In this document: piece after piece, positions 1 through 64,000 of the stretch
Layout: every line of letters starts with the position of its first letter
Position numbering within the stretch: the first letter of the stretch is position 1
Source of the DNA: an uncultured Anaerolineae bacterium
Lineage (GTDB): Bacteria > Chloroflexota > Anaerolineae > Fen-1058
Assembly: GCA_964353405.1 (NCBI GenBank)
Contig: CAYGWJ010000121.1
Span: 2,421 to 66,420 of the forward strand
Direction of reading: 5' to 3'
DNA: 64,000 nt
Translations under genes and position numbers: made by a program
Notes under the pieces: generated by a model
Seen by the model: the letters and a program-made list of their open reading frames with translations, nothing else
The model's database searches: none
What the model was told of the DNA's origin: nothing

Positions 1-856
1 CTACCATCTCCATCACACTGCGTTGAGCGCCCGGATGCAAATGGGCTTCGGGTTCTTCAAAATAGACATCCAACGCAACAAGTGTTCCTGACTGGAGACC
101 CGCTTCTACGACTGCCCAAAAGGGCCATATTTCCATTTGCCCGGCGGCAATATTGACCGGACGCAAATGCGCCTTCTCTGTTTCAAGCACGATCGTGTCA
201 GGGCCATATTGAATTCGCCCCTTGAAGATAGATTGGATCTGCTGCTTCAGACGTAACAGAGAATCAACGTCAGAAAATTGGTTGACTTGAATTCCCTCCC
301 GCGCGAGCCTTTCCAATGCCTTCCCTAAAGTCTCATAAAACGTAATAATGTAGCCAGGCCATTGCTGTTCAGGACGAGCGCGAGAAACAAAGCGAAGAGC
401 AGAAGAGGGTGTAAGAAAAGAGTAAAGAGTGCGTCCCGCCGGTATGTACACCTGTGTCTTTGGAGAATCGCCACGTTCCTTCCGTTGTGACGTAGTTATC
501 CGCTTCTTCAATGCTCCGCTCAGCCTGACACCCTCTTGGGTCCATCGAATCTCCTGCTTGGATCCTTTGAATAGTTTGGCAGAACTCCAACACAACACGG
601 TACCTGGGTCAGCATACACGGAAGGCGCATTGCCTAACCACCATTCCAAGGCCGATAAAGCAATTGCGGCCGGCGTCTCGACGCTTGTTGGCACACTTAC
701 AAGGAGGTCTTCTATGCCACGCAAGAAATAGAGGGCTTGGGCTGCCAGAGATTTGCCAGTCGCTTGTGGCCCAACAAAAACTGTCAGGTCACTCAACTCG
801 ATGCTTGCCTCATGAACTGGACCGAAGCTACGGATCAGTAGCTGTTCTTTCATCAT
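1..856 (-). CDS. Partial (5' end) ABC/OLD-family AAA ATPase (AAA_15/AAA_21-like); it runs off the left edge and is absent from the ORF track because there is no stop in the window
   Basis: My translation of the minus strand from ATGATG at 856-851 reads MMKEQLLIRSFGPVHEASIELSDLTVFVGPQATGKSLAAQALYFL... It has a Walker A motif (GPQATGKS). The window sequence ends at ...VALDVYFEEPEAHLHPGAQRSVMEMV, which matches the D/E-EPE-x-HLHP signature typical of OLD/Gabija-type ABC ATPases. I saw no stop codon down to position 1. Confidence 0.55.
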   Translation of the reverse strand, partial: MMKEQLLIRSFGPVHEASIELSDLTVFVGPQATGKSLAAQALYFLRGIEDLLVSVPTSVETPAAIALSALEWWLGNAPSVYADPGTVLCWSSAKLFKGSKQEIRWTQEGVRLSGALKKRITTSQRKERGDSPKTQVYIPAGRTLYSFLTPSSALRFVSRARPEQQWPGYIITFYETLGKALERLAREGIQVNQFSDVDSLLRLKQQIQSIFKGRIQYGPDTIVLETEKAHLRPVNIAAGQMEIWPFWAVVEAGLQSGTLVALDVYFEEPEAHLHPGAQRSVMEMV

Positions 857-910
857 GCCCTCATTTCTATACTGGCAGACTGTCAGCGCTGTTGGATTCC
901 AGGGAGCGAA

Positions 911-1708
911 TTAACGCAATCCCAAAATAACTCCAAATCGTCCCGTCTTCTTTTCCACGCGATGAGAGAACCACTCGTCGGTGTAGCAGGCCGTGCAGAT
1001 GCCGCTGTCTTCTATCTCCTGGATGCCGGCCGCGTTCAGTTGTGACTTGACTGCGGCGATGAGGTCAAGGTAAAGTGCGCCATCGAGCTGCGGGACAAGA
1101 ATAGAAGCGCCTGTCGGACAGGCGCCGGCGACGCGCTGCGCCAGGTCAGGCCCAAACTGGTAACACTCGGCGCGAATGGCCGGGCCGATGCCCGCCCACA
1201 CATCCGTCGGACGGCTGCCGAACCCGTCGCGCATCGCGCGCACCGTCGCGCCAAGGATGCCCACCACAATGCCCGGCCAGCCCGCGTGAGCAATCGCCAT
1301 CACACCGCGCCGGGCATCGTGAAAGAGCACCGGCACGCAATCGGCAAAGCGCATCGAAAGAGCCAGCCCGGGCGTGGCCGACACCAGCGCATCCGTCTCT
1401 TGCAGAGCTGCTCCGGAATGCTGCGGCCCAACGAGGGCGACATGACAGCCGTGACTCAACCACGCGCTCACCGTCTGGCCTTGCACCAGGCTCAGCGCAT
1501 TCAACAAACGACGATTGTTCTCCGTCACCGCTTCAAGGCTGTCGCCCGTCGAGCGGCTGAGGTTGAGCGACGCCCACGGCGCAACGCTCACACCGCCCTG
1601 ACGCGTAAAGATTCCATGTGTCACATCGGTCCGCGCCGCTAAATGCTCAAACTGATAGAATGTCAAACCATCAACACAGATTCGCTGCACTCGGGCCTCA
1701 CTCGTCAA
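911..1708 (-). CDS. pgeF: Peptidoglycan editing factor PgeF (YfiH/DUF152 polyphenol-oxidase-like family)
   Basis: 265 aa. It carries the IAHAGWPG motif and a C-terminal GICTACYTDEWFSHR metal-binding signature characteristic of the YfiH family. Confidence 0.8.
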   Translation of the reverse strand: MTSEARVQRICVDGLTFYQFEHLAARTDVTHGIFTRQGGVSVAPWASLNLSRSTGDSLEAVTENNRRLLNALSLVQGQTVSAWLSHGCHVALVGPQHSGAALQETDALVSATPGLALSMRFADCVPVLFHDARRGVMAIAHAGWPGIVVGILGATVRAMRDGFGSRPTDVWAGIGPAIRAECYQFGPDLAQRVAGACPTGASILVPQLDGALYLDLIAAVKSQLNAAGIQEIEDSGICTACYTDEWFSHRVEKKTGRFGVILGLR

Positions 1709-1712
1709 CGGA

Positions 1713-2819
1713 TCAGGCGCCCACGTTCATGTCGCCCAACAGACCGCGCGCCATCGCCTCCTCCCACGTGAGGGTCTGAACGGAATCAGCCAGACCGGTG
1801 CCGGCGGCCAACATTTCCTCGCTGAACAACATGTCAAAATCGGCAGCGGGTTCTGGCCGGGTTACCGCCGGCTCAGGCTGAACGGAAGCCAGCTCGGGCC
1901 GAGGCTGAGGCAGAGTCGGCTGAGCCACGTGGGTCAAGACAACCGGTTCCACGGGCGCCACGGGCGCAACCCGCTGAACGGCTCGGGCGCCGATCTTTTC
2001 AATCTCGGCCACGGTTTTCTTGGCATACATCCACACTGCGCCTTGCTTGACCGACTTGGGCACGACGGCAACCAGGATCATCGTCGGACTGATTTCGGCT
2101 GCGTAAACGGCCACGCGCTGACCTTCCAGGTAGTGAAGCGGGAATGATTTCTCTTCGCCCAAGAGCGAAGCGACCTGCGCCGTCGTCGAGCGGCAATTCA
2201 ACACCAGCGCGCACAGCGACGGCAGGTTGCTGCCGTTCAACATTCCCTTAGACGAGATCACGCAGCCGGTCTCTTCGATGAGCAGCACCGATTCAGCTGT
2301 GGTCTGCGCGCGCAGTTCGGACAGCACCCCGTCCATGCGCTCCAGGTCTTTGGGGGAAAAGCTGAGGGATGGAGCTGAGCCGGCCGGGGCCGAGGTCGCA
2401 GAGAGCGGCGACGCAGCAGCGACGGTCACGGCCTGAATCTGTCTCGACCGCTTGAGCTCGCGCTCGGTCACTTGCAGCACCTGGTTGATGGAGAATGGCT
2501 TTTTGAGGTAATCGGCCACGCCGGCCCGCATGGCCTCGATGACGCTGTCCATGTCGCCAAAGCCGGTGAGCATGATTACGGGCAACAAGGGATTTTTCTC
2601 TTTGACCTTTTTGAGAAGCTGAATGCCACTCATGCCACTCATCTTGAGATCAGTAATGACAAGGTCCATCAGGGCGGTTTCCATGATCTGCATCGCCCGC
2701 TCGCCGCTGGGCGCGGTGCGCACCGCATAACCGGACGTGGTCAGCACATCACGCAGCGCCTTGCAGACCGCTTCCGAATCGTCCACGACCAGAATATTGG
2801 CCAAAGGCTCACCGGCCAT
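1713..2819 (-). CDS. Response regulator receiver protein with an uncharacterised C-terminal domain
   Basis: The N-terminal REC domain reads ILVVDDSEAVCKALRDVL...ITDLKMSGMSG...VIMLTGFGD, with the conserved Asp, Thr and Lys positions. The C-terminal ~240 aa contain no recognisable HTH. Confidence 0.7.
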   Translation of the reverse strand: MAGEPLANILVVDDSEAVCKALRDVLTTSGYAVRTAPSGERAMQIMETALMDLVITDLKMSGMSGIQLLKKVKEKNPLLPVIMLTGFGDMDSVIEAMRAGVADYLKKPFSINQVLQVTERELKRSRQIQAVTVAAASPLSATSAPAGSAPSLSFSPKDLERMDGVLSELRAQTTAESVLLIEETGCVISSKGMLNGSNLPSLCALVLNCRSTTAQVASLLGEEKSFPLHYLEGQRVAVYAAEISPTMILVAVVPKSVKQGAVWMYAKKTVAEIEKIGARAVQRVAPVAPVEPVVLTHVAQPTLPQPRPELASVQPEPAVTRPEPAADFDMLFSEEMLAAGTGLADSVQTLTWEEAMARGLLGDMNVGA

Positions 2820-2863
2820 CGCAACCTCCTAAGGGGTGTAGGATGAATGCAAACTGGCGCGTG

Positions 2864-3190
2864 CTACTCGCTTTCAGTTCCGCCACGGCAGATCGAACAA
2901 CGACACATCTTGCGGAGCAGGTCCCAGGGGTAAAGCCCAAAACTATGGCCGTCTTCCCAAACAAACTGGATAGCATAATTGCCGACATAATTCATGTCGC
3001 GCACTTCGATGCTCGGCATGGTCGTCACCTTGAGCGGGTCAGGCTTGGCGCGGTAAGCATTGCAATCGGCGCACGGGCAGGCCGCGCGCACGTCACCCAG
3101 CGCATACTCGCCGTGGTGTCCGTCAGGCCAGTCAATCACCAGCCGGCCCGCCTCACGTTCAAGCTTGACCGTGGGATAGCGGCGTTTCAT
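2864..3190 (-). CDS. DUF971 family protein (gamma-butyrobetaine hydroxylase-like N-terminal domain)
   Basis: 108 aa. The cysteine and histidine pattern (CPCADC ... CRCSIC) and the EVRDMNYVGNYAIQFVWEDGH region match DUF971. Confidence 0.6.
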   Translation of the reverse strand: MKRRYPTVKLEREAGRLVIDWPDGHHGEYALGDVRAACPCADCNAYRAKPDPLKVTTMPSIEVRDMNYVGNYAIQFVWEDGHSFGLYPWDLLRKMCRCSICRGGTESE

Positions 3191-3308
3191 AAATTCTCCT
3201 TTGGATCGCTGACGACTACATTATGCCCCAAGCTTGGACACAACGCAAATCTCTTCACAGACAACAAGCCGCCCACCCGGAGCGGCTTGACCAACAAGAA
3301 CATCACGG

Positions 3309-4028
3309 TTACTTTTGCGCCGGATGGCGCAGGCGCCCCTCGGCGGGCCCGGGCGGGACCAGCCGCTCGCTGGACTTTTCGCCAATCTCCGCAAAAGCGA
3401 CCTGAAGGTGCGGGAACACCAGCCACGCCGAGGCCCAGCCGAACGCCCCGCCCGTGATGGTGCGAAGCACCCAGGTGCTTTCACGCGGCACGCCGCCGGG
3501 GAACAGGCCCGGCACGATATAACTGACCAGCTGGCTACCGCCGTCCAGCGCCATCGGCAGGATGCCGATAAGGATATAGATCCAAAACGAAATAGGCCTG
3601 GCCCGTGAGCGAACCCATCCGAACGCCAGACCGCTCAGCAGCAATGTGCCATAGATCGCCAGGTCACGCTGGCATAGCGCCACTTTGTAGCCAACCTGCT
3701 CGTTGCCGTTGAACGGGCTGGGCCAGGGATAGAGCGGCAAGTTGTCCTGGCCCACTCGTTCTACCAGCTCCGGGAGCGAGTAGACCGCTTTGTCCCCGAA
3801 CAAAAAGTATGACCGCTGCGGCAGCTCGTGGCACAAGGCGCGATACGTTGAGTAAATGATTTGCGCCGCAAAGGGATGGCCCGCCTTTTCCAGCACCGGA
3901 GCCAGGAACGGCAGGCCGATATACACCGCCAGTGCGGCATTGATAACCGCCAACCAGTGCCTGGACAGCCACACCGAAAGACGATCCGCCGCCGCAGTCA
4001 CGCGGCTCGATCCGTTAATAGGCGGCAA
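3309..4028 (-). CDS. DUF2085 family membrane protein
   Basis: Multi-TM protein with a CHELPQRSYF motif, a variant of the CHQxPERSF motif of DUF2085. Confidence 0.55.
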   Translation of the reverse strand: MPPINGSSRVTAAADRLSVWLSRHWLAVINAALAVYIGLPFLAPVLEKAGHPFAAQIIYSTYRALCHELPQRSYFLFGDKAVYSLPELVERVGQDNLPLYPWPSPFNGNEQVGYKVALCQRDLAIYGTLLLSGLAFGWVRSRARPISFWIYILIGILPMALDGGSQLVSYIVPGLFPGGVPRESTWVLRTITGGAFGWASAWLVFPHLQVAFAEIGEKSSERLVPPGPAEGRLRHPAQK

Positions 4029-4254
4029 GTTGCTCTCCCAACGCGCGCCTCACATCGGCGCGCGTGATGGGCGCGCACAACACCTCGTGCCCATCCACCT
4101 CTATGACCGGGATGCGATAGCGATACTGCTCGAACAGCGCCGCATCAGCCGTGATGTCAGCCGATTGCCACGACACACCCACTTCCAAGAGCCAGCTCTC
4201 CGCCTCTTGGCACAGATGACAGCCCGGCCTGGTGTAAAGTACAATGTGCCTCAC
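4015..4254 (-). CDS. Glutaredoxin-like small redox protein (CxxC thioredoxin fold)
   Basis: The sequence VRHIVLYTRPGCHLCQEAESWLLE...YRIPVIEVDG fits the glutaredoxin/NrdH-like fold. The likely GTG start at 4254 overlaps the ccdA stop (GTGA), suggesting translational coupling. The ORF-track ATG at 4326 lies inside ccdA. Confidence 0.55.
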   Translation of the reverse strand: MRHIVLYTRPGCHLCQEAESWLLEVGVSWQSADITADAALFEQYRYRIPVIEVDGHEVLCAPITRADVRRALGEQLAAY

Positions 4255-5096
4255 AGAGACGCAACCTGGTTGACCGCGCGGCCGCCAAGATAGCCTATGT
4301 ACGCCGGGACGAGCGGCAGGACGCACGGCGAGAGGAACGACAGCAATCCCGCCAGGAACGCGACGAAAAACGTCGGCGTGATGGACGCGCCGCCCGTGGA
4401 CACATCCAGGAACAAGCCTCGACTAAGCGCCCACCGGCTAAAGGCCTGCAGCGAAGGCGCCCATGACGGAATCGTCAGTGTCCAGTTTGCGCCGAACCAT
4501 TCGCCCACTTGCGGCACGACGCGGGGCAGCGCATCCACGAGGAGCAACAGGCCGACGATGATCAGCAGCACCGCTGTGATCGTTTTGACCATGGGCATGT
4601 AGCGGCGCATCCGGCGCAGGAGCGCCGTCGCGCGATCCACTGCCAGACCTGTCAGTAGAAAGGGGATGCCCAGGCCAAGCGAATAGCCAACGAGCAGGAA
4701 CACTCCCCGCCCCACCGTCTGCTCGTTCAGCCCTAGCGTCAAGATCGCGCCGAGCGTCGGGCCAACGCAAGGCGTCCATCCGGCGGAAAAGAACACGCCC
4801 ATCAAGAACGATGAGACATAGCCCAGGTCGCGTCCGCTCGTACCTTGATAGCGCGTGTCATATTCCAGGAACGGGAGGTTGAGCACGCCCGCCGTCGCCA
4901 ATCCAAAGATCACAACGACGACGCCGCCGAGGAGGGCAAGCCAACTGCGCAAGTCGTACAACAGTTGACCGACCGCCGTCACCGCCGCACCCAGTGCGAC
5001 AAACACCGCCGAAAAGCCCAGCACGAACGCGACGGCGTGAGTGAAAGTGGCAAAGCGGGCCGTTGCCGGCGTTCGCGCTTGACCCGAGACCGTCAT
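4251..5096 (-). CDS. ccdA: Cytochrome c biogenesis thiol-disulfide transporter CcdA (DsbD transmembrane-domain family)
   Basis: 281 aa polytopic membrane protein containing ...FSAGWTPCVGPTLGAIL..., typical of CcdA. Confidence 0.8.
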   Translation of the reverse strand: MTVSGQARTPATARFATFTHAVAFVLGFSAVFVALGAAVTAVGQLLYDLRSWLALLGGVVVVIFGLATAGVLNLPFLEYDTRYQGTSGRDLGYVSSFLMGVFFSAGWTPCVGPTLGAILTLGLNEQTVGRGVFLLVGYSLGLGIPFLLTGLAVDRATALLRRMRRYMPMVKTITAVLLIIVGLLLLVDALPRVVPQVGEWFGANWTLTIPSWAPSLQAFSRWALSRGLFLDVSTGGASITPTFFVAFLAGLLSFLSPCVLPLVPAYIGYLGGRAVNQVASL

Positions 5097-5260
5097 CTCT
5101 CGTTATCCTTCTTGACCAGCGACTCGAGCGCCTCCAAGTCCTTCTCCAGGTTGCGCTGGCGCTGGCTCATGGTGAGAATGTAAAGGAACGTGCCTATCCA
5201 GAACACGCCGTAAGCGACCACCAAAAAGATGGCGTTCTTAAAGCCCATCAAGTCTGACAT
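5093..5260 (-). CDS. ccmD: Haem exporter protein CcmD (small single-TM protein)
   Basis: The sequence MSDLMGFKNAIFLVVAYGVFWIGTFLYIL... is a short single-TM protein positioned directly after ccmC. An AGGAGG Shine-Dalgarno lies upstream of the ATG at 5260. Confidence 0.7.
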   Translation of the reverse strand: MSDLMGFKNAIFLVVAYGVFWIGTFLYILTMSQRQRNLEKDLEALESLVKKDNER

Positions 5261-5326
5261 AGATTCCTCCTGACAAGTCACAGGTCGCAGGTCGCAGGTC
5301 ACATCGCCCGCGGCACACTCTACGGT

Positions 5327-6082
5327 CTATGCGACAAGTTCTTGCTGCAACCGCGCGACACGATCCGCCGTGTGTTCCAGTCGGATGCGCTGGCGCAGCA
5401 ACGTGATATAGACGACGGTGAACGCGATGACGCAAAACGTGAGCGTCATGCCCATCTTGGCCGAGCCAAGCCCGGTCTCGAACTGCATCTTGCCCTGTGC
5501 CGCGCTGCTGGCGGCTAACAGCGCCGGGTGAATCGTCCGCAGGAAAAAGACTGAGGCAAACGTCAGTGGGACGGTGACAAAGCTGACGATGCCATACACG
5601 GCCGAAAAACGCGCGCGCCGCTGCGGGTCGTCCATCGCGCCGCGCAACATGAGATAGGCCAGGTACACCAACCAGGTGATCGCCACCGTCGTCAGCCGCG
5701 CATCCCACGTCCACCAGGTGTTCCACACGGGCCGCGCCCATAGGCTGCCTGTCATCGCGCCCATCGTCAGGAACAGCGCACCCAATTCCACGGACGACAT
5801 GCCCACAATGTCCCACTTGCGGTCATTCGTCCGCAGGTACATCACCGAAGCGACCAGCGTGACAAAGAACGCCAAAAAGCCCACCCAGTCCACCGCCACG
5901 TGGAAGTAGAAAATGCGCTGGACTTCTTTCATCGTCAGTTCGGTCGGCGCCCACAGGAACACCAACACGAGCGACGTGACCACCAGCACGGCGCTGGCAA
6001 CGGCCAGTACGGTTCCGGTTGTATCCTTTGCCTGTTTCATGCTCCTCCTTCCTTCGACGTCACTCCTCCACGACGTACTCAA
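5327..6082 (-). CDS. ccmC: Haem exporter protein CcmC
   Basis: Carries the tryptophan-rich WWD motif (VWNTWWTWDARLTT), has 6 TM helices, and lies adjacent to ccmB and ccmA. Confidence 0.85.
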   Translation of the reverse strand: MSTSWRSDVEGRRSMKQAKDTTGTVLAVASAVLVVTSLVLVFLWAPTELTMKEVQRIFYFHVAVDWVGFLAFFVTLVASVMYLRTNDRKWDIVGMSSVELGALFLTMGAMTGSLWARPVWNTWWTWDARLTTVAITWLVYLAYLMLRGAMDDPQRRARFSAVYGIVSFVTVPLTFASVFFLRTIHPALLAASSAAQGKMQFETGLGSAKMGMTLTFCVIAFTVVYITLLRQRIRLEHTADRVARLQQELVA

Positions 6083-6734
6083 ACACCATGAACGACACTG
6101 CCACGAGAATCACGTCAAACACGATCAGCAAATTGAGCCACTGCTGCCACTCGGACACCGGCAGGCCCATCATCGCGCCGGACGTGGCCTTGACGGCGGC
6201 AATCAGTTCCGGCATCGCCACCGGGAACAGCAAAATGGGCAGCATCACCTCCCGAGCGCGCGTGTTGACCGCCATCGAGCTGAGCAGCGTGCCCACACCC
6301 GCAAAACCGAGCGTCCCCAGCACGACGACGAGGATCACCCAAGGCTGAACGAGCGGCACATTGAAAAACACTACAAACAGTGGCAGGACGATCACTTCGA
6401 CGATGAGCATGAACAACGCATTGCCCAACGCCTTGCCGAAAAAGATGGCGCTGCGATCCACCGGCGTCAATAGTAAACCATCCAGGCAGCCCTTGTCCAA
6501 CTCGACCGACAGCGAGCGATTCAGACCCAGCATTCCGGCAAAGACGATCGTCACCCATAGCGCGCCCGGCGTGGCTGTCTCGATAATGTTGCGCTCCGTC
6601 AGCTCCAACGCAAAGTTGAAAACGATGATGACCAGAATGCTGAACACGCCCATCGAGCTGAGCATCTCGCGCGTGCGGAGTTCAGCCGCGATGTCTTTGG
6701 CAATGATGGCGGCGACTTGTCTCAGATACGTCAT
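6060..6734 (-). CDS. ccmB: Haem exporter protein CcmB
   Basis: 224 aa, 6-TM ABC permease-like protein lying between ccmA and ccmC. Confidence 0.8.
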   Translation of the reverse strand: MTYLRQVAAIIAKDIAAELRTREMLSSMGVFSILVIIVFNFALELTERNIIETATPGALWVTIVFAGMLGLNRSLSVELDKGCLDGLLLTPVDRSAIFFGKALGNALFMLIVEVIVLPLFVVFFNVPLVQPWVILVVVLGTLGFAGVGTLLSSMAVNTRAREVMLPILLFPVAMPELIAAVKATSGAMMGLPVSEWQQWLNLLIVFDVILVAVSFMVFEYVVEE

Positions 6735-7426
6735 AGAGTGTGCTGACGATACGCTTGCAGAAACGCCGCGGTGTTCAACTCGCTTCGATTGGCCTCAAAC
6801 ACCACCCGGCCCTTGGCCAGAATCACCACGCGGTCGGCCACGGCCAGGCCACGCTCCAGGTCGTGCGTCGTCATGACGACGGTGCGCCCTTCGGTGCCGA
6901 CGCTGGACATGACCGCTTCCAGCCGTGCGGCGGCATCCTGGTCGAGACCCGTATACGGCTCGTCGAGCAGCATCAGTGACGGACGATGGAGCACAGCCCG
7001 TGCGATGGCGAGCCGTTGCTGCATTCCGCGCGATAAAGTCCGCACCGGGTCGCGGCGGCGCTGCGCCAGCCCGACCATCTCCAGCACCTCCGTGATGCGA
7101 GCGTCGAGGCCGGCCACGTCATACATGCGTCCATAAAAGCGCAAGTTCTCTTCGGCGGAAAGGTCGCCATACAGCAGCGTCTGATGGCTGACCAGGCCGA
7201 TGCTCCGGCGCGCATCCGCCGCGCCCTTGGGCAGCTCGTGCCCGGCGATCTTGACGTGACCCAATGTCGGGCGCGAGAGCGTCGCCAGGATGCGCAACAA
7301 CGTCGTCTTGCCCGCGCCGTTCGGACCGACGAGCGTGACGAACTGCCCCTCCGGCACGGACAGGTTCACACCGCGCAGCGCCGTGGTCGGTCCAAAGGAT
7401 TTGACGAGACTATTGACTTTTATCAC
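6731..7426 (-). CDS. ccmA: Cytochrome c biogenesis ABC transporter ATP-binding protein CcmA
   Basis: Walker A motif GPNGAGKTTLLRIL, ABC signature LSRGMQQRLAIA, and Walker B motif LMLLDEP. Confidence 0.85.
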   Translation of the reverse strand: MIKVNSLVKSFGPTTALRGVNLSVPEGQFVTLVGPNGAGKTTLLRILATLSRPTLGHVKIAGHELPKGAADARRSIGLVSHQTLLYGDLSAEENLRFYGRMYDVAGLDARITEVLEMVGLAQRRRDPVRTLSRGMQQRLAIARAVLHRPSLMLLDEPYTGLDQDAAARLEAVMSSVGTEGRTVVMTTHDLERGLAVADRVVILAKGRVVFEANRSELNTAAFLQAYRQHTL

Positions 7427-7489
7427 CAGCCGGTATCCATCAGACGAATGACCAGGGACAAGGGGCCTATACTCGTCCGTCGTCTTGCG

Positions 7490-9433
7490 TCATTCGGTCA
7501 TCAACTCTTGCAGTTCCGCCTTGAGTGTGGCACGCTGCTGGCGGTATTCCTTGTCCTGGATGCGGCCCGCTTCAAAGTCATCATCCAATTGGGCAATGGC
7601 GTCCAGCAATTCATCTTGTTCTGCTTCCACATCTTGTACTTCTTCTTCGACCCCTTCCGCTTGCCGACGTTGCCTCAACCAGACAAAGGCGACAATCGCC
7701 ACAGCCACCAGCAACAAAGCCGCGGCAACGATGAGAATAGGCGAAGCTGTCTGGCTGGTAGGGGCCGTCGTGCCAGACGCAGAAGCGCTCGGCGCGCCAC
7801 TGAGTTGAAGCGCAAGGCTCGCTCCGGCAGCCAGGTCGCTGCCGACAAAATTGACCATGTTGCCGCCCTGTGTGGGGCGCGTGCCTGACTCGGTCAACTG
7901 CGGGCTGGTCAGCTTGGCGCCACCTTCGGGCACCAAGACGTTGATACTTTTCACCGGATACGCCATGGGCACTTGCAGGTCAAGCTTTTTGGCATCGTAA
8001 GGCAAATCATACGAAACGAGAACCTGCGTCGTGCCGGCGCCGGGCGCAACCGCTTCCGTGTCCGCAAAGCCGTTATCCAGCGACTTGTAGCGTCCACCTA
8101 GTTCGCCATCCATAAAGCGGAGGCCTGTCGCGCCGGCAGGCAGTTGGAAGCGCGCTGAAAGCCCATCCGAGCCGATGTAGGCGCGGTCGCCTGTGTTGGA
8201 CACGACGTACACCACTCCAACGGTCGTGCTGCCCGGCGACACAAAATCAAAGAACATGTGCATCTGTGCGATGCTGATAGTGGCGGCATCCGCCGTCGTC
8301 TCGTAAACCGTGATCGGCGCCGTCAGCGTCAGGCCGCCGTGAGCAAACGACAGCGCCTCACTCGTATAGATCGCCTTCAGGTATTCAGCCTGGAGGCCAT
8401 ACATGATCGGCGTCGAGGCGTCGAGCTTGTCGAACACAAACTGGCCCTTTGCGTCTGCGGCAAGCGTACGCGTGAACATGAGGCTTGAGCCATCGGGCGA
8501 AAGCGCGTACAACGTCACCGGCAAATTGCCTGGCGGCTTGCCGCCCGGCGTGCCATTCACAAACGAACCCATGATAGTCGCTTCGCCTTTGGGCGCGGCG
8601 ATCTTGACCAAGTCCATCGAAAGCGAACGAACGTAATCGGCGGCAGCCTGCCGATCGGCCTGACTCACACCGGCCAAGCCCGGCATCGCACCCTTACCAT
8701 TCGCGATGGCGCGATGTACGGCATCGACGGCATCGAGATCAGACTGCGATTTGCTTACCATCTTGCTCGCATCCGAGATATCCGGCGTGGCCGTGTTGTC
8801 GGACTTGCCCGTCGCGCCGTGGCATGAGGCACATTTGTCCGTGTAAACGGCTTTGCCCCGGTCCAGTTGATCTTGCGGAATGGACAGCGTGTAGAGATAC
8901 GCCACCACATCCCAACGATCCTCCGCCGTGAGACTGGTGAAAGGCGGCATTCCCCTTTGGAGCCGGCCGTTCGAAATCACATTGAACCAATCGGTCGGTT
9001 TGACCGTGCGCACAAAAGCCACATCGGCCAGGTCTGGAAACTTGCCTCCCATGTTTGCGACGATCTGCTGGCTCTGAGGGCCATCGCCCTTGCCCGCTGC
9101 GCCGTGGCAGGCCAGGCAACGCGCTTCATATACGCCCTGCCCTCTTTGCGCGGCAGGCTGCCGTTGAGGGAGTGCCACCGGCACAGGTGCGCCGGCTGTC
9201 GGGATATCCACAGGCGGCAGCGTGCCCACGGGCTGTGCAGCGGCAGAGGTCGGTTGTGCTGCCCGCGTCGCGGCCGCGCCCGGCGGCGGAACGATCGGCG
9301 TGACGGGGCCTTGAGGCAACTCGCCGGCGGTGTTGCAGGACGAGAGAACAAAGAGCGCCACAAGAGCGAATACAACCAGGGTCAAACGCAGATTTTTCAA
9401 CGAGTTGCCTCCACGGTCAACGCTGCGCCGCAC
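7490..9433 (-). CDS. Membrane-anchored dihaem cytochrome c lipoprotein
   Basis: Built from two class-I cytochrome c domains, a ~350-aa beta-rich domain, one TM helix and a cytoplasmic coiled tail. The N-terminus has a lipobox (LSSC). Two CXXCH motifs (CLACHG, CASCHG) are each followed by a Met-containing GMPPF or GAMPGL segment. A TM helix (ILIVAAALLLVAVAIVAFVWL) precedes a tail reading LDDDFEAGRIQDKEYRQQRATL. Confidence 0.7.
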   Translation of the reverse strand: MRRSVDRGGNSLKNLRLTLVVFALVALFVLSSCNTAGELPQGPVTPIVPPPGAAATRAAQPTSAAAQPVGTLPPVDIPTAGAPVPVALPQRQPAAQRGQGVYEARCLACHGAAGKGDGPQSQQIVANMGGKFPDLADVAFVRTVKPTDWFNVISNGRLQRGMPPFTSLTAEDRWDVVAYLYTLSIPQDQLDRGKAVYTDKCASCHGATGKSDNTATPDISDASKMVSKSQSDLDAVDAVHRAIANGKGAMPGLAGVSQADRQAAADYVRSLSMDLVKIAAPKGEATIMGSFVNGTPGGKPPGNLPVTLYALSPDGSSLMFTRTLAADAKGQFVFDKLDASTPIMYGLQAEYLKAIYTSEALSFAHGGLTLTAPITVYETTADAATISIAQMHMFFDFVSPGSTTVGVVYVVSNTGDRAYIGSDGLSARFQLPAGATGLRFMDGELGGRYKSLDNGFADTEAVAPGAGTTQVLVSYDLPYDAKKLDLQVPMAYPVKSINVLVPEGGAKLTSPQLTESGTRPTQGGNMVNFVGSDLAAGASLALQLSGAPSASASGTTAPTSQTASPILIVAAALLLVAVAIVAFVWLRQRRQAEGVEEEVQDVEAEQDELLDAIAQLDDDFEAGRIQDKEYRQQRATLKAELQELMTE

Positions 9434-9933
9434 CTGGCGCAGAATCGGTCAGATGGGTCAATGGGCCGACCACACTTGGGACATTGTGGATTACGGAACG
9501 CGGATTGCGGCGCACCGCTGGCCGATTGACGACGAGCGCGAACAGCGACTTCGATGTCGTCTTCTTTCGGCGCGGACGGCGCAGTCTTGGCCTTGCGCCT
9601 TGCCTGCACGGCCGCTTCGATTTCATCTGCGACCGCCGCTGGCGTTTTGCGGTCATCGCCCAGCGCATCCAACTCTTTCAGAATCTCGACACCGCGCGCC
9701 GCGTACTTTTCCCGCGTCGCACGATAATCCACTTCACGCAGCTTGCCGGTCTGAAAATCAAAGTCCAGGTCACGCAGCGCAGTGAGCACCGTATTGCGTT
9801 CAGCCTGCAGTTTCTCTCGCAAAGATTCTTCCGACACGGCGATCACGCGCGACCTGGCAGTGAACGGCGCGGCGACATAGACCGCCACAATCACCACCAT
9901 CGTCAAACCAATCAATGCTACGACGATTTCCAT
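9397..9933 (-). CDS. Membrane protein with an N-terminal TM, a CcmH-like juxtamembrane motif and a C-terminal zinc ribbon
   Basis: TM helix MEIVVALIGLTMVVIVAVYVAA, then the tail DLDFDFQTGKLREVDYRATREKY, and a zinc ribbon CPKCGRPIDPSDRFCARCG at the C-terminus. It is embedded in the ccm operon. Confidence 0.5.
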   Translation of the reverse strand: MEIVVALIGLTMVVIVAVYVAAPFTARSRVIAVSEESLREKLQAERNTVLTALRDLDFDFQTGKLREVDYRATREKYAARGVEILKELDALGDDRKTPAAVADEIEAAVQARRKAKTAPSAPKEDDIEVAVRARRQSASGAPQSAFRNPQCPKCGRPIDPSDRFCARCGAALTVEATR

Positions 9934-9940
9934 AGAGCCT

Positions 9941-10510
9941 CTACTTTGCCAGCGCCTTGTCCAGTTCGGCCACCAGTTCGGCTTCGCTCATCGGCGCGAT
10001 CTTGAACAATACAATGTTGCCCTGGCGATCCACCAAAAAAGATTCCGGCACGCCCTGGATGTGATACTTGGGCGAAATCTTGGTGCCCAAGTCAGGGCCA
10101 TTCAGGTACGTTACGCCAAACTTTTTGAGATAGTCGAGTGCTGCCGGTTCGGTGTCCACATAGTCAATACCCAGGAACACAACGCCCTTGTCGCGATATT
10201 GCCGCCAGACCTTTTCCAGTGCGGGCTGTTCTTCAGCACACGGCACGCACCAACTGGCCCAAAAGTTGATAAACACCACCTTGCCGCGCAAGACAGACAA
10301 CTTGACCTCCGGCTGGCCCGAACCGCCATCGTAGCCAGGATACACCTTGAGCGTAAAATCGGGCGCGATGCCGGACTTGGGCTGCGAGGCATTCCGCGCG
10401 CGCAGTTGGAGTGCCAGCACAATCACCAGGCCGACGACGCCCAACAACGCAACGGCGCGCCAGATCGAGCTGACTGTCTTTCTAGATGTAATCACGGCTG
10501 TTCCACTCAT
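9941..10510 (-). CDS. ccmG: Thiol:disulfide interchange protein CcmG/ResA/TlpA family (thioredoxin-like)
   Basis: WASWCVPCAEE active site, an N-terminal membrane anchor, and the TlpA-like fold sequence. Confidence 0.8.
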   Translation of the reverse strand: MSGTAVITSRKTVSSIWRAVALLGVVGLVIVLALQLRARNASQPKSGIAPDFTLKVYPGYDGGSGQPEVKLSVLRGKVVFINFWASWCVPCAEEQPALEKVWRQYRDKGVVFLGIDYVDTEPAALDYLKKFGVTYLNGPDLGTKISPKYHIQGVPESFLVDRQGNIVLFKIAPMSEAELVAELDKALAK

Positions 10511-10980
10511 CGCATTTCCTCAAGCTCGCGTTCCAATCGCTGGCGGTATTCATCCGCCGAATCGGGCACGGCCGGCGTTTCTACTTTCACCCTGGAAGGT
10601 TGAGCCGTCATGCGCCGCAAGACGACGACCAGAATCGCCACGCCCGCGATCAGCCCCACGATGGGCAAAATCCACACCAGCCCGGTAAAGCCTCCGCGCG
10701 GAGGCTCTTGCAGCACGCGGTCGCCATAGGTGGCCTGAAAGTAATTGATGATCTGCTGCGGCGTTTCACCGGTCGAGAGTTTTTGCCGGATCAGGTCACG
10801 CCACTGCGAGCACGCCTGCGTCTCGCACACGTCCAGCGGCACGTTCTCGCACACCGGGCAGTTGAGCTTTTTGGCGACCGCGTTCACCTGGTCATCCGTC
10901 ACCTGCCGGCCCTGCGCGGCGGCGATGCCGGCGACGAGCAAACTCGTCAACACGGCTGCCAGCAAAACGAACCCCCACAC
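10507..10980 (-). CDS. ccmH: Cytochrome c-type biogenesis protein CcmH (CycL/NrfF family)
   Basis: Signal peptide, an LNCPVCENVPLDVCETQAC motif corresponding to the CcmH LRCxxC thiol motif, a C-terminal TM helix and a tail reading ADEYRQRLERELEEM. Confidence 0.7.
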   Translation of the reverse strand: MWGFVLLAAVLTSLLVAGIAAAQGRQVTDDQVNAVAKKLNCPVCENVPLDVCETQACSQWRDLIRQKLSTGETPQQIINYFQATYGDRVLQEPPRGGFTGLVWILPIVGLIAGVAILVVVLRRMTAQPSRVKVETPAVPDSADEYRQRLERELEEMR

Positions 10981-11092
10981 TGTTTTGCGTGATGCGTGCC
11001 ATGTGCTGCGTGCTACGTGATGCGCGCTTCTCGTGTGACCTGGGCTCTGCGACTTGCATCCTGCCTCTTGCCTCTTGCATCTTGCTACCTCG

Positions 11093-13216
11093 TTATGCCT
11101 GTGCGGCTTTTAACGCTCTGCGCTCCACACTCAACGCTTTGCGCTCTTCGGCGGCATCCGGCCATGCGGCTACCAGCGTGCCCAGGATAAACACCAGCCC
11201 ACCCAGCCACAGCCAGTTGACCAACGGATTGATGAACACCTTGAACGTCGCCAGCGAACCGTCACTTTCCCAACCGCCCAACAGAACGTACAGGTCTTCT
11301 TTCATCGAGCTGAGCAGCGCGGGCGGCGTCATCCGCTCTCCGTTTGTGTATTGCTCCTGGTAGGGACGCATCGTCGTCAGGAGCTTGCCATTCTGCGAAA
11401 CCTCCACGCGCGCCGAGACAATGATCTTGTCCGCCTGGCCCGAAGGCACCAACTCTAACTGCCGAAACGTGATCTGGTACCCGCCGATGGACAGCGACCG
11501 GCCGACGGACAGCGCCTGTTGCGTCTCTTGCTGATACAGATGCGTCCCAAGGATGCCCACACCCATCAGTACGATGCCGGCATGCACCAGGTAACCTCCA
11601 TAGCGCCGCCGATTGCGCCCGATGAGATTCCACAGCGCAACCGGCCAGCTTTCACCCGTGGACTTGTGCCGCGCGCGCACGCCGCGCGCGTACTCTGCCA
11701 CGATGATCACGCCCGCATAGATCACCAGCGCAAAGCCCAACAAAGCCGCCCAGTTGTGAATGCCCAGCACATAGATGATGACCACGGCCACCAGCGTGGC
11801 CGGGCCGGGGAGGTAAAGCGCGCTCTTGCCCAGCGCCTGAGGCGAAGCCGCTCGCCACGAAATGAGCGGCGCAATCCCCATCAGCAGCACAAGCGGAACG
11901 AGCAATGGACCCACCACGCTCTGATAGTACGGCGCGCCCACCGTGATCTTGTTGTCGGTGAACAACTCGGAGAAAATCGGAAAGTACGTGCCGATGGCAA
12001 CCGCCAGATTGACGATGAGGAACAAGGCATTCTGCGCGATAAAGGCCGCCTCGCGCGAAAGCAGACTATCGAGCTTGTTCTCGCTCTTGAGATCGTCCAG
12101 CCGAGCCAGCAGCAAACCGATCGAGCCGACCAGCATCACGCCCGTGAAGGCGAGGAACGGCACGCCGATGGACGAGCGGGCGAACGAGTGCACCGACGAG
12201 ATGACACCCGTGCGGGTGATGAACGTGCCGAGGATAACCTGCGCGAAGGTGAGAATGATGAGGAACATGTTCCACGTCTTGAACATCCCGCGCTTTTCCT
12301 GGATCATCACCGAATGCAAAAACGCCGTGCCGGAAATCCACGGCATGAGCGCGGCATTTTCGACCGCGTCCCAGCCCCAATAGCCGCCCCAGCCCAACAC
12401 GTCATACGCCCAACGCATTCCCAGCAAAAGACCGATGCCGAGAAACAACCAGGCCATCAATGTCCAGCGGCGCGTGGTGCGAATCCAGGCATCATTCGTC
12501 TTGCCGGTGATGAGCGCCGCCATTGCAAACGAATACGGGATCGTGAATCCGACAAATCCGAGGTACAGGAAGGGCGGGTGCGCGATCATGCCAGGATGAC
12601 GCAAGAGTGGAGCAAGTCCTTGTCCATCCAGAGGCGTATACGGCAGTGAGCCAAGCGGCGCGAACAAAGTCTGTGCGATACCCGAAAAGCCGATGCTGCT
12701 CAAAGTGCTGAACAAGCCGCTGGCGCCCAAGACGGCGCCGACAATGTCGCCCGTTGGCGTTTGCCACAACTTGGCAAAGGGATTCGCAAACAACACGACC
12801 AACGCGATAAAGAACGCTTGCGTGATTTCGGCGACGGCGATGACGTAAGCCATCAGGTCGCGGTTCTTGTCCCACTTGCGCGCCATCACACCCGCGACGA
12901 ACATTGACATCAACCACGACCAGAACAACAGCGATCCATTTTGTCCGCCCCATAAAGCCGTGATCTTTAATATCGCGGGCGTAGAAATACTGGTCACATG
13001 CGCGGTGTACTCGAGGCGGAAATTATTGGTGAGATTAGAGTAGATGATCAACAGTGCGGACAGCGTCAACAATGGAGTGATCACCAGCACTGCGTTGCGT
13101 GCGCTCTTGACCCAATCTTCCCGATGGCTCCGCGCGCCGTGTATCGCCGCCGCGATGGCGTAAACGCTTGCCACCAAAGCCAACAAGAGCGAAATCAATC
13201 CAATGTCGGTTATCAT
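11093..13216 (-). CDS. ccmF: Cytochrome c haem lyase subunit CcmF
   Basis: 707 aa polytopic protein with the WWD motif WGGYWGWDAVENAALMPW and conserved His residues. Confidence 0.9.
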   Translation of the reverse strand: MITDIGLISLLLALVASVYAIAAAIHGARSHREDWVKSARNAVLVITPLLTLSALLIIYSNLTNNFRLEYTAHVTSISTPAILKITALWGGQNGSLLFWSWLMSMFVAGVMARKWDKNRDLMAYVIAVAEITQAFFIALVVLFANPFAKLWQTPTGDIVGAVLGASGLFSTLSSIGFSGIAQTLFAPLGSLPYTPLDGQGLAPLLRHPGMIAHPPFLYLGFVGFTIPYSFAMAALITGKTNDAWIRTTRRWTLMAWLFLGIGLLLGMRWAYDVLGWGGYWGWDAVENAALMPWISGTAFLHSVMIQEKRGMFKTWNMFLIILTFAQVILGTFITRTGVISSVHSFARSSIGVPFLAFTGVMLVGSIGLLLARLDDLKSENKLDSLLSREAAFIAQNALFLIVNLAVAIGTYFPIFSELFTDNKITVGAPYYQSVVGPLLVPLVLLMGIAPLISWRAASPQALGKSALYLPGPATLVAVVIIYVLGIHNWAALLGFALVIYAGVIIVAEYARGVRARHKSTGESWPVALWNLIGRNRRRYGGYLVHAGIVLMGVGILGTHLYQQETQQALSVGRSLSIGGYQITFRQLELVPSGQADKIIVSARVEVSQNGKLLTTMRPYQEQYTNGERMTPPALLSSMKEDLYVLLGGWESDGSLATFKVFINPLVNWLWLGGLVFILGTLVAAWPDAAEERKALSVERRALKAAQA

Positions 13217-13298
13217 TCACAGCCTCCACACAAACAAAAACGTAAAACGCCAAGAGCTGACCCTTGCGTTTTACGCTCCACATCGTACGGTTCTACAC

Positions 13299-13733
13299 TT
13301 ATTTGCTGGCCGGTGTCGGAGTGGGGAGTTGGTCTTCGTAACGAGTAGGACACTTGAGCAGCAAGTTGCTGGCGACAAAGGTCCCATCAGAGTTGAGCTT
13401 GCCCTCGGCAATCGCCTGGGCCTCGTGCTGCAACAGGTCCGGCTTGGGGCCGGTGTAGAGAATCTTGAGCGAGTCCACCTTGACCGTTGAGTTCAGCTCT
13501 TCGTGAGTGTCCACGATATTGAAGGACAGTCTGGAAGCCTGCGGGTTGTAGGCAATCGTGTCGCCCATCACAAAGCCGGATACGCGCAAGCTGCGGCCCG
13601 TCATGGCCTGCCCCTTGTCGCGTACCTCTTTGACTGTGAGGTAATACTGGGCCGAGCTGGAAATACTTGACACAATCAAATAGACTACCGCGGCTGCCAC
13701 CACAATTCCACCGATCCAAAACTTGGCGCGCAT
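13299..13733 (-). CDS. ccmE: Cytochrome c haem chaperone CcmE, Cys variant (CxxxY instead of HxxxY)
   Basis: The likely start is MRAKFW at 13733, preceded by an AGGAGG Shine-Dalgarno. The protein has a single N-terminal TM and an OB-fold sequence. The haem-binding motif reads LLLKCPTRYEDQ. Confidence 0.8.
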   Translation of the reverse strand: MRAKFWIGGIVVAAAVVYLIVSSISSSAQYYLTVKEVRDKGQAMTGRSLRVSGFVMGDTIAYNPQASRLSFNIVDTHEELNSTVKVDSLKILYTGPKPDLLQHEAQAIAEGKLNSDGTFVASNLLLKCPTRYEDQLPTPTPASK

Positions 13734-13862
13734 AAGCCTCCTGCTAATGTGACCCATCACTTGCCGCAAGTTGCGGAAATCACATTGACTATACCACATC
13801 GGCAAACCTGTGTCAAAATGCTATTGTGACGGTTGACATCCCGGCCAATCTGCCTAGTTCAA

Positions 13863-13975
13863 ATGGGGGAACACCCCCATAAACTACGCATAAACATGAT
13901 ATATGTCACATCTTGTCACGTCAAATGTCACTTGGAATAGTGAATTCCGGTGCTATAATGGGGGCATTCCCCCAT
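13863..13975. promoter_or_regulatory. Divergent control region with two palindromes and a sigma70-like promoter driving rightward transcription
   Basis: Palindrome ATGGGGGAACACCCCCAT at 13863-13880 and ATGGGGGCATTCCCCCAT at 13958-13975. The promoter is TTGGAA (13932-13937), a 16-nt spacer, then TATAAT (13954-13959). The second palindrome overlaps the -10 box. Three TGTCAC direct repeats lie at 13904, 13914 and 13926. Confidence 0.5.
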
Positions 13976-14241
13976 AGGCATGGGGGTAAACCACGTACGC
14001 ACACGTAGTTTACTCGGTTAGATTCCCTGCAAACTGGGGAAAGCAACCGGTCTGGTGGACGCGGGTTGCAAATTGATGATAAAGGTGGCAAAACGTATGA
14101 CAAGAGGTTTGCCAGTCGTATGTCATGTTGGCGACTAGCAAACCAAAGGCAAGCCGAGTTTCTACGTTTCGGGGCGAAAGTCGCCCCCCTTTGTCTTCCG
14201 CACCAAACTATTGATTCAACCTGAAAAGGAAGGAAAGAAAA

Positions 14242-16536
14242 ATGAGACGCTATGCACTACCAGTGGGGATCGCCCTGTGCGTCGTCGGCCTGCTCGTCGT
14301 CCTGGCGGCCTGCGCCACGCCCACGCCCCCCCCTCCGCAAATCGTCAAAGAGACGGTCGTCGTCACCAAGGTCGTCGAGCCGACCAAGGCGCCGGCCGTC
14401 GCCGCAACGCTCGACCTGACAGCAAGCAAAAAGTCGCCCACGCTGCCATTCCTGGCTGACTGGCAGAAAGCGGGCCACTCTGATCCCACCGCAGAAGCCT
14501 TCAACCACTGGCCAACGGGTGGCGTGCCCACTGACTGCGCCAAGTGCCATACCTCTGAGGGATACCGCGAATTCGTCACCACCGGCAAGATCGAGAAGCC
14601 GATCCAGAACAGCGGCAGCTTGATCGACTGTGTCGCCTGCCACAACAGCGGCACGATGGATAAGACCAGTGTAAAGTTCCCCTCTGGCGCGACACTCAAG
14701 AACCTTGGCGCCGAAGCCCGCTGTATGGAATGCCACCAGGGCCGCGAGTCCACAGTCAGCGTGAACAACGTCATCTCCAACACCTTCAAGCTCAAGGATG
14801 CGGACGATGACACGGTTGTGAAACCGCTCGTGACAACGGACGCCGCTGGCAAAACCGTCACCACGACCTTCGGCTTCCGCAACATCCACTATTTCGCGGC
14901 TGCAGCCACGCAATATGGCACCCTGGCCAAGGGCGGTTACGAATACAAAGGCCAGTCGTATGACAGCAAGTTCCAACATCCTGAGCCGTATGACACCTGT
15001 GTGGGCTGCCACAACCAGCACACGTTGGAGTTGAAGCTGAAGGAATGCGCCACCTGCCATACTGGCGTCACCAAAGTCGAGGACATCGCCAAGATCCGCA
15101 TGAACGGCTCGCTAATGGACTATGACGGCGACGGCAATGCGAAGGAAGGGATCGCCGAGGAGTTGGCGGGCCTGCAGGAAAAACTGCTCGCCGCCATCCA
15201 GGCGTATGCCAAGGAAGTCGGCAAGGCCGACATCGCCTACAGCTCAACGGCTTACCCGTACTTTTTGGCGGACAAGAATGGCAACGGCAAGGCCGATGCT
15301 GATGAGACGGGAGTGTACACCGCCTGGACCCCGCGTCTGCTGAAGGCTACCTACAACTACCAGGTCGCCAGCAAGGATCCTGGCAAGCTGGCGCACAACG
15401 CCAAGTACGTCATCCAGTTGATGCACGATTCGATCGCGGATCTGAACACCAAGCTGGCCAAGCCGGTGGACATCGCGAAGGCAGTACGCAATGATGCCGG
15501 CCACTTTGATGGCACCGCTATGGCGTTCCGCGATTGGGATGCGGAGGGCGAGGTTCCGGCGGGCTGCGCCAAGTGCCACAGCGCCAAGGGCCTGCCTGAA
15601 TTCCTGGAGAGCGGCGGCACAGTCGCTGTGACGGCCGCCGGCTCGATCGTGACGACCGGCGTCGGCCCACAGGAAACCGCCAACGGTTTCGCCTGCACCA
15701 CCTGCCACAGCGACCTGACCAAGTTCACGGTGCGCCCGGTGGTGAATGTGCCGTTCCCCAGCGGCAAGAGCCTCACCTTCAGCAAGGAGAAGGATGACAA
15801 GGGCGCGCTCAAGCCAGTGGCTGCCAACCTGTGCCTGGAATGCCACCAGGGCCGCCAGTCCACGGCCGCCGTCAATACCAGGATCAAGGGCATTGACGAA
15901 GACAAAGTGGATGCCAAGGCCGCCTTCGCCAATGTGCACTACTTTGCCGCGGGCGCCACGCTCTTCGGCGATGCTGCGCAGGTCGCCTACCAGTATGATG
16001 GCAAAAAGTACGCCGGCCAGAATGCGCATGCGCCTGGCTTCGACACCTGCACCGGCTGCCACAGCACGCACGAACTCGGGGTCAAGATGGACAAGTGCGT
16101 GACCTGCCATGCCGGCGTCAAGACGCCCCAAGACATCCGCATGAACGCCAAGGATTTCGATGGCGACAAGGATGTGAAAGAAGGCATCTCGGCCGAGGTG
16201 ATGGCGCTAGAAGACAAGCTGTACGCGGCGATCATTGACTACAGCAAGACACTCACCAAGACAGCGATCGCCTACAACTCGGGCGCCAATCCGTACTTCT
16301 TCGTTGACACGAATGGCGATGGCAAGGCCGATGCGAAGGAGGCCGTGAGCGCCAATCGCTGGGCGGATTGGACGCCGCGCCTTCTCAAGGCCGCCTACAA
16401 CTACCAGTACGTCCAGAAGGATCCGGGCGCCTTTGCGCACAACCCCAAGTACGCCATCCAGATCCTCTACGATGCGCTGGAGGATCTCGGCAAGAAGGTC
16501 AAGGTGAACATGACGGGCCTGGCGCGGCCAGAGTAA
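14242..16536 (+). CDS. Decahaem c-type cytochrome lipoprotein with internal two-fold duplication
   Basis: Lipobox LAAC. Ten CXXCH motifs: CAKCH, CVACH, CMECH, CVGCH, CATCH, CAKCH, CTTCH, CLECH, CTGCH and CVTCH. The two halves align (...NGNGKADADETGVYTAWTPRLLKATYNYQ... against ...NGDGKADAKEAVSANRWADWTPRLLKAAYNYQ...). Confidence 0.85.
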   Translation: MRRYALPVGIALCVVGLLVVLAACATPTPPPPQIVKETVVVTKVVEPTKAPAVAATLDLTASKKSPTLPFLADWQKAGHSDPTAEAFNHWPTGGVPTDCAKCHTSEGYREFVTTGKIEKPIQNSGSLIDCVACHNSGTMDKTSVKFPSGATLKNLGAEARCMECHQGRESTVSVNNVISNTFKLKDADDDTVVKPLVTTDAAGKTVTTTFGFRNIHYFAAAATQYGTLAKGGYEYKGQSYDSKFQHPEPYDTCVGCHNQHTLELKLKECATCHTGVTKVEDIAKIRMNGSLMDYDGDGNAKEGIAEELAGLQEKLLAAIQAYAKEVGKADIAYSSTAYPYFLADKNGNGKADADETGVYTAWTPRLLKATYNYQVASKDPGKLAHNAKYVIQLMHDSIADLNTKLAKPVDIAKAVRNDAGHFDGTAMAFRDWDAEGEVPAGCAKCHSAKGLPEFLESGGTVAVTAAGSIVTTGVGPQETANGFACTTCHSDLTKFTVRPVVNVPFPSGKSLTFSKEKDDKGALKPVAANLCLECHQGRQSTAAVNTRIKGIDEDKVDAKAAFANVHYFAAGATLFGDAAQVAYQYDGKKYAGQNAHAPGFDTCTGCHSTHELGVKMDKCVTCHAGVKTPQDIRMNAKDFDGDKDVKEGISAEVMALEDKLYAAIIDYSKTLTKTAIAYNSGANPYFFVDTNGDGKADAKEAVSANRWADWTPRLLKAAYNYQYVQKDPGAFAHNPKYAIQILYDALEDLGKKVKVNMTGLARPE

Positions 16537-16848
16537 CTATCTGGAGTCTCGCTAGGGGGTAGACACCCGCTTTCCAGAGACACGGCTGCTCTCGCTCAAG
16601 GACCTCACCGGTAGCCTGGCGGTGGGCGCAACCGAGATGAAGTAAGTTCGTTTTTCGGGTGGTAAGGCAAGACGGGCCGGGGCTTTGTCCGGCCCGTCTT
16701 CCGGCAAGTCAGTCGTAATCGGGCGACAAGGTCGGCGCAGTGTCGCCTACAACATTCATCCCAGTTCGGATCACGCACTCATCTTGGGCCAGAGACTCTT
16801 GTTCTCTCTTTCACTCTGGCGAATCAAACCGAACGTAAGGAGACCAAC

Positions 16849-18000
16849 ATGATGGGACGCACTCGACGTCACATCCCAATCAGTCTGCTCGTCGCACTGA
16901 TGGCATTGGCTATCGCCGCACTCGTGTTCAGCACGGCCTCGGCCAGCGGGGCGAACGGCCCGGTCGCTTTGCCGACCATGCCGCCCACGCCGACGGGCGC
17001 GGATAACCAAAAGTGCCTGGCCTGCCACTCCAATCCGGCCCAGCAGATGAAGGCCGCCAACGGAGAGATCATCTCGCTCTACGTTGATCCAGACGCTCTC
17101 AAGAGCTCGGTGCATGGCGCCAAGAATGTGGCCTGTGTCCAGTGCCATAGCAACCTCTCAGGCTATCCGCACCCGGAGTACAAGCCAGCCGACCGGCGGC
17201 AAGTAACACTTGATCTCTACCAAGCCTGTAAACAATGCCACGGCGACAACTATCAAAAGACGTTGGACAGCGTTCACCAGAAAGCACTCGCTTCGGGCAA
17301 CCGCCTGGGCGCGACCTGCGCCGACTGCCACGGCGCGCACGACGTCCGCCCGCCCGATCAGCCGCGCTGGCGCATCGCTCTGACGTGCAGCAAGTGCCAC
17401 GGTGCGATTTTTAACCAGTACAAGGACAGCGTGCATGGCTCGGCACTGCAACAGGACAACCCCGATGTGCCCAGTTGCGTGGACTGTCACGGCGTGCACA
17501 ACATTCCTGACCCGATGACGCAGGCCTTCCGATTAAAGTCACCCACAGAGATGTGCGGCAAGTGCCACACCGATGCCAAACGCATGAGCAAATACAACAT
17601 CTCCACCGCCGTGCTCAATACCTACGTGGCCGACTTTCATGGCACCACCACCACGCTCTTCAAGAAGCAATCGCCTGACCAGGTTACAAACAAGCCCGTC
17701 TGTTTTGACTGCCACGGCGTGCACGAGATTGCCAACACCAAAGACCCCAAGGGCGGCCTGGCCATCAAGACCAACATGCTCAAAGCCTGCCAAAAATGCC
17801 ACCCGGACGCCACGACCGAAACCTTTGCCGCTTCGTGGACGAGCCATTACGAGCCTTCCCCGACCAGGTACCCGGTCGTCTACTATATTGACCTGTTCTA
17901 CAAGATTCTGATTCCGGCCGTGCTGGGCTTTATGATCTTGATGGTGCTCCTGGATGCTTTCTGGCGCATTCGCAATCGTTTTGCGGGGAAGGAGATCTAG
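16849..18000 (+). CDS. Nonahaem c-type cytochrome with a C-terminal membrane anchor
   Basis: Signal peptide. Nine CXXCH motifs (CLACH, CVQCH, CKQCH, CADCH, CSKCH, CVDCH, CGKCH, CFDCH, CQKCH). C-terminal TM helix ILIPAVLGFMILMVLL. Confidence 0.85.
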   Translation: MMGRTRRHIPISLLVALMALAIAALVFSTASASGANGPVALPTMPPTPTGADNQKCLACHSNPAQQMKAANGEIISLYVDPDALKSSVHGAKNVACVQCHSNLSGYPHPEYKPADRRQVTLDLYQACKQCHGDNYQKTLDSVHQKALASGNRLGATCADCHGAHDVRPPDQPRWRIALTCSKCHGAIFNQYKDSVHGSALQQDNPDVPSCVDCHGVHNIPDPMTQAFRLKSPTEMCGKCHTDAKRMSKYNISTAVLNTYVADFHGTTTTLFKKQSPDQVTNKPVCFDCHGVHEIANTKDPKGGLAIKTNMLKACQKCHPDATTETFAASWTSHYEPSPTRYPVVYYIDLFYKILIPAVLGFMILMVLLDAFWRIRNRFAGKEI

Positions 18001-18001
18001 C

Positions 18002-19525
18002 ATGGCCACCGAATCTCGAAAAATCTCGAGCCAAATCGCTCGTGGACAATATATCCGCTTTGATGTGCTGCAGCGAATAGAGCACATTCTTCTGCTGGTA
18101 TCGTTCACACTGTTGGGCATTACGGGCTTGATCCAGAAATTCGCGGCTTGGCCTGTCTCGGATGCGACCATCCAGTTCTTGGGCGGCATCGAAATGACGC
18201 GCCAGATACACCATATCAACGCCGCCATCATGATCATCCTGTCGGCCTACCACTTTGTGGAGGCGGGCTATCGGGTCTTTGTGCTGCGCGCGCGCATGAG
18301 CATGCTGCCCATGCTGAGCGACTTTACCGAGTGGTGGCAAGACACGACTTACAAGCTTGGGCTGACCAAGGCGCCGGCCAAGTTCGGGCGCTACAACTAT
18401 GGCGAAAAGATGGAATACTGGGCCTTGATCTGGGGCACAGTCGTCATGGGCATCACGGGCTTTATGCTGTGGAATCCCATCACCACGGCCAGGTTGGTTC
18501 CAGGCGAGTGGATTCCGGCCGCCAAAGCCGCGCACGGCGCCGAAGCGATCCTGGCGGTGCTCGCCATCATCATCTGGCACTTTTACAATGTGCACATCAA
18601 GATGTTCAACAAAGCCATGCTCACGGGCAAGCTGGATGAACACCAGATGGCGCACGAGCATGGCCGCGAGCTGGAAGCCATCGCTCGCGGCACGGCCGGC
18701 CGCAAGATTGACGCGCTGGTGCTGCGCCGCCGCCAGGTGATCTACTTTCCCCTCGCCACGGTGCTGGGAGTTGTGATGGCTTTCGGCATCTTTAAATTCC
18801 TCACCCTCGAGAATACTGCACCGATCAAGACCGTGCCGCCTGCGGTCAACGTCGCAGTACTAGTCACGGCAACGCCGCAACCCACGCCGACGCGCGCTCC
18901 GACCGCCGTGCCGACGACCGCTCCGACCCAAGCCCCATCGGCTGGCCAGGCACCGGCAACAGGCGGCGGCACCGCATTTGCAGATGTGCAAGCCATCCTC
19001 AAAGCCAAGTGCGGCGCCTGTCATGGCGATGCGGCGACCGCAGGTTTGAGCGTCAATACCTACGCCTCGCTGATGAAGGGAGGCGCGAGCGGAGCCGTCA
19101 TTGTCGCCAAAGATGCTGAAGGCAGCCCGTTGATCAAGAAGGTCACCGGCGCCCACCCCGGTCAATTCTCAGCGGACGAGCTGGCCGCTATCAAAGCCTG
19201 GATTGCAGCGGGCGCAGCCGAAGGTGGAGCACCCGCTGCTGCGCCCGCTCCGGCAGCCGGCGGCAAAGTGACCTTTGTCAAAGACATCCAGCCCATCTTT
19301 ACCGCCAAGTGCGCGGCCTGTCACGGCGTCATGGGCGGATTGACCTTGACCTCGTTTGAAAGTGTGATGCACGGGGGCACGTCCGGCCCGGCCGTTACAC
19401 CCAAGGACCCCGCCAAGAGTTCCATCATCACGAAACAAATCGCAGGCGGCCACCCCGGCCAACTCACAGCGGAGGAAATCGATTTGGTTCGCAAGTGGAT
19501 TGCGGACGGCGCAGCCGAGCAGTAA
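18002..19525 (+). CDS. Dihaem cytochrome b (FdnI/hydrogenase b-type family) fused to two monohaem cytochrome c (PSCyt-like) domains
   Basis: The N-terminus RFDVLQRIEHILLLVSFTLLGITGL followed by His-bearing helices matches b-type cytochrome PF01292. A PT-rich linker follows. Two repeats, FADVQAILKAKCGACHG... and FVKDIQPIFTAKCAACHG..., each end in ...GAHPGQ. The ATG at 18002 abuts the upstream stop. Confidence 0.8.
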   Translation: MATESRKISSQIARGQYIRFDVLQRIEHILLLVSFTLLGITGLIQKFAAWPVSDATIQFLGGIEMTRQIHHINAAIMIILSAYHFVEAGYRVFVLRARMSMLPMLSDFTEWWQDTTYKLGLTKAPAKFGRYNYGEKMEYWALIWGTVVMGITGFMLWNPITTARLVPGEWIPAAKAAHGAEAILAVLAIIIWHFYNVHIKMFNKAMLTGKLDEHQMAHEHGRELEAIARGTAGRKIDALVLRRRQVIYFPLATVLGVVMAFGIFKFLTLENTAPIKTVPPAVNVAVLVTATPQPTPTRAPTAVPTTAPTQAPSAGQAPATGGGTAFADVQAILKAKCGACHGDAATAGLSVNTYASLMKGGASGAVIVAKDAEGSPLIKKVTGAHPGQFSADELAAIKAWIAAGAAEGGAPAAAPAPAAGGKVTFVKDIQPIFTAKCAACHGVMGGLTLTSFESVMHGGTSGPAVTPKDPAKSSIITKQIAGGHPGQLTAEEIDLVRKWIADGAAEQ

Positions 19526-19649
19526 TTCTTTGTGATGGGTTTCAGCCGATCCCAGGCAACGCAGCCCTACACGACGTTGAGGGGCCGCTAGGACAAAGAC
19601 CGGGGGTTTTGAGGTATGGGCAACTGATTGCCCAACAAAGGAGATACGC

Positions 19650-21731
19650 ATGTCAGATGATCCCAAGTCAAACGTTCCACATTCATCCTCTGAGGCCACC
19701 CCAGTCGCCGGCGCGGTGACAAACAAGCCTCGCTCTTTTGGGTCGAGGTTCTGGTCCAGGGTCAGCACCAACAAATGGCTGATGACCGGCACGATCGTCG
19801 TCACGCTGCTGATCCTGTTTGGGCTTTTCTTGGGCGGGATAGCTGTTTTTGACTGGAGTGAATCCACGGCGTTTTGTTCACTCTGTCACGTGATGAAGCC
19901 CGAGTACACGGCGTATCAAAGCTCGCCGCACTCTCGCGTGGAGTGCGGCACCTGCCACGTCGGCCCAGGCCCCACTGCCGCCGTCAAGGCCAAACTGGCC
20001 AACGTCCGATACCTGTGGGTGGCTCCCACCGGCTGGCATGAAAGGCCCATCCCTTCTCCCATCACCAGCCTACGCCCGGTCGAAGTGGTTTGCGAACAAT
20101 GCCACTGGCCGGAAAAGTTTTATCAGGATCGCCTGGCGACCGTCCCGCACTATGCAGAGGATGAGAACAACCGCCTGACGCAAATCAAGTTGCTCCTCAA
20201 GACTGGCGGCGGAACGCAAAACGCTGGCCAGGGACGCGGCATCCACTGGCACATCGCCAATCCCGTTTACTATATCGCGACCGACAAGCAGCGGCAGGAG
20301 ATAGACTGGGTTCAGGCTACTTTTGGCGGCAAGACAACCGAGTACCTCGCGACAGACAGCAAGCTGACGCCGGAGCAAATCGCCAAAGCCGAAAAGCGCA
20401 AGATGGACTGCGTTGACTGCCACAACCGCGCGACGCACGTCTTCCAGCGGCCAGGCGAGGCGCTCGACGCCGCCCTGGCAGCGGGCACCATCCCTGCCAA
20501 CTTGCCCTTCATCAAGCGCGAAGGGACCCAAGTACTGGAAAAGACCTACACGACCGAAGACCAAGCCGCCCAAGCGATCGCCGCTGTGGAAGACTTTTAT
20601 CGGACACAGTACCCCATGGTCTATAACAACCGCAAGGCGGATGTCCAGAAAGCCGTCGCCGGATTGCAGGCCATTTTTGACAGCACCCAGTTCCCCTTTA
20701 TGCGAGTGACCTGGGAGTCGCATCCGACGAACATCGGCCACAAGGATTTTGCAGGCTGCTTCCGCTGCCACGATGGCAAGCACCTGAGCCGAGACAACCA
20801 GGCCATCCGGCTCGAGTGCAATATCTGCCACAGCATCCCGCAGGTCATCACCCCGGACAAGACCACTGCGGCGCTGCCTCTGACCATCGGCATCGAACCG
20901 GATTCGCACAGAAGCACGACCTGGCTTGCGGAGCATCGTACCCGTTTCGATGCCACCTGCGCCAATTGCCACACAACCGGCAATGCCGGGGGCAATGACA
21001 ACAGTAGTTTTTGCAGCAATAGCGCCTGTCATGGCGCGAACTGGAAATTTGTCGGGCTGAACGCGCCCGGGGTGCGCCAACCGGGTCAACCTGCTCAACC
21101 TGCCCAACCGGCTCAGGGCAAGCCGCCTGCGATTCCGCATGATTTGGCCGGGCGCGACAACTGCCTGACGTGCCACAATCCTGATGGCGGCATCAAGCCC
21201 GCGCCCAAGGATCATGCCGGGCGCACGATTGACACATGCCAGGCATGTCACAAACCGACGACGGCTGCCCGTCCAACCGCAGCACCGACGGCGGCCGCCC
21301 CGACCACTGCGCCTTCAGAGGCGCCGACCAAGACAGCGGCCACGGCAACACCCGCCGCGCCGGCTGGAGGCGGCGCGCCGCCTGCCATTCCGCATGATTT
21401 GGCCGGGCGCGACAACTGCCTGACGTGTCACAATCCCGAGGGCGGCCTCAAGCCCGCACCGAAGGATCACGCCGGGCGCGCGAACGACACGTGCCTGGCG
21501 TGCCACAAGCCGTCAACGACCGCGCCTGCAGCTGCACCCACCAAGGCGGTAACTGCCACACCGGCTGCACCGTCAGGCGGCGAAGCGCCGCCGGCCATTC
21601 CGCATGACCTGGCCGGGCGCGACAACTGCCTGACGTGTCACAATCCCGAGGGCGGCCTCAAGCCCGCGCCCAAGGATCACGCCGGGCGTACGAACGATGC
21701 TTGCCAGGCCTGCCACAAGCAAAAGTCGTGA
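19650..21731 (+). CDS. NapC/NirT-family membrane multihaem cytochrome ending in three paired-CXXCH repeats
   Basis: N-terminal TM, then CSLCHVM, CGTCHVG, CEQCHW and CVDCHN, which match the NapC/NirT/NrfH quinol dehydrogenase fold. Further on are CFRCH, CNICH, CANCH and the variant CSNSACH. The protein ends in a three-fold repeat of PAIPHDLAGRDNCLTCHNPEGGLKPAPKDHAGRTNDxCxACHK separated by Ala/Pro/Thr linkers, about 14 haems in total. Confidence 0.8.
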   Translation: MSDDPKSNVPHSSSEATPVAGAVTNKPRSFGSRFWSRVSTNKWLMTGTIVVTLLILFGLFLGGIAVFDWSESTAFCSLCHVMKPEYTAYQSSPHSRVECGTCHVGPGPTAAVKAKLANVRYLWVAPTGWHERPIPSPITSLRPVEVVCEQCHWPEKFYQDRLATVPHYAEDENNRLTQIKLLLKTGGGTQNAGQGRGIHWHIANPVYYIATDKQRQEIDWVQATFGGKTTEYLATDSKLTPEQIAKAEKRKMDCVDCHNRATHVFQRPGEALDAALAAGTIPANLPFIKREGTQVLEKTYTTEDQAAQAIAAVEDFYRTQYPMVYNNRKADVQKAVAGLQAIFDSTQFPFMRVTWESHPTNIGHKDFAGCFRCHDGKHLSRDNQAIRLECNICHSIPQVITPDKTTAALPLTIGIEPDSHRSTTWLAEHRTRFDATCANCHTTGNAGGNDNSSFCSNSACHGANWKFVGLNAPGVRQPGQPAQPAQPAQGKPPAIPHDLAGRDNCLTCHNPDGGIKPAPKDHAGRTIDTCQACHKPTTAARPTAAPTAAAPTTAPSEAPTKTAATATPAAPAGGGAPPAIPHDLAGRDNCLTCHNPEGGLKPAPKDHAGRANDTCLACHKPSTTAPAAAPTKAVTATPAAPSGGEAPPAIPHDLAGRDNCLTCHNPEGGLKPAPKDHAGRTNDACQACHKQKS
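21118..21731 (+). repeat. Three near-identical tandem DNA repeats (~240 bp unit) encoding paired-CXXCH dihaem modules
   Basis: The run ccgcatgatttggccgggcgcgacaactgcctgacgtg(c/t)cacaatcc... occurs three times, starting at ~21136, ~21379 and ~21598. The repeats generate spurious alternate-frame ORFs. Confidence 0.85.
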
Positions 21732-21745
21732 TCGAACCGCCTTGC

Positions 21746-21763
21746 AACAGCGAATTCGTTGTT
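21746..21763. promoter_or_regulatory. 18-bp palindromic element AACAGCGAATTCGTTGTT, copy 1, upstream of the sensor kinase
   Basis: Imperfect palindrome with an internal GAATTC. It is the reverse complement of copies 2 and 3. Confidence 0.5.
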
Positions 21764-21781
21764 CTGGACGAATTGAATCGA

Positions 21782-23743
21782 ATGAGCACTACCGCCCTGG
21801 GATACATCTACTTTTTCTACGGCCTCGCGTTTTTTGCGATGGGGCTGGCGGTGGTGCTGGAAGCGGGCCGGACCAGCGAGTTGCGGTTCGCGCACTCGAT
21901 GCCGTGGCTGGCGGCCTTTGGCCTGACCCATGGCTTGCACGAGTGGTTTGAAATGTTTGAGGTGATGGGGCAATTGCCCCCTGGCCTGCCGCTGGGAGCA
22001 ATTCACCTCATCCTCCTGGTTGTCTCGTTTGCCTGCCTGGCAGCGTTCGGAATCAGCCTGGGCCGGACCGAGAGCGCGGCGCCGTTGGGCGCCATGTGGC
22101 GAACGCTGGCGCTCATCGGGTTCAGCCTGGGCGGCATGATCGTGTTGCGGCTCTGGCTGCCGCAGTCCGATTGGTGGGGAGCCGCCAGCGTCTGGGCGCG
22201 TTACAGCCTGGGGATCGTCGGCGCCATCGTTACCAGTTGGTCGCTCATTTCTCAAGGGCAAGTCTTTGCCAGGCTGGGCATGGCGCATTTTGGGCGCGAC
22301 CTGATCTGGGCAGCGCTGGCCTTTGCCCTGTATGGCATCGTCGGCCAGATGTTTGTGTCCAAGAGCGCGCTGCCGCCTTCGAACTTTATCAACTCTGATT
22401 TGTTCCTGCGGCTGTTCGGTGCGCCTGTTCAGTTGTTCCGAGGCGCGATCGCGATGGTGCTGGCCGTCACCATCATCCGCGCGCTGCGCGTGTTCGAGAT
22501 CGAACGCACACAGCGACTGCGCGCAGCGGAGCTGACGGCCCAGGAAGCTGAGCGGCGCGTCCAACAGGAAACGGCGCACCTGAACCGCCAATTGCAGGAA
22601 GCGGTCAACGAGCTATCCATCCTGTTTGAAATGTCGCGCATCCTGGCGGCCACGCTGGACTGGCAGGCTGTGCTTCAACAAGCCGTCGTCAAGGTCGTTG
22701 ACCTGCTGCCCGCTCGCGCGGCGATGATCCTGCTGGAAACGGATCCGCCGGGAAGCTGCGCCGCGAGCACAGGCTTTTGCCGCGCAGAGTTGGCTGGCGC
22801 CGCCCAGAGCATAGGTCGGGCCGTCATCACCGCCAACGCCGATAACAACGAATTCGCTGTTCCGCCCGAGATGCGCGTGCTGGCTCCGATGATGGCCGTG
22901 CCTTTGCACCTTTCGGGCAAGCGCGGTCTCATCGGCAGCCTGGTCATTTGCGTGAGCGACGTGCACATCTTTGAACCCAAGCGGTCGCTATTGCTCACGC
23001 TGGGCCGTGAGCTGGCCATCGCCATCGAAAACGCCCGGCTTTACCAGCAAGTCCAAGAGCGCGAGATGGTGCGCGGCGAACTGCTGCGGCGTTCGGTGCA
23101 GGTTCAGGAAGAAGAGCGCAAGCGCATCGCCCGCGAGCTGCACGACGGCATCGGCCAGATCTTTACCGCGCTGGCGCTGGGGCTTTCGGGTGTAGAAGAA
23201 ACCATGCCGCGTGACCCGGCGCTGGCGCGCAAGCAAATCGGCAATCTCAAAGACTTGGCCGTTCGCGCCATCTCTGAGCTGCGTCAACTGGTGGCCGATC
23301 TGCGGCCCGCGCAGTTGGACGACCTGGGCCTGGCGCCCGCGCTCCACTGGCTGACCGACGAGTGGCGCGACCGGCTTCACATGGATGTGCGCGTTCAAAT
23401 TCTAGGCCAGCGCCGTCGCCTGTCGTCGGAAATGGAAACCGTGCTGTTTCGCATCACGCAAGAAGCGTTGACCAACGTCGCCAAGCACGCCAACGCGCAG
23501 CGCACCGCCGTCAAGCTGGCTTTTGGCGATGACCAGGTCGAGCTGGTCATCGAGGATAATGGCATCGGCATGACGCCGGAACAAATGTACCGCCGCCAGG
23601 TTCGCCATCAAGGCTGGGGACTGGCTGGCATCCAGGAACGCGCCGCTCTCGTCGGCGGCACATTCGATATTGACTCGGCGCCGGGGCGAGGCACCCGGTT
23701 GACCGTCCACATCCCACTTGGTGGCGAGGAGGCCGTTGCATGA
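21782..23743 (+). CDS. Polytopic sensor histidine kinase with GAF, HisKA_3 and HATPase_c domains (NarX/LiaS-type)
   Basis: The ATG at 21782 (MSTTALGYIYFFYG) opens a ~7-TM N-terminal sensor domain. A GAF-like region and the HisKA_3 H-box (RIARELHDGIGQ) follow. G-box: DNGIGM...GWGLAGIQERAALVGG. The ORF-track start at 21635 is a repeat artefact. Confidence 0.85.
   Translation: MSTTALGYIYFFYGLAFFAMGLAVVLEAGRTSELRFAHSMPWLAAFGLTHGLHEWFEMFEVMGQLPPGLPLGAIHLILLVVSFACLAAFGISLGRTESAAPLGAMWRTLALIGFSLGGMIVLRLWLPQSDWWGAASVWARYSLGIVGAIVTSWSLISQGQVFARLGMAHFGRDLIWAALAFALYGIVGQMFVSKSALPPSNFINSDLFLRLFGAPVQLFRGAIAMVLAVTIIRALRVFEIERTQRLRAAELTAQEAERRVQQETAHLNRQLQEAVNELSILFEMSRILAATLDWQAVLQQAVVKVVDLLPARAAMILLETDPPGSCAASTGFCRAELAGAAQSIGRAVITANADNNEFAVPPEMRVLAPMMAVPLHLSGKRGLIGSLVICVSDVHIFEPKRSLLLTLGRELAIAIENARLYQQVQEREMVRGELLRRSVQVQEEERKRIARELHDGIGQIFTALALGLSGVEETMPRDPALARKQIGNLKDLAVRAISELRQLVADLRPAQLDDLGLAPALHWLTDEWRDRLHMDVRVQILGQRRRLSSEMETVLFRITQEALTNVAKHANAQRTAVKLAFGDDQVELVIEDNGIGMTPEQMYRRQVRHQGWGLAGIQERAALVGGTFDIDSAPGRGTRLTVHIPLGGEEAVA
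22844..22861. promoter_or_regulatory. 18-bp element AACAACGAATTCGCTGTT, copy 2, inside the kinase coding sequence
   Basis: Exact match to copy 3. It encodes NNEFAV in the GAF region. Confidence 0.35.
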
Positions 23744-24411
23744 CGATCAAGATTGTGCTCGTGGACGATCACGAGATCGTGCGGGCGGGCCTGAGGATGC
23801 TGCTCAGCTCGCACTCGGACATTGAGATCATCGGCGAGGCTGAAAACGGCCAGCAGGCCTTGCAGCTCTGCCAAAAGAACCCGCCCGATGTCGTCATTAT
23901 GGACATCACCATGCCGGGCCTCAGTGGGCTTGAAGTCACGCGCCAGATCAAGCAGCAATGCCCCAACACGGCCGTGCTGGCGCTCACCATCCACGAAGGC
24001 GAGCAATACTTTTTCGAGATGCTCAACGCGGGCGCTTCCGGTTACGTCCCTAAACGCGCCGCGCCCACCGACCTGGTGAATGCCATCCACGCTGTGTATT
24101 CCGGCGAAGTGTACCTGCATCCAAGCGTCGCCAAGGCGCTCGTCAACGATTACATCCAACGTGTTCAGATGGGCTGGGAGCGCGCCAGCTACGACGGACT
24201 GACCGACCGCGAGCAGCAGGTCCTCAAGATGATTGCCGAAGGCATGATGAACAAAGAGATCGCCGAAAAGCTCTCGATCAGCGTGCGGACGGTGGAGCGG
24301 CATCGAGAGAACATTATGGCCAAGCTCAACCTGCACACGCGGGCCGAGCTGGTGCGCTATGCGGTAGACAAGGGACTGATTGACATCAGCAACAAGCCGC
24401 CTTCAGAGTAG
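23740..24411 (+). CDS. NarL/FixJ-family response regulator (REC plus LuxR-type HTH)
   Basis: REC domain sequence IVLVDDHEIVRAGLRMLL...VVIMDITMPGLSG...LALTIHEGEQ. LuxR HTH LTDREQQVLKMIAEGMMNKEIAEKLSISVRTVERHRENIMAKL. The gene overlaps the kinase stop. Confidence 0.9.
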   Translation: MTIKIVLVDDHEIVRAGLRMLLSSHSDIEIIGEAENGQQALQLCQKNPPDVVIMDITMPGLSGLEVTRQIKQQCPNTAVLALTIHEGEQYFFEMLNAGASGYVPKRAAPTDLVNAIHAVYSGEVYLHPSVAKALVNDYIQRVQMGWERASYDGLTDREQQVLKMIAEGMMNKEIAEKLSISVRTVERHRENIMAKLNLHTRAELVRYAVDKGLIDISNKPPSE

Positions 24412-24538
24412 CCCCTGGGAAGTCCCAGGGGTAGCACCGCACAAATCCAGGCGTCCCCACCCCACTCTAGGGATTTTCCCACATAGCGCGTTCGACCCGA
24501 TGTCGGCGGGATGGGTGGAAACACGCATCCCGGCCCCC

Positions 24539-24556
24539 AACAACGAATTCGCTGTT
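24539..24556. promoter_or_regulatory. 18-bp element AACAACGAATTCGCTGTT, copy 3, in the intergenic region between the two response regulators
   Basis: Exact 18/18 match to copy 2. Confidence 0.5.
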
Positions 24557-24602
24557 CAAATCACCCTATCTCTCATCCAAATTGGTATGCCACCACATGC
24601 TG

Positions 24603-24633
24603 AAGTTGGGACGTGTGCCCAATTGACGTGTCA
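24603..24633 (+). promoter_or_regulatory. 31-bp promoter-like element, copy 1, upstream of the second response regulator
   Basis: Sequence AAGTTGGG-N5-TGCCCAATTGACGTGTCA. It contains a TTGAC -35-like hexamer and a TGAC-NN-GTCA palindrome. Confidence 0.45.
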
Positions 24634-24806
24634 GACTCTTGCATGGTAGTCTGGTATCAGAGGAAAGCGGTTCGCCCTTTGATGCTGGACCTCGTCAAAG
24701 GAAACTTTGTAGGGCGGCTTTCCATAGCCGCCGCGCTGGGGGCAGGTATGGACGCGAAGCGTGCCCTACAAGGGGCTCTCCGACAGGGTTCTAGATCGAA
24801 TTTGGT

Positions 24807-25404
24807 ATGATGATCCGAGTCGTTCTGGTGGATGACCAGGAGATTGTGCGCGCCGGGCTGCGCCTGCTGCTCCAATCTCAGACAGACATGGACATCGTAG
24901 GCGAGGCCGGCGATGGCGCCGAGGCGCTCGCACTTTGCCGCCAGGTTTCTCCCCACGTTGTGATCACCACCATCGAACTGCCGGGCCTCAATGGTTTCGA
25001 GCTCGCGCGCAAGCTCAAAGCGCAAAGACCCACAGCACTTTTTCGAGATGATCAGTGCGGGCGCATCCGGCTACCTCCCCAAGCGCACTGCCACCGCTGA
25101 CCTGGTGACCGCCATCCGCACCGTCCATGCGGGTCAAATGTACATACATCCCACGGGTTATCACCAGCGCACCTACGCAAGCCATGAACGCCCCCGCCCC
25201 AACGACCTGGAGCCGCATGAACAGCTCGTCCTCGTCATGATTGCCCAAGGAGCGCAAAACAAGCAAATCGCGCTGCGGCTTGGGGTCAATGTGAGAACCG
25301 TGGCGCGCTATCGAGCGAATATCGAGAACAAGCTCAACCTGCACAGCCGGGCCGACCTGGTGCGCTATGCGGTGGACAAGGGCCTGGTGAGCGCGGCCCC
25401 CTAG
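24807..25404 (+). pseudogene. NarL-family response regulator paralog disrupted by an internal deletion and frameshift
   Basis: ORFs 24807..25100 and 24991..25404 lie in two different frames, and both align to the upstream regulator. The segment equivalent to NTAVLALTIHEGE is missing (about 41 nt; the conserved Thr of the REC domain is lost). The C-terminal LuxR HTH is intact. Confidence 0.55.
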
Positions 25405-25566
25405 AGCGCTGGCGACCAGGCAAAAATGCATCGTCCTGCTCGCACTCCCTCATTGCGCATGGGTTTCCCCCCCCCACACACCCCCTCATTCATTGACGGT
25501 TGCCCCACTTGAATCGTGCGTGACTACCCTCTAGGGTGATCAGAATATTGGGGATATGGGCGCAAC

Positions 25567-25597
25567 AAGTTGGGTGGCCTGCCCAATTGACCTGTCA
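25567..25597 (+). promoter_or_regulatory. 31-bp promoter-like element, copy 2, upstream of the octahaem cytochrome operon
   Basis: AAGTTGGG-N5-TGCCCAATTGACCTGTCA. It is 26/31 identical to copy 1, with identical spacing. Confidence 0.45.
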
Positions 25598-25663
25598 TGG
25601 GGCAATGTGATACCTTTGTGTCAGCAGAACCAGGTGAATGGCCTACACACAAAGGAGAAGAAA

Positions 25664-26446
25664 ATGTCCACTACACGCGTTGTCTTTGCCGTCTTTCTCA
25701 TGACCGTTGTGACGGCGTTCGTGGTGAGTGTGTGCGCGGCAGGAGTGGCGTATGCCGCTGGCCCTGAGCCACAGCAACAACCAGACTGCGCCACTTGCCA
25801 CTCGGAAGTCGCCAAGACGTGGGGAGGGGGCAAACATGCTATCAAAGGTATTGCCTGCACGGCATGTCACCAGCCCGGCCCCAATGCCCACCCTGGCAGC
25901 CCGATAGGTGTTGACAAGTCGGCCGCGTTTTGCAGCACTTGCCATTCCGCCGCGGGCACAGAGTGGCAAACGAGCGGTCATGGCAAGGCCAACGTCGCGT
26001 GCACTTCGTGCCACGACATGCACTCAGCCTCGCTCAAGTTCAAGGCGCCGACTGACCTGTGCGCAAGCTGCCACAAGGAGCGCGAAGACCAAAGCAACAT
26101 GCCGATGGACAGCTCGACCAACGCGTGCATCAACTGCCATATGCACAGCACGGCTTCCGGCACAACCGCCACCAACCCCACTCCCTCCAACCACTCTTTC
26201 GTCATGGGAGCGGACGCCTGCCAGCGCTGCCACAAGGATAATGTCCACACAGCGCATCAAATCATTTCTACGGTTTTGCCCCAGCCTGGCGCCGACAAGC
26301 CCGTCCAACAACTTGTGCCCACCGCAACGCTTGCCGCCGCGAGTGCCGCATCGAACGGCGTCTCGGCCTGGCCCAACATCATGGGCGGCGTGATCGGAGG
26401 GCTTTTGCTTGGCTTTATTTCGGCTGTCGTCGTGGTAAGGAGATAG
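25664..26446 (+). CDS. Octahaem c-type cytochrome with a C-terminal TM anchor (NrfB/QrcA-like electron-transfer subunit)
   Basis: AAGGAG Shine-Dalgarno before the ATG at 25664. Signal peptide. CXXCH motifs: CATCH, CTACH, CSTCH, CTSCH, CASCH, CINCH and CQRCH. C-terminal TM helix IMGGVIGGLLLGFISAVVVV. Confidence 0.8.
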   Translation: MSTTRVVFAVFLMTVVTAFVVSVCAAGVAYAAGPEPQQQPDCATCHSEVAKTWGGGKHAIKGIACTACHQPGPNAHPGSPIGVDKSAAFCSTCHSAAGTEWQTSGHGKANVACTSCHDMHSASLKFKAPTDLCASCHKEREDQSNMPMDSSTNACINCHMHSTASGTTATNPTPSNHSFVMGADACQRCHKDNVHTAHQIISTVLPQPGADKPVQQLVPTATLAAASAASNGVSAWPNIMGGVIGGLLLGFISAVVVVRR

Positions 26447-26448
26447 GA

Positions 26449-27240
26449 ATGAGCGATACGAAACTCTCTCGGCGTGATTTTTTGAAATACGCCGGTCTGG
26501 CCGGAGGCGGTTTGCTCGTCGTCGAATTGTTCGGCACGGGCGCAGTCTCGCCGCTCAATCCATCCAACGCCGTCGCGGGCGACAGGGTCAAAGAAGCGCA
26601 AAGCAAGCACAAGTGGGTTATGGTCATTGACCAGAGCAAGTGCATCGGCTGCAACTATTGCACCTATGCCTGCAAAGCGTTCAACGATATCCCCGGCGAT
26701 GCGCAATGGAACACGGTCAGCGTGGAAGGCTCAACCGACAAAGGCCCGGCTTATCTGCCGCGCCCGTGCCAGCATTGCGAAAACGCGCCGTGCGTGGAGG
26801 CCTGCCCGGTCGGAGCGACGTATCACCGCGCCGATGGGCTGGTCGAGATGGATTACGACAAGTGCATCGGCTGCCGCTACTGTCAAGTGGCCTGCCCATA
26901 TAATGCGCGCGTGTTCAACTGGCAAGACCCGGCCAAGCTCGCCAACTCCTATGTGCCCGAGTGGGGCACGCCGGACATTCCGCGCCGTAAGCGCGGCGTG
27001 GTAGAAAAATGCACTTTTTGCGCGCAGCGCATTGACCGTGGGCTGGCACAGGGATTGACCCCCGGCGTGGACCGCGACGCAACGCCCGCGTGTGTGAATG
27101 TCTGCCCGGTGCGTGCGCGGTTGTTCGGCGACTTTTACGATCCCACAAGCCCCGCGAGCCGCGCGCTGGCTCAGCACCGCAGTTTCCGCCTGCGCGAGGA
27201 TCTGGGCACCAATCCGCGCGTGTACTATCTGCCCGCGTGA
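26449..27240 (+). CDS. TAT-exported 4Fe-4S ferredoxin-type subunit (NrfC/PsrB/DmsB family)
   Basis: Twin-arginine signal SRRDFLKYAGLAGGG. Four Cys clusters: CIGCNYCTYAC, CQHCENAPCVEACP, CIGCRYCQVACP and CTFCAQR...CVNVCP. Confidence 0.85.
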   Translation: MSDTKLSRRDFLKYAGLAGGGLLVVELFGTGAVSPLNPSNAVAGDRVKEAQSKHKWVMVIDQSKCIGCNYCTYACKAFNDIPGDAQWNTVSVEGSTDKGPAYLPRPCQHCENAPCVEACPVGATYHRADGLVEMDYDKCIGCRYCQVACPYNARVFNWQDPAKLANSYVPEWGTPDIPRRKRGVVEKCTFCAQRIDRGLAQGLTPGVDRDATPACVNVCPVRARLFGDFYDPTSPASRALAQHRSFRLREDLGTNPRVYYLPA

Positions 27241-27260
27241 GACATTCGACGCCAAAGGAT

Positions 27261-28520
27261 ATGACGATGACAACCTTTGCACAACATTTTCGGTTCAAGC
27301 TCACACCTTTTAGAATATGGATCATCATCCTCGCTCTGATGTGTGCCTTTGGACTGTACGCCGGGATCCTGGTCTTTATCAACGGTCTGTCCATCACGGG
27401 GATGTCTGATCGCGTGCCGTGGGGATTGTGGATCACGATTGACATTTCCTCTATCGGGCTGGGGGCTGGCGCGTTCCTGCTCTCGGCTGCCGTTTACTTG
27501 CTCGGGCTGAAAAAGTACGAACCCATCGCTCGCGTGGCCGTCTTTGTCGGCCTGCTGGGATACACCAGCGCCCTGCTCACGCTATTGCTCGACATTGGCC
27601 GCCCGGATCGCTTTTGGCATGGTCTGGCGTTCTGGAACACACACTCGCTCCTGTGGGAAATCATCATGTGTATCACGCTTTACCTCACAGTGCTCATGGT
27701 CGAGTTTGCGACGATTGTGGCCGAGCATCGCTTCTTTGCGCGCTGGCCCTGGGTCGGCAAGCTGGCTCATCAAGCGCACAAGCTGATGCCGGTGCTGGCT
27801 GTGGTGGGCATGGGTCTCTCGCTCTTGCACCAGTCCTCGCTGGGCGCGGCCTACGGCATCATCAAAGCGAGACCCGTGTGGTACAAGCCTACCATGCCGC
27901 TGATGTTCATCGCACAGGCCATCGCCACCAGCCCGCTGCTTGTCGTGGCGCTGTCCATCATCGTGAGCCGGCTGCGGGGCCGCGAGTTGGTCCGTCAAGA
28001 ACTGCTGTCGGCCGTCGCCCGGTTCAGCGGCTTTGCGCTGCTCGTGTATGCCTACATGCGCTTTTGGGATTTCCTGGCGATGGACTATTCGTATCTGCCG
28101 GTCCGCGCCGAGTCCATGGAACTGCTGACCAGCGGCCCACTGGCCTACAATTTCTGGACCTTTGAAGTGTTCCTGGGCATGGTGATTCCGCTTGTGATCC
28201 TGTTCGACAACAAACTGCGGCACCAAAAAGCGGCTCTGATCGTGGCCGGCTTTCTGGTAGCGTTCGCCCTCATCGTCAACCGCTGGGATACCAACCTGAT
28301 GGGTTTGCTGGTGCCGTTGGCCTATACCACTGCCGTCCTACCTAAAGCTGAGATCAGCTATTCGCCGACTTGGATAGAATGGGCCACGGCGGGCGGCATA
28401 TTGGGCTACTGGTTGATGGCATTCTCGCTGGGCGTCAAGTATTTGCCCATCTTCAAGCAAGAACCGGGGACCAAGGACGAACACGTTGTTGCTCAGGCGC
28501 CCGCACTGGCGCAAGCTTGA
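27261..28520 (+). CDS. NrfD/PsrC-family polytopic membrane quinol-interacting subunit
   Basis: ATG at 27261 (MTMTTFAQHF). About 10 TM helices, including the conserved NrfD-family region ...LLLDIGRPDRFWHGL... Confidence 0.85.
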   Translation: MTMTTFAQHFRFKLTPFRIWIIILALMCAFGLYAGILVFINGLSITGMSDRVPWGLWITIDISSIGLGAGAFLLSAAVYLLGLKKYEPIARVAVFVGLLGYTSALLTLLLDIGRPDRFWHGLAFWNTHSLLWEIIMCITLYLTVLMVEFATIVAEHRFFARWPWVGKLAHQAHKLMPVLAVVGMGLSLLHQSSLGAAYGIIKARPVWYKPTMPLMFIAQAIATSPLLVVALSIIVSRLRGRELVRQELLSAVARFSGFALLVYAYMRFWDFLAMDYSYLPVRAESMELLTSGPLAYNFWTFEVFLGMVIPLVILFDNKLRHQKAALIVAGFLVAFALIVNRWDTNLMGLLVPLAYTTAVLPKAEISYSPTWIEWATAGGILGYWLMAFSLGVKYLPIFKQEPGTKDEHVVAQAPALAQA

Positions 28521-28665
28521 GCAAAGCGCACATCACCCACTCGAAGCAGGCCCGGCTGACACAAACTGGCAGCTAGAAATGGGGCAGTCACCCAATAGAC
28601 CTGACACACAGTTTGGTGTAAACTGCAATCAAAAGGGTTGGCAAGAGTGGAAAGGAGAATGAAAA

Positions 28666-29040
28666 ATGAACGCGCAAACAATCCAAGATATCTTTATAGT
28701 TGCTGGGATGTTCTTTCTGCGCATTGGTCTGCCGCTTCTCGTCGTCATGGGCCTGGGGTATCTGATTCAACGCTGGCTGGAGCCTAAAGCCGTGCATGAG
28801 CAATTCGAGGGAATTGTACGCAGCACACACGAACGAGCGGCGGCTCCGGTGACGCGACAGTACGCCCTATCGGGCGAGGCGGCCAACAAGTATGCAGTCT
28901 GCACGACCAACCTGCAAACGGATATTCCGTGTTGGCTCGCCCGCCAGATCGCCGGTCAGACATTGCCGGAAGGCTGCGCCACTTGTAAAGTGCGCACGCA
29001 GATCAACGCCGACGCGATGGACGTGAAACGCGCCAGCTAA
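28666..29040 (+). CDS. Hypothetical small membrane-anchored protein with 4 Cys
   Basis: N-terminal TM, then Cys residues in CTTN...PCW...GCATCK. It is the last gene of the NrfD-type operon, immediately before the terminator. Confidence 0.4.
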   Translation: MNAQTIQDIFIVAGMFFLRIGLPLLVVMGLGYLIQRWLEPKAVHEQFEGIVRSTHERAAAPVTRQYALSGEAANKYAVCTTNLQTDIPCWLARQIAGQTLPEGCATCKVRTQINADAMDVKRAS

Positions 29041-29061
29041 CAACACTTTTATTGCCCTCCA

Positions 29062-29093
29062 GGCCCGAAGAGTCACTTTGGGCCTTTTTTTTT
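29062..29093 (+). terminator. Rho-independent terminator
   Basis: Stem GGCCCGAAG / CTTTGGGCC (one G-U pair) with loop AGTCA, followed by nine T residues. Confidence 0.75.
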
Positions 29094-29252
29094 GTCAGTC
29101 ACGCAACCGTAACAGACCTGTTACTCTGGAACTATTGATTTGCGATATACTCTGGCGTATACTTGTTAGAATGACGTCATGTCCCGCCTGAATCAGCGGG
29201 CCGGCCCCAGACCCTTGTCGCTTGCCAGACAGTCAAGATACGGAGGCAGCCG

Positions 29253-30980
29253 ATGGAGCGCGAGTTGCATAGCCTGCTCACGGACGACAACCCGGACGGC
29301 CGCTCATCACTGGAGCGTGCAAGCCAGCGTCAATCGTTGCAGAGAGCTGAAAGCCTCTACCACGCCCTCTTTGACAGCATTCCCGTTGGCCTGTACCGCG
29401 CTGCGCCGGACGGGCGCATCACAGACGCCAACCTGACCCTGGCGCGCATGGTCGGTTATCCCGACCGCGAGTCTTTGCTGTCCAGCCATGCGCTCGACAA
29501 GTACATCTCCTCGGAAGACCTCGAGAGTATGCAGACTCTCCTGGAAAGCCAGGGGACCGTCCGTGAATTCCAAACGCGAATGCAGCTTCCGGATGGAACG
29601 GCGCAGTGGCTGGAGCACAACGTGCAGGCCATTCGGGATGCCAATGGCAGGGTACTGTATTACGATGGGACCGTTGAGGACATTACAGCGCGAAAACGGG
29701 CGGAAGAAGCCCTTCAGCGGCGCAACCGCGACCTGGCCCTGTTCAATCAAATAGGACAGACGCTCACCGCCACGCTGGACCTGCGCCAGGTCATGAAGCA
29801 GGTACTCGTCACAGTCACACAAACTCTCGGCGCGGAGGGCAGTTCAGTTTGGTTGTGGGACGAACAGCGTGAAGGTTATTTGATTTGCCGGGCCGCTTCT
29901 CACCCTGTCCCCAATGAAGCCTTGATCAACATGCGCCTGCAACCCGGCCAGGGTATTGCGGGCTGGGTGGCGCAGAGCGGGCAGAGAGCCAATGTGCCAT
30001 CCGCCCCCAACGATCCGCGCTTTGCCGAAGCCATTGACGCCAAGACCGGCTTTCGCACCCTGTCACTGCTGGCCACACCGCTGCGCGTGCGGGAGACCGT
30101 CATCGGTGTGCTGGAAGTGGTCAACAAGTTGGGCGGCGAGTTTGACGCGAACGACGGCGCGCTGCTCGAAACGCTGGCGACCTGGGCCGCGATTGCCATT
30201 GATAACGCGCAGTTGGTCGAAACACTCCGCCAGCGCACCGTGGAGCTTCAGGAACGCAACGAAGAACTGGACGCCTTTGCCCACACGGTGGCCCACGATC
30301 TCAAGAACCCCTTGGGCCTCATCCTCGGTTATTCGGAGCTTTTGGAGCATGACTTTACCAGCCTGCCGGAGGTAGATCAGCAGCGTTGCCTGCAGACCGT
30401 TCTGCAATGCTCCTTCAAGATACAAAACATCGTGGACGAGCTGCTTTTGCTTTCAGAAGCACGCAAGGCTGAAGCGATACATCACCCGCTGGATATGGCG
30501 AGCATCGTGGCCGAAGCTCGGCGACGCTTGTCGCGCATGACGGAAGAGTATCATGCGGAGATGATCGTCCCGCCCGCTTCGGCATGGCCGGTGGCTATGG
30601 GACACGCCCCGTGGATAGAGCAGGTGTGGGTCAACTATATCAGCAACGCGCTCAAGTATGGCGGGCGTCCTCCGCGCGTGGAGCTGGGCGCGGACCCACC
30701 TTCGGACGGCACGGTGCGCTTCTGGGTGCGCGACAATGGCCCCGGCTTTACCCCAGAGGAGCAGGCCCGCCTGTTCACGCCGTTCACGCGGCTGGCTCAG
30801 ATGAGTGTCGAGGGGCATGGCCTGGGGCTATCCATCGTCCAGCGCATTGTGGACAAGCTCGGCGGGCAAGTGAGCGCGGAGAGCCGGGTCGGCCAGGGCA
30901 GCGTCTTTAGCTTTACCCTGCTCGCCGCACTGCCCTCGTCCGAGGTGCCCGACTGGGTAGTTTTCACCAGTCAGCCGTGA
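29253..30980 (+). CDS. Cytoplasmic PAS-GAF sensor histidine kinase
   Basis: No TM helix. PAS region LFDSIPVGLYRAAPDGRITDAN. GAF region ...GQGIAGWVAQSGQRANV...VIGVLEVVNK. HisKA H-box FAHTVAHDLKNPL. HATPase G-box GHGLGLSIVQRIVDKLGGQV. Confidence 0.85.
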   Translation: MERELHSLLTDDNPDGRSSLERASQRQSLQRAESLYHALFDSIPVGLYRAAPDGRITDANLTLARMVGYPDRESLLSSHALDKYISSEDLESMQTLLESQGTVREFQTRMQLPDGTAQWLEHNVQAIRDANGRVLYYDGTVEDITARKRAEEALQRRNRDLALFNQIGQTLTATLDLRQVMKQVLVTVTQTLGAEGSSVWLWDEQREGYLICRAASHPVPNEALINMRLQPGQGIAGWVAQSGQRANVPSAPNDPRFAEAIDAKTGFRTLSLLATPLRVRETVIGVLEVVNKLGGEFDANDGALLETLATWAAIAIDNAQLVETLRQRTVELQERNEELDAFAHTVAHDLKNPLGLILGYSELLEHDFTSLPEVDQQRCLQTVLQCSFKIQNIVDELLLLSEARKAEAIHHPLDMASIVAEARRRLSRMTEEYHAEMIVPPASAWPVAMGHAPWIEQVWVNYISNALKYGGRPPRVELGADPPSDGTVRFWVRDNGPGFTPEEQARLFTPFTRLAQMSVEGHGLGLSIVQRIVDKLGGQVSAESRVGQGSVFSFTLLAALPSSEVPDWVVFTSQP

Positions 30981-31264
30981 AAAAAAAGTCCGACCCTCAT
31001 CGCCCCGACCTAACACGCCGGGGCGATTTTGCTGGTGATTACCCACATTTTATCGGACTCCCGAACTTGTTCGGGCCACTGCCTCAACAAGTTGAGGACT
31101 CTACGTAGTTGTGGACTCTACGTAGTTGTGGGTAGTCACCAGAATTCTGTTGTTGAATCTGCGCGCGTTTGATGCTATACTATAGCCACGGGTTGGCCGC
31201 GGTCGGCCAAACACGACAGGACCGACCGCGCCATCAGCCAATTGCACGCAGGAGGTGATGCGTT

Positions 31265-32713
31265 ATGGACACCACGAATTTTCTGTCCTCGCTGGCTCAA
31301 CTCTATCCGCCGGAGCGATTGCTGGTCCAGGCCGCGCAGCTTGCGGCTTACGAGTCCGATGCGCTGACGGCGTATCACATCCGGCCCGCTGCCGCCGTCC
31401 TGCCTGAGACGCAAGAACAAGTCATAGAGACCGTCAAGCTGTGCCATCGCTTTGGCGTGCCATTCGTCGCGCGCGGCAGCGGCACGAGTCTCTCCGGTGG
31501 TTCACTGCCCATCAAAGATGGCCTACTCATCGCGCTCAACCGGCTCAATCGCATCGTGCGGATTGACCCAAAGGAGCGCATCGCCGTCGTCGAGCCGGGC
31601 GTGATCAACCTCGACGTGAGCAAAGCGGCGGCTCCCTATGGCTTGTACTATGCGCCCGACCCTTCGAGCCAGGCCATTTGCACGATCGGCGGCAACGTGG
31701 CCTTCAACGCGGGCGGAGCGCACTGCCTCAAATACGGCATGACGAGCAATCACGTGCTGGCGATGAAAGCCGTCTTGCCCGACGGTGAGGTCGTTCAAGT
31801 GGGCAGCGAAAGCATGGAAAGCGTCGGGCCAGATTATGTCGGCCTGCTCGTCGGCTCGGAAGGATTGTTCGGCGTGGCGCTCGAAATCACCTTGAGGCTT
31901 TTGCCCAAACCGGAAAAATTCCGCACAGTGCTGGCCGCGTATCACAGCCTGGAAGCCGCGGGCGAGGCCGTGGCGCGAGTGGTCGCTTCCGGTTTGCTGC
32001 CCGGCGCAATGGAAATTATGGATCGGCTCGCTATTCAGGCAGCCGAGGCGGCGGTTCACGCCCACTATCCGCAAGGCGCGGCGGCGCTCCTCATCGTCGA
32101 GTTAGACGGCGAGGCGCTGCAGGTCGAAGAAGAATTCAAACTCCTCAAGAGCGTCATCGAAGCTTCAGGCGCGTATGAAATTCGAGTCGCCCAGGACGAC
32201 GCCGACCGCCTTCGAATTTGGAAAGGACGCAAGAGCGCGTTCTCGGCCGTAGGGCGGTTGAGTCCCGACTATATCGTGCAGGATGGCGTCGTACCACGCA
32301 GCCGCCTGGGCGCGGCGCTGGCCGAAATCGAGCGAATGAGCGCGGCCTACAACCTCCGCGTGGCGAACGTCTTTCACGCCGGCGACGGCAACTTGCACCC
32401 CCTCATCCTTTACAACGGACGCGAAGCCGGTGCGCTTGAGCGAGCCAAGAAACTAGCCGGCGAGATTTTGCAGTTGTGCATCCAATACGGCGGCTCTATC
32501 ACCGGCGAGCACGGCGTGGGCGTTGAGAAACGCGAGTACCTGCCGCAGATGTTTGGCGAGTTGGACGTGGAGACCATGCGCCGATTGCGACGTGCTATTG
32601 ACCCGCACGAGATTTCGAACCGCGGCAAAATGTTCCCGGACGGCCAAGCGCCTGCGCTCGCCTTTACCGGGCCGCATCCGCTGGAAATCGCCGGTATTAT
32701 TTCACGCGAGTAA
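31265..32713 (+). CDS. glcD: Glycolate oxidase FAD-linked subunit GlcD
   Basis: FAD-binding PCMH-type domain ([15 protein letters not shown]). Adjacent to glcE and glcF. Confidence 0.85.
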
Positions 32714-32718
32714 AGACC

Positions 32719-33795
32719 ATGCAACCCAATACAATCCAAGAACTGCAGGCCATGGTACGCGACGCCGCCGCGCGTCGCGTACTGCCGCGCGGCGGCGGCA
32801 CCAAGCCCGCCCTCTCCACGCCGCCCGATGACGCAACGCCGCTCGACCTGATGGACATCACGGGAGTGGTTGAATATGAGCCGGGCGAATTCACTTTCAC
32901 GGCGCGGGCCGGGACGCGCATCGTGGACGTGAACAAGCTGCTCCAAGAGCACGGGCAATACCTGCCCTTTGACCCGCTCCTCGTCGAGCGGGGCGCGACG
33001 CTGGGTGGGACCGTGGCGGCGGGCATGAGCGGGCCGGGCCGCTATCGCTACGGCGGCGTGCGTGATTTTCTGCTCGGCGTGCGTCACGTAGACGGCGAGG
33101 GTCAGCTCATCCGCAGCGGCGGTAAGGTCGTCAAGAACGCGGCCGGCTTTGACATTCCCAAACTGATGGTCGGCAGCCTGGGCCAACTGGGCGTGCTGGT
33201 CGAGTTGACCTTCAAGGTGTTCCCGGAGCCGGAAGCTTATCGCACACTCGAGCTGGTCTGCCCCAAATTGGAAGACGCACTGCAGGCGCTGTATCGCCTC
33301 AGCGCTTCACAACTCGACCTCATCGCACTTGACCTTGAGCCGACTCTATACCGCTCGACACTCTGGGTCCGCATCGGCGGATTGGCAGACGCCTTGGCTG
33401 CGCGAATAGAGCGCGTGCGCAGCTTGATGGGCGGTGAAATCGTCAACGGCGCCGAGGAAGAAACGCTGTGGCGCAAAGCTCGTGAACTGGAATGGGTGCC
33501 CTCGGGCTGGTCGCTGGTCAAAGTGCCCCTCACCCCGGGCCGCATCGCCGCGCTGGAGCACAGCTTATCCAGCCAGCCCTCACTGCGCCGGTATAGCGGC
33601 GGCGGTCAAGTCGGATGGATTGCCTTGCCGGGATCGTCACAGGTGCTCGATGGCTTGCTGGCTTCGCAAGGTCTATCCGGGCTGACGATCTGGGGGACAC
33701 CCGGTCATTCCCGCCTCGGAGTCCGTGCGGGCGAGCCGCTCGCGCGCCGCGTCAAAGACGCACTCGATCCTGTCAAGCGATTCGTGGAGGTCTAG
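32719..33795 (+). CDS. glcE: Glycolate oxidase FAD-binding subunit GlcE
   Basis: FAD-binding domain ([17 protein letters not shown]). Positioned between glcD and glcF. Confidence 0.8.
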
Positions 33796-33796
33796 C

Positions 33797-35059
33797 GTGC
33801 AGCACACCATTCCACTCGATCAACTGGGCGCGCAGGGACCGGCGATGGCGCACGCCGTCGAGGCGTGCGTGCATTGCGGCTTTTGCCTGCCCGCCTGCCC
33901 CACGTACAAAATCCTGGGCGAAGAAATGGACTCGCCGCGTGGCCGCATCGTGTTGATCAAGTCGGCGCTCGAAGGTCAACTGAACATCGAGGAAACGGCG
34001 CCGTTCATTGATCACTGCCTGGGCTGCCTGGCTTGCGCGCCGGTCTGCCCTTCGGGCGTGCCGTATGGCGAGCTGGTCATGCCCTTCCGGACGTACGCCG
34101 AAAAGCGCCGCCAGCGCAAGCCGATGGACAAACTCCAGCGGACCCTGGTGAACGAGACGCTACCCTATCCGGGCCGCTTCCGTTTGGCGGCGACGATGGG
34201 CAAACTGGCGCAGCCGTTCAGCGGGCTCCTTCCGCAAGAGTTGCGCGGGATGCTGGCAATGTTGCCCGATCATCTGCCGCCCTCACAACCGCTTCCCAGG
34301 CTTTATCCTGCACAAGGCCAACGCCGCGCGCGCGTCGCTCTATTGGCGGGCTGCGTCCAGCAAGTGTTGGCGCCGGAAATCAACTGGGCTACGCTGCGCG
34401 TGCTGGCCCAGAACGGCGTCGAGGTCGTCATCCCGCCAGGTCAGGGCTGCTGCGGCGCGTTGCCGATGCACCAGGGAGAGCAAGAGCGGGGACGCGGGCT
34501 TGCGCTCAAGAATCTGCGTGTGTTTCCAAAGGATGTGGACGCGGTCGTGACCAATGCAGCCGGCTGCGGATCGGGCATCCAAGAGTACGGGCTGCTCTTC
34601 AAAGGTCATCCCGCGCAGAGTGAGGCCGAAGCGTTCGCCCAGCAAGTCAAGGACGTGAGCGTGTTTCTAGCCGAGTTGGGGCTTGAGGGCCCACCGCCGC
34701 TACGTCAACCGCTCAAGCTGGCTTATCACGATGCCTGTCACCTGTCGAACGCACAGGGCATCACGGAGCCTCCGCGCCGATTGCTCAAGAGTATCCCGAA
34801 CTTGACGCTGCTCGAAGTGCCGGAAGGCGACATGTGCTGCGGGTCGGCTGGCGTCTACAACCTGGAACAGCCCGAGATCGCTAACCAGCTCGGCCAGCGC
34901 AAAGCGGAAAACATTTTGCGAACGGGCGGCGAAGGGGTGGCGGCAGGCAACATTGGCTGCCTGGTCCAAATCCGCACACACCTGCAAAGGCTCAACAAGC
35001 CTCTGCCCGTGTATCATACGGTGCAGGTCCTCGACCTGGCTTATGCACAGGCTGTTTGA
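33797..35059 (+). CDS. glcF: Glycolate oxidase iron-sulfur subunit GlcF
   Basis: GTG at 33797 after a GGAGG Shine-Dalgarno. Two Cys-rich ferredoxin-like motifs ([24 protein letters not shown]) plus two CCG domains. Confidence 0.8.
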
Positions 35060-35101
35060 GCAGAACCGCAGAATTGTGCGGGCGACTAGACACAGTCGCT
35101 C

Positions 35102-35866
35102 CTACTTGAGCTCAAAGCCTTGACTCATTAAAACCGCGTGCAAGAAGGTGCGCGTGGGTTGAGAGACGCGCCGGGCCGAGTGCTCCAGCCAGCCATAGTC
35201 CTCCACCTGCTCCGGCTTGCCCGGCACAGGCGCCTGGCGTCCCTCGTAAATGCCGGTCTCGATCATCGCGCGGTCATAATCCCGCAAGGCCTGGTCTTGA
35301 TCGCGGTTGTACGTTTCCCAATGCAACACCGCCTTGGTCGCCAATCGAGGCCGGAGGCGCGGCGCGGCGGCCGGCCAGCCCACCGTCATGCCGGTGACAG
35401 GCAAGACAAGGTGGGGCAGAGCCAAAAGCTCAATCACCGCTCGCGGGTTGTTGCGGATCGAGCCGATGTAGCAGATGCCCAACCCCAACGATTCGGCCGC
35501 CAGCGCCGCAGTCTGCGACGCGATGGCCGTGTCCACCGTGGCGAGCAGGAAATTCTCTACGTACTCGGCCACCTGCTCGTAGCCACGCAACTGGCAGACG
35601 CGATCCAGCCGATTGAGGTCGGCGCACCAGGCCATAAAGACAGGGGCCTCGGCAATGTGCGATTGGTTGCCGCACAACTCGGCCAGCCGCTTGCGCTTCT
35701 CAGCGTCGGTCACGGCGACGACGCTCATCATCTGCAAATTGGACGAGGTCGAGCTGCGCTGCGCCGCCGCGACAAGGGTCTCGACCATTTCAGCTGGAAC
35801 GGGGTCGGGCTTGTAATGCCGGACAGAGCCGTGACGATGAATCAATGCGATGGTAGATGTGCTCAC
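35102..35866 (-). CDS. NADPH-dependent nitroreductase-family oxidoreductase (NfsA-like)
   Basis: N-terminus HRHGSVRHYKPDPVP, characteristic of the NfsA/FRP family. Confidence 0.75.
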   Translation of the reverse strand: MSTSTIALIHRHGSVRHYKPDPVPAEMVETLVAAAQRSSTSSNLQMMSVVAVTDAEKRKRLAELCGNQSHIAEAPVFMAWCADLNRLDRVCQLRGYEQVAEYVENFLLATVDTAIASQTAALAAESLGLGICYIGSIRNNPRAVIELLALPHLVLPVTGMTVGWPAAAPRLRPRLATKAVLHWETYNRDQDQALRDYDRAMIETGIYEGRQAPVPGKPEQVEDYGWLEHSARRVSQPTRTFLHAVLMSQGFELK

Positions 35867-35993
35867 AGGTTCACTCCGTTATCGTGATGTTGTGCGTATG
35901 AATTATATCACTTGGCAGAAAAGACAATTCTGCGCTAAAATCAAGCTGATTTCAACGCCAACTTCCAGGATATACACCGAGGTCAATCCATCT

Positions 35994-37430
35994 ATGTGGA
36001 GAACGTATTTTACTCCGACTTCCCTAGAGACCGCGCTTCAAATCCTCGCCCAGTACCGCGGGCAGGCCCGCATCATTGCCGGAGGCACGGACCTTCTCAT
36101 TGAACTGGAGCGCAAGGTCAGGACACCGCACGTCCTGATTGACATCACACGCATCCCCGGCCTGGACGAGATCACGTCGAGTGACAGGCAGATCCACCTG
36201 GGCCCCCTTGTCACGCATAACCAGGTGGCCGGCTCGGCGCTATGCGTGGAGCAGGCTTATCCCTTGGCGCGCGCATGCTGGGAGGTCGGCGCACCGCAGA
36301 TTCGCAATCGCGGCACGGTGTCGGGCAACCTCATCACCGCCAGCCCCGCCAACGACACCATCACGCCGCTGTGGGCGCTCGGCGCAAGCGTGACACTGAC
36401 CAGCGTCCGGGGCGAGCGCACGTTGAGCTTTCCCGAGTTCTTTAGAGGCGTGCGCAAGACGGCGATGGAGCCGGACGAAATCCTCACCCGCATTGGTCTG
36501 CCAGCGATGAAGCCGACCGAGCGCGGGACATTCATCAAGCTGGCGCTGCGGCGGGCGCAGGCCATCTCGGTCGTCAACGTCGCCGCTGTGGTCGGCCTCG
36601 CCGATGGGCACGTGACCGAAGCACGCATCACGCTGGGCAGCGTTGCGCCGACGATTGTCCACGCCGTTCACGCGGAAAGCTTCTTGGGAGGCAAGCCGCT
36701 CACCGGTGACATTATTGCGGAAGCGGGCCAGTTGGCCGCGTCAGATTCGCGGCCCATTGACGACATTCGCGGCAGCGCCGATTATCGCCGCGAGATGGTG
36801 CGCGTGATGACGATGCGAGCCTTGACTCAACTGCGCGATGGCACACAGCGCAATGGATACCCGCACCAGCCGGTGATGCTCGCGTCAAATCTCGAACACC
36901 TGCACTGCGCGCAGGCGCAAGTGTCTCGAATCTCAAATAGCATGGGAACATTGATTCACGAGGAAACGGGCCACCAGCCGATCGTGACGACCGTCAACGG
37001 GAAACAGTCTACAGTACGCGGCGCGAACGACAAGACGCTCCTGCGGATGCTGCGCGAAGACATTGGCCTGACGGGGACGAAGGAAGGCTGTGCCGAGGGC
37101 GAGTGCGGCGCGTGCACCGTGTTTCTTGACGGCGTCGCGGTCATGTCGTGCATGGTGGCCGCGCCGCGCGCGCATGGCTCCGAGATTGTCACGGTCGAAG
37201 GGCTGGCGCGCGACGGTCAGCTGCACCCGGTGCAGCAAGCGTTTATCGAAGAAGGCGCGGTACAGTGCGGCTATTGCACGCCAGGCTTTTTGATGGCGGG
37301 CGCCAAGCTGCTGGAAGAAAAGCCTTTACCTTCGCGCTGGGAAATTGAGCATGCCATCACGGGCAACCTGTGCCGCTGCACAGGTTATTACAAGATCATT
37401 CGCGCCATCGAAAAGGCAGCGCAAAAATAG
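35994..37430 (+). CDS. Xanthine-dehydrogenase-family fused FAD-binding (CoxM-like) and [2Fe-2S] (CoxS-like) subunit
   Basis: N-terminal FAD_binding_5 domain (IIAGGTDLLIELERKVRTPHVLIDITRIPGL). C-terminal 2Fe-2S motifs GCAEGECGACTV and QCGYCTPGF...NLCRCTGY. Confidence 0.8.
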   Translation: MWRTYFTPTSLETALQILAQYRGQARIIAGGTDLLIELERKVRTPHVLIDITRIPGLDEITSSDRQIHLGPLVTHNQVAGSALCVEQAYPLARACWEVGAPQIRNRGTVSGNLITASPANDTITPLWALGASVTLTSVRGERTLSFPEFFRGVRKTAMEPDEILTRIGLPAMKPTERGTFIKLALRRAQAISVVNVAAVVGLADGHVTEARITLGSVAPTIVHAVHAESFLGGKPLTGDIIAEAGQLAASDSRPIDDIRGSADYRREMVRVMTMRALTQLRDGTQRNGYPHQPVMLASNLEHLHCAQAQVSRISNSMGTLIHEETGHQPIVTTVNGKQSTVRGANDKTLLRMLREDIGLTGTKEGCAEGECGACTVFLDGVAVMSCMVAAPRAHGSEIVTVEGLARDGQLHPVQQAFIEEGAVQCGYCTPGFLMAGAKLLEEKPLPSRWEIEHAITGNLCRCTGYYKIIRAIEKAAQK

Positions 37431-37488
37431 ACACTTGCGCCTGCGCGCAGTGCAGGTGACGGGCTGCGAGTTGAACAAGGAGAATAGC

Positions 37489-37812
37489 ATGGGTTTCAGA
37501 ATCGAGTCCGGCCGACAACGCCACAACAAGAACGCGTCGCAAAAGGCCAGCGGCATCGGCATGATCCTGATCTTTATCGTGCTGGGTGTTTCGGTCGCAC
37601 TGGGCTGGTGGATTCCATTGAACTATGACGTGCGCGGCTATTTGCCCTTCACCGCTGCCTGGAGTACCCTCGCCATCCAGCTCGTCACGGGCGTGGTGGC
37701 ATTCATTCTTCTGCAGTTCATGATCGTGCTGATTCAGGGGATTCTGTTTCCCCCTCAGCCTGAAGATCAATACAACCAAGACGGCTTGTACATCGGGAAG
37801 AGAGAAAAATGA
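37489..37812 (+). CDS. Small two-TM membrane protein between the molybdoenzyme subunits
   Basis: AAGGAG Shine-Dalgarno before the ATG at 37489. Two hydrophobic helices. The stop overlaps the next gene's start (ATGA). Confidence 0.45.
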
Positions 37813-40004
37813 TGACAAACCTGGTAGGCCAATCCCTCACCCGTGTTGACGCCGTAGGCAAAGTCACAGGCGCAACACTCTACCCCGGCGACCTGACGAT
37901 GCCGGGGATGCTTCACATGAAGGTGCTCTTTGCGCGTCGGCCGCATGCTCGCATCAAGCGGCTGGACGTATCGAAGGCCGAGGCCGCGCCGGGCGTGGTG
38001 GCAGTGTTCACCGCCAAGGATGTGCCGGTCAACGAGTTTGGGCTGATCATGTTCGACGCGCCTGTGCTTGCTATGGACACCGTGCGCTGGATCGGCGAAA
38101 AGGTGGCGCTCGTCGTGGCGGAAACTGAAAAGCAGGCCGCTCGCGCGCTCGACCTGATCGAGGTCGAGTACGAGGATTTGCCGGCCGTGACCGATCCCCG
38201 CGAGGCAATGCAGCCAGGCGTACCGCAGCTTCACCCTGAACCAGCGAATAACGTCCTGGTGCATTACCGCATCCGTCAGGGTGATGTGGAGGCTGCCTTT
38301 CAGCATGCCGATGTGATCGTGGAGGGCACGTATCACACACCCTTCCAGGAACACGCCTTCCTACAGCCCGAAGCAGGACTGGCCTACATGGATGAAGAGG
38401 GCCGCGTCACGGTGCAGGTCGCCGGTCAATGGACACACGAAGACCAGGAGCAGATCGCGCACGCGCTCCAGCTCCCGCACGACCAGGTGCGTGTGATCTA
38501 TCCCGCCATCGGCGGCGCATTCGGCGGACGCGAGGATATGACTGTGCAGATCATCCTGGCGCTAGCCGCGTGGCGGCTTGCGCAGCGTGGCGTGAAGCGA
38601 CCGGTCAAGATTGTGTGGAGCCGCGAAGAGTCCATGCTCGGCCATCACAAACGCCACCCGATGTTCTTCAGGACCCGCTGGGGCGCAACGAAAGAAGGCA
38701 AGCTCGTCGCCGCCGAGGTCGAGGCCATCAGCGACGCGGGCGCCTATGCGTATACCAGCACCAAGGTGCTGGGCAACACCACGCTCATGTGCACTGGCGC
38801 GTATGAAATCCCCAACGTCAAGGTGGACACGTACGCGGTTTACACGAACAATATTCCCACCGGGGCATTCCGAGGCTTTGGCGGGCCGCAGGGTCTGTTT
38901 GCCGCCGAAATGCAGATGAACAAGCTGGCAGAAAAGCTGGGGATGGACCCGGTCGAGCTGCGAACAAAGAACCTCGTGCACGAAGGCTCGCTTCTGTCTG
39001 TCGGCACGCCTCTTCCGCGCGGCGTCTCGATGCCGCAAGTGGCCGAAAAGGCCGCGCTGGCGGGCGGCTGGAAGCTCAAAGACGCCAAGTGGCAGCGGCC
39101 ACACGCCCCGTCTTGTATATCAAAGAACAAGCGCTACGGCACCGGCTACGCCTGCGGATTCAAGAACGTAGGCTTTTCCTTTGGCGCGCCGGAGCAATGC
39201 ACAGCCAGGATTGAGCTGCGCGGCACGACTGAAATTGACGAGGCGATTGTGTATCACTCGGGCGCGGACTGCGGCCAAGGCGCGCATACCGTTTTTGCGC
39301 AGATGGCCGCCGAGGCGCTCGAATTGCCCATCGAAAAGATCAGGCTCGTCGTTTCCGACACAGCCTACACAGCCAACTCGGGCAGCGCTTCAGCCAGCCG
39401 CATGACGTTCATGGCGGGCAACTCGATCCTGGGCGCGGTGGAGCTGGCGCTCAAGAAATGGCGGGGCGAAGAACGCCCGGCGATTGGCGTTTACCAATAT
39501 CGCCCGCCCAAGACCACGCCCTATGACCCCGAGACCGGCAAAAGCGAGCCGAACTTTGCCTATGGCTATGTGGCGCAAGTGGCCGAGGTGGAGGTGGACA
39601 TCGAGACGGGTCACGTGCGGCTGCTACGCGTGTGGTGCGCCGACGACGTGGGCACGGCCGTCAATCCACAGTTGGTTCAAGGACAAATCGAAGGCGCAGT
39701 CGTGCAGGCGCAGGGCTATGCCATCCTGGAGAATTTTGTCGTCGGCAAAGACGGCCAGGTGCAAACGCCTCACCTGAGCACCTACCTTATCCCGACCGTG
39801 CTCGACGTGCCGCAAGAGGTGCATTCGCTCATCCTGGAATATCCCGACCCCATCGGCCCGTTCGGCGCGCGTGGCATGGGCGAGATGCCCTTCCTGCCCA
39901 TGGCGCCGGCGATCACGGCTGCCGTCCACGATGCGATCGGCGTGTGGTTCGACGATTTTCCGCTCACGCCGGATCGAGTGCTAAAAGCGCTAAGAGGAGA
40001 ATAA
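37809..40004 (+). CDS. Xanthine-dehydrogenase/aldehyde-oxidoreductase-family molybdopterin-binding large subunit
   Basis: 731 aa with Ald_Xan_dh_C/C2 family signatures ([26 protein letters not shown]). Confidence 0.85.
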
Positions 40005-40007
40005 CCG

Positions 40008-40751
40008 ATGAGCATTCCTGATCTTCCTACCGTTCCAGAAGTGAGCGGACAATCGCGCAGCGGGATCAAGTATCATATCCTGGGCACCGTCCAGCAGACG
40101 CTGGCGGTCGAGTTGCAGCCGGGGCAGGTCATCTATTCCGATACGGGCGCCATGTCGTGGATGACGGCTGCGGTGACGATGAACACCAAATCCGGCGGCG
40201 GGTTGGGCGGCATGCTCAAGCGCGCAGTTTCCGGCGCGACGGCCTTCATCATTGATTTCGAGGCCGCCGGACAGCCCGGACAGGTGGCGTTTACCACCGA
40301 CTTTCCGGGCAAAATCCTGGCGATTGAACTGGACGCGGGGCAGACGGTCATCATGCACAAGCACGCCTTCCTGTGCGCGGAAAAGACCGTTGCGCTGGAC
40401 GTGTTCTTTACACGCAAACTGGGCGCAGGGTTGTTTGGCGGCGAGGGTTTTGTCCTGCAAAAGCTGACCGGGCCGGGCCTGACATTTGCCGAATTGGACG
40501 GCGATGCCGTCGAATATCGGTTGCAGCCCAATCAGGTGATGCGCGTTGAGCCGGGGCACGTGGCGATGTTTGAAAGCAGCGTGGCTTTTGACATCGAGAT
40601 GATCAAAGGCATGGCGAACATTTTGCTGGGGGGCGAGGGGTTGTTCCTCGCCACACTCAAAGGGCCGGGGCGTATCTGGCTGCACTCGATGACCGAGAGC
40701 AAGATGGCACAGCGGCTGATCCAGTACATGCCGGCCAAGTCGAGCGGATAA
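40008..40751 (+). CDS. AIM24/TIGR00266 (DUF124) family protein
   Basis: Gly-rich beta-repeat sequence (GEGFVLQKLTGPG...GEGLFLATLKGPG) typical of AIM24. Confidence 0.65.
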   Translation: MSIPDLPTVPEVSGQSRSGIKYHILGTVQQTLAVELQPGQVIYSDTGAMSWMTAAVTMNTKSGGGLGGMLKRAVSGATAFIIDFEAAGQPGQVAFTTDFPGKILAIELDAGQTVIMHKHAFLCAEKTVALDVFFTRKLGAGLFGGEGFVLQKLTGPGLTFAELDGDAVEYRLQPNQVMRVEPGHVAMFESSVAFDIEMIKGMANILLGGEGLFLATLKGPGRIWLHSMTESKMAQRLIQYMPAKSSG

Positions 40752-40753
40752 AC

Positions 40754-41494
40754 TTGAACGAGTCCCCCGCCTGGTCACGCGGCTCACTGTGGGCAACTGC
40801 ATCGCTGATACTCTTGATTCCGTTGATGTGGTCCTCGCCTTCTCTGGCTCAAACTGCACTGCCGGCAACGCGGGCCGAGGCCAATCCCAAGTTTCTCACT
40901 CTGCCATTCAACGACCCCAGTGTGCGTATCTCGCAGGGCTGGATCTGCCATTGGGGCGCGGGCGAATGCGCCGAGCTATACGGGTCATTGATTCATGGCG
41001 GGATTGACTATGTGAAAAGAACCTGGCCGGGTGATAGCTTTGAGGTGGTGGCCGCCGCAGACGGCCATGCTTACTATCGTCCCAACCATTCCATTCTGGG
41101 CAACACTGTCATCATCGAGCATCAAGTGAACGGCAGAGCTTTGTACACGCTCTATGGTCACTTGCAAAGCAGCGACCTTCCACCCGAACCAGCCTGGACC
41201 CATGTGCAACGCGGTCAAAAGATCGGCATGGCGGGAGATAGCGGCTCGGCGATGGGACGGGGCATCCACTTGCACTTTGCGTTGTGCGTGGGCGATTGGC
41301 GCACCAAGTGCAAAGCGCCCTACCCGGATTGGACAGTAGACCCTTATGATGTTTATAGCACCTGGGGAGGCTATCCACCTGATGGGGCATTAGGCGTCAA
41401 TCACTTTTTCACAACAGATCCGCCTCAGATCCCCTTTTCCCGAGCCATACATACGCGGCAGAGCAATTTATCTCTCGGTTTGGCGATGGACTAG
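40754..41494 (+). CDS. Secreted M23-family metallopeptidase
   Basis: Signal peptide. The HxxxD motif is represented by the His in LIHGGIDY. GMAGDSGSAMGRGIHLHF carries the M23 HxH motif. Confidence 0.7.
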   Translation: MNESPAWSRGSLWATASLILLIPLMWSSPSLAQTALPATRAEANPKFLTLPFNDPSVRISQGWICHWGAGECAELYGSLIHGGIDYVKRTWPGDSFEVVAAADGHAYYRPNHSILGNTVIIEHQVNGRALYTLYGHLQSSDLPPEPAWTHVQRGQKIGMAGDSGSAMGRGIHLHFALCVGDWRTKCKAPYPDWTVDPYDVYSTWGGYPPDGALGVNHFFTTDPPQIPFSRAIHTRQSNLSLGLAMD

Positions 41495-41545
41495 AGAGAA
41501 ACATCGGGCCTCACTCCGATAAGGAGCACCGTAGCAAACCGCCAC

Positions 41546-41929
41546 TCAGCGCAGCGCGCCGTGTTCCTTCGCCAACCGAGCAAAATCATTCTGCGATCCG
41601 GCATCCGGCAGTACAGACTGGGCATTGATCAACTCTTGCCCGGTCGCCTTGAGCGCCATCAGCGCAAAACCTGTCAGCACTTCGGCAGCCTTAAAGTTAC
41701 AGTGACCGTAGCGCAAGATGGGAATACCGCTGTATCGCACAGCCGAGCCGGTGCCCCAAACCTTCATGCGGTAAAGCGTCTCGTGCCAGTAGGGCACAAC
41801 AGGATCACCCGTCGTGTGGAGGGTGACCAGCGGTGAGGTGAGCCGCCCGGTGGTCTGATAGTGCAGCGTGATCTCGTTCAGCGCGCCCTGATCGGCCTGG
41901 AAGTGCGCCACCTTAATGAGATATTCCAC
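41546..41929 (-). CDS. Truncated alpha/beta-hydrolase-fold protein, C-terminal part only (possible gene remnant)
   Basis: Contains the Asp and His regions of the triad (LHTTGDPVVPYW, RYGHCNFK) but has no nucleophile-elbow domain. A paralogous remnant lies at 45282-45443. Confidence 0.4.
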   Translation of the reverse strand: MEYLIKVAHFQADQGALNEITLHYQTTGRLTSPLVTLHTTGDPVVPYWHETLYRMKVWGTGSAVRYSGIPILRYGHCNFKAAEVLTGFALMALKATGQELINAQSVLPDAGSQNDFARLAKEHGALR

Positions 41930-42048
41930 CTCGATGATACTACCACTGTCAAATCACCAGCAGGCCAGTGACAAGGTTTCGGCGCTCTATCGGCGAACGC
42001 GAGTGACGAACCCGCCGCGGGCACCGGAATCGGAACGCGACCCGTGTG

Positions 42049-44961
42049 TCACGGTTCCTGGCGCAACACCATGGGCAGATAGACTTTCAGAGGCGAGACG
42101 GCCACTGGAGCCATCTGCACGTCCGAGTAGCCGCAGCCATCGGTCACCGCCAGCCGCACGGTGAACACTCCCTCGCGAGTGTAGACGTGCGATGCGTTGA
42201 CGGTGAACGCGTGGGCCGTCCCGTCTCCCCAATCCCAATCGTGGCTCAGCGGCGAGCCGTTAGTAGAACTGGTGCTGGTGAACCACACCGTGCGGCCAGT
42301 AGTGGGCGCGCTCGGCCCATAGTCGAAGGCGGCGTTGAACGTGGGCGATAGCACAGTCAAGGTCATGGGCGCACCGACCGAGTTCCGCACGCCCTGGTCG
42401 TTCCGGCGCACGCCATAATCTTGGTTGACGACGTTTGTCCCCGCCGCGCAGGTGAGCGTGCCGTAGAACCAGCCGGAAGTAGTGCCGCCGTTCGGTGCGA
42501 CCGTCCACAAGGGCCACGAGACGATGCCGTTGTTGAACGCACCGTTCCCGCCGCCGTAACTCAGACCGGACGGGAGTGTGTCCGTGACGTAGACGCCGCT
42601 GCCTTCCTCGTTGCCTGCGTTCGTCACCGTCACCGTATAGGTGACGACGGTTCCCGCCGCGCGGTTGCCCGCAACCACCTTGCCAATCTGGAAGATGGAT
42701 GTGGGAACCATGACGGTATAGGTGAAGATGTTGTTGTTATAGAACGGCTCCCTATCGCTGATCGGATTGTCACTGGCAATCCTGACCGTGTTGGTGAACA
42801 GGTCGCCGCGCTTGGCCGTGTCAGTCACGCGAACGGTGACCACGTAATCATTCCAGTCGCCGCTCCCCATCTGCCCATAGTTCCAGGCCAATGTCCTGCC
42901 GTTGTTATAGTTGGGAGTGCGCGGGCACAAATACGTCCCGCTGCCGCACTGGTACAATGTCGAAGTGATAAACTCTAGCCCGACAGGCAACACATCGGTG
43001 ATCCAGACATGGCCCATCGTGGACCAGGCGTCGCTGTCGCGGAAATACAACGTGTAGGTGATCAGTTGTCCCGGCTTGGGCGTCCCGCCAATCAAGTATT
43101 TTTGGATGTTCAGATCCGGCCCGGCGCCGTGGAGATACACCTGGCGATTGTCGTCCGGGTACACGTCGCCAAGCGGCGTTGTGATCTCGACGGTGTTGGT
43201 CAGCATGGCGCCATTGGGCAGGGAGGGCACGCTCAGATCCATGGTCAGGTCGTAAGGTTCGCCTATGTCCAGCCTTCCAAGGGTCACGACAAGTTGGTTA
43301 CCCGACACGTTGCCCGACACGTCGCCCAAGTCTCCACCATAAGAGTCAATCCACCAATCATTCAACGTCATCGAGAGCGGAAAAGTGTCGGTGATCACCA
43401 CGTTGTACTCGGTTGTCGTGCCGATGTTCTGGAAGTGTATATAGTAATGGATACGATCCGGTCCGCCCCACCACTCGTGAGACTTGGTCACGCGCAGGTT
43501 GGGGCCGGCCGGGCGAACTAGGTCGGTCACGCACATGTCGTTATTGTGTGGGTTGGCGTCAAACTCGCGAATAGCGCCTGTAGCGCAGTTGGTGAGGACA
43601 GTGCCAGGCGGTGTGTCGTCATTGATCCGCAGGTAAAGCCTGATGTGGGGTGCGGAGTTAACCCGATCCACATCACCCAGGTCCCATGCCAGTTGATTCC
43701 CGACGGTGCGGCTCGGCGGAAAAGAGGGAATCCGACCACGCGGATATAGGCTCCCCTCGGCCCGGACAAAAGTGACCCCGGCGGGCAGGGTATCGGTGAA
43801 CACCGTGTCGTGCATGAGCGAGTTGCCAGCGTTTCCAATTTGTATCTCATACTCGATCTCGCTGCCTGGCGTCGAGACCACCCGGTTGCCCCACCAGCCC
43901 ACTTCGACATCATAGCGTGGCGGGCTAGCCGAGTTCCAACTTGTCGAGATGTTATTGGTCGTGTTGGTGTCGCCGGTTGTCGTGATTTCAACCGTGTTGC
44001 TAAGCTGGGTGCCATAGGTGACCACATCGCTCAGGCGCAGGTCCAGGTAAATGCGATCATCATAGCGGCCTGGCAGCGCCGGAGCATACAGCACGAATTT
44101 GCCGCCTGTGGTGATAACCGCCGTCCACAGGCTGTAGCCGCTCGACCCCACCTGCCAAGTGACAAAAGTGGTGGAGAGGGGCAATGTATCCGTCAGCCAG
44201 ACGGGGCCGCTGGCAACCTGGCCGCTGTTGCCATAGCTTATGATGTAGCGCAAGAGCTGACCGGGAGAGGGGTCGTAGGGTCGGGTATAAAGGTTAACCA
44301 CGTATGGGTCGGGCGACTGGCCTGCGACGACCGAGACGCTGGCTTCGGCGTGGTTGTCGCCCCAGTTGGTCTCTTGCGATGTGCCAATGTCAACAGCATT
44401 GAGTAGTGTATCGCTGACATTCGCAGTATTGGTCAGCACCAAACGGAACTGATAGTCTGGCGAGTTTGCTCCCAGAGTGCCCAGGTTCCAGGTGATGGTG
44501 CGTCCGCTGACAAAGGCTGGAAAGCCGCTGCTATCGGCGATGTAGGTGGTGCTGAGTGGCAGTGTATCGGTGAGCATGGCCGGGGCTGCATCGTCGCCAT
44601 TGTTGCGGTAGCGGATGCCGAACACGACTGACCCGCCCGGCGCGACCTGACCTTTGCCCTCGCGCCACTTTTCGACATACAGGTTGGGCGCGGCGGTTTT
44701 GAAGGTGTACTGTGTGCTATGGTTGTGGTATTGCTGCGCATACACATTGTCGGCCTGGGTTGAGCCGTAGGTCGTCCCGCGTGCCACGGTCACGGTCGCG
44801 CCGGGCGACACCTGGCCCCAGAGGGCATCGTAGGCTAGGTCCACCACGAACTGACCTATGCTGCTTTGTGCTTGAGCCGGAGCGCGGGCCAGCACAAGTG
44901 TCAGCGCTGCGGCGAGTCCCAGTCCAAGGAACAGGGTGAAGAGAACCTTGAGTGATCTCAT
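42049..44961 (-). CDS. Large secreted DUF11-repeat surface protein with a C-terminal PKD domain
   Basis: Probable start MRSLKVLFTLFLGLGLAAALTLVLA at 44961, after a GGAGGA Shine-Dalgarno. Repeated DUF11-type blocks (LTNTVEITT, LTDTLPLSTT, VTDTLPSGL). PKD signature WDWGDGTAHAF...VYTREGVFTVRLAVTD. Confidence 0.8.
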   Translation of the reverse strand: MRSLKVLFTLFLGLGLAAALTLVLARAPAQAQSSIGQFVVDLAYDALWGQVSPGATVTVARGTTYGSTQADNVYAQQYHNHSTQYTFKTAAPNLYVEKWREGKGQVAPGGSVVFGIRYRNNGDDAAPAMLTDTLPLSTTYIADSSGFPAFVSGRTITWNLGTLGANSPDYQFRLVLTNTANVSDTLLNAVDIGTSQETNWGDNHAEASVSVVAGQSPDPYVVNLYTRPYDPSPGQLLRYIISYGNSGQVASGPVWLTDTLPLSTTFVTWQVGSSGYSLWTAVITTGGKFVLYAPALPGRYDDRIYLDLRLSDVVTYGTQLSNTVEITTTGDTNTTNNISTSWNSASPPRYDVEVGWWGNRVVSTPGSEIEYEIQIGNAGNSLMHDTVFTDTLPAGVTFVRAEGSLYPRGRIPSFPPSRTVGNQLAWDLGDVDRVNSAPHIRLYLRINDDTPPGTVLTNCATGAIREFDANPHNNDMCVTDLVRPAGPNLRVTKSHEWWGGPDRIHYYIHFQNIGTTTEYNVVITDTFPLSMTLNDWWIDSYGGDLGDVSGNVSGNQLVVTLGRLDIGEPYDLTMDLSVPSLPNGAMLTNTVEITTPLGDVYPDDNRQVYLHGAGPDLNIQKYLIGGTPKPGQLITYTLYFRDSDAWSTMGHVWITDVLPVGLEFITSTLYQCGSGTYLCPRTPNYNNGRTLAWNYGQMGSGDWNDYVVTVRVTDTAKRGDLFTNTVRIASDNPISDREPFYNNNIFTYTVMVPTSIFQIGKVVAGNRAAGTVVTYTVTVTNAGNEEGSGVYVTDTLPSGLSYGGGNGAFNNGIVSWPLWTVAPNGGTTSGWFYGTLTCAAGTNVVNQDYGVRRNDQGVRNSVGAPMTLTVLSPTFNAAFDYGPSAPTTGRTVWFTSTSSTNGSPLSHDWDWGDGTAHAFTVNASHVYTREGVFTVRLAVTDGCGYSDVQMAPVAVSPLKVYLPMVLRQEP

Positions 44962-45281
44962 AGCACTCCTCCTAATGTCTGACACTCGAGAGGCAAATGA
45001 GAAGACGCTGCGGCGAGCTGATTCAGGCCAACAAAGTGAGACTGAAAGGGAAGTGGAAGAAAGACAAGATAAACCTGGGGAAAGTGCATGGCCTGCCACA
45101 CCGGGCGCACAGCAACGCGTGTGACCCAACTCGCAAAATTAGAGAATGGGTTTCCTGGTCACCAATCCTTCTAGAAGGATGCGCCTCTCTACTCTCATTA
45201 TATACCCGATGTCAAGTGTCTTTTTGGCCACTTTGACGGCTTGCAACCGGCTTACAGGGCTTTTTTCCTAACGCAATTCTA

Positions 45282-45443
45282 ACCATGAACAGGGAACAGA
45301 AGTGAACCGTACAATAGTACAAAACCTGTCAATACTTCGCTGGCCTTAAAGCTACAGTGGCCTTGGCTCGAGATCGGAAGACGACCGCCGGAATGGAGGT
45401 GCCAGCGGGCCAAGTCAGTTGATGTTTCCACTTTTCCGGTGTA
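45282..45443 (-). pseudogene. Decayed paralogous remnant of the alpha/beta-hydrolase C-terminal fragment
   Basis: Minus-strand translation ...ARWHLHSGGRLPISSQGHCSFKASEVLTGF aligns to ...AVRYSGIPILRYGHCNFKAAEVLTGF of 41546..41929. About 75% nucleotide identity over ~100 bp, with in-frame stops on both sides. Confidence 0.45.
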
Positions 45444-45578
45444 TCATTTCGCTCGTCGTACACTCTGTTGGTCCGCACATGACCGCGAGCACGTCTTGAG
45501 GGCACACTGCTCTCAGTTTTGACTTACACAACGGCGCGAGTGCCCATAGGCCGTTTAATCAGATGACAATGGAGGTAA

Positions 45579-46310
45579 TTGATGGCAACGACGAATGACC
45601 GCGATACCAACCACAGCCGAAAGATCGTGGTGCAAGAGAACGGCCCCTACGTGGTTCACGGTGGGATCCCTTTGGTGCGCAAGACCCAGGTCGTCTCTGA
45701 ACATGGCGAGCCACTGACGTGGAAAAGAGAAGAGACGCTTGAAACGGGGGAAGCCTACGACCTCTGTCGTTGCGGGCAGTCCAGCGAAAAACCATTCTGC
45801 GATATGACGCATTTAGACGTTGACTTTGACGGGACGGAAACGGCCGATACCCGTGTGACGGCAGAACGCCAGGTGACCTATGCGGGCGGCGCCAAGATCG
45901 TCGTCAAGCGCGATCATTCCCTCTGCACAGAATCGGGTTTTTGCGCGAATCGGATCACCAACATCGAAAAGATGGTTTCCGAGACCGGGGACACCCAAGT
46001 GCGGGCACAGGTCATGGCGATGATCGAACGCTGCCCGTCTGGCTCCTATGTATATGCCCTCGAAGAAAGCGGGCCGGACATTGAGCCTAACCTGCCTCAG
46101 CAGATTGCGGTGACAACCGAGATCACATCAGATGGCCCCATCGCCGGCCCGCTGTGGGTGACTGGGAATATCCCGATCGAGAGGGCCGATGGGCAGCCTT
46201 TTGAGACGCGCAATCGGGTTACGTTGTGCTGTTGCGGGCGCTCAAAAATCAAACCCCTATGCGATGGCGCACATCGGGCCATGGGCACCACCAAGACGGG
46301 CAGCCGGTAG
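45579..46310 (+). CDS. Two-domain CDGSH iron-sulfur protein
   Basis: CRCGQSSEKPFCDMTH is a CDGSH variant, and CCCGRSKIKPLCDGAH is canonical. Confidence 0.75.
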   Translation: MMATTNDRDTNHSRKIVVQENGPYVVHGGIPLVRKTQVVSEHGEPLTWKREETLETGEAYDLCRCGQSSEKPFCDMTHLDVDFDGTETADTRVTAERQVTYAGGAKIVVKRDHSLCTESGFCANRITNIEKMVSETGDTQVRAQVMAMIERCPSGSYVYALEESGPDIEPNLPQQIAVTTEITSDGPIAGPLWVTGNIPIERADGQPFETRNRVTLCCCGRSKIKPLCDGAHRAMGTTKTGSR

Positions 46311-46326
46311 GCCCGGTGCTGTCTAC

Positions 46327-49059
46327 TCACCCAGTTGTCTTTTTGCGTCTGGCGAGCCAGAGAGCAAGAGCGCACCCTGTCAACGTCACCACGCTGATCC
46401 CCAAGCCGACCCAGGGTGATGCTGGCGCAAACTCGAACTCGACTCGATGTCGCCCGGCCGGGACCGGCACGGCGCGAAAAAGAATGTCCGCCCGCGCAAT
46501 TTCGACCGGCTGGCCGTCCACCGTCGCGCGCCAGCCTGGATACCAGGCGTCCGTCAACACCAGCCAGCCCGCGCCTGCTCCATTCGTTTCGACTACGACA
46601 CGCTCGGGCTCATAGGTGACAATTCTAGTCTCGTAGGGCACGCTCCGCGTGGCAGCTTGCCCTACATTCGACTGCGAACCCTTCAACACCGCCGTCTGCG
46701 CAAGATCGAAGGACGTGGCACGCATCGCCGCGAGTGCCGTCGCATCATCCGGAGCGCTCACCGTTTGCGCCACCATAAAGGCGCGCGGCAGTGCGTCCAG
46801 GTTCTCGTAGATTTTGACATCGCCAGAGTGAACAAGCCGGAAACGCCCGCGCCCGGAGATGACGAGCGATTGAAAGCCGCCCGTCCGCTCGTCAATCAGC
46901 GAAGCGCCGCGCATGACGATTTGGCCGCTTGTCATCAGCGGCCTCACAGTGACGGACGTGACCACGCGCGGTTCGCCGAACTGCAGGCGCGTCACATAAT
47001 CATTGAATTCGGGATGGTCACGCACGAAATGCCCCCCTACCCGCGCAGCCTTGTGCTGCACTGCGTTCGTATAAACTCCCTCGGCGGTGTCAACGCCCGC
47101 GCGCAGGGTGAATGTCTGCGTGAGGCCATCCGCAAAACCGACCGCCACCTCGGCCGCCGGCGTGCCATCCGGCAGACTGCCTCCCCCCTGCAAGTAGGAC
47201 ACCACGCCCAGCGCCGTCGCTTCAAAGCGCGGGACGAACACGACACTCGCTTCGCCTAGAGGCGTGGTGAATTGCAAATCATAAAACACATCGTCAAGCC
47301 ATGCGTCGAGCGTCTTGTCGGTGATGACGTAGCGAACGTTCATCAATGACAGCCACCGGGCATCCGGCACATCGCGCAGATTCTCGCGCAAGCGTCCATC
47401 GGGCGAAACCTTGTCTGACGGAACAAACAACGCTTCGAGTGTCACGTAATTTCGCAGCGGCAGCACGCCGCCATCGTAACCGTCGGCGGCAGACAAGCGA
47501 TAATAGAGCGAGAGGTTCGGCCCGATGATTTCCTTTTGCTTGGTCGCAACCAACAGATCGTAAAACGCATCCTTCGGAAGTTGATCGGCAAAGATGCTCC
47601 CGAGCTCGGCCTTGTCGCCCGGGTCAAATTCGATGGGTGAAATCGAAAGAAAGCGCGAGGGCGGCTGATCGGCGCTGGCAGCCAGGAGATGCGCCACGGA
47701 AGGCCGCAGGCTCGTCAAGGCGTCCGGCGCGGTGGGATGGTTGTACCCCAGTGGGCGGCTGGCAAGGAACAATTCGGCAACGAGCAGGAAAAACATCAAA
47801 GACCCAATCTCAAACCCCCTAAAGAGGGAGATTCTCGAATGACAGCGCAACCAATTCGAGATTTGATCCACGCCGATGCCGGCCAGCATCGCCGCGCCAA
47901 AGGCATACAGGACCAGCCAGCGAGCCGGAACGCGAAAGAGATTGAACCCCGGCGCGAGCTTGATGAGCAATGAATACAGTGGGTTGTACCCGCCGAGCGC
48001 GAGCACCAGTCCAAGCAATGCCAGAATGCTCATCGCTCGACAAAAGACAAGGGACGACGGACTGACATGGGGCGTTTGTCCCCCAAAGCGATCCTGCGTT
48101 ACTCTCCAGGAGACCCATATTCCAACCGAGCTAAACGCGAGCCCGGTCACGCCAATGTATGCTACGTATTCGCTCAAGATCGTTTGGCGAAAGTTGGGTA
48201 ACAATGCCGGAAGGAGCAGCGCCGGACTGAGCGAAAACGATACCGCCTCGCGCCAGGTGAGGCCGCCCGCTCGCATGGACTGGCGAGCCAGCTCCAGCGT
48301 CGGCACAAGCTGCGCTGCCGCCAGCAAAGCGCCTAGCATCACCGCGCCGAGCCACACACCCAGCCGTTGCGCAAGGTGGCGTGCATTCCCTCGCCGAGCC
48401 GCTGCATTTTCAATGGCAGGCCACAACGCATAGACGCCCAACCCCACGAGCGAGATGAACACCGATTGCGAATGGCCGGCGAGCAACTGAATCGTCACGA
48501 CGGCTGCCAACGCAAATGCCCATTGCCAGCGTCCGAGCGCCAGATCGAAAAACGTGAACAGAAACGGCAGCCACGACAGCGCCTGGAACTGGTTCACGTG
48601 CTCGACCTGTGCGCTCAGGTAGCCTCCCAATGCAAACGTCACCGCGCCCAGCCATGCCGCCCAGCGGCCAAGCCCCAGGCTGCGCCGCGCAAAAATGTAT
48701 GCCCCGGCCCCGGCCAGCCACACGTGCAAAATGATCGTGAGGTTAATCGCGCGCGTTGTGGACAGCCACGCCAGCGCTAGGTTGAGCGGATACAAGACAC
48801 CGGTCTGGCTGTTGGCAAAGAACGGCACGCCCATGAACAGGTAAGGGTTCCACAGCGGGAGACGACCCTGGCGAATAGCAGCGGCGGCATAATTCCAGTT
48901 GGGGTAGAAATACAGGAACACGTCGCCGCGCGCGAGGATGAGATTGGTAAAGGTTAGCTTCCAGTAGAATACAAAACAAACAGTCAGCAACCCAAGATAG
49001 GGCACAACGCTGACCGACAGGGGAGCAAGCCTCTGAACTGCGCGAGATAGCTTTGCCAA
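46327..49059 (-). CDS. YfhO-family polytopic membrane glycosyltransferase-like protein
   Basis: 910 aa, more than 12 TM helices, with a large C-terminal extracytoplasmic domain. The N-terminal region resembles YfhO (PF09586). Confidence 0.7.
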   Translation of the reverse strand: MAKLSRAVQRLAPLSVSVVPYLGLLTVCFVFYWKLTFTNLILARGDVFLYFYPNWNYAAAAIRQGRLPLWNPYLFMGVPFFANSQTGVLYPLNLALAWLSTTRAINLTIILHVWLAGAGAYIFARRSLGLGRWAAWLGAVTFALGGYLSAQVEHVNQFQALSWLPFLFTFFDLALGRWQWAFALAAVVTIQLLAGHSQSVFISLVGLGVYALWPAIENAAARRGNARHLAQRLGVWLGAVMLGALLAAAQLVPTLELARQSMRAGGLTWREAVSFSLSPALLLPALLPNFRQTILSEYVAYIGVTGLAFSSVGIWVSWRVTQDRFGGQTPHVSPSSLVFCRAMSILALLGLVLALGGYNPLYSLLIKLAPGFNLFRVPARWLVLYAFGAAMLAGIGVDQISNWLRCHSRISLFRGFEIGSLMFFLLVAELFLASRPLGYNHPTAPDALTSLRPSVAHLLAASADQPPSRFLSISPIEFDPGDKAELGSIFADQLPKDAFYDLLVATKQKEIIGPNLSLYYRLSAADGYDGGVLPLRNYVTLEALFVPSDKVSPDGRLRENLRDVPDARWLSLMNVRYVITDKTLDAWLDDVFYDLQFTTPLGEASVVFVPRFEATALGVVSYLQGGGSLPDGTPAAEVAVGFADGLTQTFTLRAGVDTAEGVYTNAVQHKAARVGGHFVRDHPEFNDYVTRLQFGEPRVVTSVTVRPLMTSGQIVMRGASLIDERTGGFQSLVISGRGRFRLVHSGDVKIYENLDALPRAFMVAQTVSAPDDATALAAMRATSFDLAQTAVLKGSQSNVGQAATRSVPYETRIVTYEPERVVVETNGAGAGWLVLTDAWYPGWRATVDGQPVEIARADILFRAVPVPAGRHRVEFEFAPASPWVGLGISVVTLTGCALALWLARRKKTTG

Positions 49060-49063
49060 GAAA

Positions 49064-50578
49064 TCAGCCCTCGCTGCTTACAATGCGATACACAGTGAAC
49101 GTCGGCTGGCCGCGACGGTCTTGCGTGGTCAGCACAGGCGACAACGCAGCCCCCTCGGCGGCAAGGGCACGCTGGATGCGCGTGGTGGATTCGCTGGCCG
49201 GGAAGACGATAAAGCGCGGCGAGGTCCGTCCAAAGACGTGCACGTCCTCCGCCAGGGCCTGCGGCGTAGCAAAGTAGGCCACATAGACCCGGGCATCCCA
49301 CAGGTAATAGCGCAGCGTCCAGCCCAGCCAGTGATCGTACACGACCGTGCCATACGGAAAGCCGTGCAGGTAATCAGCCACGTCGTCAATGCCATCGTGC
49401 GGCCCGTGGTCGCCGCCGACGGGAAGCTGGCTTTGCGCAGCCTGCACTGCCGGGAAAACCATCAGGGCAAGGACAAGCGCTACAGCCACACAGGCAGCCG
49501 CGCGCGGCGAACGCACCCACACCGCCAGCCCACTGACGAACAAACCCGCTAACCTTCCCACCAGCAAGCACATGACTGGCACAAGCCCAAAGATGTAACG
49601 ATCCCACACCGGGAATGCCAGCAGCCAGTGCAAAAACAAGTAGCCCAACGCGAATGCTATCAAGACCAAATCGAGCGCAGCCGCCCAGGTCCGTGCTGCA
49701 AGCGTCAAGTCGTAGATCAACAGCAACGGCAGGCCCATTGCCAGCACGGCGAGCAGCGGCCACCCGAAAAAGTGCGGCAGAAAACTCGCCCAGCCCATCA
49801 GGCGCGGCATCGCCTCGCCGGCATAGATGGTGCGGATGCCGCCATAGTTGATCGTCTGCTGAATCCAGAACGGCGTGCCGCCGCGCACTCGATCCCACGC
49901 GACAACACCGACGAGCGGAACCGTCAGCCCGAGCACGAATTTAACCGCCACGGCCCACAGACACTGGGATTCTTGAAAGGTTTTTGTCTGTGTATCTTGG
50001 CGAGAAAGATCAGCGATTATTCCGCAGGTCAAGACCAGCGGCAAAAAGATGAGCGCCTGAATTTTGGTCGCCGCCGCCAGCCCCAGAAACATGCCCGCCC
50101 AACCTGGCCGCCTGCGCGTCACGGCGACCAGCGACGCCAACGCGAACATTACCATCAGCGGGTCGAGGAACGCCGTCGGCGAGAATAGAATCGCCATCGG
50201 CGAAAGCGACGTCGCCATCGCGGCAAGACCAGACCTGACAGGCTTGAGAGGCCTGTCAGGTCTCAATTGCCACATCAACGCCACACTGAGCACGCCCGCC
50301 ATCAAACCGATCAGCCGGGCGGCGACCTCGGTATGCCCCAAAATAAAGAACGCCACTGCCATCAGGTAAAACAGCAGCGGCGGTTTATCCGGCGCGGCCC
50401 AAGCCAGCAGCCTGTCGCGCCCGTAGGCAATCGCCAGCGCCCACGACGCATACAGCGCCTCGTCGGAGTGAAAGCGATTCGCCCACAGCGGCCCCAGCCG
50501 CAGGCCAAACGCCACCCAGCACAACAGAAGGGGCATTATCCAGGACAGCCGGTGTTTTCTGCCCTGTGCGTCCTGCAT
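49064..50578 (-). CDS. GT39/GT83 ArnT/PMT-family membrane glycosyltransferase
   Basis: 504 aa polytopic protein. The N-terminal ...RFHSDEALYA... matches the DE motif region of ArnT/PMT-type enzymes. Confidence 0.7.
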   Translation of the reverse strand: MQDAQGRKHRLSWIMPLLLCWVAFGLRLGPLWANRFHSDEALYASWALAIAYGRDRLLAWAAPDKPPLLFYLMAVAFFILGHTEVAARLIGLMAGVLSVALMWQLRPDRPLKPVRSGLAAMATSLSPMAILFSPTAFLDPLMVMFALASLVAVTRRRPGWAGMFLGLAAATKIQALIFLPLVLTCGIIADLSRQDTQTKTFQESQCLWAVAVKFVLGLTVPLVGVVAWDRVRGGTPFWIQQTINYGGIRTIYAGEAMPRLMGWASFLPHFFGWPLLAVLAMGLPLLLIYDLTLAARTWAAALDLVLIAFALGYLFLHWLLAFPVWDRYIFGLVPVMCLLVGRLAGLFVSGLAVWVRSPRAAACVAVALVLALMVFPAVQAAQSQLPVGGDHGPHDGIDDVADYLHGFPYGTVVYDHWLGWTLRYYLWDARVYVAYFATPQALAEDVHVFGRTSPRFIVFPASESTTRIQRALAAEGAALSPVLTTQDRRGQPTFTVYRIVSSEG

Positions 50579-50597
50579 CTTGCCTCTTGCTTCTTGC

Positions 50598-51278
50598 TCA
50601 ATCTACACAGCGATACTTGAGCAGCGTCCACAGCACCACGAACCCATCGTGCCAGGAGATCTTTTTGCCTTCGTAAAACTCGCGGCCATAATACGAAATG
50701 GGCACCTCAAAGATGCGATTGCCACGCTTGAGCACCTTGGCCGTGATCTCAGGGTCAATTCCCCAACGGTCCGATTTGATGTTCAGGCCTTTAGCTATGT
50801 CGGCACATAGCACCTTGTAGCCGGTCTCCATGTCGCTCAAGGTGGTATCGAACAGGATGTTGGTGACAAGCGTGAGAAATTGATTGCCAAGCCAGTGTGT
50901 GAACAGCATATCCTTGCGCGGGCCGATAAAGCGCGATCCATAGACGACTTTGACACGGCCCTCCACGATAGGGCGAATCAGAGTCGGGTAATCACGAGGA
51001 TCGTACTCAAGGTCGGCGTCTTGAATGATGACAATATCGCCCGTAAAGCGCTCCAGACCGCTCCGTACTGCCGCGCCTTTGCCTCGATTGCGGTCGTGCA
51101 AGACGAGCGTCACATCGCCTTTTTGCTCTTCTTCCTTCAAAATCTCGCGCGTGCCGTCGGTCGAAAAATCATCCACCACGATGATCTCGTTCACCAGGTT
51201 CACCGAACGCACCTGCGCCAGAATCTGGCGGGTGGTCTCCTTCTCGTTGAATACCGGCATGATGATGGACAGTCTCAC
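50598..51278 (-). CDS. GT2 polyprenyl-phosphate sugar transferase (Dpm1/GtrB/ArnC-like)
   Basis: LSIIMPVFNEKETT...VVDDFSTDGT...IQDADLEYDP, giving the DxD motif and GT-A fold signatures. Confidence 0.85.
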   Translation of the reverse strand: MRLSIIMPVFNEKETTRQILAQVRSVNLVNEIIVVDDFSTDGTREILKEEEQKGDVTLVLHDRNRGKGAAVRSGLERFTGDIVIIQDADLEYDPRDYPTLIRPIVEGRVKVVYGSRFIGPRKDMLFTHWLGNQFLTLVTNILFDTTLSDMETGYKVLCADIAKGLNIKSDRWGIDPEITAKVLKRGNRIFEVPISYYGREFYEGKKISWHDGFVVLWTLLKYRCVD

Positions 51279-51364
51279 GCTGTAAGCCTCCAGGCTTTAG
51301 CCGGATTATACAAGTCAACCCATCAACTAGCAAACCCGGTCACTTTCTGTTACAATGGCCCGCG

Positions 51365-52156
51365 ATGGAACTTGGCGAAGCACTGGGCATCCAACCGGGC
51401 GATATGGCCGCGTTCGTCGGCGCGGGTGGCAAGACCACGTCCATCTGGCGCATTCAAGGCGAGCTCGCCACACAAGGCTTGCGCTCTATCCTGACGACGA
51501 CGACCAAGATCATGGAGCCGGTCATGCCACCTGACGGCGCGTTGATGCTAACAGCCCGGCCCGACGCCGGCCGCGTAGGCGCTCTACTTGACCGCGCGCC
51601 GCGCCTGGCATTGGCCTCGCGCCGGTTGGACGAGCCGTATCCTTGCCACGCCGACCACCCCGTTCCATCGCGTCCGTACAAAGTGGATGGCCTGCCAACC
51701 GAGACGCTGAACGAGCTTGTCAGGCAATGGCCGGGCGTTACCTGGCTGGTCGAAGCCGATGGCGCCAAGGGCTGCGGCCTCAAGCTGCCCGCCGCTCACG
51801 AGCCTGTCATTCCAGGTTGCGCGACCATCGTCGTGGTCATGGCGCACCTCGATGTGCTAGGCTGTCCTCTCGATGAGACGACCGTGCATCGAGTGACTGA
51901 TGCAACGCGTGCACTGGGCGTGCCCGTCGGAACGCCGCTCGCGCCTGCGATGTTTGCCCGCGTGCTGACGGATGATACGCTGGGATTCAAGGGCATTCCC
52001 CACCGAGCGCGCGCCGTCGCATTGCTCACACAGCGAGGCCCAACACTACATGCGGATGCCCTCGCGCTGGCCGAGGCGCTTGGCGCGCGCTACAGTCGTG
52101 TCGTCATCGCCGCGTTGCGCGCGGACAAGCCAGTCTTGCAGGTCAGGATACAATGA
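51365..52156 (+). CDS. yqeC: Putative selenium-dependent molybdenum hydroxylase accessory protein YqeC
   Basis: N-terminus AFVGAGGKTTSIWRI plus the WLVEADGAKG pattern of the YqeC (TIGR03172) family. Confidence 0.65.
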   Translation: MELGEALGIQPGDMAAFVGAGGKTTSIWRIQGELATQGLRSILTTTTKIMEPVMPPDGALMLTARPDAGRVGALLDRAPRLALASRRLDEPYPCHADHPVPSRPYKVDGLPTETLNELVRQWPGVTWLVEADGAKGCGLKLPAAHEPVIPGCATIVVVMAHLDVLGCPLDETTVHRVTDATRALGVPVGTPLAPAMFARVLTDDTLGFKGIPHRARAVALLTQRGPTLHADALALAEALGARYSRVVIAALRADKPVLQVRIQ

Positions 52157-53553
52157 GCGAGCAACCGGTCGCCGCGATGATCCTGGCCGCTGGCGCATCC
52201 GAGCGGTATGGCCAGCCCAAGGCCCTGCTTGACTGGAACGGCCAGCCGCTCATTGCGCACATCGCGCGAGCGGTGCTGGCCTCACCCGCGCGGCCTGTTG
52301 TCGTCGTGCTGGGCGCGCACGCGGAAGAGATTCGCCCGGCGCTGAATGGCTTGCCGGTTCACATCGTCGTCAATCCAAACTGGCGCGATGGCATGAGCGC
52401 GTCCATTCGCGCAGGACTGGCTGCGCTGCCCAACGGAGCTCGCGCTGTGTTGTTCGTCATGGGCGATCAACCGGGCATCACGCCTGACCTGGTCGAGTCG
52501 CTCATCGCCCAGTTCCGCGAGACGGGCGCGCTCATCGTCGAGCCGCGCTTCCGCGACCAGCCCGGCACGCCGACGCTGTTCGCTTGCCAGATGTTCCCAG
52601 AATTGATGCAACTCACGGGCGACCGGGGCGGACGTCCGCTCATCAACAAATATTCTGACCGCGTGGCCGTTGTTCAAGTGGGCGACCTCGCCACGCTGAA
52701 AGATATTGACACTCCTGAGGATTACAAAGAACAAATGTCAAATTTCAAATCCCAAAAAGAAGAGTTGAACAAGATTCGCGCCGTCGTGAGCGATATGGAT
52801 GGCGTGCTGTGGCGCGGCGACAAGCCGATGCCGGGGCTGATCGAGTTCTTTGCGTTCCTGCGCGAGCGGGACATTCACTTTATCCTGGCAACGAACAATG
52901 CCACGCGCACCGCCAGGCAATACGCCGACAAGCTCGCCAGTCACGGCGTGACGGTATCAGAGGCCGAGATTCTGCCGTCGTGCGATGTGGTTTCAGATTA
53001 TCTCGTCACGATCGCCAAGCCGGGCGCGCGTGTGTTCGTCGTGGGCGAAGCCGCCTTGGCCGATAGCCTTGCGGCGCGCGGCTTTGTCATCAGCCAAGAC
53101 GAAGCCGAGTTTGTTGTGGCCGGGCTGGATCGCCAGGTCACCTACGCCAAGGTTGCGCACGCCACGCGCCTGATTCGCAACGGCGCACAATTCATCGGTA
53201 CCAATCCCGACAAGACCTGGCCAAGCGAGACCGGCGTGACGCCCGGCGCGGGTGCAGTTCTGGCCTTTATAGAAGCCGCCACCGATGTCAAGCCCTTCAT
53301 CGTCGCCAAGCCGGAGCCGGTGATGTTCCAGCAGGCGCTCGCGCGGTTGGGCACTCGGCCCGAAGAAACAGTCATGATCGGCGACCGGCTAGAGACCGAC
53401 ATCGAGGGCGGCCATCGCGCCGGGCTCAAGACCCTCCTGGTGCTTTCGGGCATCAGCACTGAGGGGGACGTCGAACAGACTGGCATCCGCCCGGATTGGA
53501 CCTTCCGCGACATTGGTGAATTGACGCTGGTGTGGCGAAAGCTAGTTGGATGA
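52153..53553 (+). CDS. Fusion of molybdenum cofactor cytidylyltransferase MocA (N-terminal) and a HAD-IIA NagD-like phosphatase (C-terminal)
   Basis: N-terminal MobA-like nucleotidyltransferase region (AMILAAGASERYGQPKALLDW...VMGDQPGITPD). C-terminal HAD motifs (VVSDMDGVLWRG, ...GDRLETDIEGG...). Confidence 0.75.
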   Translation: MSEQPVAAMILAAGASERYGQPKALLDWNGQPLIAHIARAVLASPARPVVVVLGAHAEEIRPALNGLPVHIVVNPNWRDGMSASIRAGLAALPNGARAVLFVMGDQPGITPDLVESLIAQFRETGALIVEPRFRDQPGTPTLFACQMFPELMQLTGDRGGRPLINKYSDRVAVVQVGDLATLKDIDTPEDYKEQMSNFKSQKEELNKIRAVVSDMDGVLWRGDKPMPGLIEFFAFLRERDIHFILATNNATRTARQYADKLASHGVTVSEAEILPSCDVVSDYLVTIAKPGARVFVVGEAALADSLAARGFVISQDEAEFVVAGLDRQVTYAKVAHATRLIRNGAQFIGTNPDKTWPSETGVTPGAGAVLAFIEAATDVKPFIVAKPEPVMFQQALARLGTRPEETVMIGDRLETDIEGGHRAGLKTLLVLSGISTEGDVEQTGIRPDWTFRDIGELTLVWRKLVG

Positions 53554-54626
53554 ACAAGCCCGCAGCTTTACTTGATTTGAGCTTGGACGAACTGCAGAAC
53601 CTGTTTCAATCCTGGGGCGAGCCGCCTTATCGCGCCAAACAAGTCTGGAGCAGGCTCTACCAAAAGCTGGCCGCGTCCTATGATGAGATGACAGAGCTTT
53701 CCAGAGCGCTGCGCGAAAAGCTGGCGCAAGAGACCGTCATCGGTCGGCTCACGCCGCGCGCCGAGCAGCGCTCGTCGGACGGGCAGACGCGCAAGCTTCT
53801 CTTTGTCCTGCCCGATGGCGCGCAGGTCGAGTCAGTGCTGATGAGTTACGAGCGCCGACGCACGACGTGCATCTCCACTCAAGCGGGTTGTGCGATGAAC
53901 TGCTCGTTTTGCGCCACAGGCCAGGGCGGCTTTCAACGCAACCTCACCTCTGGTGAGATCATCGAGCAGGTTCTCTTTTTCGCCCGCGAGCTTGCCATCT
54001 CCAATCCCCAATCTCCCATCTCCAATATCGTATTCATGGGTATGGGCGAGCCGTTCGCCAATTACGATCAGGTCGTGGCCGCCGTCCGCCGACTCAACGA
54101 CCCGCAAGGGTTCAACTTGGGCGCGCGGCGGATGACCGTGTCCACCGTGGGACTGGTGCAGGGTATCCGAAAGCTGGCGAGCGAAGACATCCAGATCAAC
54201 CTGGCCGTGTCGCTCCATGCGGCAACCGACGAGTTGCGCAATCAACTGGTGCCCATCAACAAGCGGTACCCACTGAGTGAAATCATGTCCGCCGTGCGCG
54301 AGTATATCGAACGGACACATCGTCGCGTGAGTTTTGAGTGGGCCCTCATCGAAGGAGTGAACGACACGCCGGAACAGGCCCACGCGCTGGCACAACTGAT
54401 CAAGGGAATGCTGTGTCACGTCAACCTGATTCCGCTCAACCCGACGAGCGGCTACCCCGGCGCGGCTTCGACGCGTGAGCGCATCGCGGCGTTTCGTTCC
54501 ATTCTAGAGTCGGCCAACATTCCCAACACGCTCCGCCTGCGGCGCGGGATAGATATTCAAGCGGGTTGCGGACAACTTCGGCAAAGGGTCAACTCACCAA
54601 TGAGAAACGGGTCAGTTAGCAAATGA
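53550..54626 (+). CDS. rlmN: 23S rRNA / tRNA m2A methyltransferase RlmN (radical SAM)
   Basis: CAMNCSFCATGQ radical-SAM cluster motif and conserved N- and C-terminal RlmN regions. The ATG at 53550 overlaps the upstream stop (ATGA); an in-frame ATG at 53532 is an alternative start. Confidence 0.85.
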   Translation: MNKPAALLDLSLDELQNLFQSWGEPPYRAKQVWSRLYQKLAASYDEMTELSRALREKLAQETVIGRLTPRAEQRSSDGQTRKLLFVLPDGAQVESVLMSYERRRTTCISTQAGCAMNCSFCATGQGGFQRNLTSGEIIEQVLFFARELAISNPQSPISNIVFMGMGEPFANYDQVVAAVRRLNDPQGFNLGARRMTVSTVGLVQGIRKLASEDIQINLAVSLHAATDELRNQLVPINKRYPLSEIMSAVREYIERTHRRVSFEWALIEGVNDTPEQAHALAQLIKGMLCHVNLIPLNPTSGYPGAASTRERIAAFRSILESANIPNTLRLRRGIDIQAGCGQLRQRVNSPMRNGSVSK

Positions 54627-54762
54627 TCTGGCTCACGTCGCCTTCGAGGTGAAAACGCCCAAAATACGGACGAAAAGAGGCCGATTTCACCTCTGAGGCC
54701 ATATGATCTAATGATCTAAAGAGTGGAATGGTATTTCCATAACAATACGCTAATTTTATATC

Positions 54763-54792
54763 TTGACAAATGATACTATATTTGGTACTATA
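54763..54792 (+). promoter_or_regulatory. Sigma70-like promoter for hicA, with flanking 8-bp direct repeats
   Basis: TTGACA (54763-54768), an 18-nt spacer, then TACTAT (54787-54792). TACTATAT occurs twice (54774-54781 and 54787-54794). Confidence 0.5.
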
Positions 54793-54815
54793 TATCATGA
54801 AGATGGCAGCATACA

Positions 54816-55070
54816 ATGAGCAAAAAAGAGAAGCTAGTCCAAAAAATCAGGAACAACCCTAAAATAGTCTCATTTGAGGATTTGGACAGCGTCCTTACTT
54901 GGTATGGTTTTGTCAAGCGTTCATCCAGCTCGGGAACCAGCCATGTTTACTACACATTGGGTGTCTATCAAATATCGGTTCCCTACAGACGCCCGCATGT
55001 CAAAGCGACCTATGTCAGACAAGTGTTGGACATCCTTGACCAGATTGATGAAGAACAAGAGTTGCTCTAG
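54816..55070 (+). CDS. hicA: HicA-family type II toxin (mRNA interferase, YcfA-like)
   Basis: 84 aa. ...GFVKRSSSSGTSHVYYTL...VPYRRPHVKATYVRQVLDIL matches the HicA GSH motif and C-terminal pattern. It lies directly upstream of a HicB homolog in a low-GC island. Confidence 0.6.
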   Translation: MSKKEKLVQKIRNNPKIVSFEDLDSVLTWYGFVKRSSSSGTSHVYYTLGVYQISVPYRRPHVKATYVRQVLDILDQIDEEQELL

Positions 55071-55110
55071 TCTGGTGGACTTGTTCGGCATACGCTGCTC
55101 GTAAAGGTGT

Positions 55111-55977
55111 TTGAAGATGATCGAACGAAAAGATCTCTATTATTATCTCTCTTTGCCTTACACGATTCAATTGATTCGGGAAGACGAAGAAACATGGTTT
55201 GCCCGTGTGGTCGAATTACCAGGTTGCATGACAGAGGGGGATTCGGCACAAGAAGCGGCCGAGATGATTCTCGATGCAATGACAGGCTGGATCGAAATCT
55301 CTTTGGAGGATGGGCGCGCCATTCCCGAACCCCGTCCTACTGAAGACTACAGCGGCAAATTTCTAGTGCGTCTGCCGCGCTCTTTGCATCGGGAATTGGT
55401 GCAGGCGGCTGAACGCGAGAGAGTCAGCCTGAATTCATTTGTTAACGCGTCTTTGGGACGAGCAGTGGGGCAGCCACCGACTCGCAAGCCAGAGAAAACA
55501 TCAGTCGGTGATGCCAGGCCGGCATGGCCGCGGTTGAGCGAGGCGGCGCGCAAAGCGATGTTGGATGCTGGCTGCGAGGTCGAAGCGCAAGAGATCAACG
55601 AACAACTCTTTGCAAACTGGGTAGAGCGAAATATTGAAGATGTGCAAGCGACTCTGGCGAGTGGGCATTTTCAAGATGCTGCCGCGCGCCTGGAACGACA
55701 TCTGATCGAGTTACAGACCGCGGGCGAGGCCAGCCCGCTGATGGGCGTGTTTTGCCGACTGCTATCCCTATTGCGTACTCAAGTTGAACAAAACGCGCAG
55801 TTGCGCATCAGTTTGGTGAACCAGGTTCTGAATCAAGATCAAATCATGGCGCGTGCTTATGCCCAGGTATCAACCACCTTGCCGGTGCAAGAGCCAAGAG
55901 AAGTAACATACTCGGCTTTTGGACACGAGTGGGCACAATCCATGGAAGACTCGCTCAAGAAATGGGGAGCGCGATAA
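55111..55977 (+). CDS. hicB: HicB-family antitoxin with a ~170-aa C-terminal extension
   Basis: N-terminal HicB/UPF0150 fold (YTIQLIREDEETWFARVVELPGCMTEGDSAQEAAEM). RHH motif GKFLVRLPRSLHRELVQAAERERVSLNSFV. The 170-aa tail has no recognisable domain. Confidence 0.65.
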   Translation: MKMIERKDLYYYLSLPYTIQLIREDEETWFARVVELPGCMTEGDSAQEAAEMILDAMTGWIEISLEDGRAIPEPRPTEDYSGKFLVRLPRSLHRELVQAAERERVSLNSFVNASLGRAVGQPPTRKPEKTSVGDARPAWPRLSEAARKAMLDAGCEVEAQEINEQLFANWVERNIEDVQATLASGHFQDAAARLERHLIELQTAGEASPLMGVFCRLLSLLRTQVEQNAQLRISLVNQVLNQDQIMARAYAQVSTTLPVQEPREVTYSAFGHEWAQSMEDSLKKWGAR

Positions 55978-57512
55978 TGGCCGATACACCCATTCCAGTT
56001 TCGGAAAGCTTGAAGCGCGTCAATGCGGCCCTCGCGTTGCGCGAGATTCCGGATTATCCTGCGGCGTTGGCGCAACTGGCGCTTTCGCTTCAGGCTGATC
56101 CCCGCAATGCCGTGGCGCAGTTGCTTTTGGGTCTGACCTATCAGGATTTGGGTCATCCCCAACTGGCTCAGGCCTGTTTTGCCCAGGCGCTTGAGCTAGA
56201 GCCTGACTCGGCTCAAATCCGGCAAGCGTATGGCCTGTTCCTAATTCGCCATGCAGAATACCAGGAGGCGATGGCGTTAACCACTTTCCTCTTTGAGCAT
56301 GACAAGCACGAATCGGCACTGATACAGAGATTCGCCTCCGCGTTTTGGGAGGCCGATCAAGTGGATGATGCTATTGATCTCTTGTGGCAAGGTCGTGAAC
56401 AATGGCCGCAAGATGCCGAAATCGCCAGGCGTCTCGCGCACTTTTTGGCAGAAGTTGAAAAAGTTGACGAAGCAATTGCAGTCTTGGAAAACATTGCGGA
56501 ATTATCGCCCAATGTTGATGGCTTGTTTGACTTGGCTTCCCTGTATGCGCAGAAAAAAGATTATGCCTCGGCCGTCAAGCCACTCCGGCGGGCAGGGCAA
56601 CTAGAACCAAACAATGTGCGACCTTGGTTGGAATTATCTGAGTGCTATTTCAATCTGGATGATTATGAGCAAGCGATTGCTGCAGCCGATCAAGCACTTC
56701 AGCGTGATCCCAACAACTTTGCTGGCTGGATGAGCAAGTGGGGAATACTAGCCTCGCTGTCCCAAGCTGATAAGAGTTACCTTGCGAGTCTGGATGAATC
56801 GCTAGAGAATGGAATCCACGCTCTAATGTCTGTTGCTGACAGGCAAAAAGCATTGTATCGGTACAGTCTGTATCGCTGGCTTGATTTTCGTGATCGCAAT
56901 GTCAACAGTTCTGCCGCTGATTTGGCTGCCGGAGCATGGATGACGCGACACTTTAAAGATTTTGACAATTTGGGGTTCTTTCCAACTTGTGAAGAGAACT
57001 GGCAACGGGCGAAAGACCTGCTCACATTGGTCAAGCAACATGGATTAGGCGATCCGGCAATTGCCGACGCCAATTTGGGGTACATCTATCTCCGCCAGCA
57101 AGAGTATGAACTGGCCCTGGAAGCATTGCGCGCTGCAATCCAGGAGGCTCACCAGGACTCGATGGCGCTCCTCCATGAAGCCGCGTGGATCAATGGCGAT
57201 TTTTCAAGGACTAAAGTCGAGCGGTTTCCACATCGCTTGACACCAATTCGGCTAGTTGCGCTGTCGAATCTGGCAACGGCCTACTGGCTCAGTGGTAAGC
57301 CTGAAGCGGCGTTTGAGACGATTCAAGAAGCGATTTCAAGTGTGCCCCAAGATAACATCGGTTATCGTGTTTCCGGTTGCTTGCGCCTAGCGCAGGGCGA
57401 GGTCGAACTAGCCCGCTCAGAGTGGGAAAAGGCATTCAACTTGGCTGAAGACGAACAAGAGGCCGCACTGATTGAAGGCTGGTTAGCCACCTTGCCGCCT
57501 GTCCAGAAATAA
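55977..57512 (+). CDS. TPR-repeat protein
   Basis: Multiple TPR-like helical repeats (AxxxYxxALELEP...). The ATG at 55977 overlaps the hicB stop (TAATG); the ORF-track start at 55929 is the alternative. GC content is lower than the window average. Confidence 0.65.
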   Translation: MADTPIPVSESLKRVNAALALREIPDYPAALAQLALSLQADPRNAVAQLLLGLTYQDLGHPQLAQACFAQALELEPDSAQIRQAYGLFLIRHAEYQEAMALTTFLFEHDKHESALIQRFASAFWEADQVDDAIDLLWQGREQWPQDAEIARRLAHFLAEVEKVDEAIAVLENIAELSPNVDGLFDLASLYAQKKDYASAVKPLRRAGQLEPNNVRPWLELSECYFNLDDYEQAIAAADQALQRDPNNFAGWMSKWGILASLSQADKSYLASLDESLENGIHALMSVADRQKALYRYSLYRWLDFRDRNVNSSAADLAAGAWMTRHFKDFDNLGFFPTCEENWQRAKDLLTLVKQHGLGDPAIADANLGYIYLRQQEYELALEALRAAIQEAHQDSMALLHEAAWINGDFSRTKVERFPHRLTPIRLVALSNLATAYWLSGKPEAAFETIQEAISSVPQDNIGYRVSGCLRLAQGEVELARSEWEKAFNLAEDEQEAALIEGWLATLPPVQK

Positions 57513-57671
57513 GAACAAGCTGAACTTGCGCCGTTTTTGTGTATGTAGTAACGGCGCTTTTGTTTGTGGGAGAACGGTTGTACTTCACCGAATACCTGCA
57601 CGAGTCTCCTAATCACAGAGTAACTGATTGACTGATTGCTGATACCAGTGTATTATCTAGCCGGTCAGAAC

Positions 57672-57705
57672 AAAAAAGCGCCAGCCCTCGGTCAAGAGCT
57701 GGCGC
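57672..57705 (-). terminator. Rho-independent terminator of rpmB
   Basis: On the minus strand, stem GCGCCAGC / GCTGGCGC with a 12-nt loop, followed by TTTTTT. Confidence 0.7.
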
Positions 57706-57723
57706 GCGGACGCAAAAACCGGA

Positions 57724-57909
57724 TTATTTACTGACTTTGGTCAGCGTCTTGAGGCAAGACGTGCAAACGTAAACCTGGCGCGGCTGGCCCTCAACGTAGA
57801 GGGTGTGCTTTTGGATATTCGGCTTGAACATCCGATTGGTCGCGCGTTTGGAATGGCTCACGTTATGCCCAAAAGAGGGGCCTTTGCCGCAAATTTCACA
57901 CTTGGCCAT
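57724..57909 (-). CDS. rpmB: 50S ribosomal protein L28
   Basis: [34 protein letters not shown]... Confidence 0.9.
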
Positions 57910-57992
57910 TGCTGTTCACCTTCCTTTGATTTCATTAGAGCGGCAAGATGATACCACGAGAGCCGATTTGATGCAAACCGTACGAGGTTCCC

Positions 57993-58349
57993 ATGTCTGA
58001 AGAAACCCAACTGGGCAAAATCGAAATCTCGCCCACGGCGATTGCCACACTCGCCGCGCAGGCTGTCCTGCAATCCTACGGCGTGGTGGGCATGGCGCCC
58101 AAGCATCTAGGCGACGAACTGATGACGGCGCTGGGCGACGCGGCCCATCGCGGAGTACAGGTTCGAGTGGATGGCGACCATATTCAGATTGACCTGTACG
58201 TCGTCGTCGAGTACGGCACGCGCATCTCGTCGGTGGCCCACAGCATCATGAACGTCGTCAGGTACAACGTCGAGCGGGCGCTGGGAGTGCAAGTCGCGCA
58301 AGTGAACGTCCACGTGCAAGGTTTGCGCGTGAGCAATCCCGATGTTTAG
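57993..58349 (+). CDS. Asp23/Gls24-family stress protein
   Basis: 118 aa with the Asp23-family sequence pattern (GKIEISPTAIATLAAQAVLQSYGVVGM). Confidence 0.8.
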   Translation: MSEETQLGKIEISPTAIATLAAQAVLQSYGVVGMAPKHLGDELMTALGDAAHRGVQVRVDGDHIQIDLYVVVEYGTRISSVAHSIMNVVRYNVERALGVQVAQVNVHVQGLRVSNPDV

Positions 58350-58357
58350 GAGACCTG

Positions 58358-60067
58358 GTGACTGACACACAAGTACGCGACCCATCCTTGAGCACGCCCG
58401 GCCCGGGCCGGCTGCTGACCGTCAACGGCCAGGGGTTGAAGGAACTGGTTAAAGCCAGCCTGGCCTGGCTCAAGAGCAACCAACAAGCCATAAACGCCCT
58501 CAACGTGTTCCCCGTGCCCGACGGCGATACGGGCACCAACATGCTGCTGACGATGGAATCGGCTTGGGCCGAAGTAAATAGGACGCCGACCGACCGTGTG
58601 GGTCAGGTGGCGCATGCCCTCGCTCACGGCTCGCTGATGGGCGCGCGCGGCAATTCGGGAGTGATTCTTTCGCAGCTCTGGCGCGGATTCGCCCGCAGCC
58701 TCGACGACAAGGAAATCCTCACCGCCGCCGACCTGGCACCAGCGCTGCTGGAAGGCTCGCAGACAGCTTACAAAGGCGTCATCAAACCGGTGGAAGGCAC
58801 CATTCTCACTGTTGCGCGTGAAGTAGCCGAAGTGTGCGCCGAGGCCACGCGCGACGGCCCTGACCGCGACGACCTGGCGATCATCCTGGAACACATGGTG
58901 GTGCGCGGGCGCGAGTCAGTGGCGCGCACGCCCACTCTACTCCCCGTCCTCAAACAAGCCGGGGTCGTGGACAGCGGCGGGCAAGGCTACCTCGTCATCC
59001 TCGAAGGGATGCTACGTTACCTGTGCGGCGAGTCGGTGACGGTCGAAGCGATTGTCACCGCTGCGCCAGTCGCCGAGGTCAGCGAAGCCGAGATTGACTC
59101 GGGCGATGTGGCACTCGGTTACGCCTATGACGTGCAGTGCCTCGTCGTGGGCGAGAACCTGGACGTGGACCGGATGCGGGCTGACATCAGCGCGATGGGA
59201 CGCTCGGCCCTTATCGTGGGTGACGCCCAGACAGTGAAGGTGCATGTCCACGTGCCGGACTATATGGCCGTGTTCAGCTATGTTCATCAATGGGGCCGCG
59301 TGCGCGAGGCTTCGACCGAAGACATGGCCGCGCAGTATCAGGAATACGTTGCGACCCGGTCGCAGCGCGACGCGAACGCAGAGCGCATCTTTCACATCCA
59401 GCCCGATCAGGTCGCTACGGTGGCCGTGGCGCCCGGCGAAGGATTGGCGCGCGTGTTCGCAAGTCTGGGCGTCGGCGCAATTGTCCCTGGCGGGCAGACG
59501 ATGAACCCCAGCACGGAACAGTTCTTGAGGGTCATCGAGCAATTGCCCACCGACAAGGTTTTGATTCTGCCGAACAACGGCAATGTGGTGTTGGCCGCCC
59601 AACAGGCAGCCGAACTCGCAACAGCCGGCAAGCATGTCGTCGTCTTGCCGACCAAGACCGTGCCACAGGGCATTGCCGCGCAGTTGGCTTTTAACGCGCA
59701 AGCCACACTGGAAGCTAACGCAGCGACTATGGAACATGCAGCACGTCACATCCAGACCGGCGAAGTCACGACCGCCACGCGCGATGTGGAAATGAACGGC
59801 GTCCAGGTAAAGCAGGGCCGTTTCATCGGGTTGCTGAACGACGTGCTGTCAGCCTCCGGCGACACAGTCCAAGACGTCGTGTGGGCACTGCTCGAACAGA
59901 TGGGGACAGCCGATCGCGAAATTGTCACGCTATACTATGGCAACGGCGTTCAGCGTGCCGAGGCCGAGTCGCTGGCCCAGGCCATCCGGGAGCGGTATTC
60001 CTCGCAGGAAATTGAAGTCGTTGAAGGTGGGCAACCGCATTACTATTACATTTTGAGTGCAGAATAG
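58358..60067 (+). CDS. fakA: DAK2-domain fatty acid kinase FakA (YloV family)
   Basis: Dak2 motif DGDTGTNML and a C-terminal DegV-interaction domain. Sits in the conserved rpmB-Asp23-YloV neighbourhood. Confidence 0.85.
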   Translation: MTDTQVRDPSLSTPGPGRLLTVNGQGLKELVKASLAWLKSNQQAINALNVFPVPDGDTGTNMLLTMESAWAEVNRTPTDRVGQVAHALAHGSLMGARGNSGVILSQLWRGFARSLDDKEILTAADLAPALLEGSQTAYKGVIKPVEGTILTVAREVAEVCAEATRDGPDRDDLAIILEHMVVRGRESVARTPTLLPVLKQAGVVDSGGQGYLVILEGMLRYLCGESVTVEAIVTAAPVAEVSEAEIDSGDVALGYAYDVQCLVVGENLDVDRMRADISAMGRSALIVGDAQTVKVHVHVPDYMAVFSYVHQWGRVREASTEDMAAQYQEYVATRSQRDANAERIFHIQPDQVATVAVAPGEGLARVFASLGVGAIVPGGQTMNPSTEQFLRVIEQLPTDKVLILPNNGNVVLAAQQAAELATAGKHVVVLPTKTVPQGIAAQLAFNAQATLEANAATMEHAARHIQTGEVTTATRDVEMNGVQVKQGRFIGLLNDVLSASGDTVQDVVWALLEQMGTADREIVTLYYGNGVQRAEAESLAQAIRERYSSQEIEVVEGGQPHYYYILSAE

Positions 60068-60129
60068 CAAATCGCATAGCGCCTGATGAAACACGCATGC
60101 AAAGCGCGCAACACACTTGAGGGAAACTT

Positions 60130-61008
60130 ATGTCCAAAGTCCGTGTCGTCACTGATAGCACAGCGCATTTTGACGATCCAACCACACCGCAAAGGCTCGG
60201 CGTCACCGTCGTGCCGCTCGCCATCCAGTTCGGGCGGCAATACTATCGGGAAGGGATTGACCTGACACCTGACGAGTTCTTTGGTCGAATGGCGACCAGC
60301 TCTCAGCCACCCACGCTTCATGCGCCCGCCGCCGACGATTTTCGAGCGGTGTATGGCAACGTCCTGAAAAGCACCGACCAGATCCTTTCGCTGCACATTT
60401 CGAGCAAGCTCAGCCAGACGTGCGCACGCGCCAGAATCGCTGCCGAAGATTACCTGGGCCGCTGCCAGATTGTCATCCTCGATTCGTGGACGACGTCGGT
60501 CGGGCTGGGCTTTTTGGTGGAAGCCGCCGCGCAAGCCGCCAGCGAGGGCAAATCGCTGGGCGACATTGTCCGCATCGTGCGCGGGATGGTGCCGCACATC
60601 TATGCCGTGTTCTTTGTGGACACGCTCGATTACCTGGAGCACAGCGGATTGATCGGCAAGTCGCAATCCATCCTCGGCACCATGCTGGGCATCAAGCCAT
60701 TTCTCGCCATCGAGGAAGGCGAGATCATCCCCATCGAAAAAGTCCGCACTCGCGACAAGGCGATTGACAAGCTCACCGAGTTCGCGTCCGAGTTTTCCAG
60801 TATCGCCCGCGGCGTGATTCTGCAAAGCGGCACGCAAGACACGCCTACCGAAGACACGCAGCTTTTGCTGGAGGAGTTGGAGCTTGCCTGCCCCGGCCTG
60901 CACTTTCCGGTGATGCGCTACGGCCCGGCGCTGGCCTGTCAGTTGGGGCCGGACAGCGTGGGCATTTTTGTCTACGAAGGTCTGCCAGCCGGGGAGCTAG
61001 TCTTCTAG
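60130..61008 (+). CDS. DegV-family fatty-acid-binding protein (FakB), copy 1
   Basis: MSKVRVVTDSTAHFDD..., DegV fold. Confidence 0.85.
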   Translation: MSKVRVVTDSTAHFDDPTTPQRLGVTVVPLAIQFGRQYYREGIDLTPDEFFGRMATSSQPPTLHAPAADDFRAVYGNVLKSTDQILSLHISSKLSQTCARARIAAEDYLGRCQIVILDSWTTSVGLGFLVEAAAQAASEGKSLGDIVRIVRGMVPHIYAVFFVDTLDYLEHSGLIGKSQSILGTMLGIKPFLAIEEGEIIPIEKVRTRDKAIDKLTEFASEFSSIARGVILQSGTQDTPTEDTQLLLEELELACPGLHFPVMRYGPALACQLGPDSVGIFVYEGLPAGELVF

Positions 61009-61075
61009 TCTCGTGGTTGAATGGCCGAACAGTTCCCTGGTCGAACTACCTGACTACCTGACAAGTAGATAGATT

Positions 61076-61906
61076 ATGGTCAAAATTGTCACCGACAGCA
61101 CCGCTGACGTCCCACGCGACCTGGCTGCCGACATTATGGTGGTGCCGTGCTTTATCCAGTTCGGCACGACCAGCTTTCTCGACGGCGTGGACATCACGCG
61201 CGAGCAGTTCTATGCCCGGCTGGCGGTCAGCGAAGGGCTACCCAGGACGGCGTCGCCCAGCGCGGGCATGTTTGAGCAAGTGTATGGCAGCGTAGCGGGT
61301 GACCGCGACGAAGTAATCTCGCTGCACGTGGCCTCAGCGCTTTCGGGCGTGTGCAACGCTGCACGCGTGGGCGCGCAGGCAGTGGACGCGGAGCGCATTA
61401 CCATCTTTGACTCGGAAAGCGTCACGATGGGACTCGGCTGGCTGTGCTTGGCCGCTGCCCGATTTGCGCGAGTGGGCATGAGCCGTGCGCAGATCATCGC
61501 GCTGCTTGACCAGATGAAGACTCGGGTGCATGTGCTCGCCGCTCCAGACACACTGGAATTCTTGCGGCGCAGTGGGCGAGTCGGCTGGGCGAGTGCGATG
61601 GTGGGGCAGCTCTTGCACATCAAGCCCGTGGTTGGCCTAACCCGGGGCATCGTCCGCTCCATTGACCGTGTGCGCACCCGCAGCCACTCGATGCGGCGAC
61701 TCGTCGAGCTGGCGACCGAGCTGGGCAAGCTCGAATCGCTGGCGGTGTTACACACCACGGCGCAGGAAGCTGCCGCAGAACTGGCGCGCCAGGTGGCTCA
61801 CCTGGCCCCGCAACCGATTCCGGTGGTCGAAGTGACGCCCGTCATTGGGACGCACGTCGGGCCAAACGGCCTGGGGCTGGCGGCTGTCGTCGCGCCGGGA
61901 AAGTAG
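61076..61906 (+). CDS. DegV-family fatty-acid-binding protein (FakB), copy 2
   Basis: MVKIVTDSTADVPRD..., DegV fold; a paralog of copy 1. Confidence 0.85.
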   Translation: MVKIVTDSTADVPRDLAADIMVVPCFIQFGTTSFLDGVDITREQFYARLAVSEGLPRTASPSAGMFEQVYGSVAGDRDEVISLHVASALSGVCNAARVGAQAVDAERITIFDSESVTMGLGWLCLAAARFARVGMSRAQIIALLDQMKTRVHVLAAPDTLEFLRRSGRVGWASAMVGQLLHIKPVVGLTRGIVRSIDRVRTRSHSMRRLVELATELGKLESLAVLHTTAQEAAAELARQVAHLAPQPIPVVEVTPVIGTHVGPNGLGLAAVVAPGK

Positions 61907-64000
61907 ATGACACAACCTTTTATGCCTATTCCATCTTTCGATAAACTTGTCAAGATTCTAAAACTTGAAATGGAAGGCGGCTTTCGTGACAAGGCCGTGA
62001 TCGGCGGCCTCGGCAAATTCGCGGGCTTTTGGGAAAAGGAAGCCACCCGCGAAGCGCCCGCCGAGCAGGTGGCGCAAATCGTCGCGGCGCTGCGTGGCTA
62101 CGGCACATTGCCAGATCGCCCCGCGCGCGTGCAGGCCATCGAGCGCATCAAGACACTGATGTCAACGCCTATTTCGGCCGCGCCTGTGCCCGTTGCCCCG
62201 CCCAAGCCCACGCCACCTCCGCCCGTCCTACCAGCAATGCCAGGGGTCAAACCCGGGACTGCCTTACCACCGGTAAAAGCTGCCCCAGGGACAGGTCAGC
62301 CTGACGTGGAGCGTGTCGCACCTCCCGTGGACAAGCCGCCCCTGGCTGCGCCCCCCGCACCTTCTCGAGCAGCGCTCAGTCAAGGCCCGGTCATCCCGGC
62401 CATTGTGCCGCGTGCCGCGGCTCAAGCGGAGCGATTGGGTTTGAATGCGCCCGTCACGGTGATGGCGGGCATCAGCACCGCCTATGCCGAAAAATTCGGC
62501 AAGCTCGGCGTCAAAACCATTCGCGATTTGCTATTCCTGCTTCCGCGTCGGTACGACGATTATCGCAACCTCAAGCCCATCAACCGGCTCGAATACGGCG
62601 AAGAAGTTACCATTATCGCCTCGGTCTGGGACGCGGGCACGCGCCGGTCGCGTGGCGGCGCGCCGATCTTTACGGCCACGCTCAGTGACGGATCGGGCCT
62701 GGTGCAATGTACTTGGTTCAACCAGCCCTACCTGGCTGACAAGATCAGGCCCAAGACGCAAATCGTTGTCAGCGGCAAGGTGGACGAATACCTGGGCCGC
62801 CTCACGTTCCAATCGCCCGAGTGGGAGCCGCTCGAGCGCGAACAGTTGCACACTGCCCGGCTGGTTCCGATTTATCCGCTGACGGAGGGTCTTACGGGCA
62901 AGTGGCTGCGCCGACTGATAAAGCGCACGGTGGATTACTGGGCGCCTCGCGCGCTCCGTGAGGAGCACCTGCCCCAATCCATTCGCCAATCTGCCGGACT
63001 GATGGACATCTCATCAGCGCTGTCGCACATTCACTTTCCCGACGATTGGAGCGATTTGGAGCGCGCTCGCCAACGGCTTGCCTTTGACGAATTGTTCATC
63101 ATCCAGATCGGCGTGCTGCGCCAGAGGCAAGAATGGCGCTCGCAACCGGGCCGCGCGCTCGACTTTGATCCGGCCGCAGTGGACAGCTTTATCCATTCAC
63201 TCCCCTACCCGCTCACCGCCGCGCAAAAGCGCACGCTCGATCAAATCATCGCCGACCTCAAGTCGGGCGTGCCGATGAATCGCCTGTTGCAAGGCGACGT
63301 AGGCTCGGGCAAGACCGTCGTCGCCGCCGCTGCGATGATGGCAGTCGTCGCTTCGGGTGCGCAGGCTGCGTTGATGGCCCCGACCGAAATCCTGGCCGAG
63401 CAGCATTTCAAGACGCTCACCAGGTTGTTCGCCGCGCTCCGCGTGCCTCGGCCTCCCAGGGTTGAACTCTTGACAGGCAGCACCTCGGACAAGGAAGCCA
63501 TCCATGCGCGGCTTGCTTCGGGCGAGGTGAACATTGTCGTCGGCACGCACGCTCTCATTCAGCCCAACGTCACCTTCCGCGATCTGGCTTTCCTGGTGAT
63601 TGACGAGCAGCATCGCTTTGGCGTGGAGCAGCGCGCGGCGCTTCGACAAAAGGGACAATCTGGAACTCATCCGCACGTGCTGGTGATGTCGGCCACGCCC
63701 ATCCCGCGCACACTCGCGCTCACACTCTACGGCGACCTCGATCTTTCGATCATGGACGAGATGCCGCCGGGCCGCCAAAAGATCGAGACGCGCTGGCTGT
63801 TCCCCACCGAGCGCGAGCGTGCGTATGCCTTTATCCGCGCGCAGGTGGAAAAGGGTCACCAGGCCTTTATCATCTGCCCGCTCGTGCAAGAATCAGATAA
63901 GGTGGAAGCCAAGGCCGCCGTGGAAGAATACGAGCGGCTGCAAAAATACGTCTTTCCTGCCTACAAGCTGGGCCTGCTGCATGGGCGGATGAAGAGCGAC
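61907..64000 (+). CDS. recG: ATP-dependent DNA helicase RecG (partial; runs off the right edge, absent from the ORF track)
   Basis: ATG at 61907 overlaps the upstream stop (TAGATG). The frame is open to the end of the window. Wedge domain ...TWFNQPYLADKI.... Helicase motif I LQGDVGSGKTVVAAAAM. The sequence ends at ...LHGRMKSD. Confidence 0.85.
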   Translation, partial: MTQPFMPIPSFDKLVKILKLEMEGGFRDKAVIGGLGKFAGFWEKEATREAPAEQVAQIVAALRGYGTLPDRPARVQAIERIKTLMSTPISAAPVPVAPPKPTPPPPVLPAMPGVKPGTALPPVKAAPGTGQPDVERVAPPVDKPPLAAPPAPSRAALSQGPVIPAIVPRAAAQAERLGLNAPVTVMAGISTAYAEKFGKLGVKTIRDLLFLLPRRYDDYRNLKPINRLEYGEEVTIIASVWDAGTRRSRGGAPIFTATLSDGSGLVQCTWFNQPYLADKIRPKTQIVVSGKVDEYLGRLTFQSPEWEPLEREQLHTARLVPIYPLTEGLTGKWLRRLIKRTVDYWAPRALREEHLPQSIRQSAGLMDISSALSHIHFPDDWSDLERARQRLAFDELFIIQIGVLRQRQEWRSQPGRALDFDPAAVDSFIHSLPYPLTAAQKRTLDQIIADLKSGVPMNRLLQGDVGSGKTVVAAAAMMAVVASGAQAALMAPTEILAEQHFKTLTRLFAALRVPRPPRVELLTGSTSDKEAIHARLASGEVNIVVGTHALIQPNVTFRDLAFLVIDEQHRFGVEQRAALRQKGQSGTHPHVLVMSATPIPRTLALTLYGDLDLSIMDEMPPGRQKIETRWLFPTERERAYAFIRAQVEKGHQAFIICPLVQESDKVEAKAAVEEYERLQKYVFPAYKLGLLHGRMKSD

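Follow-up and report, generated by a model that had tools for sequence, protein, structure and literature searches.

The left edge of the window, the whole stretch of 64,000 nucleotides that was analysed, cuts through the gene of an OLD-type ABC ATPase, and the partner gene predicted for this ATPase does exist outside the window, where it was read from near-identical strains. The two genes form a self-contained cassette of approximately 1.75 kb in a Chloroflexota chromosome, where it separates two housekeeping genes, pgeF (ylmD) and yggS (ylmE). Analogy with characterised systems makes it likely that this acquired cassette is an anti-phage system, with the ATPase as the sensor and a 171-amino-acid PD-(D/E)xK protein as the restriction endonuclease (REase) effector, and the class nearest to it is most likely that of WonAB, PD-T4-4 and the PADLOC candidate PDC-M29. 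The cassette is an unannotated addition to a known two-gene defence class and brings no new principle. The evidence comprises the gene pair and its conservation, the motifs of both proteins, the insertion, the family links, and the translational coupling and co-inheritance of the two genes.

The truncated ATPase gene

A minus-strand reading frame covers the first 856 bases of the window and is free of stop codons down to position 1. The chance of a stop-free frame of 284 codons at a GC content of approximately 51% is roughly 1e-6. The frame is missing from the six-frame ORF list because it runs off the end of the window, and the preliminary description was correct in reporting an unlisted partial gene without a stop codon at this edge. 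Two neighbouring ATG codons are available as the start (856-854 and 853-851), with a GAGGG ribosome-binding site at 862-858, and the database protein P0001 begins at the second of them. P0001, a protein of 387 residues from public metagenomes, is 100% identical to the window across all 285 translated residues; its length places the last 103 codons of the gene to the left of the window edge, so that the window holds the first three quarters of the gene (Table 1).

Both motifs cited in the preliminary description, the Walker A motif and the EEPEAHLHP sequence at the window boundary, were found at the positions given in Table 1. In an alignment of 26 homologues with 39-71% identity, residues E267, P268, E269, H271, L272, H273 and P274 of the Walker B region were invariant, as were Q39 and a P138-x-G140-R141 motif. 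AAGQME was assigned as the signature motif according to where it lies in the ABC fold. The H-loop (T298-H299-S-P-Y) is outside the window; it was read in P0001 and is likewise invariant in the 26 homologues. When generic EPEAHLHP and THSPY patterns taken from this alignment were used to scan genome and metagenome contigs, nearly all of the matches listed were distant ATPases, and the Polyangia locus L002 was the single close relative among them.

The window fragment exceeded the Pfam gathering scores of AAA_15 (46.6 bits against 32.1) and AAA_21 (32.7 bits against 27), the two models that had been proposed for checking the gene. Full-length P0001 scored 60.6 and 52.2 bits respectively, which places it in the OLD/SMC clade of ABC ATPases. 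These were the sole Pfam domains of the 387-residue protein, with no TOPRIM or other nuclease domain. The protein has the three-dimensional fold of an ABC/SMC head and resembles the heads of SMC and Rad50. In a PADLOC search the best matches of the fragment were the A-components of defence systems (PDC-M56A, AriA and NsnB), and in NCBIfam it matched recN alone, at 14.9 bits against a cut-off of 408. The earlier reading of the gene as an OLD/ABC-type ATPase of a defence module is supported.

Table 1. Positions of the features identified at the left edge of the window.
Feature	Position	Strand	Basis
5' part of the OLD-type ABC ATPase gene, codons 1-284 of 387	1..853	minus	Translation; Pfam AAA_15/AAA_21; 100% identity to P0001
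Walker B and D-loop EEPEAHLHP, residues 266-274, catalytic Glu267	32..58	minus	Sequence; alignment of 26 homologues
ABC-signature-like AAGQME, residues 236-241, with invariant G238 and Q239	131..148	minus	Alignment of 26 homologues
Walker A / P-loop GPQATGKS, residues 28-35, with invariant K34	749..772	minus	Sequence; G28, G33, K34 and S35 invariant in 26 homologues
54-nt spacer from the pgeF stop (913-911) to the ATPase start; upstream end of the inserted segment	857..910	minus	Synteny break against L178/L179
Imperfect palindrome ctggcag-a-ctgtcag between the pgeF stop and the ATPase start	872-886		Perfect in strain L001

The partner gene and its conservation

The preliminary description placed any nuclease or partner gene beyond the window and proposed that the sequence be extended leftwards. 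Two near-identical contigs provided this extension: L001 (10 kb), which carries P0001 and is 98.8% identical in reverse complement to window positions 1-7158, and L174, which is 99.73% identical to positions 1-2565 and extends 909 bp further. Both continue with the remainder of the ATPase gene and then with an ORF of 171 codons, the start of which overlaps the ATPase stop by 4 bp (ATGA). The gene order pgeF (Cu-oxidase_4), ATPase, 171-residue ORF, yggS, yggT and DUF167 was found in five independent samples. From these strains, 98.8-99.7% identical to the window, we infer the same partner for the window ATPase.

The partner protein (P0121, 171 residues) gave zero matches to Pfam, NCBIfam or PADLOC models even at E<=1. 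A word-indexed search returned 51 relatives, all of approximately 170 residues and all without a Pfam domain, many of them on contigs equal in size to those of the ATPase matches. In 33 of the relatives residues C16, F30, D46, W49, D59, F62, E77, L78, K79, G80, A86 and Q89 were invariant. An exhaustive profile search gave 976 cluster representatives (50% identity) at E<=1e-3, of which the best 150 were all small proteins of approximately 80-230 residues. Among 49 members of this superfamily with 20-50% identity the invariant residues were reduced to exactly D59, E77, K79 and Q89. The AF2 model of the partner (pLDDT 83.6, pTM 0.84) places D59 at the opening of strand β2 (residues 60-65), E77-x-K79 at the close of strand β3 (residues 71-77) and Q89 in the next helix. 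In the model this arrangement is the canonical PD-(D/E)xK layout, and the partner is accordingly predicted to be a small protein of the restriction-endonuclease fold. The best structural match was the FokI cleavage domain; a Foldseek search against the PDB gave no significant match, and the comparison of the partner profile with PDB sequences was also insignificant.

The partner was located directly after the ATPase in all of the homologous loci fetched (L162-L169, L180, L181 and the Polyangia locus L002), being shortened by the gene caller in L162 and L163 and cut by the contig end in L166. The overlap of 4 bp was present in L001, L164, L165, L166, L167, L169, L180 and L002. A search of the ORFs of the collected loci with the partner-superfamily profile gave 43 matches, all on the ATPase strand and all immediately downstream of the ATPase with the exception of one extra upstream ORF in L035; they include 29 loci with distant ATPases from Poribacteria, Caldilineaceae, Nitrospirales, Dehalococcoidia, Rhodothermales and others. 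On IMG/VR viral contigs the partner was on the same strand and immediately downstream in 46 of the 80 loci with a related ATPase. The ATPase and its partner are a conserved unit on chromosomes and on (pro)phage contigs.

Some irregular forms of the pair were also recorded. Public gene calls shorten the partner to 127 residues in L162 (6176-6691) and to 119 residues in L163 (4408-4923), where the real ORF (MSAPQWL...) begins within the ATPase stop region, as at the other loci; database annotation therefore under-calls the partner family. The 232-residue protein P0118 matches the ATPase profile and, over residues 146-225, the partner profile, and apparently represents either the two genes fused or a fragment of them with a frameshift. 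In the Poribacteria locus L035 partner-superfamily ORFs flank the ATPase on both sides (5183-5752 and 7328-7915), which may represent a duplicated effector or two adjacent systems.

Insertion site and genomic context

Two relatives, the contigs L178 and L179, share a synteny of eight genes (cytochrome c biogenesis, DsbD, glutaredoxin-like, DUF2085, response regulator, pgeF, yggS and yggT) and lack the cassette, with a gap of only 6 bp between pgeF and yggS. Their YggS proteins are 83% (L178) and 76% (L179) identical to that of L001, and the nucleotide identity of the flanks is 82-90%. Synteny with these empty sites breaks at the end of pgeF, and the breakpoints delimit a segment of approximately 1.75 kb in L001 (about 6240-7990), corresponding to the window from position 910 leftwards and containing two genes only. 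The GC content of the cassette is 0.52 compared to 0.60 for the window, within the lowest 3% of windows of the same size, and in seven of seven other loci tested the pair was 6-14 GC points below its flanks. The contexts of the homologous loci all differ. The empty sites in L178 and L179, the low GC content and the differing contexts identify the cassette as accessory, and it was horizontally acquired.

The same pgeF/yggS site is occupied in L180, where the flanking proteins are approximately 75% identical to those of L001, the ATPase 71% and the partner 75%. The occupied sites of L180 and L001 are explained either by an old insertion, with loss on the lines leading to L178 and L179, or by two insertions at the same site. 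No integrase, tRNA, repeat or att site was found at the cassette boundaries, and scans of the whole 64-kb window gave no tRNA gene and no Rfam family at gathering score, so that it contains no tRNA-linked integration site. A scan for consensus promoters and terminators around the cassette gave none, the scores being at background level. The palindrome in the spacer was rejected as a regulatory element, being imperfect in the window and lacking conservation ahead of the homologous ATPases at other loci; a role as a shared operator is improbable.

Two unrelated metagenomic contigs carry the pair immediately next to a Wadjet system (region 1-4704 of L164, with jetA/B/C, and region 6731-11215 of L167, with jetD/jetC), and in L167 it also adjoins a PIN-MazE toxin-antitoxin pair and an N6/N4 DNA methyltransferase. 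Such defence-island neighbours were seen in just two of about eight contexts.

Genomes that carry the cassette show an overlap of 14 nt between the 3' end of the partner gene and the called start of yggS (L001, 7959-7990), and the first ten or so residues of YggS differ from those of the empty-site relatives (compare position 5001 in both L178 and L179). The 5' end of yggS was thus apparently reshaped by the insertion. The wider neighbourhood in the window contains a cytochrome c biogenesis cluster (CcmA/B/C-like, DsbD_TM) and, at 7490-9433, a protein of 647 residues of multi-haem type. The response regulator at 1713-2819 on the minus strand carries a long C-terminal extension without a domain match.

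Relation to known defence systems and proposed function

Two systems of this class have been validated experimentally (PMC12137116, PMC9519451, 10.1101/2025.07.10.664194). PD-T4-4 of E. coli (Vassallo et al. 2022) was selected for its activity against T4 (PMC9519451). It is counted among the PD-(D/E)xK nuclease-NTPase systems that form complexes, with PD-T4-4_B classed as PD-(D/E)xK (10.1101/2025.07.10.664194). WonAB, from the WASA-1 prophage of V. cholerae (Adams et al., Nat Microbiol 2025), consists of an OLD-type ABC ATPase and a variant PD-(D/E)xK nuclease, and its protection requires both genes and both active sites (PMC12137116). WonB is toxic only with active WonA and is degraded by Lon, and activation halts translation while genomic DNA stays intact (PMC12137116). 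Its authors relate WonAB to PD-T4-4 and assign it to an operon described as 'OLD-ABC ATPase + novel REase' in the survey of Krishnan et al. 2020 and reported from 0.96% of genomes (PMC12137116).

The cassette has the operon structure of this ATPase and REase-fold class, with the gene of a stand-alone OLD-type ABC ATPase in first place and that of a small nuclease behind it. Its likeness to WonAB is drawn from the published description of WonA and WonB. In each, an operon of two genes begins with the ATPase and ends with the small nuclease, and both are accessory or mobile. Their ATPases are stand-alone proteins of the OLD type with the Walker A lysine at position 34, a C-terminal extension and approximately 32-33 residues from the Walker B glutamate to the H-loop histidine, and the partners of both are small with a variant PD-(D/E)xK motif. 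The catalytic residues R182, E300 and H333 of WonA imply approximately 33 more residues before Walker B than in the cassette ATPase. Homologues of WonAB are reported mainly from Gram-negative bacteria and WonAB itself is located on a prophage, whereas the cassette subfamily is chromosomal and mostly from Chloroflexota, with one Polyangia genome. Abortive infection by translation shut-off with a Lon-labile nuclease is a phenotype known for WonAB only.

In PADLOC the ATPase scored best against PDC-M56A (81.5 bits), with 70.9 bits for PD-T4-4_A and 59 bits for PDC-M29A, a range of 59-82 bits that is far under the 144-528 bits of true members. Distant members of the partner superfamily matched PDC-M29B (13 of 49), PD-T4-4_B, PDC-M47B and HEC-02B, the B-components of the same systems whose A-components match the ATPase. 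Reference sequences were taken for PD-T4-4 from E. coli plasmid pSCU-105-5 (A 410 bits, B 147 bits) and for HEC-02 from a Comamonas plasmid. Alignment of the ATPase profile with the reference PD-T4-4_A in hhalign gave a probability of 98% (E 2.5e-13) and spanned Walker B, the H-loop and the C-terminal extension. The partner superfamily aligned with PD-T4-4_B at a probability of 16% (E 1.5e-3) with the D..(D/E)LK..Q residues in register, and its alignment with HEC-02B was not significant. Compared to the 410 and 147 bits of the reference pair, the cassette ATPase reached 70.9 bits and its partner had no match at E<=1, so that sequence comparison points to a remote homology only with PD-T4-4 and, for the partner and PD-T4-4_B, to a link that is no more than transitive. 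Profile-profile comparison with a gut phage-like contig (MT836320.1), which encodes an ATPase of 444 residues and a partner of 140 residues, gave probabilities of 99.7% (E 7e-26) and 88.5% (E 2.7e-6) respectively, and the relatives on IMG/VR viral contigs are PDC-M29-like.

PD-T4-4 and the cassette have the same architecture. PD-T4-4_A is larger, with approximately 460 residues and larger inserts compared to the 387 residues of the cassette ATPase, the ExK motif reads DLK in PD-T4-4_B and ELK in the cassette partner, and PD-T4-4 is carried on ICE or plasmid elements of Enterobacteria, unlike the chromosomal cassette. PDC-M29, PDC-M56, PDC-M47 and HEC-02 are computational PADLOC candidates, and the cassette partner matched none of their B models at E<=1; weak matches to PDC-M29B were given by the partners from L002 and L169, the two loci most distant within the family. 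The cassette is a well-delimited example, with its empty site, of a class that was validated recently (PD-T4-4 in 2022 and WonAB in 2025). Its strong points are the clean insertion with matching empty sites and an effector family, with about 976 cluster representatives and four invariant residues of catalytic type, that has no model in Pfam or NCBIfam and no direct model in PADLOC. At such loci the defence-annotation tools now in use would therefore report no more than a lone 'AAA family ATPase', and the partner alignments could seed an HMM for the effector family. A side observation concerns the P2-like Vibrio phage 1.202.O (NC_048066.1, 4187-6218), where a 469-residue AAA family ATPase and a hypothetical gene of 209 codons lie between repressor and integrase in the classical P2 defence hotspot; the similarity of this phage protein to the query ATPase is confined to residues 266-358.

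If the cassette works as WonAB does (PMC12137116), its ATPase would dimerise head-to-head around two ATP molecules, and the nuclease would dock on the C-terminal extension of the ATPase (residues ~305-387). A phage-derived cue would be sensed by the ATPase dimer and, together with ATP binding or hydrolysis, would license the nuclease, so that the infected cell or the nucleic acid of the invader might be disabled as in abortive infection. The candidate substrates of the nuclease are DNA, as suggested by the FokI-like fold of the partner, and tRNA or rRNA, an RNA substrate being suggested by the phenotype of WonAB. It is rather unlikely, though worth considering, that the Chloroflexota subfamily is instead a distinct and uncatalogued defence family, in which an ATP-gated, dimerisation-dependent FokI-like enzyme would cut invading DNA and not shut off translation, or that it is a cassette homing to pgeF/yggS.

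Several other explanations of the gene pair were considered. The pair could be a toxin-antitoxin or addiction module in which the nuclease is the toxin and the ATPase its neutraliser, making it a selfish cassette without a dedicated anti-phage role. The overlapping two-gene operon, the low GC content, the patchy presence and the absence of mobility genes are consistent with such a module, the Pfam description of AAA_21 reads 'putative AbiEii toxin, Type IV TA system', and WonB is toxic when overproduced (PMC12137116). However, the nuclease of WonAB is toxic only with an active ATPase, which argues against simple sequestration (PMC12137116), and the relatives PD-T4-4 and WonAB protect against phage. 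An addiction module is judged unlikely, and toxin-antitoxin and abortive-infection roles are in any case not mutually exclusive. The occupation of the same insertion site in diverged lineages without an integrase also prompted a speculative reading as a selfish homing-like cassette, in which the nuclease, aided by the ATPase, would cut the empty pgeF/yggS junction and the cassette would spread by repair-mediated copying. Occupied sites in L001 and in the more distant L180, with empty sites in the intermediate L178 and L179, would fit this, as would the precise boundaries, the lack of mobility genes and the FokI cleavage domain as the best structural match. It is nevertheless very unlikely: between L001 and L180 the cassette has diverged as much as the flanking genes have, in agreement with old vertical inheritance and loss, other family members are found at entirely different sites, and no homing element is known to have this architecture.

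Membership of the better known OLD-type systems was largely refuted by the missing TOPRIM and HNH features. OLD and Gabija GajA are ATPase-TOPRIM fusions of about 530-650 residues, compared to 387 residues without a TOPRIM domain here, and matches to their models were confined to residues ~258-307. The PARIS pair AriA/AriB is opposed by a partner that has no match to AriB (DUF4435/TOPRIM) and that models as a PD-(D/E)xK-like fold, and the Septu pair PtuA/PtuB by a partner with no PtuB/HNH match and no His-Me motif, together with a score of 13 bits for NCBIfam PtuA against a cut-off of 500. The effectors differ accordingly, being an HNH protein (PtuB) for Septu PtuA and the retron-associated PtuA-like ATPases, a TOPRIM protein in PARIS (AriB) and a fused TOPRIM domain in OLD and GajA, compared to a separate small REase-fold protein in the cassette, and an identity with any of these systems is extremely unlikely. 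A housekeeping ABC ATPase of the pgeF-yggS-yggT cell-division-associated cluster, either RecF/RecN/SMC-like or a transporter subunit, would agree with the location of the gene on the same strand between housekeeping genes, with the likeness of its fold to SMC and Rad50 heads, and with the occupied site in L180, whose flanking genes are about 75% identical. No NCBIfam family came near its cut-off (recN 16.6 against 408, transporter ATPases 11-14 bits), the coiled-coil insertion and a membrane partner are absent, and the closer relatives L178 and L179 lack the pair and have only 6 bp between pgeF and yggS. The homologues occur in unrelated contexts, and the pair has an anomalous GC content. A housekeeping role is largely refuted by the empty sites together with the changing contexts and is regarded as exceedingly improbable.

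A second stretch of low GC content was observed elsewhere in the window, at 54500-58000 (0.47-0.53 compared to 0.60). It contains an ORF for a HicB-like antitoxin (55111-55977, plus strand) followed by a TPR protein of 527 residues (55929-57512, plus strand), and may be another acquired segment or a toxin-antitoxin module.

Follow-up and report, generated by a model that had tools for sequence, protein, structure and literature searches.

A two-protein arrangement that most likely stands in for CcmI in the cytochrome c maturation operons of Anaerolineae

Two adjacent genes in the cytochrome c maturation (ccm) operon of an uncultured Anaerolineae bacterium encode proteins, here called Small and Big, which in Anaerolineae and in some Bacillaceae most probably take the place of CcmI. 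We consider it probable (roughly 0.68) that the pair is a duplicated and rearranged CcmI equivalent of the CcmFH haem-ligation complex in which a beta-sandwich replaces the TPR repeats, a role suggested by gene context and by one module of ~70 residues. The operon lies in a stretch of 64,000 nucleotides (contig CAYGWJ010000121.1), referred to below as the window.

CcmI is the third subunit of the System I CcmF-CcmH haem-ligation complex, and the role ascribed to its TPR domain is that of holding or presenting apocytochromes at the CcmF haem site. To our knowledge it is the least understood subunit of that complex, its cytoplasmic loop being without an assigned role even in model organisms. Two TM helices connected through a cytoplasmic segment, and a TPR domain in the periplasm, make up the protein, which binds apocytochrome c and is recovered together with CcmF and CcmH on purification (PMC3884852).

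All operon genes are read from the minus strand, and checking of the open reading frames and translations left their original coordinates unchanged. They encode the haem chaperone CcmE (13299..13805; PF03100, 84.7 bits), the haem lyase CcmF (11093..13216; PF16327, 185.5 bits; PF01578, 113.6 bits; TIGR00353, 419.5 bits), a CcmH with a CPVC motif, a single C-terminal TM helix and a short cytoplasmic tail (10507..10980; PF03918, 86.6 bits), a CcmG/ResA-like thioredoxin-fold thiol-disulfide oxidoreductase (9941..10510; PF08534, 64.9 bits; NF002854 ResA, 88.4 bits), Small (9397..9933) and Big (7490..9433, a 647-aa ORF). These are followed by the ABC ATPase CcmA (6731..7426; TIGR01189, 149.4 bits, exceeding the cutoff of 131.6), CcmB (6060..6734; PF03379, 112 bits), CcmC (5327..6082; PF01578, 97.7 bits; TIGR01191, 108.9 bits), a CcmD of an alternative family (5093..5302; TIGR04391, 37.7 bits, cutoff 24), the thiol-reductant transporter CcdA (4251..5096; PF02683, 63.9 bits) and, at the operon end, a glutaredoxin-like (DUF836) ORF (4015..4326; PF05768, 58.4 bits) that probably begins only after the CcdA stop codon. 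The ccm operon with two additional genes between ccmG and ccmA described in the original prediction is real, its family assignments being confirmed by these profile searches, but the locus is not 'otherwise canonical' as had been stated. CcmE is of the Cys type (System I* variant), CxxxY replacing HxxxY at the haem-binding site (KCPTRY in the window; KCPT[KR]Y in 67 of 68 Anaerolineae loci). CcdA, for its part, is a circular permutant, with TM1 at the C-terminus and two stretches matching PDB 5VKV in swapped order (phmmer).

Small is a 178-aa N-out/C-in membrane protein composed of a TM helix, a CcmI-type hairpin, two IEAAVxARR helices and a zinc ribbon, and the N-terminal TM helix and C-terminal zinc ribbon originally read from its sequence were both recovered. 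The TM helix (residues 3-22; 9868..9927) is followed by P-F/L-x-x-R, as in CcmI TM1 (alignment and hhalign), and falls within the hhalign match to the canonical CcmI N-terminus. The cytoplasmic helical hairpin, which contains LRDLDFDFQTGKLREVDY (residues 38-90; 9664..9822; hhalign and TIGR03142), was modelled by AF2 with a pLDDT of 94-97 over residues 40-90, and neither the sequence nor the model contains a second hydrophobic helix. The zinc ribbon (residues 149-172; 9418..9489; PF13240, 31.5 bits, cutoff 25) has the two CxxC knuckles typical of such a predicted metal site (CPKC...CARC), the CxxC...CxxC pattern being kept in 81 of 82 Small orthologues. The distal part of the protein is basic (mean net charge +3.9). 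Homologues of Small number 655, counted as clusters in a protein collection, and there are 390 matches among species-level genomes, nearly all of them Anaerolineae.

In Big, a lipoprotein-type signal (lipobox) is followed by two cytochrome c domains and two beta-sandwiches, and then by a TM helix with a CcmI-type hairpin. All elements first proposed for it were confirmed, from the lipobox and the pair of class I cytochrome c domains to the large beta region, the single TM helix and the tail. Its start is probably the TTG at 9400, giving 636 aa, the same as the NCBI protein; this TTG and the stop codon of Small overlap as TTGA, by which the two genes are probably translationally coupled. Both N-terminal domains have the CxxCH motif and distal Met of class I cytochromes c, and PF13442 matches them in two stretches (98.7 bits), making Big a carrier of predicted c-type haem-binding domains. 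Domain 1 (8885..9154; PF13442/PF00034), with CLACH and its Met in GMPPF, is strongly conserved throughout Anaerolineae in the alignment. Domain 2 (8618..8875), with CASCH and its Met in GAMPG, retains an intact haem site in the window, a motif lost in most Anaerolineales and in most orthologues.

Two extracytoplasmic beta-sandwiches follow (7796..8587), the first transthyretin/CarboxypepD_reg-like and the second being the part conserved across phyla. Structure comparison gave generic fold matches: the sandwich resembles Ribophorin I/OST1 of the oligosaccharyltransferase and the N-terminal domain of M1 aminopeptidases in fold only, at 9-13% sequence identity and with nothing pointing to common descent, and since the fold is common the match assigns no function. 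The single TM helix (residues 565-592; 7658..7741; AF2 helix at model residues 284-311) is followed by RQRRQ, in agreement with the positive-inside rule, and by a cytoplasmic helical hairpin containing LLDAIAQLDDDFEAGRIQDKEYRQQRATLKAEL (residues 602-646; 7496..7630; TIGR03142 and hhalign). The tails of Big proteins are strongly acidic (mean net charge -8.9). Beta-sandwich, TM helix and hairpin form the conserved core of Big.

Comparison of the two proteins shows that each carries a homologous juxtamembrane cytoplasmic module. The original prediction had placed a common tail in Small, Big and CcmH, and the three peptides quoted for it occur in the translations exactly as given; the similarity stood for Small and Big and failed for CcmH. 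Between the Small and Big modules the Smith-Waterman score was 82, against 27.8 +/- 5.2 for shuffled sequences (z = 10.3), and none of 20,000 shuffles scored as high, so that the pair passed the shuffle test proposed for the tail. Profile-profile comparison with hhalign gave a probability of 97.5-97.9% (E 5e-13 to 8e-12) and a score of 70.9, against 21.4 +/- 2.0 (maximum 29.3) for a column-shuffled control, and in AF2 models of both proteins a TM helix is followed by a helical hairpin.

The module, originally put forward as a 'common docking module', is not a new one, as profile searches identify it as TM1 plus the cytoplasmic helical hairpin of the CcmI/CycH N-terminus. The isolated Big tail matched TIGR03142 with 29.4 bits (E 8e-7; cutoff 29.3) over profile positions 3-73 of 118, and this was the top family for 14 of 40 Big-family tails (best E 1.7e-8) and for 5 of 23 Small N-termini (E up to 1; best E 0.0016). 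A canonical CcmI profile, built from the N-termini of five annotated proteobacterial CcmI proteins, aligned with the Big tails at 96.5% (hhalign, E 8e-10, 50 loop columns) and with Small at 79% (E 1.6e-5); the link of Small to CcmI is thus weaker on its own and is backed transitively by the 97.9% match between Small and Big. When the five-sequence CcmI HMM was run over all window ORFs of at least 50 aa, Big ranked first (E 8.7e-5) and Small second (E 0.024), and conversely the Big-tail HMM matched residues 7-89 of the Cupriavidus, Psychrobacter, Martelella and Dinoroseobacter CcmI proteins.

Several observations count against the CcmI reading. Whole Big scored 23.0 bits against TIGR03142, under the 29.3 cutoff, and the window's own Small gave no match to this family. 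Both proteins lack a second TM helix after the loop, the Big chain ending 57 residues past its only C-terminal TM helix and the TIGR03142 match stopping at position 73 of 118, before TM2, and the domain order of Big is opposite to that of CcmI. Profile searches at E up to 1 found neither TPR nor Ig_CycH in Big or Small, the same search matching Cupriavidus and Dinoroseobacter CcmI to PF23914 at 69-73 bits as a positive control; hhalign of the Ig_CycH region with Big gave a probability of 0.1%.

The CcmH tail, DEYRQRLERELEEMR (10510..10554), is conserved, D[DE]Y..R[LMF]EEELKK being kept in all Anaerolineae CcmH proteins in the alignment, and lies outside the shared module. It was not supported as a third copy: its hhalign probability against the Small/Big module was 0.1-3.6%, with scores under the column-shuffled baseline, and 0.7% against the canonical CcmI profile, whilst shuffling gave p ~0.06 against Big and ~0.49 against Small, none of which is significant. 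Analogous short acidic tails occur in four of five proteobacterial, one actinobacterial and two Bacillaceae CcmH proteins, and the tail is best described, from these alignments, as CcmH's own short cytoplasmic helix of a type general among CcmH proteins.

The order CcmE-F-H-G-Small-Big-CcmA-B-C on one strand was found in 80 of 80 species-level Anaerolineae loci and is identical in Anaerolinea thermolimosa, so that the synteny of both additional genes with ccm, on which the original prediction depended, extends to other genomes. Like CcmI, the pair is encoded and conserved together with ccmF and ccmH, in these 80 loci and in loci L001, L083, L087 and L093, with extended synteny holding at L083. 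A Cytobacillus firmus plasmid and a Halobacillus chromosome carry CcmE-F-H-[small]-[large]-CcmA-B-C, the small form (116-117 aa) consisting of TM and hairpin and the large form (310-319 aa) of signal, beta region, TM and hairpin; these homologues have neither cytochrome domain nor zinc ribbon, and the large family matches Big at 98.9% (hhalign, E 1.4e-17). Bacillaceae with the pair also have a Cys-type CcmE (KCPSKY). Close relatives at 63-68% identity occupy the identical operon slot with no cytochrome domains at all. With such cytochrome-free forms in the same slot, most orthologues missing the second haem motif and Bacillaceae having neither addition, both the cytochrome c domains and the zinc ribbon appear to be lineage-specific and dispensable, although domain 1, given its conservation throughout Anaerolineae, may be more than accessory there.

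Small amounts to little more than TM1 with its hairpin, to which two short helices and the zinc ribbon are appended on the cytoplasmic side, and in Big the same TM-plus-hairpin comes C-terminal to the extracytoplasmic region. If the pair is indeed a CcmI equivalent, the TM-hairpin modules would hold both proteins against CcmF/CcmH in the membrane, perhaps in the form of a heterodimer, and the beta-sandwich of Big may hold or present apocytochromes at the CcmF haem site, a chaperone role proposed only by analogy with the CcmI TPR domain. The zinc ribbon and the N-terminal cytochrome c domains, of which there are two in the window, would then be lineage-specific accessories.

Three other explanations were weighed. 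In the original prediction a docking tail, present also on CcmH, brought two proteins to the Ccm machinery, one a dedicated dihaem cytochrome that would be a privileged substrate or client and the other a zinc-ribbon factor. The tail common to Small and Big is real, both proteins are invariably encoded inside the operon and the first cytochrome c domain is kept across Anaerolineae, all as this proposal would have it; we nevertheless consider it unlikely, because the CcmH tail is unrelated to the module, cytochrome-free orthologues hold the same slot, most Anaerolineales have lost the second haem site, the Bacillaceae homologues dispense with both cytochrome domain and zinc ribbon, and a tail that is a known CcmI module makes the proteins look like machinery, not cargo. 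Alternatively, Big could be mainly a redox component whose c-type haems pass electrons at the membrane's outer face, for example keeping haem on the Cys-type CcmE or in CcmF ferrous, with the CcmI-like module only tethering it near CcmF. Every full-length Anaerolineae locus of the census has one intact, conserved class I domain, and the haem-release chemistry of the Cys-type CcmE variant is still open in the literature (PMC3601427). Such a role is doubtful, in that close relatives lack cytochrome domains, as do Bacillaceae with the same type of CcmE, most orthologues have a decayed second haem site, and it is the beta-sandwich, rather than the cytochrome, that is conserved across phyla.

The pair might also be a regulatory or signalling device, the extracytoplasmic domain sensing cytochrome or haem status and the hairpins and zinc ribbon relaying it to the CcmAB ATPase, haem supply or gene expression. 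We regard this as very unlikely, even though both proteins have conserved structured elements, seen in the AF2 models, on the cytoplasmic side, the acidic Big tail (-8.9) and basic distal Small (+3.9) are of opposite charge, the CcmI cytoplasmic loop is itself without an assigned function in model organisms, and a haem domain needing Ccm for its own maturation could report Ccm output. Profile searches found neither a DNA-binding nor an enzymatic domain, Bacillaceae lack the zinc ribbon, and the homology is to CcmI, a structural subunit that co-purifies with CcmFH (PMC3884852).

With the CcmI-equivalent reading preferred, a further, speculative and less probable proposal is that the part of CcmI kept between proteobacteria and these lineages is the TM helix and cytoplasmic hairpin, not the TPR domain, used twice on translationally coupled subunits in the System I* of Anaerolineae and Bacillaceae, where it could form a cytoplasmic four-helix assembly under CcmF/H, and that the Anaerolineae machine additionally carries a c-type haem domain which it must itself mature. 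The former would point to an unrecognised cytoplasmic-side function of the haem-ligation complex, for example coupling to haem supply or CcmAB; through the latter, the machine would contain a substrate, redox centre or feedback sensor of its own. The analysis singles out the hairpin as the conserved element worth mutating, and Bacillaceae with System I on a plasmid or chromosome are candidate experimental hosts, if genetically tractable. It also offers names and a testable function for proteins that sources mostly call 'hypothetical', 'c-type cytochrome' or by spurious zinc-ribbon names, and not Ccm. What results is a refinement of a known pathway, at the level of annotation and mechanism, and not a new kind of system.

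Some System I* descriptions include a TPR-type CcmI that merely enhances yield. The archaeal form is described by its missing CcmH, CcmI and CcmD (PMC9084895), and the variant in general by a CcmE with CxxxY for HxxxY, archaea, Desulfovibrio, Chloroflexi and Firmicutes being listed as carriers (PMC3601427). The window, which comes from a member of the Chloroflexi and has KCPTRY in CcmE, agrees with this, but unlike published System I* it has paired TM-hairpin proteins, which are absent from the descriptions in the literature searched. The arrangement had not been recognised among described ccm operons when first noted, and as we found no paper on it in that literature, the two-protein CcmI arrangement appears undescribed, the hairpin module itself being already known from CcmI. 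System I* operons of Anaerolineae and Bacillaceae do, then, carry CcmI-related proteins, though the variant is usually described by absences.

The closest known system is proteobacterial CcmI/CycH (TIGR03142 N-terminal domain, PF23914 TPR_CcmH_CycH and PF23892 Ig_CycH). Small and Big share with it an N-out TM helix ending in P-L/F-x-x-R, a cytoplasmic helix-turn-helix, L-x-(E/D)-L-D-x-D-x-x-x-G-x-(L/I)...R-x-E-(L/I), with profile-level homology, a gene position inside the ccm operon adjoining ccmH/ccmG and, in Big, a large extracytoplasmic domain on the same polypeptide. They differ in that the module is present twice, on two proteins and with no second TM helix after the loop; the order in Big is the inverse (signal peptide, extracytoplasmic domain, TM helix, hairpin), beta-sandwiches take the place of TPR with no detectable TPR/Ig_CycH similarity, and there are additions in the form of one or two c-type haem domains and a zinc ribbon. 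E. coli CcmH, a natural CcmH-CcmI fusion, shows a physical coupling of the two functions and a CcmI part able to move between polypeptides (PMC3601427). In E. coli CcmH is followed by the TPR domain in a single fused protein, whereas in the window CcmH is separate, its tail is not the CcmI module, and that module resides on Small and Big.

The cytochrome c maturation (ccm) genes form a closely packed row on the minus strand, running from 13805 down to 4015, in which most of the genes could be identified using Pfam and NCBIfam: CcmE (13299-13805), CcmF (11093-13216), CcmH (10507-10980), a CcmG/ResA-like thioredoxin-fold protein (9941-10510), CcmA (6731-7426), CcmB (6060-6734), CcmC (5327-6082), an alternative-family CcmD (5093-5302; NCBIfam TIGR04391) and CcdA (4251-5096). 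Between ccmG and ccmA lie two further minus-strand genes, here called Small and Big. Small (9397-9933; 178 aa) has a TM helix at its N-terminus and, at its C-terminus, a zinc ribbon with four Cys residues (PF13240, 31.5 bits). Big (7490-9433; 647 aa) carries a lipobox and a pair of class I cytochrome c domains, each with a haem motif (CLACH and CASCH, respectively) and a distal Met, as well as a beta-rich region, a single TM helix and an acidic tail of 57 residues. Translation of Big probably starts from the TTG at 9400, within a TTGA overlap with the Small stop codon, giving a protein of 636 aa that matches the NCBI protein, and this overlap points to translational coupling of Small and Big. 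Near its C-terminus CcmE carries KCPTRY, with Cys replacing the haem-binding His, as do 67 of 68 Anaerolineae loci (KCPT[KR]Y), and the Cytobacillus CcmE has KCPSKY. This Cys-type CcmE motif has been reported for Chloroflexi and Firmicutes, among others (PMC3601427), and its presence assigns the operon to the System I* variant rather than to canonical System I.

At the end of the row stands a glutaredoxin-like ORF (DUF836; PF05768, 58.4 bits; 4015-4326, minus strand), which as listed overlaps the ccdA 3' end by 76 nt and also the start of the DUF2085 gene; its true start is probably near 4258, and no gene is called at the equivalent place in the syntenic locus of a metagenomic relative (L083). 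Divergent from ccmE, a plus-strand gene (14242-16536) encodes a 764-aa lipoprotein-type multihaem cytochrome whose two halves, each of ~330 aa, resemble each other and contain five of its ten CxxCH motifs apiece, and a multihaem cytochrome is likewise divergent upstream of ccmE in the metagenomic relative. CcdA itself is circularly permuted when compared with Thermus thermophilus CcdA (PDB 5VKV): residues 18-188 align to 5VKV chain residues 40-201 (TM2-TM6, including WTPCVGP), whilst the stretch that is normally TM1, here residues 244-273 (FLSPCVLPLVPAY), matches chain residues 6-35, which puts the first Cys-bearing helix at the C-terminal end, behind a linker of ~50 residues. The CcdA Cys motifs of a Thermoflexales locus (L003) are ordered as in the window. 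No account of a circularly permuted CcdA was found in the literature searched, where the two terms come together in a single paper, which deals with a structure-determination method.

Relatives of Big and Small numbered 196 and 655, respectively, in the protein collection, and a scan of one genome per species gave 390 stretches encoding a Small relative, nearly all from Anaerolineae. In a phmmer census with the window proteins as queries, the order CcmE-F-H-G-Small-Big-CcmA-B-C and its strand were constant in the 80 loci kept, with zero exceptions among loci whose contig extends far enough. The cultured Anaerolinea thermolimosa has an identical gene row, and in the metagenomic relative the flanks are common too, with the multihaem cytochrome upstream and CcdA, DUF2085 and a response regulator downstream. 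Small and Big thus genuinely belong to the ccm operon: a loss of synteny elsewhere, named in the original prediction as a finding that would count against it, was not seen in the census, in A. thermolimosa or in the metagenomic relative. Source annotations of their relatives read 'hypothetical', 'c-type cytochrome', 'ribosomal protein L32', 'rubrerythrin' and similar, with the JGI label 'CcmI' occurring once. The locus of one genome (L002; GCA_041300525.1) encodes at 10001-11260 a Big homologue without cytochrome domains directly upstream of CcmA-B-C; here transposase genes flank the Big homologue, CcmE-F-H-G and Small are absent from the vicinity, and the ccm operon is apparently split.

The original prediction held that Big, Small and CcmH carry a common tail, and the three peptide strings that it quoted were all found in the window. 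Its claim of similarity stands for Big and Small. Pairwise local alignment of their cytoplasmic segments scored 82, compared with 27.8 +/- 5.2 for composition-preserving shuffles (z = 10.3), a score reached by 0 of 20,000 shuffles, and profile-profile comparison of the two family alignments gave 97.5-97.9% probability (E 5e-13 to 8e-12) over 48-53 cytoplasmic columns. When the cytoplasmic columns of one profile were shuffled the score collapsed from 70.9 to 21.4 +/- 2.0 (maximum 29.3), so that, together with the residue shuffles, a compositional or coiled-coil artefact can be ruled out. AlphaFold2 models predict the same topology for both proteins, a TM helix followed by a helix, a tight turn at a conserved Gly and a second helix, with a mean pLDDT of 89 for Big (hairpin helices 602-621 and 627-646) and a pLDDT of 94-97 for Small residues 40-90.

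The claim did not hold for CcmH. Its tail, with the consensus D[DE]Y..R[LMF]EEELKK kept in every Anaerolineae CcmH, matched the Big or Small module with an hhalign probability of 0.1-3.6% and canonical CcmI with 0.7%, and shuffle tests gave p ~0.06 against Big and ~0.49 against Small, which together rule out a third copy of the module. Of the CcmH proteins examined, four of the five proteobacterial, one actinobacterial and two Bacillaceae ones likewise end in a comparable tail that is short, acidic and amphipathic (e.g. LSAEEERRVSELL and ELKVQEELKNWL); given these tails elsewhere and the lack of a module match, the tail is CcmH's own feature.

On the evidence of profile comparisons, the module common to Big and Small is already known, being the N-terminal module of CcmI/CycH. 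TIGR03142 (CcmI N-terminal domain) matched the isolated Big tail with 29.4 bits (E 8e-7) over profile positions 3-73 of 118, a span that we read as TM1 and the loop, ending before TM2, and matched whole Big with 23.0 bits, just below the cutoff of 29.3. Of 40 diverse Big tails 14 matched TIGR03142 (best E 1.7e-8), as did 5 of 23 Small N-termini (best E 0.0016), making it the most frequently matched family in both sets. An independent set of annotated CcmI proteins was taken from plasmid ccm operons of Cupriavidus, Rhizobium, Dinoroseobacter, Psychrobacter and Martelella; these five canonical N-termini show TM1, P-L-L-R and then L-x-E-L-D-x-D-x-x-x-G-x-L/I...R-x-E-L/I-x-R-R-L. Their profile matched Big tails at 96.5% (E 8e-10) and Small at 79% (E 1.6e-5), and the match of the full-length canonical CcmI alignment to Big (92.4%) was confined to the module region. 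When all ORFs of at least 50 aa in the six frames of the window were searched with an HMM of the five N-termini, Big ranked first (E 8.7e-5) and Small second (E 0.024). A PDB search with the tail profile found no relative (best E 0.15, a designed TM protein), and one with the Big profile found cytochrome c domains only. An exhaustive representative search with the tail profile gave 3,720 matches, and the 150 listed were Big-family members or fragments, judged by length and match position, with no other architecture carrying the module among them. On a Pseudonocardia plasmid (L088, 10317-11105) an actinobacterial TPR protein adjoining ccmH begins at the hairpin motif (ALQDILELEAQVAGGEIDEERARRMRRHY) with, as annotated, no TM1 before it, reflecting either a miscalled start or another arrangement of the module.

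Bacillaceae loci and close relatives of Big separate the conserved part of the pair from its additions. A Cytobacillus firmus plasmid, whose CcmF is the nearest one in the plasmid collection (38% identity), has the row CcmE-F-H, a 116-aa protein, a 310-aa protein and CcmA-B-C. The order of genes is the same on a Halobacillus chromosome. Both C. firmus proteins are annotated 'hypothetical protein': the smaller consists of a TM helix and LSELEYDYQMGKIPEKAY without a zinc ribbon, and the larger of a signal peptide, beta domain, TM helix and LLQEMVQLEKDYEMKLISDKTY without a cytochrome domain. The Bacillaceae large family (n = 36; named members 'hypothetical' or 'uncharacterized', except for one UniRef 'DUF3324' label) matched Big at 98.9% (E 1.4e-17) over 243 columns covering the second beta-sandwich, TM helix and hairpin. 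Proteins from the window's own clade with 63-68% identity to Big are missing exactly the two cytochrome domains and occupy an unchanged operon slot. Among 82 Big ORFs one CxxCH occurs in 68, two in 10 and none in four, such that the motifs predict two haems for Big in the window, one for most orthologues and none for a few; in most Anaerolineales orthologues (L004-L082; window 8618-8875) the second cytochrome-c-like domain has lost CxxCH, leaving 'NCADC', and the distal Met. Of 82 Anaerolineae Small proteins, 81 have the zinc ribbon, which the Bacillaceae proteins lack. From the Bacillaceae forms, the cytochrome-less relatives and the loss of haem sites, the conserved unit is a pair of [TM + hairpin] and [beta-sandwich + TM + hairpin] proteins, with the cytochrome domains and zinc ribbon accessory and dispensable across lineages.

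The Bacillaceae ccmH genes adjoining the pair (C. firmus, L087 9895-10392; Halobacillus, L093 6145-6641, called as two ORFs) encode PGCTDS(M/R)TADYC, a C-x8-C in place of the usual CxxC. Between hairpin and zinc ribbon, Small residues ~92-148 (window 9490-9660, minus strand) hold two conserved repeats, [DE][DE]IEAA[VI]xARR, each predicted to be helical with modest confidence (pLDDT mostly 53-74) and without a family match. A fold search with the Big beta region returned generic beta-sandwich matches only (OST1, M1 aminopeptidase N-domain, transthyretin-like and CnaB folds), and neither the Ig_CycH part nor the TPR part of CcmI showed a detectable relation to this beta-sandwich.

[quoted passage not shown] The original prediction viewed Big and Small as a dihaem cytochrome and a zinc-ribbon factor recruited to the machinery by a common docking module. 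A homologous module on two operon-encoded proteins was borne out, but it is the known CcmI module and not a new one, which makes Big and Small more likely to be machinery than clients. An anti-sigma-factor reading of Small is rejected: the domain order is wrong, with the TM helix first and the ribbon last, the ribbon is missing in Bacillaceae, and no sigma factor gene was seen beside Small in loci whose gene tables were examined. We infer instead that, in this variant of System I, Small and Big together serve as the equivalent of CcmI. The TM-hairpin modules of both proteins would dock on CcmF/H, and the translational coupling of the two genes suggests that they may also pair with each other, at which the opposite mean net charges of the Big tail (-8.9) and the distal cytoplasmic part of Small (+3.9) hint weakly. 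The pair may also act as a CcmI-like apocytochrome chaperone. A haem domain on a maturation factor needs maturing by that same machine, and one might speculate that this domain acts as a redox centre or feedback element.

The arrangement, unrecognised in the original prediction, also proved to have no description in the literature searched. Compared with the CcmI family, Small and Big share the N-terminal module and the operon context but lack the second TM helix and the TPR domain, and we therefore class them as a rearranged variant, not CcmI proper, that probably works like CcmI.

Follow-up and report, generated by a model that had tools for sequence, protein, structure and literature searches.

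The ccmE gene opens a minus-strand cluster of ccm genes in the window, by which we mean the whole 64-kb stretch of DNA that was analysed. Read from ccmE, the gene order is ccmE-F-H-G, two genes for CcmI-like proteins, ccmA-B-C-D(-like), and ccdA. A group of multihaem cytochrome genes runs divergently on the plus strand. The features are as follows.

13299..13733, minus strand: ccmE, ATG at 13733 and stop codon at 13299-13301; 144 aa; Cys-type membrane-anchored haem chaperone
13338..13352, minus strand: codons for Cys128-Pro-Thr-Arg-Tyr132, the CxxxY haem-binding motif, equivalent to E. coli His130..Tyr134
11093..13216, minus strand: ccmF, 707 aa
10507..10980, minus strand: ccmH, 157 aa with four Cys; PF03918, E 1.2e-24
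9941..10510, minus strand: ccmG/ResA-like thioredoxin-fold thiol:disulfide oxidoreductase with WCVPC; redoxin/DsbE families
9397..9933, minus strand: accessory gene 1, 178 aa, TM helix, CcmI-N-like helix, and zinc ribbon
7490..9433, minus strand: accessory gene 2, 647 aa, two CXXCH class-I cytochrome c domains
6731..7426, minus strand: ccmA, ABC ATPase; TIGR01189, 149 bits against a cut-off of 131.6
6060..6734, minus strand: ccmB; Pfam PF03379, E 3.6e-32
5327..6040, minus strand: ccmC, with His47, WWD motif WWTWDARL at 109-116, and His171
5093..5260, minus strand: CcmD-like ORF, 55 aa, single TM helix, strong ribosome-binding site aggagg
4251..5096, minus strand: ccdA/DsbD-type transmembrane thiol reductant carrier; Pfam PF02683
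14242..21731, plus strand: divergent multihaem cluster encoding proteins of 764 aa (10 CXXCH) and 383 aa (9 CXXCH), a 523-aa fusion of cytochrome b with 2 CXXCH, and a NapC/NirT-like protein of 693 aa (13 CXXCH)

The limits of ccmE were set by comparison with its homologues. An alternative, longer ORF with a TTG start would encode 168 aa; because the homologous CcmEs measure 143-145 aa and share the MRAKF start, we took 13299..13733 as the true coding sequence. The C-terminal sequence of its translation is ASNLLLKCPTRYEDQLPTPTPASK, and the Cys128 codon reads TGT on the minus strand (aca on the plus strand at 13350-13352). The protein matched the Pfam CcmE family (PF03100) with an E-value of 5.4e-24 and a score of 84.9 bits, above the 24.6-bit cut-off. 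None of the NCBIfam CcmE equivalog models reached its cut-off (77 bits against 126 for the best), indicating that the window CcmE is distant from the characterised proteobacterial CcmEs.

When the PDB sequences were searched using phmmer, only CcmE chains were matched. The query ...LLLKCPTRY132 was aligned to ...VLAKHDENY134 of E. coli CcmE (8CE8_E and 1SR3); Shewanella CcmE (1J6Q) and D. vulgaris CcmE (...LMTKCPLEH, 2KCT) also aligned at the motif, the latter as a weak match (E 0.006) to a truncated PDB chain. The pairwise HMMER alignments put Cys128 opposite E. coli His130 and Tyr132 opposite Tyr134, and in the alignments to the E. coli, Shewanella, and D. vulgaris CcmEs no histidine of the window protein occupied the His130 column. 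Canonical System I is recognised by HxxxY in CcmE, which the window protein does not contain. The nearest histidine, His103 in 'LLQHEAQ', was considered as a substitute for His130 and rejected; it falls in the column of E. coli Glu105 and varies in the family. The first-pass annotation had claimed a cysteine in the haem-binding position and had proposed an alignment with the E. coli and Desulfovibrio CcmEs as the check. That alignment upholds the claim: the cysteine lies inside the haem-binding position, with no His at His130.

An AlphaFold model of CcmE, built with 24 homologues (mean pLDDT 72.7), predicts an N-terminal TM helix at residues 3-25, followed by an OB barrel with its final strand at residues 119-127. 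Cys128 is the first residue of a low-confidence C-terminal tail, in which residues 130-144 have pLDDT values below 50. This is the usual CcmE topology, with the barrel extracytoplasmic. Foldseek returned E. coli CcmE in the CcmABCDE complex (8CE8_E) as the top fold match in the PDB; 1J6Q, 1SR3, and 2KCT also matched. No second CcmE was found within the 64-kb window.

Conservation of the cysteine goes far beyond chance. Every one of the 120 top homologues, which reach down to 47% identity, had it within the motif K-C-[PAS]-[TSA]-[RK]-Y, and L124-L126, K127, C128, P129, and Y132 were invariant in a 24-sequence alignment (A1). We also searched 1.84 billion representatives of 50%-identity clusters exhaustively with HMMER and inspected the best 150 hits, down to 34% identity. 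Cysteine filled the column in 142 of these 150 representatives; the remaining 8 were truncated, had an alignment gap at the column, or carried Gly or Ala, and a His at the Cys128 column occurred in none of the 150. The commonest motifs were KCPSKY (50 representatives), KCPSRY (19), and KCPTRY (16), with a few ending in Phe. The predominance of CPSKY agrees with the literature, in which CPSKY is the majority motif and the aromatic residue at +4 is Tyr, rarely Phe (PMC3601427).

One genome per GTDB species was then scanned for the patterns LLLKCPT[RK]Y or PDL[LM][QR][HN]EAQ, which matched at least 599 stretches; at least 580 species genomes with a pattern match encode a relative. The best 80 of these at least 580 relatives all come from Chloroflexota, mostly labelled Anaerolineae, Anaerolineales, or Thermoflexales, and include the cultured Thermanaerothrix daxensis and T. 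solaris. The nearest among the matches listed were an Anaerolineae MAG, 87% identical, and a Thermoflexales MAG, 81% identical, and the locus of the Thermoflexales MAG is colinear with the window, with 61-90% protein identity over the cluster. Judged from these comparisons of sequence, the cysteine is under strict purifying selection, and the Cys form is the norm and the universal state in Anaerolineae. Given this conservation, the Cys-type CcmE is a deep, coherent subfamily rather than a sporadic substitution.

Pfam or NCBIfam matches cover CcmA, CcmB, CcmC, CcmE, CcmF, CcmG, CcmH, and CcdA. The CcmD assignment of the 55-aa ORF is weaker and draws on its position, its topology, and a weak match to Pfam CcmD_alt (PF20077, E 0.08); the ORF overlaps the start of ccdA by 4 bases, and a similar small TM ORF lies just 3' of ccmC in 43 of 53 related loci. 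In a tblastn survey of the cluster proteins against 80 genome loci, the order ccmE-F-H-G-X-Y-A-B-C was kept in 51 of the 52 loci whose downstream flank reached 9 kb or more, and 60 of the 61 loci with 4 kb or more of such flank had both CcmH and CcmG. The sole exception of the 61 is locus L002 (10523-11782), from MAG Anaerolineae PPR_0270, the closest GTDB genome among the matches listed. Here, ccmF breaks off after ~420 aa, the genes beyond it are unrelated and lie on the opposite strand, the sequence contains no runs of N, and the remainder of the operon is absent. This break is probably a rearrangement or a scaffold mis-join. The window cluster appears to be a complete System I set with intact catalytic motifs. 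The first-pass annotation had described the ccm operon as unusual; its gene order, however, is the conserved one of this entire lineage and is common also to a Bacillota plasmid operon.

Adjoining ccdA downstream, we noted genes for a glutaredoxin-like protein (PF05768, 4015-4326, minus strand), a DUF2085 membrane protein (3309-4028, minus strand), and a GBBH-like_N protein (PF06155, 2864-3190, minus strand). The glutaredoxin-like gene overlaps the end of ccdA and could be part of the operon's thiol-redox branch.

The first-pass annotation had suggested that CcmC and CcmF might show features that co-vary with the CxxxY motif, and no such features were seen. In an alignment to 7F02_C, His47, WWTWDARL, and His171 of the window CcmC correspond to His60, the WWD motif, and His184 of E. 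coli CcmC. Aligned with Thermus thermophilus CcmF (6ZMQ_A), the window CcmF shows the WWD motif WGGYWGWD at 276-283, and its His residues 213, 301, 343, and 545 each align with a His. Neither alignment revealed a deviation at the canonical ligand histidines or the WWD motif of either protein, and the literature searched yielded no report of CcmC or CcmF covariation with Cys-type CcmE.

CcmH was the only partner protein found to differ. The window CcmH carries the motif C41-P-V-C44-x7-C52-x4-C57 after L-N, with Cys52 in the Ser column of 'DSN'. Canonical CcmH has a single L-R-C-x-x-C followed by D-S-N and no other Cys in the domain, a pattern from which the window CcmH departs; E. coli and Pseudomonas aeruginosa CcmH have the CXXC pair only. 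We recorded the CcmH cysteines in the window and across loci L003-L081, L084-L152, and L162. To see whether the pattern goes with the CcmE type, 80 metagenome loci around more distant CPSKY-type CcmEs were included, and annotated plasmid or chromid operons served as controls.

All 67 Anaerolineae CcmH proteins contained C-P-V-C-x7-C-x4-C. Among the 22 CPSKY loci with at least 3.2 kb downstream, a CcmH-like gene followed ccmF in 11 and was absent from the other 11; over all CPSKY metagenome loci we found 13 CcmH-like genes, each of which encodes C-x-C-G-C...C...C. In the controls, Rhizobium and Cupriavidus combined a CcmE of the form KHDE[TN]Y with a CcmH of the form LRCxVCQNQ..DSN, and the Sulfitobacter, Psychrobacter, and Deinococcus CcmHs had the CXXC pair and Ser only. 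A Metabacillus plasmid, with LLVKCPSKY in CcmE, carried a Cys in the CcmH Ser column. In one alignment, a Cys in the 'DSN' Ser column was found in every CcmH located beside a Cys-type CcmE, and Ser in 7 of 7 canonical CcmHs. The two cysteines co-occur in 81 operons (67 from Anaerolineae, 13 metagenome loci, and 1 Bacillota plasmid), against none of the 7 canonical CcmHs.

At the level of sequence, the CcmH cysteine is a clean lineage signature. Since independent events are unlikely, a functional covariation between CcmE and CcmH is not demonstrated, and the co-occurrence may be nothing more than shared ancestry. We found no description of the CcmH signature in the literature, in a search that was poorly targeted on multi-Cys CcmH.

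The two genes between ccmG and ccmA encode proteins with CcmI-like features. In the 178-aa protein, an N-terminal TM helix is accompanied by a CcmI-N-like helix (LRDLDFDFQTGKLREVDYR) and, at the C-terminus, by a zinc ribbon; the gene is kept between ccmG and the cytochrome fusion. The 647-aa protein (636 aa with the start chosen for its identical NCBI entry) begins with a lipoprotein-like leader and two CXXCH class-I cytochrome c domains, continues through a region of ~300 aa, and ends with a TM segment and a C-terminal CcmI-N-like helix. The ~300-aa domain had no Pfam match; some relatives show CarboxypepD_reg (PF13620). The C-terminus, comprising the TM segment and LDAIAQLDDDFEAGRIQDKEYR, matched the CcmI N-terminal domain model TIGR03142 below its cut-off (E 7e-5), and this match recurred in 14 of 37 members of the 647-aa family, with a best E-value of 6e-8. 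The TM-plus-helix unit is common to both proteins (BLASTP E 4e-7), and a TPR domain was not detected in either. The CcmI-like assignment draws on these below-cut-off TIGR03142 matches.

The 647-aa protein was present in 51 of 52 Anaerolineae loci. Some of its close relatives are shorter and lack the cytochrome domains, and the JGI name for one of these is CcmI. Among the homologues examined, only those from Chloroflexota had the two class-I cytochrome c domains fused on. In many of the CPSKY metagenome loci, comparable CcmI-like matches occupy the interval from ccmF or ccmH to ccmA. An E-F-(H)-X-Y-A-B-C-D architecture thus appears to be general for bacterial Cys-type systems.

The plus-strand region adjoining ccmE is rich in genes for respiratory cytochromes. 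The 523-aa fusion joins a cytochrome b561-like part to two Planctomycete-type cytochrome c domains. A module at 25556-28520 (plus strand) encodes a 7-haem cytochrome, a 4Fe-4S protein, and an NrfD-like protein, and a HisKA_3/LuxR two-component pair lies at 21635-24411, between the cytochrome gene groups. The adjoining multihaem cytochromes, with 7 to 13 haems each, are probable clients of the ccm system.

A CcmE of the Cys type was already on record as a variant, as the first-pass annotation had stated (Allen 2006 and Goddard 2010, cited through PMC3601427 and PMC9084895). It had added that the variant is a minority form of archaea and Desulfovibrio-type systems. The variant does occur there, but Stevens et al. 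2011 also listed Cys-CcmE in Chloroflexi and Firmicutes (PMC3601427), and in Anaerolineae it is the universal state. In D. desulfuricans and Methanosarcina acetivorans, Cys-CcmE binds haem covalently and is essential (PMC9084895). About one-third of the bacteria with Cys-CcmE keep CcmH (PMC3601427), and the 'no CcmH' criterion in the first definition of System I* (Allen 2006; D. desulfuricans operon) was dropped in 2011 (PMC3601427). The window CcmE is a further member of this Cys-type subfamily (System I*), although its operon departs from the original 'no CcmH' criterion.

We consider it likely, with good confidence, that the window ccmE is the first gene of a complete Chloroflexota (Anaerolineae) System I cluster and encodes a functional Cys-type CcmE. 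The apparatus around the Cys-CcmE is, by its predicted components, the full canonical one. By analogy with the studied systems, CcmC would present haem at its WWD site with His47 and His171 as ligands. The Cys128 thiol would add to a haem vinyl group to form a covalent thioether, as reported for the D. desulfuricans and M. acetivorans CcmEs, and Tyr132 would ligate the haem iron. CcmAB(D) would free holo-CcmE through ATP hydrolysis, after which CcmF and CcmH would take the haem and attach it to reduced CXXCH; the route of CXXCH reduction would run from CcdA to CcmG to CcmH.

A thioether in place of the His-N-C bond between CcmE and haem would have to be cleaved by chemistry other than that used in E. 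coli. The E. coli CcmE variant H130C binds haem and fails to pass it on, and the reverse substitutions C127H in D. desulfuricans and C120H in M. acetivorans CcmE fail (PMC9084895). The Cys and His forms are thus not interchangeable in any of the systems studied, which makes it plausible that the haem hand-off chemistry of the window system differs from that of the His type.

Three other readings of the locus were weighed. Cys128 might bind haem only non-covalently, as an axial thiolate, making CcmE a simple carrier with no covalent intermediate. For D. vulgaris CcmE, which has the same KCP motif, non-covalent binding of ferric haem by Cys127 has been reported (Aramini 2012, summarised in PMC3884852), so that even within the Cys variant attachment may not always be covalent. 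The D. vulgaris protein, however, was a truncated soluble domain without CcmABCD, whereas covalent, haem-stained, Cys-dependent holo-CcmE has been seen in vivo in both D. desulfuricans and M. acetivorans (PMC9084895 and PMC3601427). The invariant Tyr at +4, moreover, already provides an axial ligand in the E. coli model. We regard a purely non-covalent carrier as unlikely.

There is very little chance, in our estimation, that the window encodes a streamlined System I* of the Desulfovibrio type, in which CcmF alone would receive haem from the CcmE cysteine, with CcmH and CcmG missing or playing no part. The D. desulfuricans System I* does function without CcmH or CcmG (PMC3601427), and half of the distant CPSKY metagenome loci (11 of 22) have no CcmH-like gene after ccmF. 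In the window and in 60 of 61 loci, however, ccmH and ccmG directly follow ccmF and the CXXC is conserved, and such conservation would be hard to explain if the two genes were dispensable. The first-pass annotation's link to a Desulfovibrio-type System I does not survive the gene content either, given that CcmH (CXXC), CcmG (WCVPC), a CcmD-like ORF, CcdA, and the CcmI-like proteins are all present. That the cysteine reflects a sequencing or assembly error, or that the gene is decaying and non-functional, is so improbable that it can be set aside. We found no support for it beyond the window coming from a metagenome-assembled contig. A change from His to Cys takes two base changes, the identical motif occurs across hundreds of independent assemblies, and the ORF is intact, of the usual family length, and inside an intact operon; recurrence of the motif in homologues, genomes, and cluster representatives effectively refutes the error or decay of this gene.

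A functional Cys-type CcmE within a complete System I remains our preferred reading, and much of it was already known: the Cys type dates from 2006 in the literature, it was recorded in Chloroflexi and alongside CcmH in 2011, and the family is publicly annotated as CcmE. What novelty is left belongs to the CcmH cysteine signature and the pair of CcmI-like proteins, not to the CcmE motif. For the window, the reading means that its multihaem cytochromes would be matured by a complete Cys-type System I that is standard in Anaerolineae.

A bolder proposal, which we put forward tentatively and hold to be rather improbable, is that the CcmH-retaining Cys-CcmE systems are a separate branch of System I, one based on thiols. 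In such a branch, the His to Cys change in CcmE would go together with the Ser to Cys change in CcmH (4- or 5-Cys motifs) and with the CcmI-N-like membrane protein pair, and haem release from the CcmE thioether could involve the additional thiol of CcmH or the fused cytochrome. The CcmE-haem thioether is normally very stable, and its release step is chemically unexplained in the current model. If the CcmH cysteine and the CcmI-like pair were functionally tied to Cys-CcmE, they would offer a handle on how this bond is broken during transfer to the apocytochrome.

Among solved structures, E. coli CcmE (1SR3 and 8CE8) is the best match to the window protein in both fold and sequence, and the two systems share the membrane anchor, the Tyr at +4, the partner set, and the CcmC and CcmF histidines and WWD motifs. 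They differ in the replacement of His130 by Cys and in gene order (A-B-C-D-E-F-G-H in E. coli and E-F-H-G...A-B-C-D in the window). In contrast to E. coli, the window CcmH has four Cys, and the CcmI-like role would fall to two unusual proteins.

The System I* of D. desulfuricans and D. vulgaris (2KCT) resembles the window in the OB fold, in the Cys within K-C-P-x-x-[YH], and in an operon that opens with ccmE-ccmF and not with ccmA. The Desulfovibrio operon lacks CcmH and CcmG (PMC3601427), whereas the window operon has both. The window motif is CPTRY rather than the majority CPSKY, and its similarity to D. vulgaris CcmE is low. M. acetivorans CcmE (Cys120, CXXXY) is of the Cys type, like the window protein; in M. 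acetivorans the cysteine is genetically required for haem binding and cannot be replaced by His. Archaeal systems lack CcmD, CcmH, and CcmI, and their CcmF is often split, whereas the window encodes a single 707-aa CcmF together with CcmH, CcmG, and CcmD-like and CcmI-like proteins.

The Metabacillus plasmid used as a control, the 330-kb pB218 of Metabacillus sp. B2-18, carries a complete Cys-type ccm operon (NZ_CP088246.1, 183235-189757). Unlike the window, it resides in a Bacillota host, a relative of Bacillus, has ccmG at the end of the operon, and encodes a second accessory protein without the two cytochrome c domains or any haem motifs; its version of the 178-aa protein is shorter and lacks the zinc ribbon. 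The pB218 CcmH has lost the first Cys of CXXC and has kept the C-x8-C pair. What it shares with the window is an order in which ccmE-F-H precedes genes for two TM proteins, annotated as 'hypothetical' in pB218 and each with an L-x-x-L-E-x-D-Y-like helix, and then ccmA-B-C-D, with a TlpA-type reductase next in pB218; a Cys likewise occupies the Ser position of 'DSN' in CcmH.

Follow-up and report, generated by a model that had tools for sequence, protein, structure and literature searches.

A conserved divergent promoter region with candidate operators of a NarL-type regulator between ccmE and a multihaem cytochrome operon in an uncultured Anaerolineae bacterium

Results

The locus and its two promoters

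The DNA analysed here is a 64,000-nt stretch from an uncultured Anaerolineae bacterium (the window), in which the interval 13734–14241 separates two divergent genes. These are as an earlier note, made from the sequence alone, had them: ccmE on the minus strand (13733..13302; CcmE Pfam match, 5e-24) and a plus-strand gene (14242-16533) whose 764-aa product contains 10 CXXCH motifs and is a decahaem cytochrome. On a direct read all the sequence features listed in that note were found, with one hairpin coordinate off by 1 base. A CcmE look-up returned a single contig with an identical intergenic region, so that there is no strain-level variation to compare; the comparisons below are with related loci, designated by L numbers.

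On the plus strand, the TATAAT (13954-13959) and TTGGAA (13932-13937) hexamers proposed as −10 and −35 elements are present with a spacer of 16 bp, and a TG at 13951-13952 makes the former an extended −10. The predicted start site of the cytochrome operon lies at ~13966, ~276 nt from the ATG at 14242. This extended −10 (TGnTATAAT) is retained in 8 lineages, and a promoter scan matched no second plus-strand promoter upstream of 14242. A strong minus-strand ccmE promoter, overlooked in the earlier note, has a putative start site at ~13781, and its GACTATACCACA and GTGTCAAAA elements are invariant across all orthologous regions. In the alignments the −10 and −35 blocks of both promoters are invariant, as are the boxes described below (Table 1).

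Table 1 Features of the intergenic region and associated elements elsewhere in the window (positions are those of the window)
Feature	Position	Strand	Description
ccmE-operon promoter	13788..13816	minus	TTGACA-17-TGgTATAGT, 11/12 consensus; operon ccmEFHG...ABC
Box 1	13863..13880	none	ATGGGGGAACACCCCCAT; 18-bp 7-4-7 palindrome
Second palindrome	13895..13910	none	CATGA-TATATG-TCACA, Rex/CRP type; centre ~-63
TGTCAC repeat 3	13926..13931	plus	abuts -35 hexamer; 22 nt past the right half of the second palindrome
Multihaem cytochrome operon promoter	13932..13959	plus	TTGGAA-16-TGcTATAAT, 10/12 consensus plus TG
Box 2	13958..13975	none	ATGGGGGCATTCCCCCAT; 18-bp 7-4-7 palindrome, centre +1.5
Native 5′ leader	13966..14080	plus	from the operon's lost first gene; aligns with L162/L163/L174/L175
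Half-box adjoining box 2	13980..13997	none	left heptamer ATGGGGG (13980-13986) perfect, right half degenerate
Pseudogene scar	14081..14145	plus	remains of a lost multihaem cytochrome gene: decayed ribosome-binding site AAAGGTGG and initial codons
Terminator-like hairpin and CCTTTGTCTT	14171..14197	plus	terminator scan; lineage-specific junction segment
Candidate two-component system	21785..24408	plus	end of the same gene string; HisKA_3 kinase and NarL-family regulator (Pfam)
Further box	28579..28596	none	ATGGGGCAGTCACCCAAT; 18.3 bits; upstream of gene 28666-29040

Twin G-rich palindromes

Both palindromes singled out earlier, boxes 1 and 2, are present as claimed with their starts 95 bp apart, and so are TAAACTACG (13880-13888) and CGTAGTTTA (14004-14012), which had been described as flanking inverted copies. 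The boxes consist of inverted half-sites that form a palindrome in the 16–20-bp range around a short variable spacer, the 7-4-7 arrangement being perfect in both window copies; across sites the heptamers are kept and the spacers are A/T-rich and variable. Box 1 is centred at −94.5 relative to the predicted cytochrome-operon start site and at about −90.5 relative to the putative ccmE start site. The proposed layout of an operator over a promoter would fit box 2, which overlaps the last two bases of the conserved, consensus extended −10 as well as the predicted start site; three lineages bear a strong box at +24.5. A third ATGGGGG half-site, absent from the earlier description, belongs to the adjoining half-box, and it completes, with box 2's right half, the inverted repeat CCCCCAT-AGGC-ATGGGGG (13969-13986).

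The 18-bp 7-4-7 palindrome is not a product of chance. The exact 14-base pattern occurs only twice in 64 kb, both times here, and with 2 mismatches allowed just 0.28 occurrences would be expected in 64 kb. Exact copies of the relaxed pattern ATGGGG-N6-CCCCAT number 8 in 1.39 Mb (the window and related loci) versus 0.0 in 20 shuffles, PWM matches of at least 16 bits number 30 versus 2.5 in shuffles, and the window itself holds 5 matches of at least 12 bits versus 0.62 expected, 4 of them intergenic and near respiratory or regulator genes. It is scarcely credible that the palindromes are a dispersed repeat (REP/MITE-like) or chance G/C palindromes devoid of a regulatory role. Short G/C-rich palindromes are a form common among repeat families, and in the window the looser GGGGG-N4-CCCCC shows no enrichment when 1 mismatch is allowed; but the exact motif is missing from shuffles, the PWM matches of the window are nearly all intergenic and beside respiratory genes, and the boxes keep orthologous positions and fixed promoter spacing in surrounding DNA that is only ~70% identical. 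Rather than the many promoter-independent copies of a REP or MITE family, we found 5 PWM matches in 64 kb and orthologous placement in relatives.

Conservation of the control region

With L015 and L087, blastn found only 13787-13988 to be conserved (69–72% over ~205 nt). The divergent control region recognized in the earlier note is real, with the −10 and both palindromes at fixed places in orthologous regions at ~70% DNA identity. In 8 lineages the sites keep their places at the orthologous promoters of a coherent set of genes, with centres fixed at −94.5/−95.5 (box 1), −63/−64 (the second palindrome, see below) and +1.5 (box 2). Box 1 stands at the same position in all 8 cytochrome-linked lineages, scoring 18.6–26.4 bits. 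The score of box 2 is 25.9 bits in the window, 25.2 in L015, 20.7 in L162 and 16.5 in L164, where near the start site only the inner halves are good. At +1.5 the box is weak in L087, L165 and L166 (7.9–11.6 bits), and L087 and L166 bear the strong box at +24.5 instead. In L170, which is without the cytochrome operon, neither the −10 nor box 2 survives and box 1 is decayed, and no boxes were found in L173 (ccmE 68% identity). A symmetric G-to-T/C-to-A change in box 1 of L087 and L165 leaves the arms complementary, which counts against the operator reading, as a protein dimer does not require complementarity.

A second palindromic motif

The second palindrome has the form of a Rex or CRP–FNR operator (TGTGA-N6-TCACA-like), is conserved and lies near promoters. 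Its consensus in relatives is TGTGAC-W4-GTCACA, and it is perfect in L162, L174/L175, L087 and L164 (TGTGACATATGTCACA). Matches to GTGAY-N4-RTCAC number 51 across loci versus 7.3 in shuffles, and a palindrome of this type lies at about −43 of the ccmE promoter in L054 and L066. Three TGTCAC direct repeats had been reported at 13904, 13914 and 13926; all are present, and three within 28 nt form the sole such cluster in the window (36 copies per 64 kb), but the second is not conserved, the first is half of a palindrome and only the third is invariant. The palindrome of which the first repeat is the right half, CATGA-N6-TCACA, had been overlooked. At the third repeat, 11 examined lineages, L170 included, keep ATGTCAC in their control regions, and L173 (68% ccmE) has only GTGTCAC, in a non-alignable region. 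The spacing of palindrome and half-site recurs in L013.

Because at least two different conserved palindromic motifs are present, the description of the region as a multi-input node is a fair one. The second palindrome, which is unrelated to the boxes, would with the half-site at the −35 supply input from a Rex- or CRP/FNR-like factor encoded elsewhere; the scanned ORFs of the 64-kb window include no Rex or CRP/FNR gene.

A candidate regulator for the G-rich boxes

At the end of the gene string headed by the cytochrome stand two genes, one for a multi-pass membrane histidine kinase (its ORF runs from 21635, but translation probably starts near 21785) and one (23740-24408) for a response regulator of the NarL family. 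The nearest solved full-length relatives of the regulator are VraR, NarL and DevR, and its DNA-binding domain is nearest to EsrB and SsrB (EsrB, E 1.6e-15). When the search for the motif was extended beyond the interval, it recurred in related loci, preferentially where this adjacent regulator has an orthologue. Boxes co-occur with regulator orthologues with an odds ratio of 12.9 (p=1.2e-5; 147 non-redundant loci), or 7.5 (p=0.0055) once the matrix-training loci are excluded, a correlation that could partly reflect shared ancestry of the loci. A candidate cognate regulator gene is present and co-distributed with the sites, and the G-rich boxes are probably operators of this NarL/SsrB/DevR-like protein. 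The 7-4-7 form would suit a dimeric helix-turn-helix protein, most probably the NarL-family regulator of the gene string.

Autoregulatory boxes were sought before the stand-alone kinase–regulator units of distant loci and rejected: none of at least 8 bits lies upstream of the separately transcribed units in L054, L066, L014, L016, L024 and L044. This result would fit an arrangement in which the boxes are operators of another transcription factor encoded elsewhere and the NarL-type neighbour acts on other sites, possibly the GTCAC elements. We regard that as possible but rather unlikely. A box is still present in 7 of the 124 loci without a regulator orthologue, and although the scanned window ORFs include no further DNA-binding regulator, the window is only 64 kb of the genome. 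The boxes nevertheless associate by locus with the regulator orthologue, the 18-bp 7-4-7 form with a G-rich heptamer matches descriptions of the SsrB, DevR and NreC relatives, and three loci with boxes and no regulator (L055, L064 and L012) are short contigs, so that the regulator gene may lie off the end.

Elsewhere in the window, a further box is centred about −43 from a TAAACT −10-like hexamer, before a gene (28666-29040) for a 124-aa Cys-rich membrane protein. Orthologous boxes in a shared ...CCCAATAGA... context precede the homologous small gene in L015 (12661) and L064 (254). Further boxes are also found upstream of cytochrome genes, and in L054 and L066 a box lies ~60 nt upstream of a −10-like hexamer. 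These placements give a first sketch of a regulon: the cytochrome operon, possibly the ccm operon, and the small Cys-rich membrane protein. Because a box near −43 is in an activator position, the regulator is predicted to be, probably, a dual one.

The inverted repeat at the start site

Within the start-site cluster, only the inner inverted repeat CCCAT-N4/5-ATGGG is found in all 8 lineages, and an RNA hairpin would explain its invariance equally well. CCCCCAU-loop-AUGGGGG could fold into a stem-loop that lies 3 nt from the mRNA 5′ end and protects the transcript from 5′-end-dependent decay or modulates translation, the outer halves and box 1 being separate or incidental; we consider this proposal unlikely. 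The loops do vary (AGGC, GCGAA, ACGAT, GCGAT, AAGGA, TTTAT) while the stems are kept, the stem is the first helix in single-sequence and alignment folds (−11.8 kcal/mol), and L087, L164 and L166 have a degenerate outer half in box 2. Yet the stem shows no compensatory changes, being either invariant or simply short of pairs at its base (as in L015 and L166), and the z-scores of short G/C hairpins are only about −2. An RNA element would also leave unexplained box 1 at −95, which has no predicted promoter upstream of it, the box near −43 of another gene, the box ~60 nt upstream in L054 and L066, and the co-occurrence with the regulator gene.

A combination of the two functions is conceivable, if quite doubtful. 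Tandem regulator dimers would occupy CCCCCAT-N4/5-ATGGGGG as DNA heptamers, the transcribed 5′-terminal stem-loop would set mRNA stability, and a DNA loop would bridge the boxes at −95 and +1.5, which are 9 helical turns apart with a spacing fixed in all lineages. Such a loop, if real, would at once close down the cytochrome promoter and adjust the ccm promoter, and in this way tie the capacity for haem attachment to the supply of cytochromes.

The long leader

The earlier note had also deduced a ~275-nt structured leader that might include a cis-acting RNA. This part of it fell: there is no Rfam match and no covariation, and part of the leader is a decayed gene. As read from the alignments, the long leader is a native leader of ~115 nt followed by the scar of a deleted first gene and a junction segment, with no designed RNA element. 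The scar, which has an ATG at 14097 and a stop at 14136-14138, was identified by alignment with the intact gene in L175/L174 and L171/L015. The ATGACA...TGTCAT inverted repeats are present, but as leader structure they do not hold, lying inside this decayed remnant of the lost cytochrome gene. In the native leader 0 of the 29 predicted pairs are compensatory (covariation term +0.44), a comparison of low power with five similar sequences sharing the first ~115 nt. The window's upstream region does not resemble those of other orthologues of the 764-aa cytochrome, and homology of the leader to the regulator-to-cytochrome spacers of L015, L082 and L087 was rejected, none being found.

Two further candidates in the leader were discarded. 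The first was AAACTACG/CGTAGTTT as a conserved long-range pair; one arm changes uncompensated in L174/L175, and the pair is absent from the L015 and L087 lineages. The second was a small ORF, called as a 58-aa gene in L162/L163; in the window the frame stops after 13 codons, and the ORF is spurious because the frame starts at the ATGGGGG half-site.

The GGGGCGA-AAG-TCGCCCC hairpin is present as well, but at 14171-14187 and not at 14172-14188 as previously given. It folds at −13.3 kcal/mol (z −2.66) and passes the terminator scan, but its tail is CCUUUGUCUU. The segment lacks conservation, with a counterpart in none of ~175 related loci. One idea is that it is a transplanted copy of the terminator that follows the regulator gene, as L015 has GGGGCGACC-CTCAT-GGTCGCCC directly after the regulator stop codon; the likeness, however, does not go beyond a G/C stem, the spacing is different, and the hairpin after the regulator gene of the window is another one.

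That the ~275-nt leader as a whole acts as a cis-acting RNA, a riboswitch or a terminator/antiterminator attenuator around this hairpin, is very unlikely, and we regard it as already weakly refuted. It folds somewhat better than shuffles (z −2.13; 6/200 shuffles as good), the hairpin with its U-containing tail fits the terminator scan, and long upstream regions also occur at orthologues of the cytochrome in other lineages. Against this, Rfam gave no match at gathering thresholds in 64 kb and none in 13600-14400 even at E<=10, a pseudogene remnant takes up 14081-14145, the hairpin segment is confined to this lineage among the related loci, the shared part has zero compensatory pairs, and the U-tract is poor. 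Since the scan predicts no promoter downstream of the hairpin and before the start codon, an efficient terminator would silence the cytochrome gene.

Discussion

As a whole, 13734–14241 is best explained as a conserved bidirectional sigma-70-type promoter region whose G-rich boxes are operators, most probably of the regulator encoded in the plus-strand gene string, a reading to which we assign as a whole a probability of roughly 60%; the sequence comparisons are best read as a divergent promoter pair under at least two regulators. The earlier interpretation stands in part, for the divergent control region, the putative operator layout and the multi-input node, but not for the structured RNA leader. 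The minus-strand promoter would drive the System I cytochrome c maturation operon from ccmE onward, and the plus-strand promoter the string of multihaem cytochrome, cytochrome b, kinase and regulator genes. The box over the start site probably represses: its occupancy should block RNA polymerase, possibly in cooperation with the upstream box 9 helical turns away, and we propose that the regulator would thereby exert negative feedback on its own operon.

Multihaem cytochrome clusters of uncultured Anaerolineae and Thermoflexales have been invoked for metal reduction and extracellular electron transfer, and a limited literature search surfaced no study of their regulation. The analysis provides a concrete 18-bp operator motif with a candidate two-component system that would bind it, and a second, widespread Rex/CRP-like motif. 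These leads can be pursued on synthetic DNA without cultivating the organism, and co-regulated respiratory genes can be sought with the motif in metagenome-assembled genomes. A caution also emerges, namely that a long 'structured leader' can be a mere gene-deletion scar.

The predicted convergence of a NarL-type regulator and a redox palindrome-binder on respiratory genes resembles the E. coli promoters controlled by FNR and NarL/NarP (narG, nir and nrf, with repression at frdA and dmsA). NarL heptamers over or past the start site lead to repression and upstream ones to activation. Unlike the boxes here, those heptamers are TACYYMT in 7-2-7 or other arrangements, and FNR binds TTGAT-N4-ATCAA at −41.5, whereas the second palindrome here is of the form TGTGAC-W4-GTCACA and centred at about −63. 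In Gram-positive lineages, respiratory and fermentative genes are under the control of Rex. The Rex operator TTGTGAA-W4-TTCACAA (PMC2883068) is like the second palindrome alone in its 6-4-6 form, its A/T spacer and 5 of the 6 bases per half. It differs in that the base adjoining the spacer is C/G here and not A/T; a centre at −63 would be unusual for a repressor, and Rex, like CRP/FNR, is missing from the scanned window ORFs.

Dev boxes, the sites of DevR/DosR in Mycobacterium tuberculosis, activate, and the proximal one adjoins the −35. The proximal box of the present system lies at +1.5 or +24.5, its two full boxes are not adjacent but 95 bp apart, and the half is TGGGGG where the Dev box has GGGACT. 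DevR is, like the regulator of the window, a NarL-subfamily protein, among the latter's closest solved full-length relatives; its boxes are 18-bp palindromes with a GGG core at the same position of each half, strong primary boxes stand in tandem with secondary boxes that are degenerate apart from one half, four boxes lie in one divergent intergenic region, several are common to the divergent promoter pair narK2-Rv1738, and the regulon serves adaptation of respiration (PMC3177182). NreC likewise binds GC-rich palindromes at respiratory promoters (PMC8139620).

SsrB of Salmonella SPI-2 belongs to another phylum and acts from sites upstream, mainly as an activator and anti-silencer, whereas one of the boxes described here extends over the predicted start site; its heptamer is A/T-rich and unrelated to the G-rich ATGGGGG of the candidate operators. 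The architecture is nevertheless closely alike: SsrB recognizes an 18-bp 7-4-7 palindrome of heptamer, 4-bp spacer and heptamer in which the spacer is most variable and one degenerate half is tolerated, natural sites include degenerate palindromes with one good heptamer, and the operon of SsrB itself has two copies upstream (PMC2837388). EsrB and SsrB are also among the closest solved relatives of the DNA-binding domain of the window's regulator.

Control region between ccmE and the cytochrome operon

Direct reading of 13500-14500 revealed every element that an earlier note on this DNA had listed from sequence alone, and the flanking genes were as it had stated, with ccmE on the minus strand and the decahaem cytochrome gene on the plus strand (Table). 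The position first given for the hairpin was off by one base, and three elements had been overlooked: a third half-site, the ccmE promoter and the CATGA-N6-TCACA palindrome. The three TGTCAC copies fall within 28 nt, a clustering seen nowhere else in the window.

Table. Features of the control region and its flanking genes
Feature	Sequence	Position	Strand	Remark
Palindrome 1 (box 1)	ATGGGGGAACACCCCCAT	13863-13880		
Palindrome 2 (box 2)	ATGGGGGCATTCCCCCAT	13958-13975		
-10	TATAAT	13954-13959		TG at 13951-13952
-35	TTGGAA	13932-13937		16-bp spacer to -10
Repeats	TGTCAC	13904, 13914, 13926		
Repeat	TAAACTACG	13880-13888		
Repeat	CGTAGTTTA	14004-14012		
Third half-site	ATGGGGG	13980-13986		
ccmE promoter	TTGACA-17-TGgTATAGT	13816..13788	minus	near-consensus
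Palindrome	CATGA-N6-TCACA	13895-13910		right arm is the first TGTCAC
Hairpin	GGGGCGA-AAG-TCGCCCC	14171-14187		
Leader, part 1		13966-14080		native leader
Leader, part 2		14081-14145		pseudogene scar (from alignment); holds ATGACA...TGTCAT repeats
Leader, part 3				lineage-specific junction; bears terminator-like hairpin
CcmE		13733..13302	minus	
Genes after CcmE				CcmF, CcmH, thioredoxin-like protein, c-type cytochrome, CcmA, CcmB, CcmC-like protein, DsbD-like protein
Lipoprotein-type decahaem cytochrome		14242-16533	plus	10 CXXCH
Downstream of decahaem gene				9-haem cytochrome, cytochrome b/c fusion, 13-haem cytochrome
HisKA_3 histidine kinase				end of gene string
NarL-type response regulator		23740-24408		follows the kinase

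The DNA comes from an uncultured member of the Chloroflexota. The best genome matches of the decahaem protein were Anaerolineales/Thermoflexales metagenome-assembled genomes (76-79% identity), metagenome contigs reached 91-94%, and one Logan contig carried the intergenic region in identical form. Comparison of the intergenic DNA with all related loci (L numbers) revealed conservation of the promoter-proximal 13787-13988 alone (72% in L015, 69% in L087). Further ccmE-upstream orthologous regions were gathered by a CcmE homologue search and contig look-ups (CcmE identity: L162/L163, 94%; L174/L175, 88%; L164, 85%; L165, L166-169, 82%; L170, 80%; L171/L172 and L173, 68%). All eight lineages with a multihaem cytochrome gene divergent from ccmE retain the promoter blocks of ccmE and have box 1 (18.6-26.4 bits) at -94.5/-95.5 relative to the start inferred for the cytochrome operon; in each, ATGTCAC directly adjoins the -35, and the extended -10 TGnTATAAT is followed at once by the inverted repeat CCCAT-N4/5-ATGGGG. 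A full box at +1.5 is strong in the window, L174/L175 and L015 (about 25-26 bits), weaker in L162 (ATGAGGG, 20.7 bits) and L164 (16.5 bits), and degenerate in L087/L165/L166 (7.9-11.6 bits), where a strong box, ATGGGGGATACTACCCAT, stands at +24.5 instead. Two natural controls were available: L170, with an unrelated neighbour gene, has lost the -10 and box 2 and its box 1 is decayed, and the more distant L173 has no boxes. Two of the elements noted earlier fared less well: the second TGTCAC repeat is not conserved, and the AAACTACG/CGTAGTTT pair, present in the window, carries a one-sided uncompensated change in L174/L175, and the L015 and L087 lineages lack it.

In the start-site cluster only the inner repeat, CCCCCAT-loop-AUGGGGG, is invariant; it is predicted to form a stem-loop of -11.8 kcal/mol, 3 nt from the 5′ end. 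The main rival to an operator, and a live one, is that this repeat acts as a 5′ stabiliser hairpin, either instead of an operator or on top of it. No compensatory change was seen that would separate the two readings. A stabiliser hairpin leaves box 1 unexplained.

Separately, the 11-mer AAACTACGCAT (13880-13890) comes after a box in the window and, in L077 (~1982-1992), between two adjacent boxes; the decahaem protein of L077 shares only 47% identity with that of the window. Near-copies, TAAACCACGT and ACGTAGTTTAC, occur at 13987-14013, and the 11-mer is not conserved in the closest lineages.

A second palindrome type

Cytochrome-linked lineages also carry a TGTGAC-W4-GTCACA-type palindrome at -63/-64, perfect in L164, L162, L174/L175 and L087, with one mismatch in the window and lost in L166-169. 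Across the loci, GTGAY-N4-RTCAC occurs 51 times versus 7.3 in shuffles; some copies are coding, and the intergenic ones have A/T spacers and are found with or without the regulator gene. One copy in L054/L066 lies ~43 bp 5′ of the inferred ccmE start, and in L013, as in the window, a further GTCAC comes 22-23 nt after the palindrome. The palindrome resembles the Rex box TTGTGAA-W4-TTCACAA (PMC2883068) and also CRP-type sites; no gene for a Rex/CRP-like regulator was found among the window ORFs scanned. It is most simply read as a second, independent input. The earlier interpretation holds as far as it describes a divergent control region that is conserved, takes several inputs and has a probable operator lying over the promoter.

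GTGAC-W4-GTCAC was also seen near ccm and cytochrome promoters of distant Chloroflexota (L054 19190-19250; L066 12340-12400; L013 7006 and 15546) and ~150 nt 5′ of the decahaem orthologue in L155-L161, and looks like the mark of a widespread Rex/CRP-like regulon of respiratory genes.

The leader of the cytochrome operon

The structured leader RNA that had been proposed was not borne out: a search of the leader against Rfam gave no match, compensatory pairs were lacking and part of it is a pseudogene scar. L174/L175 show the ancestral arrangement for this lineage: there the control region leads into a leader of ~110 nt and then into a cytochrome gene that is still intact and begins AAAGGAGGTGAA..ATGACAAGAAAAGGTTTGCTGGTC. 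Window positions 14081-14145 align, with substitutions and indels, with the ribosome-binding site and signal-peptide start of that gene, and the ATG at 14097 is followed by a stop (14136) after 13 codons. From this alignment, the segment is a decayed remnant of a multihaem cytochrome gene, and the decahaem gene now heads the operon in the window's lineage. Intact copies of the lost gene occur in L174/L175 and L015/L171, while L162/L163 keep a longer decayed remnant. The alignment thus divides the ~276-nt leader into three parts (Table). When five sequences of the native leader were folded as an alignment, none of the 29 pairs was compensatory and the covariation term was +0.44; folding the whole leader as a single sequence gave z = -2.13. 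The window's upstream region had no similarity to those of other decahaem orthologues because gene order differs: in L015, L087 and L082 the decahaem gene lies 3′ of the regulator gene and a different cytochrome adjoins the control region.

Decahaem orthologues of another lineage (L001 3030-3404, L003 790-1158, L083 5610-5982) have in common a ~370-nt upstream region (67-84% identity) beginning at a TTGACA...GATAAAAGAT promoter-like site, which may be a conserved long leader of sequence unrelated to the window's.

Boxes at other promoters and the candidate regulator

The exact 14-base pattern has only two sites in the 64 kb (0.28 expected with 2 mismatches), and the relaxed ATGGGG-N6-CCCCAT has 8 exact copies in 1.39 Mb of window and related loci versus 0.0 in 20 block shuffles. 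A symmetrised matrix gave 5 window matches scoring 12 bits or more versus 0.62 expected, 4 of them intergenic; over 2.1 Mb of loci, with some of the sites there in its training set, it gave 30 matches scoring 16 bits or more versus 2.5 in shuffles. The search elsewhere that had been proposed yielded further boxes in the window and at related loci. One (28579-28596) lies ~43 bp 5′ of a start inferred from a TAAACT hexamer, upstream of a gene (28666-29040) for a 124-aa Cys-rich membrane protein with an N-terminal membrane helix, four cysteines and no Pfam match. In L015 (12661) and L064 (254) the homologous small gene likewise has an orthologous box upstream, flanked by the same CCCAATAGA; because box and gene have stayed together in distant relatives, the gene probably belongs to the core regulon. 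Another cytochrome gene, in L054/L066, has a CCCCAT-N6-ATGGGG-N6-CCCCAT array ~60 bp 5′ of its TGnTAGACT -10. No boxes were found upstream of kinase-regulator units transcribed on their own.

Weaker box-like sequences occur inside the kinase gene (ATGGGGCAATTGCCCCCT, 18.3 bits, 21965-21982; the same in L085) and between two regulator genes (ATGGGTGGAAACACGCAT, 13.6 bits, 24511-24528). In L064, the promoter region that bears the box has long hairpins on either side (110-180 and 590-660), built of tandem TACGCAC / TACGCAA heptamers; they look like a genome-specific repeat.

The regulator is a standard receiver plus GerE protein whose nearest solved full-length relatives are VraR, NarL and DevR, its DNA-binding domain being nearest to EsrB/SsrB. 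A set of 147 non-redundant loci was built around the decahaem gene: of the 23 that have a regulator orthologue (at least 55% identity), 10 hold a box scoring 16 bits or more, versus 7 of the 124 that lack one (odds ratio 12.9, p=1.2e-5; 7.5, p=0.0055, without the matrix-training loci). Neither this link nor the boxes at other promoters is explained by a 5′ stabiliser hairpin.

Around the regulator, a second NarL-type gene directly 3′ (24807-25404) is broken into two overlapping frames (receiver 24807-25100, GerE domain 24991-25404), which suggests either a pseudogene with a frameshift or a fault in the assembly. The 19-mer TGCCCAATTGAC(G/C)TGTCA(G/T), at 24617-24635 and 25580-25598, precedes this gene and a 7-haem cytochrome / FeS / NrfD-type gene set and is possibly a shared promoter or operator. 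Within the cytochrome string, 16400-16900 contained no promoter match, including the stretch from a 12-bp G+C-rich stem-loop without a U-tract (AAGACGGGCCGG-GGCTTTGT-CCGGCCCGTCTT, 16669-16702), 3′ of the decahaem gene, to the next cytochrome gene (16849).

Model and comparison with known systems

Beyond sequence, conservation and co-occurrence, we infer how an operator would work here. Two back-to-back promoters would start ~185 bp apart, NarL-family regulator dimers would bind box 1 and the start-site cluster, and box occupancy at +1.5 or +24.5 would block initiation or escape. The fixed 95-96-bp spacing (9 turns) to box 1 would make cooperative looping possible, and the ccm promoter could be touched too. 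The kinase and regulator genes appear to share a transcription unit with the cytochromes, so that binding at the start-site box would give negative feedback on the regulator's own operon, and the box position of about -43 at the small-protein promoter suggests activation there. A Rex/CRP-like factor would provide the second signal.

Judged from sequence, the boxes represent a familiar kind of operator with a motif not described before, in a phylum that has received little study; this is useful and testable, yet not surprising. SsrB recognizes an 18-bp palindrome of 7-4-7 organisation, tolerating a degenerate half and a variable spacer, with two copies 5′ of its own operon (PMC2837388). DevR uses 18-bp boxes with a GGG core per half, four of them in one divergent intergenic region, and pairs strong primary boxes in tandem with secondary ones that may keep only one half (PMC3177182); NreC binds GC-rich palindromes at nitrate-respiration promoters (PMC8139620). 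The window boxes therefore show the geometry expected for the NarL-type family, which with the co-occurrence makes the neighbouring regulator, proposed earlier, a plausible candidate for binding them. An additional half-box, at 13980-13997, is in keeping with an arrangement of primary plus secondary boxes.
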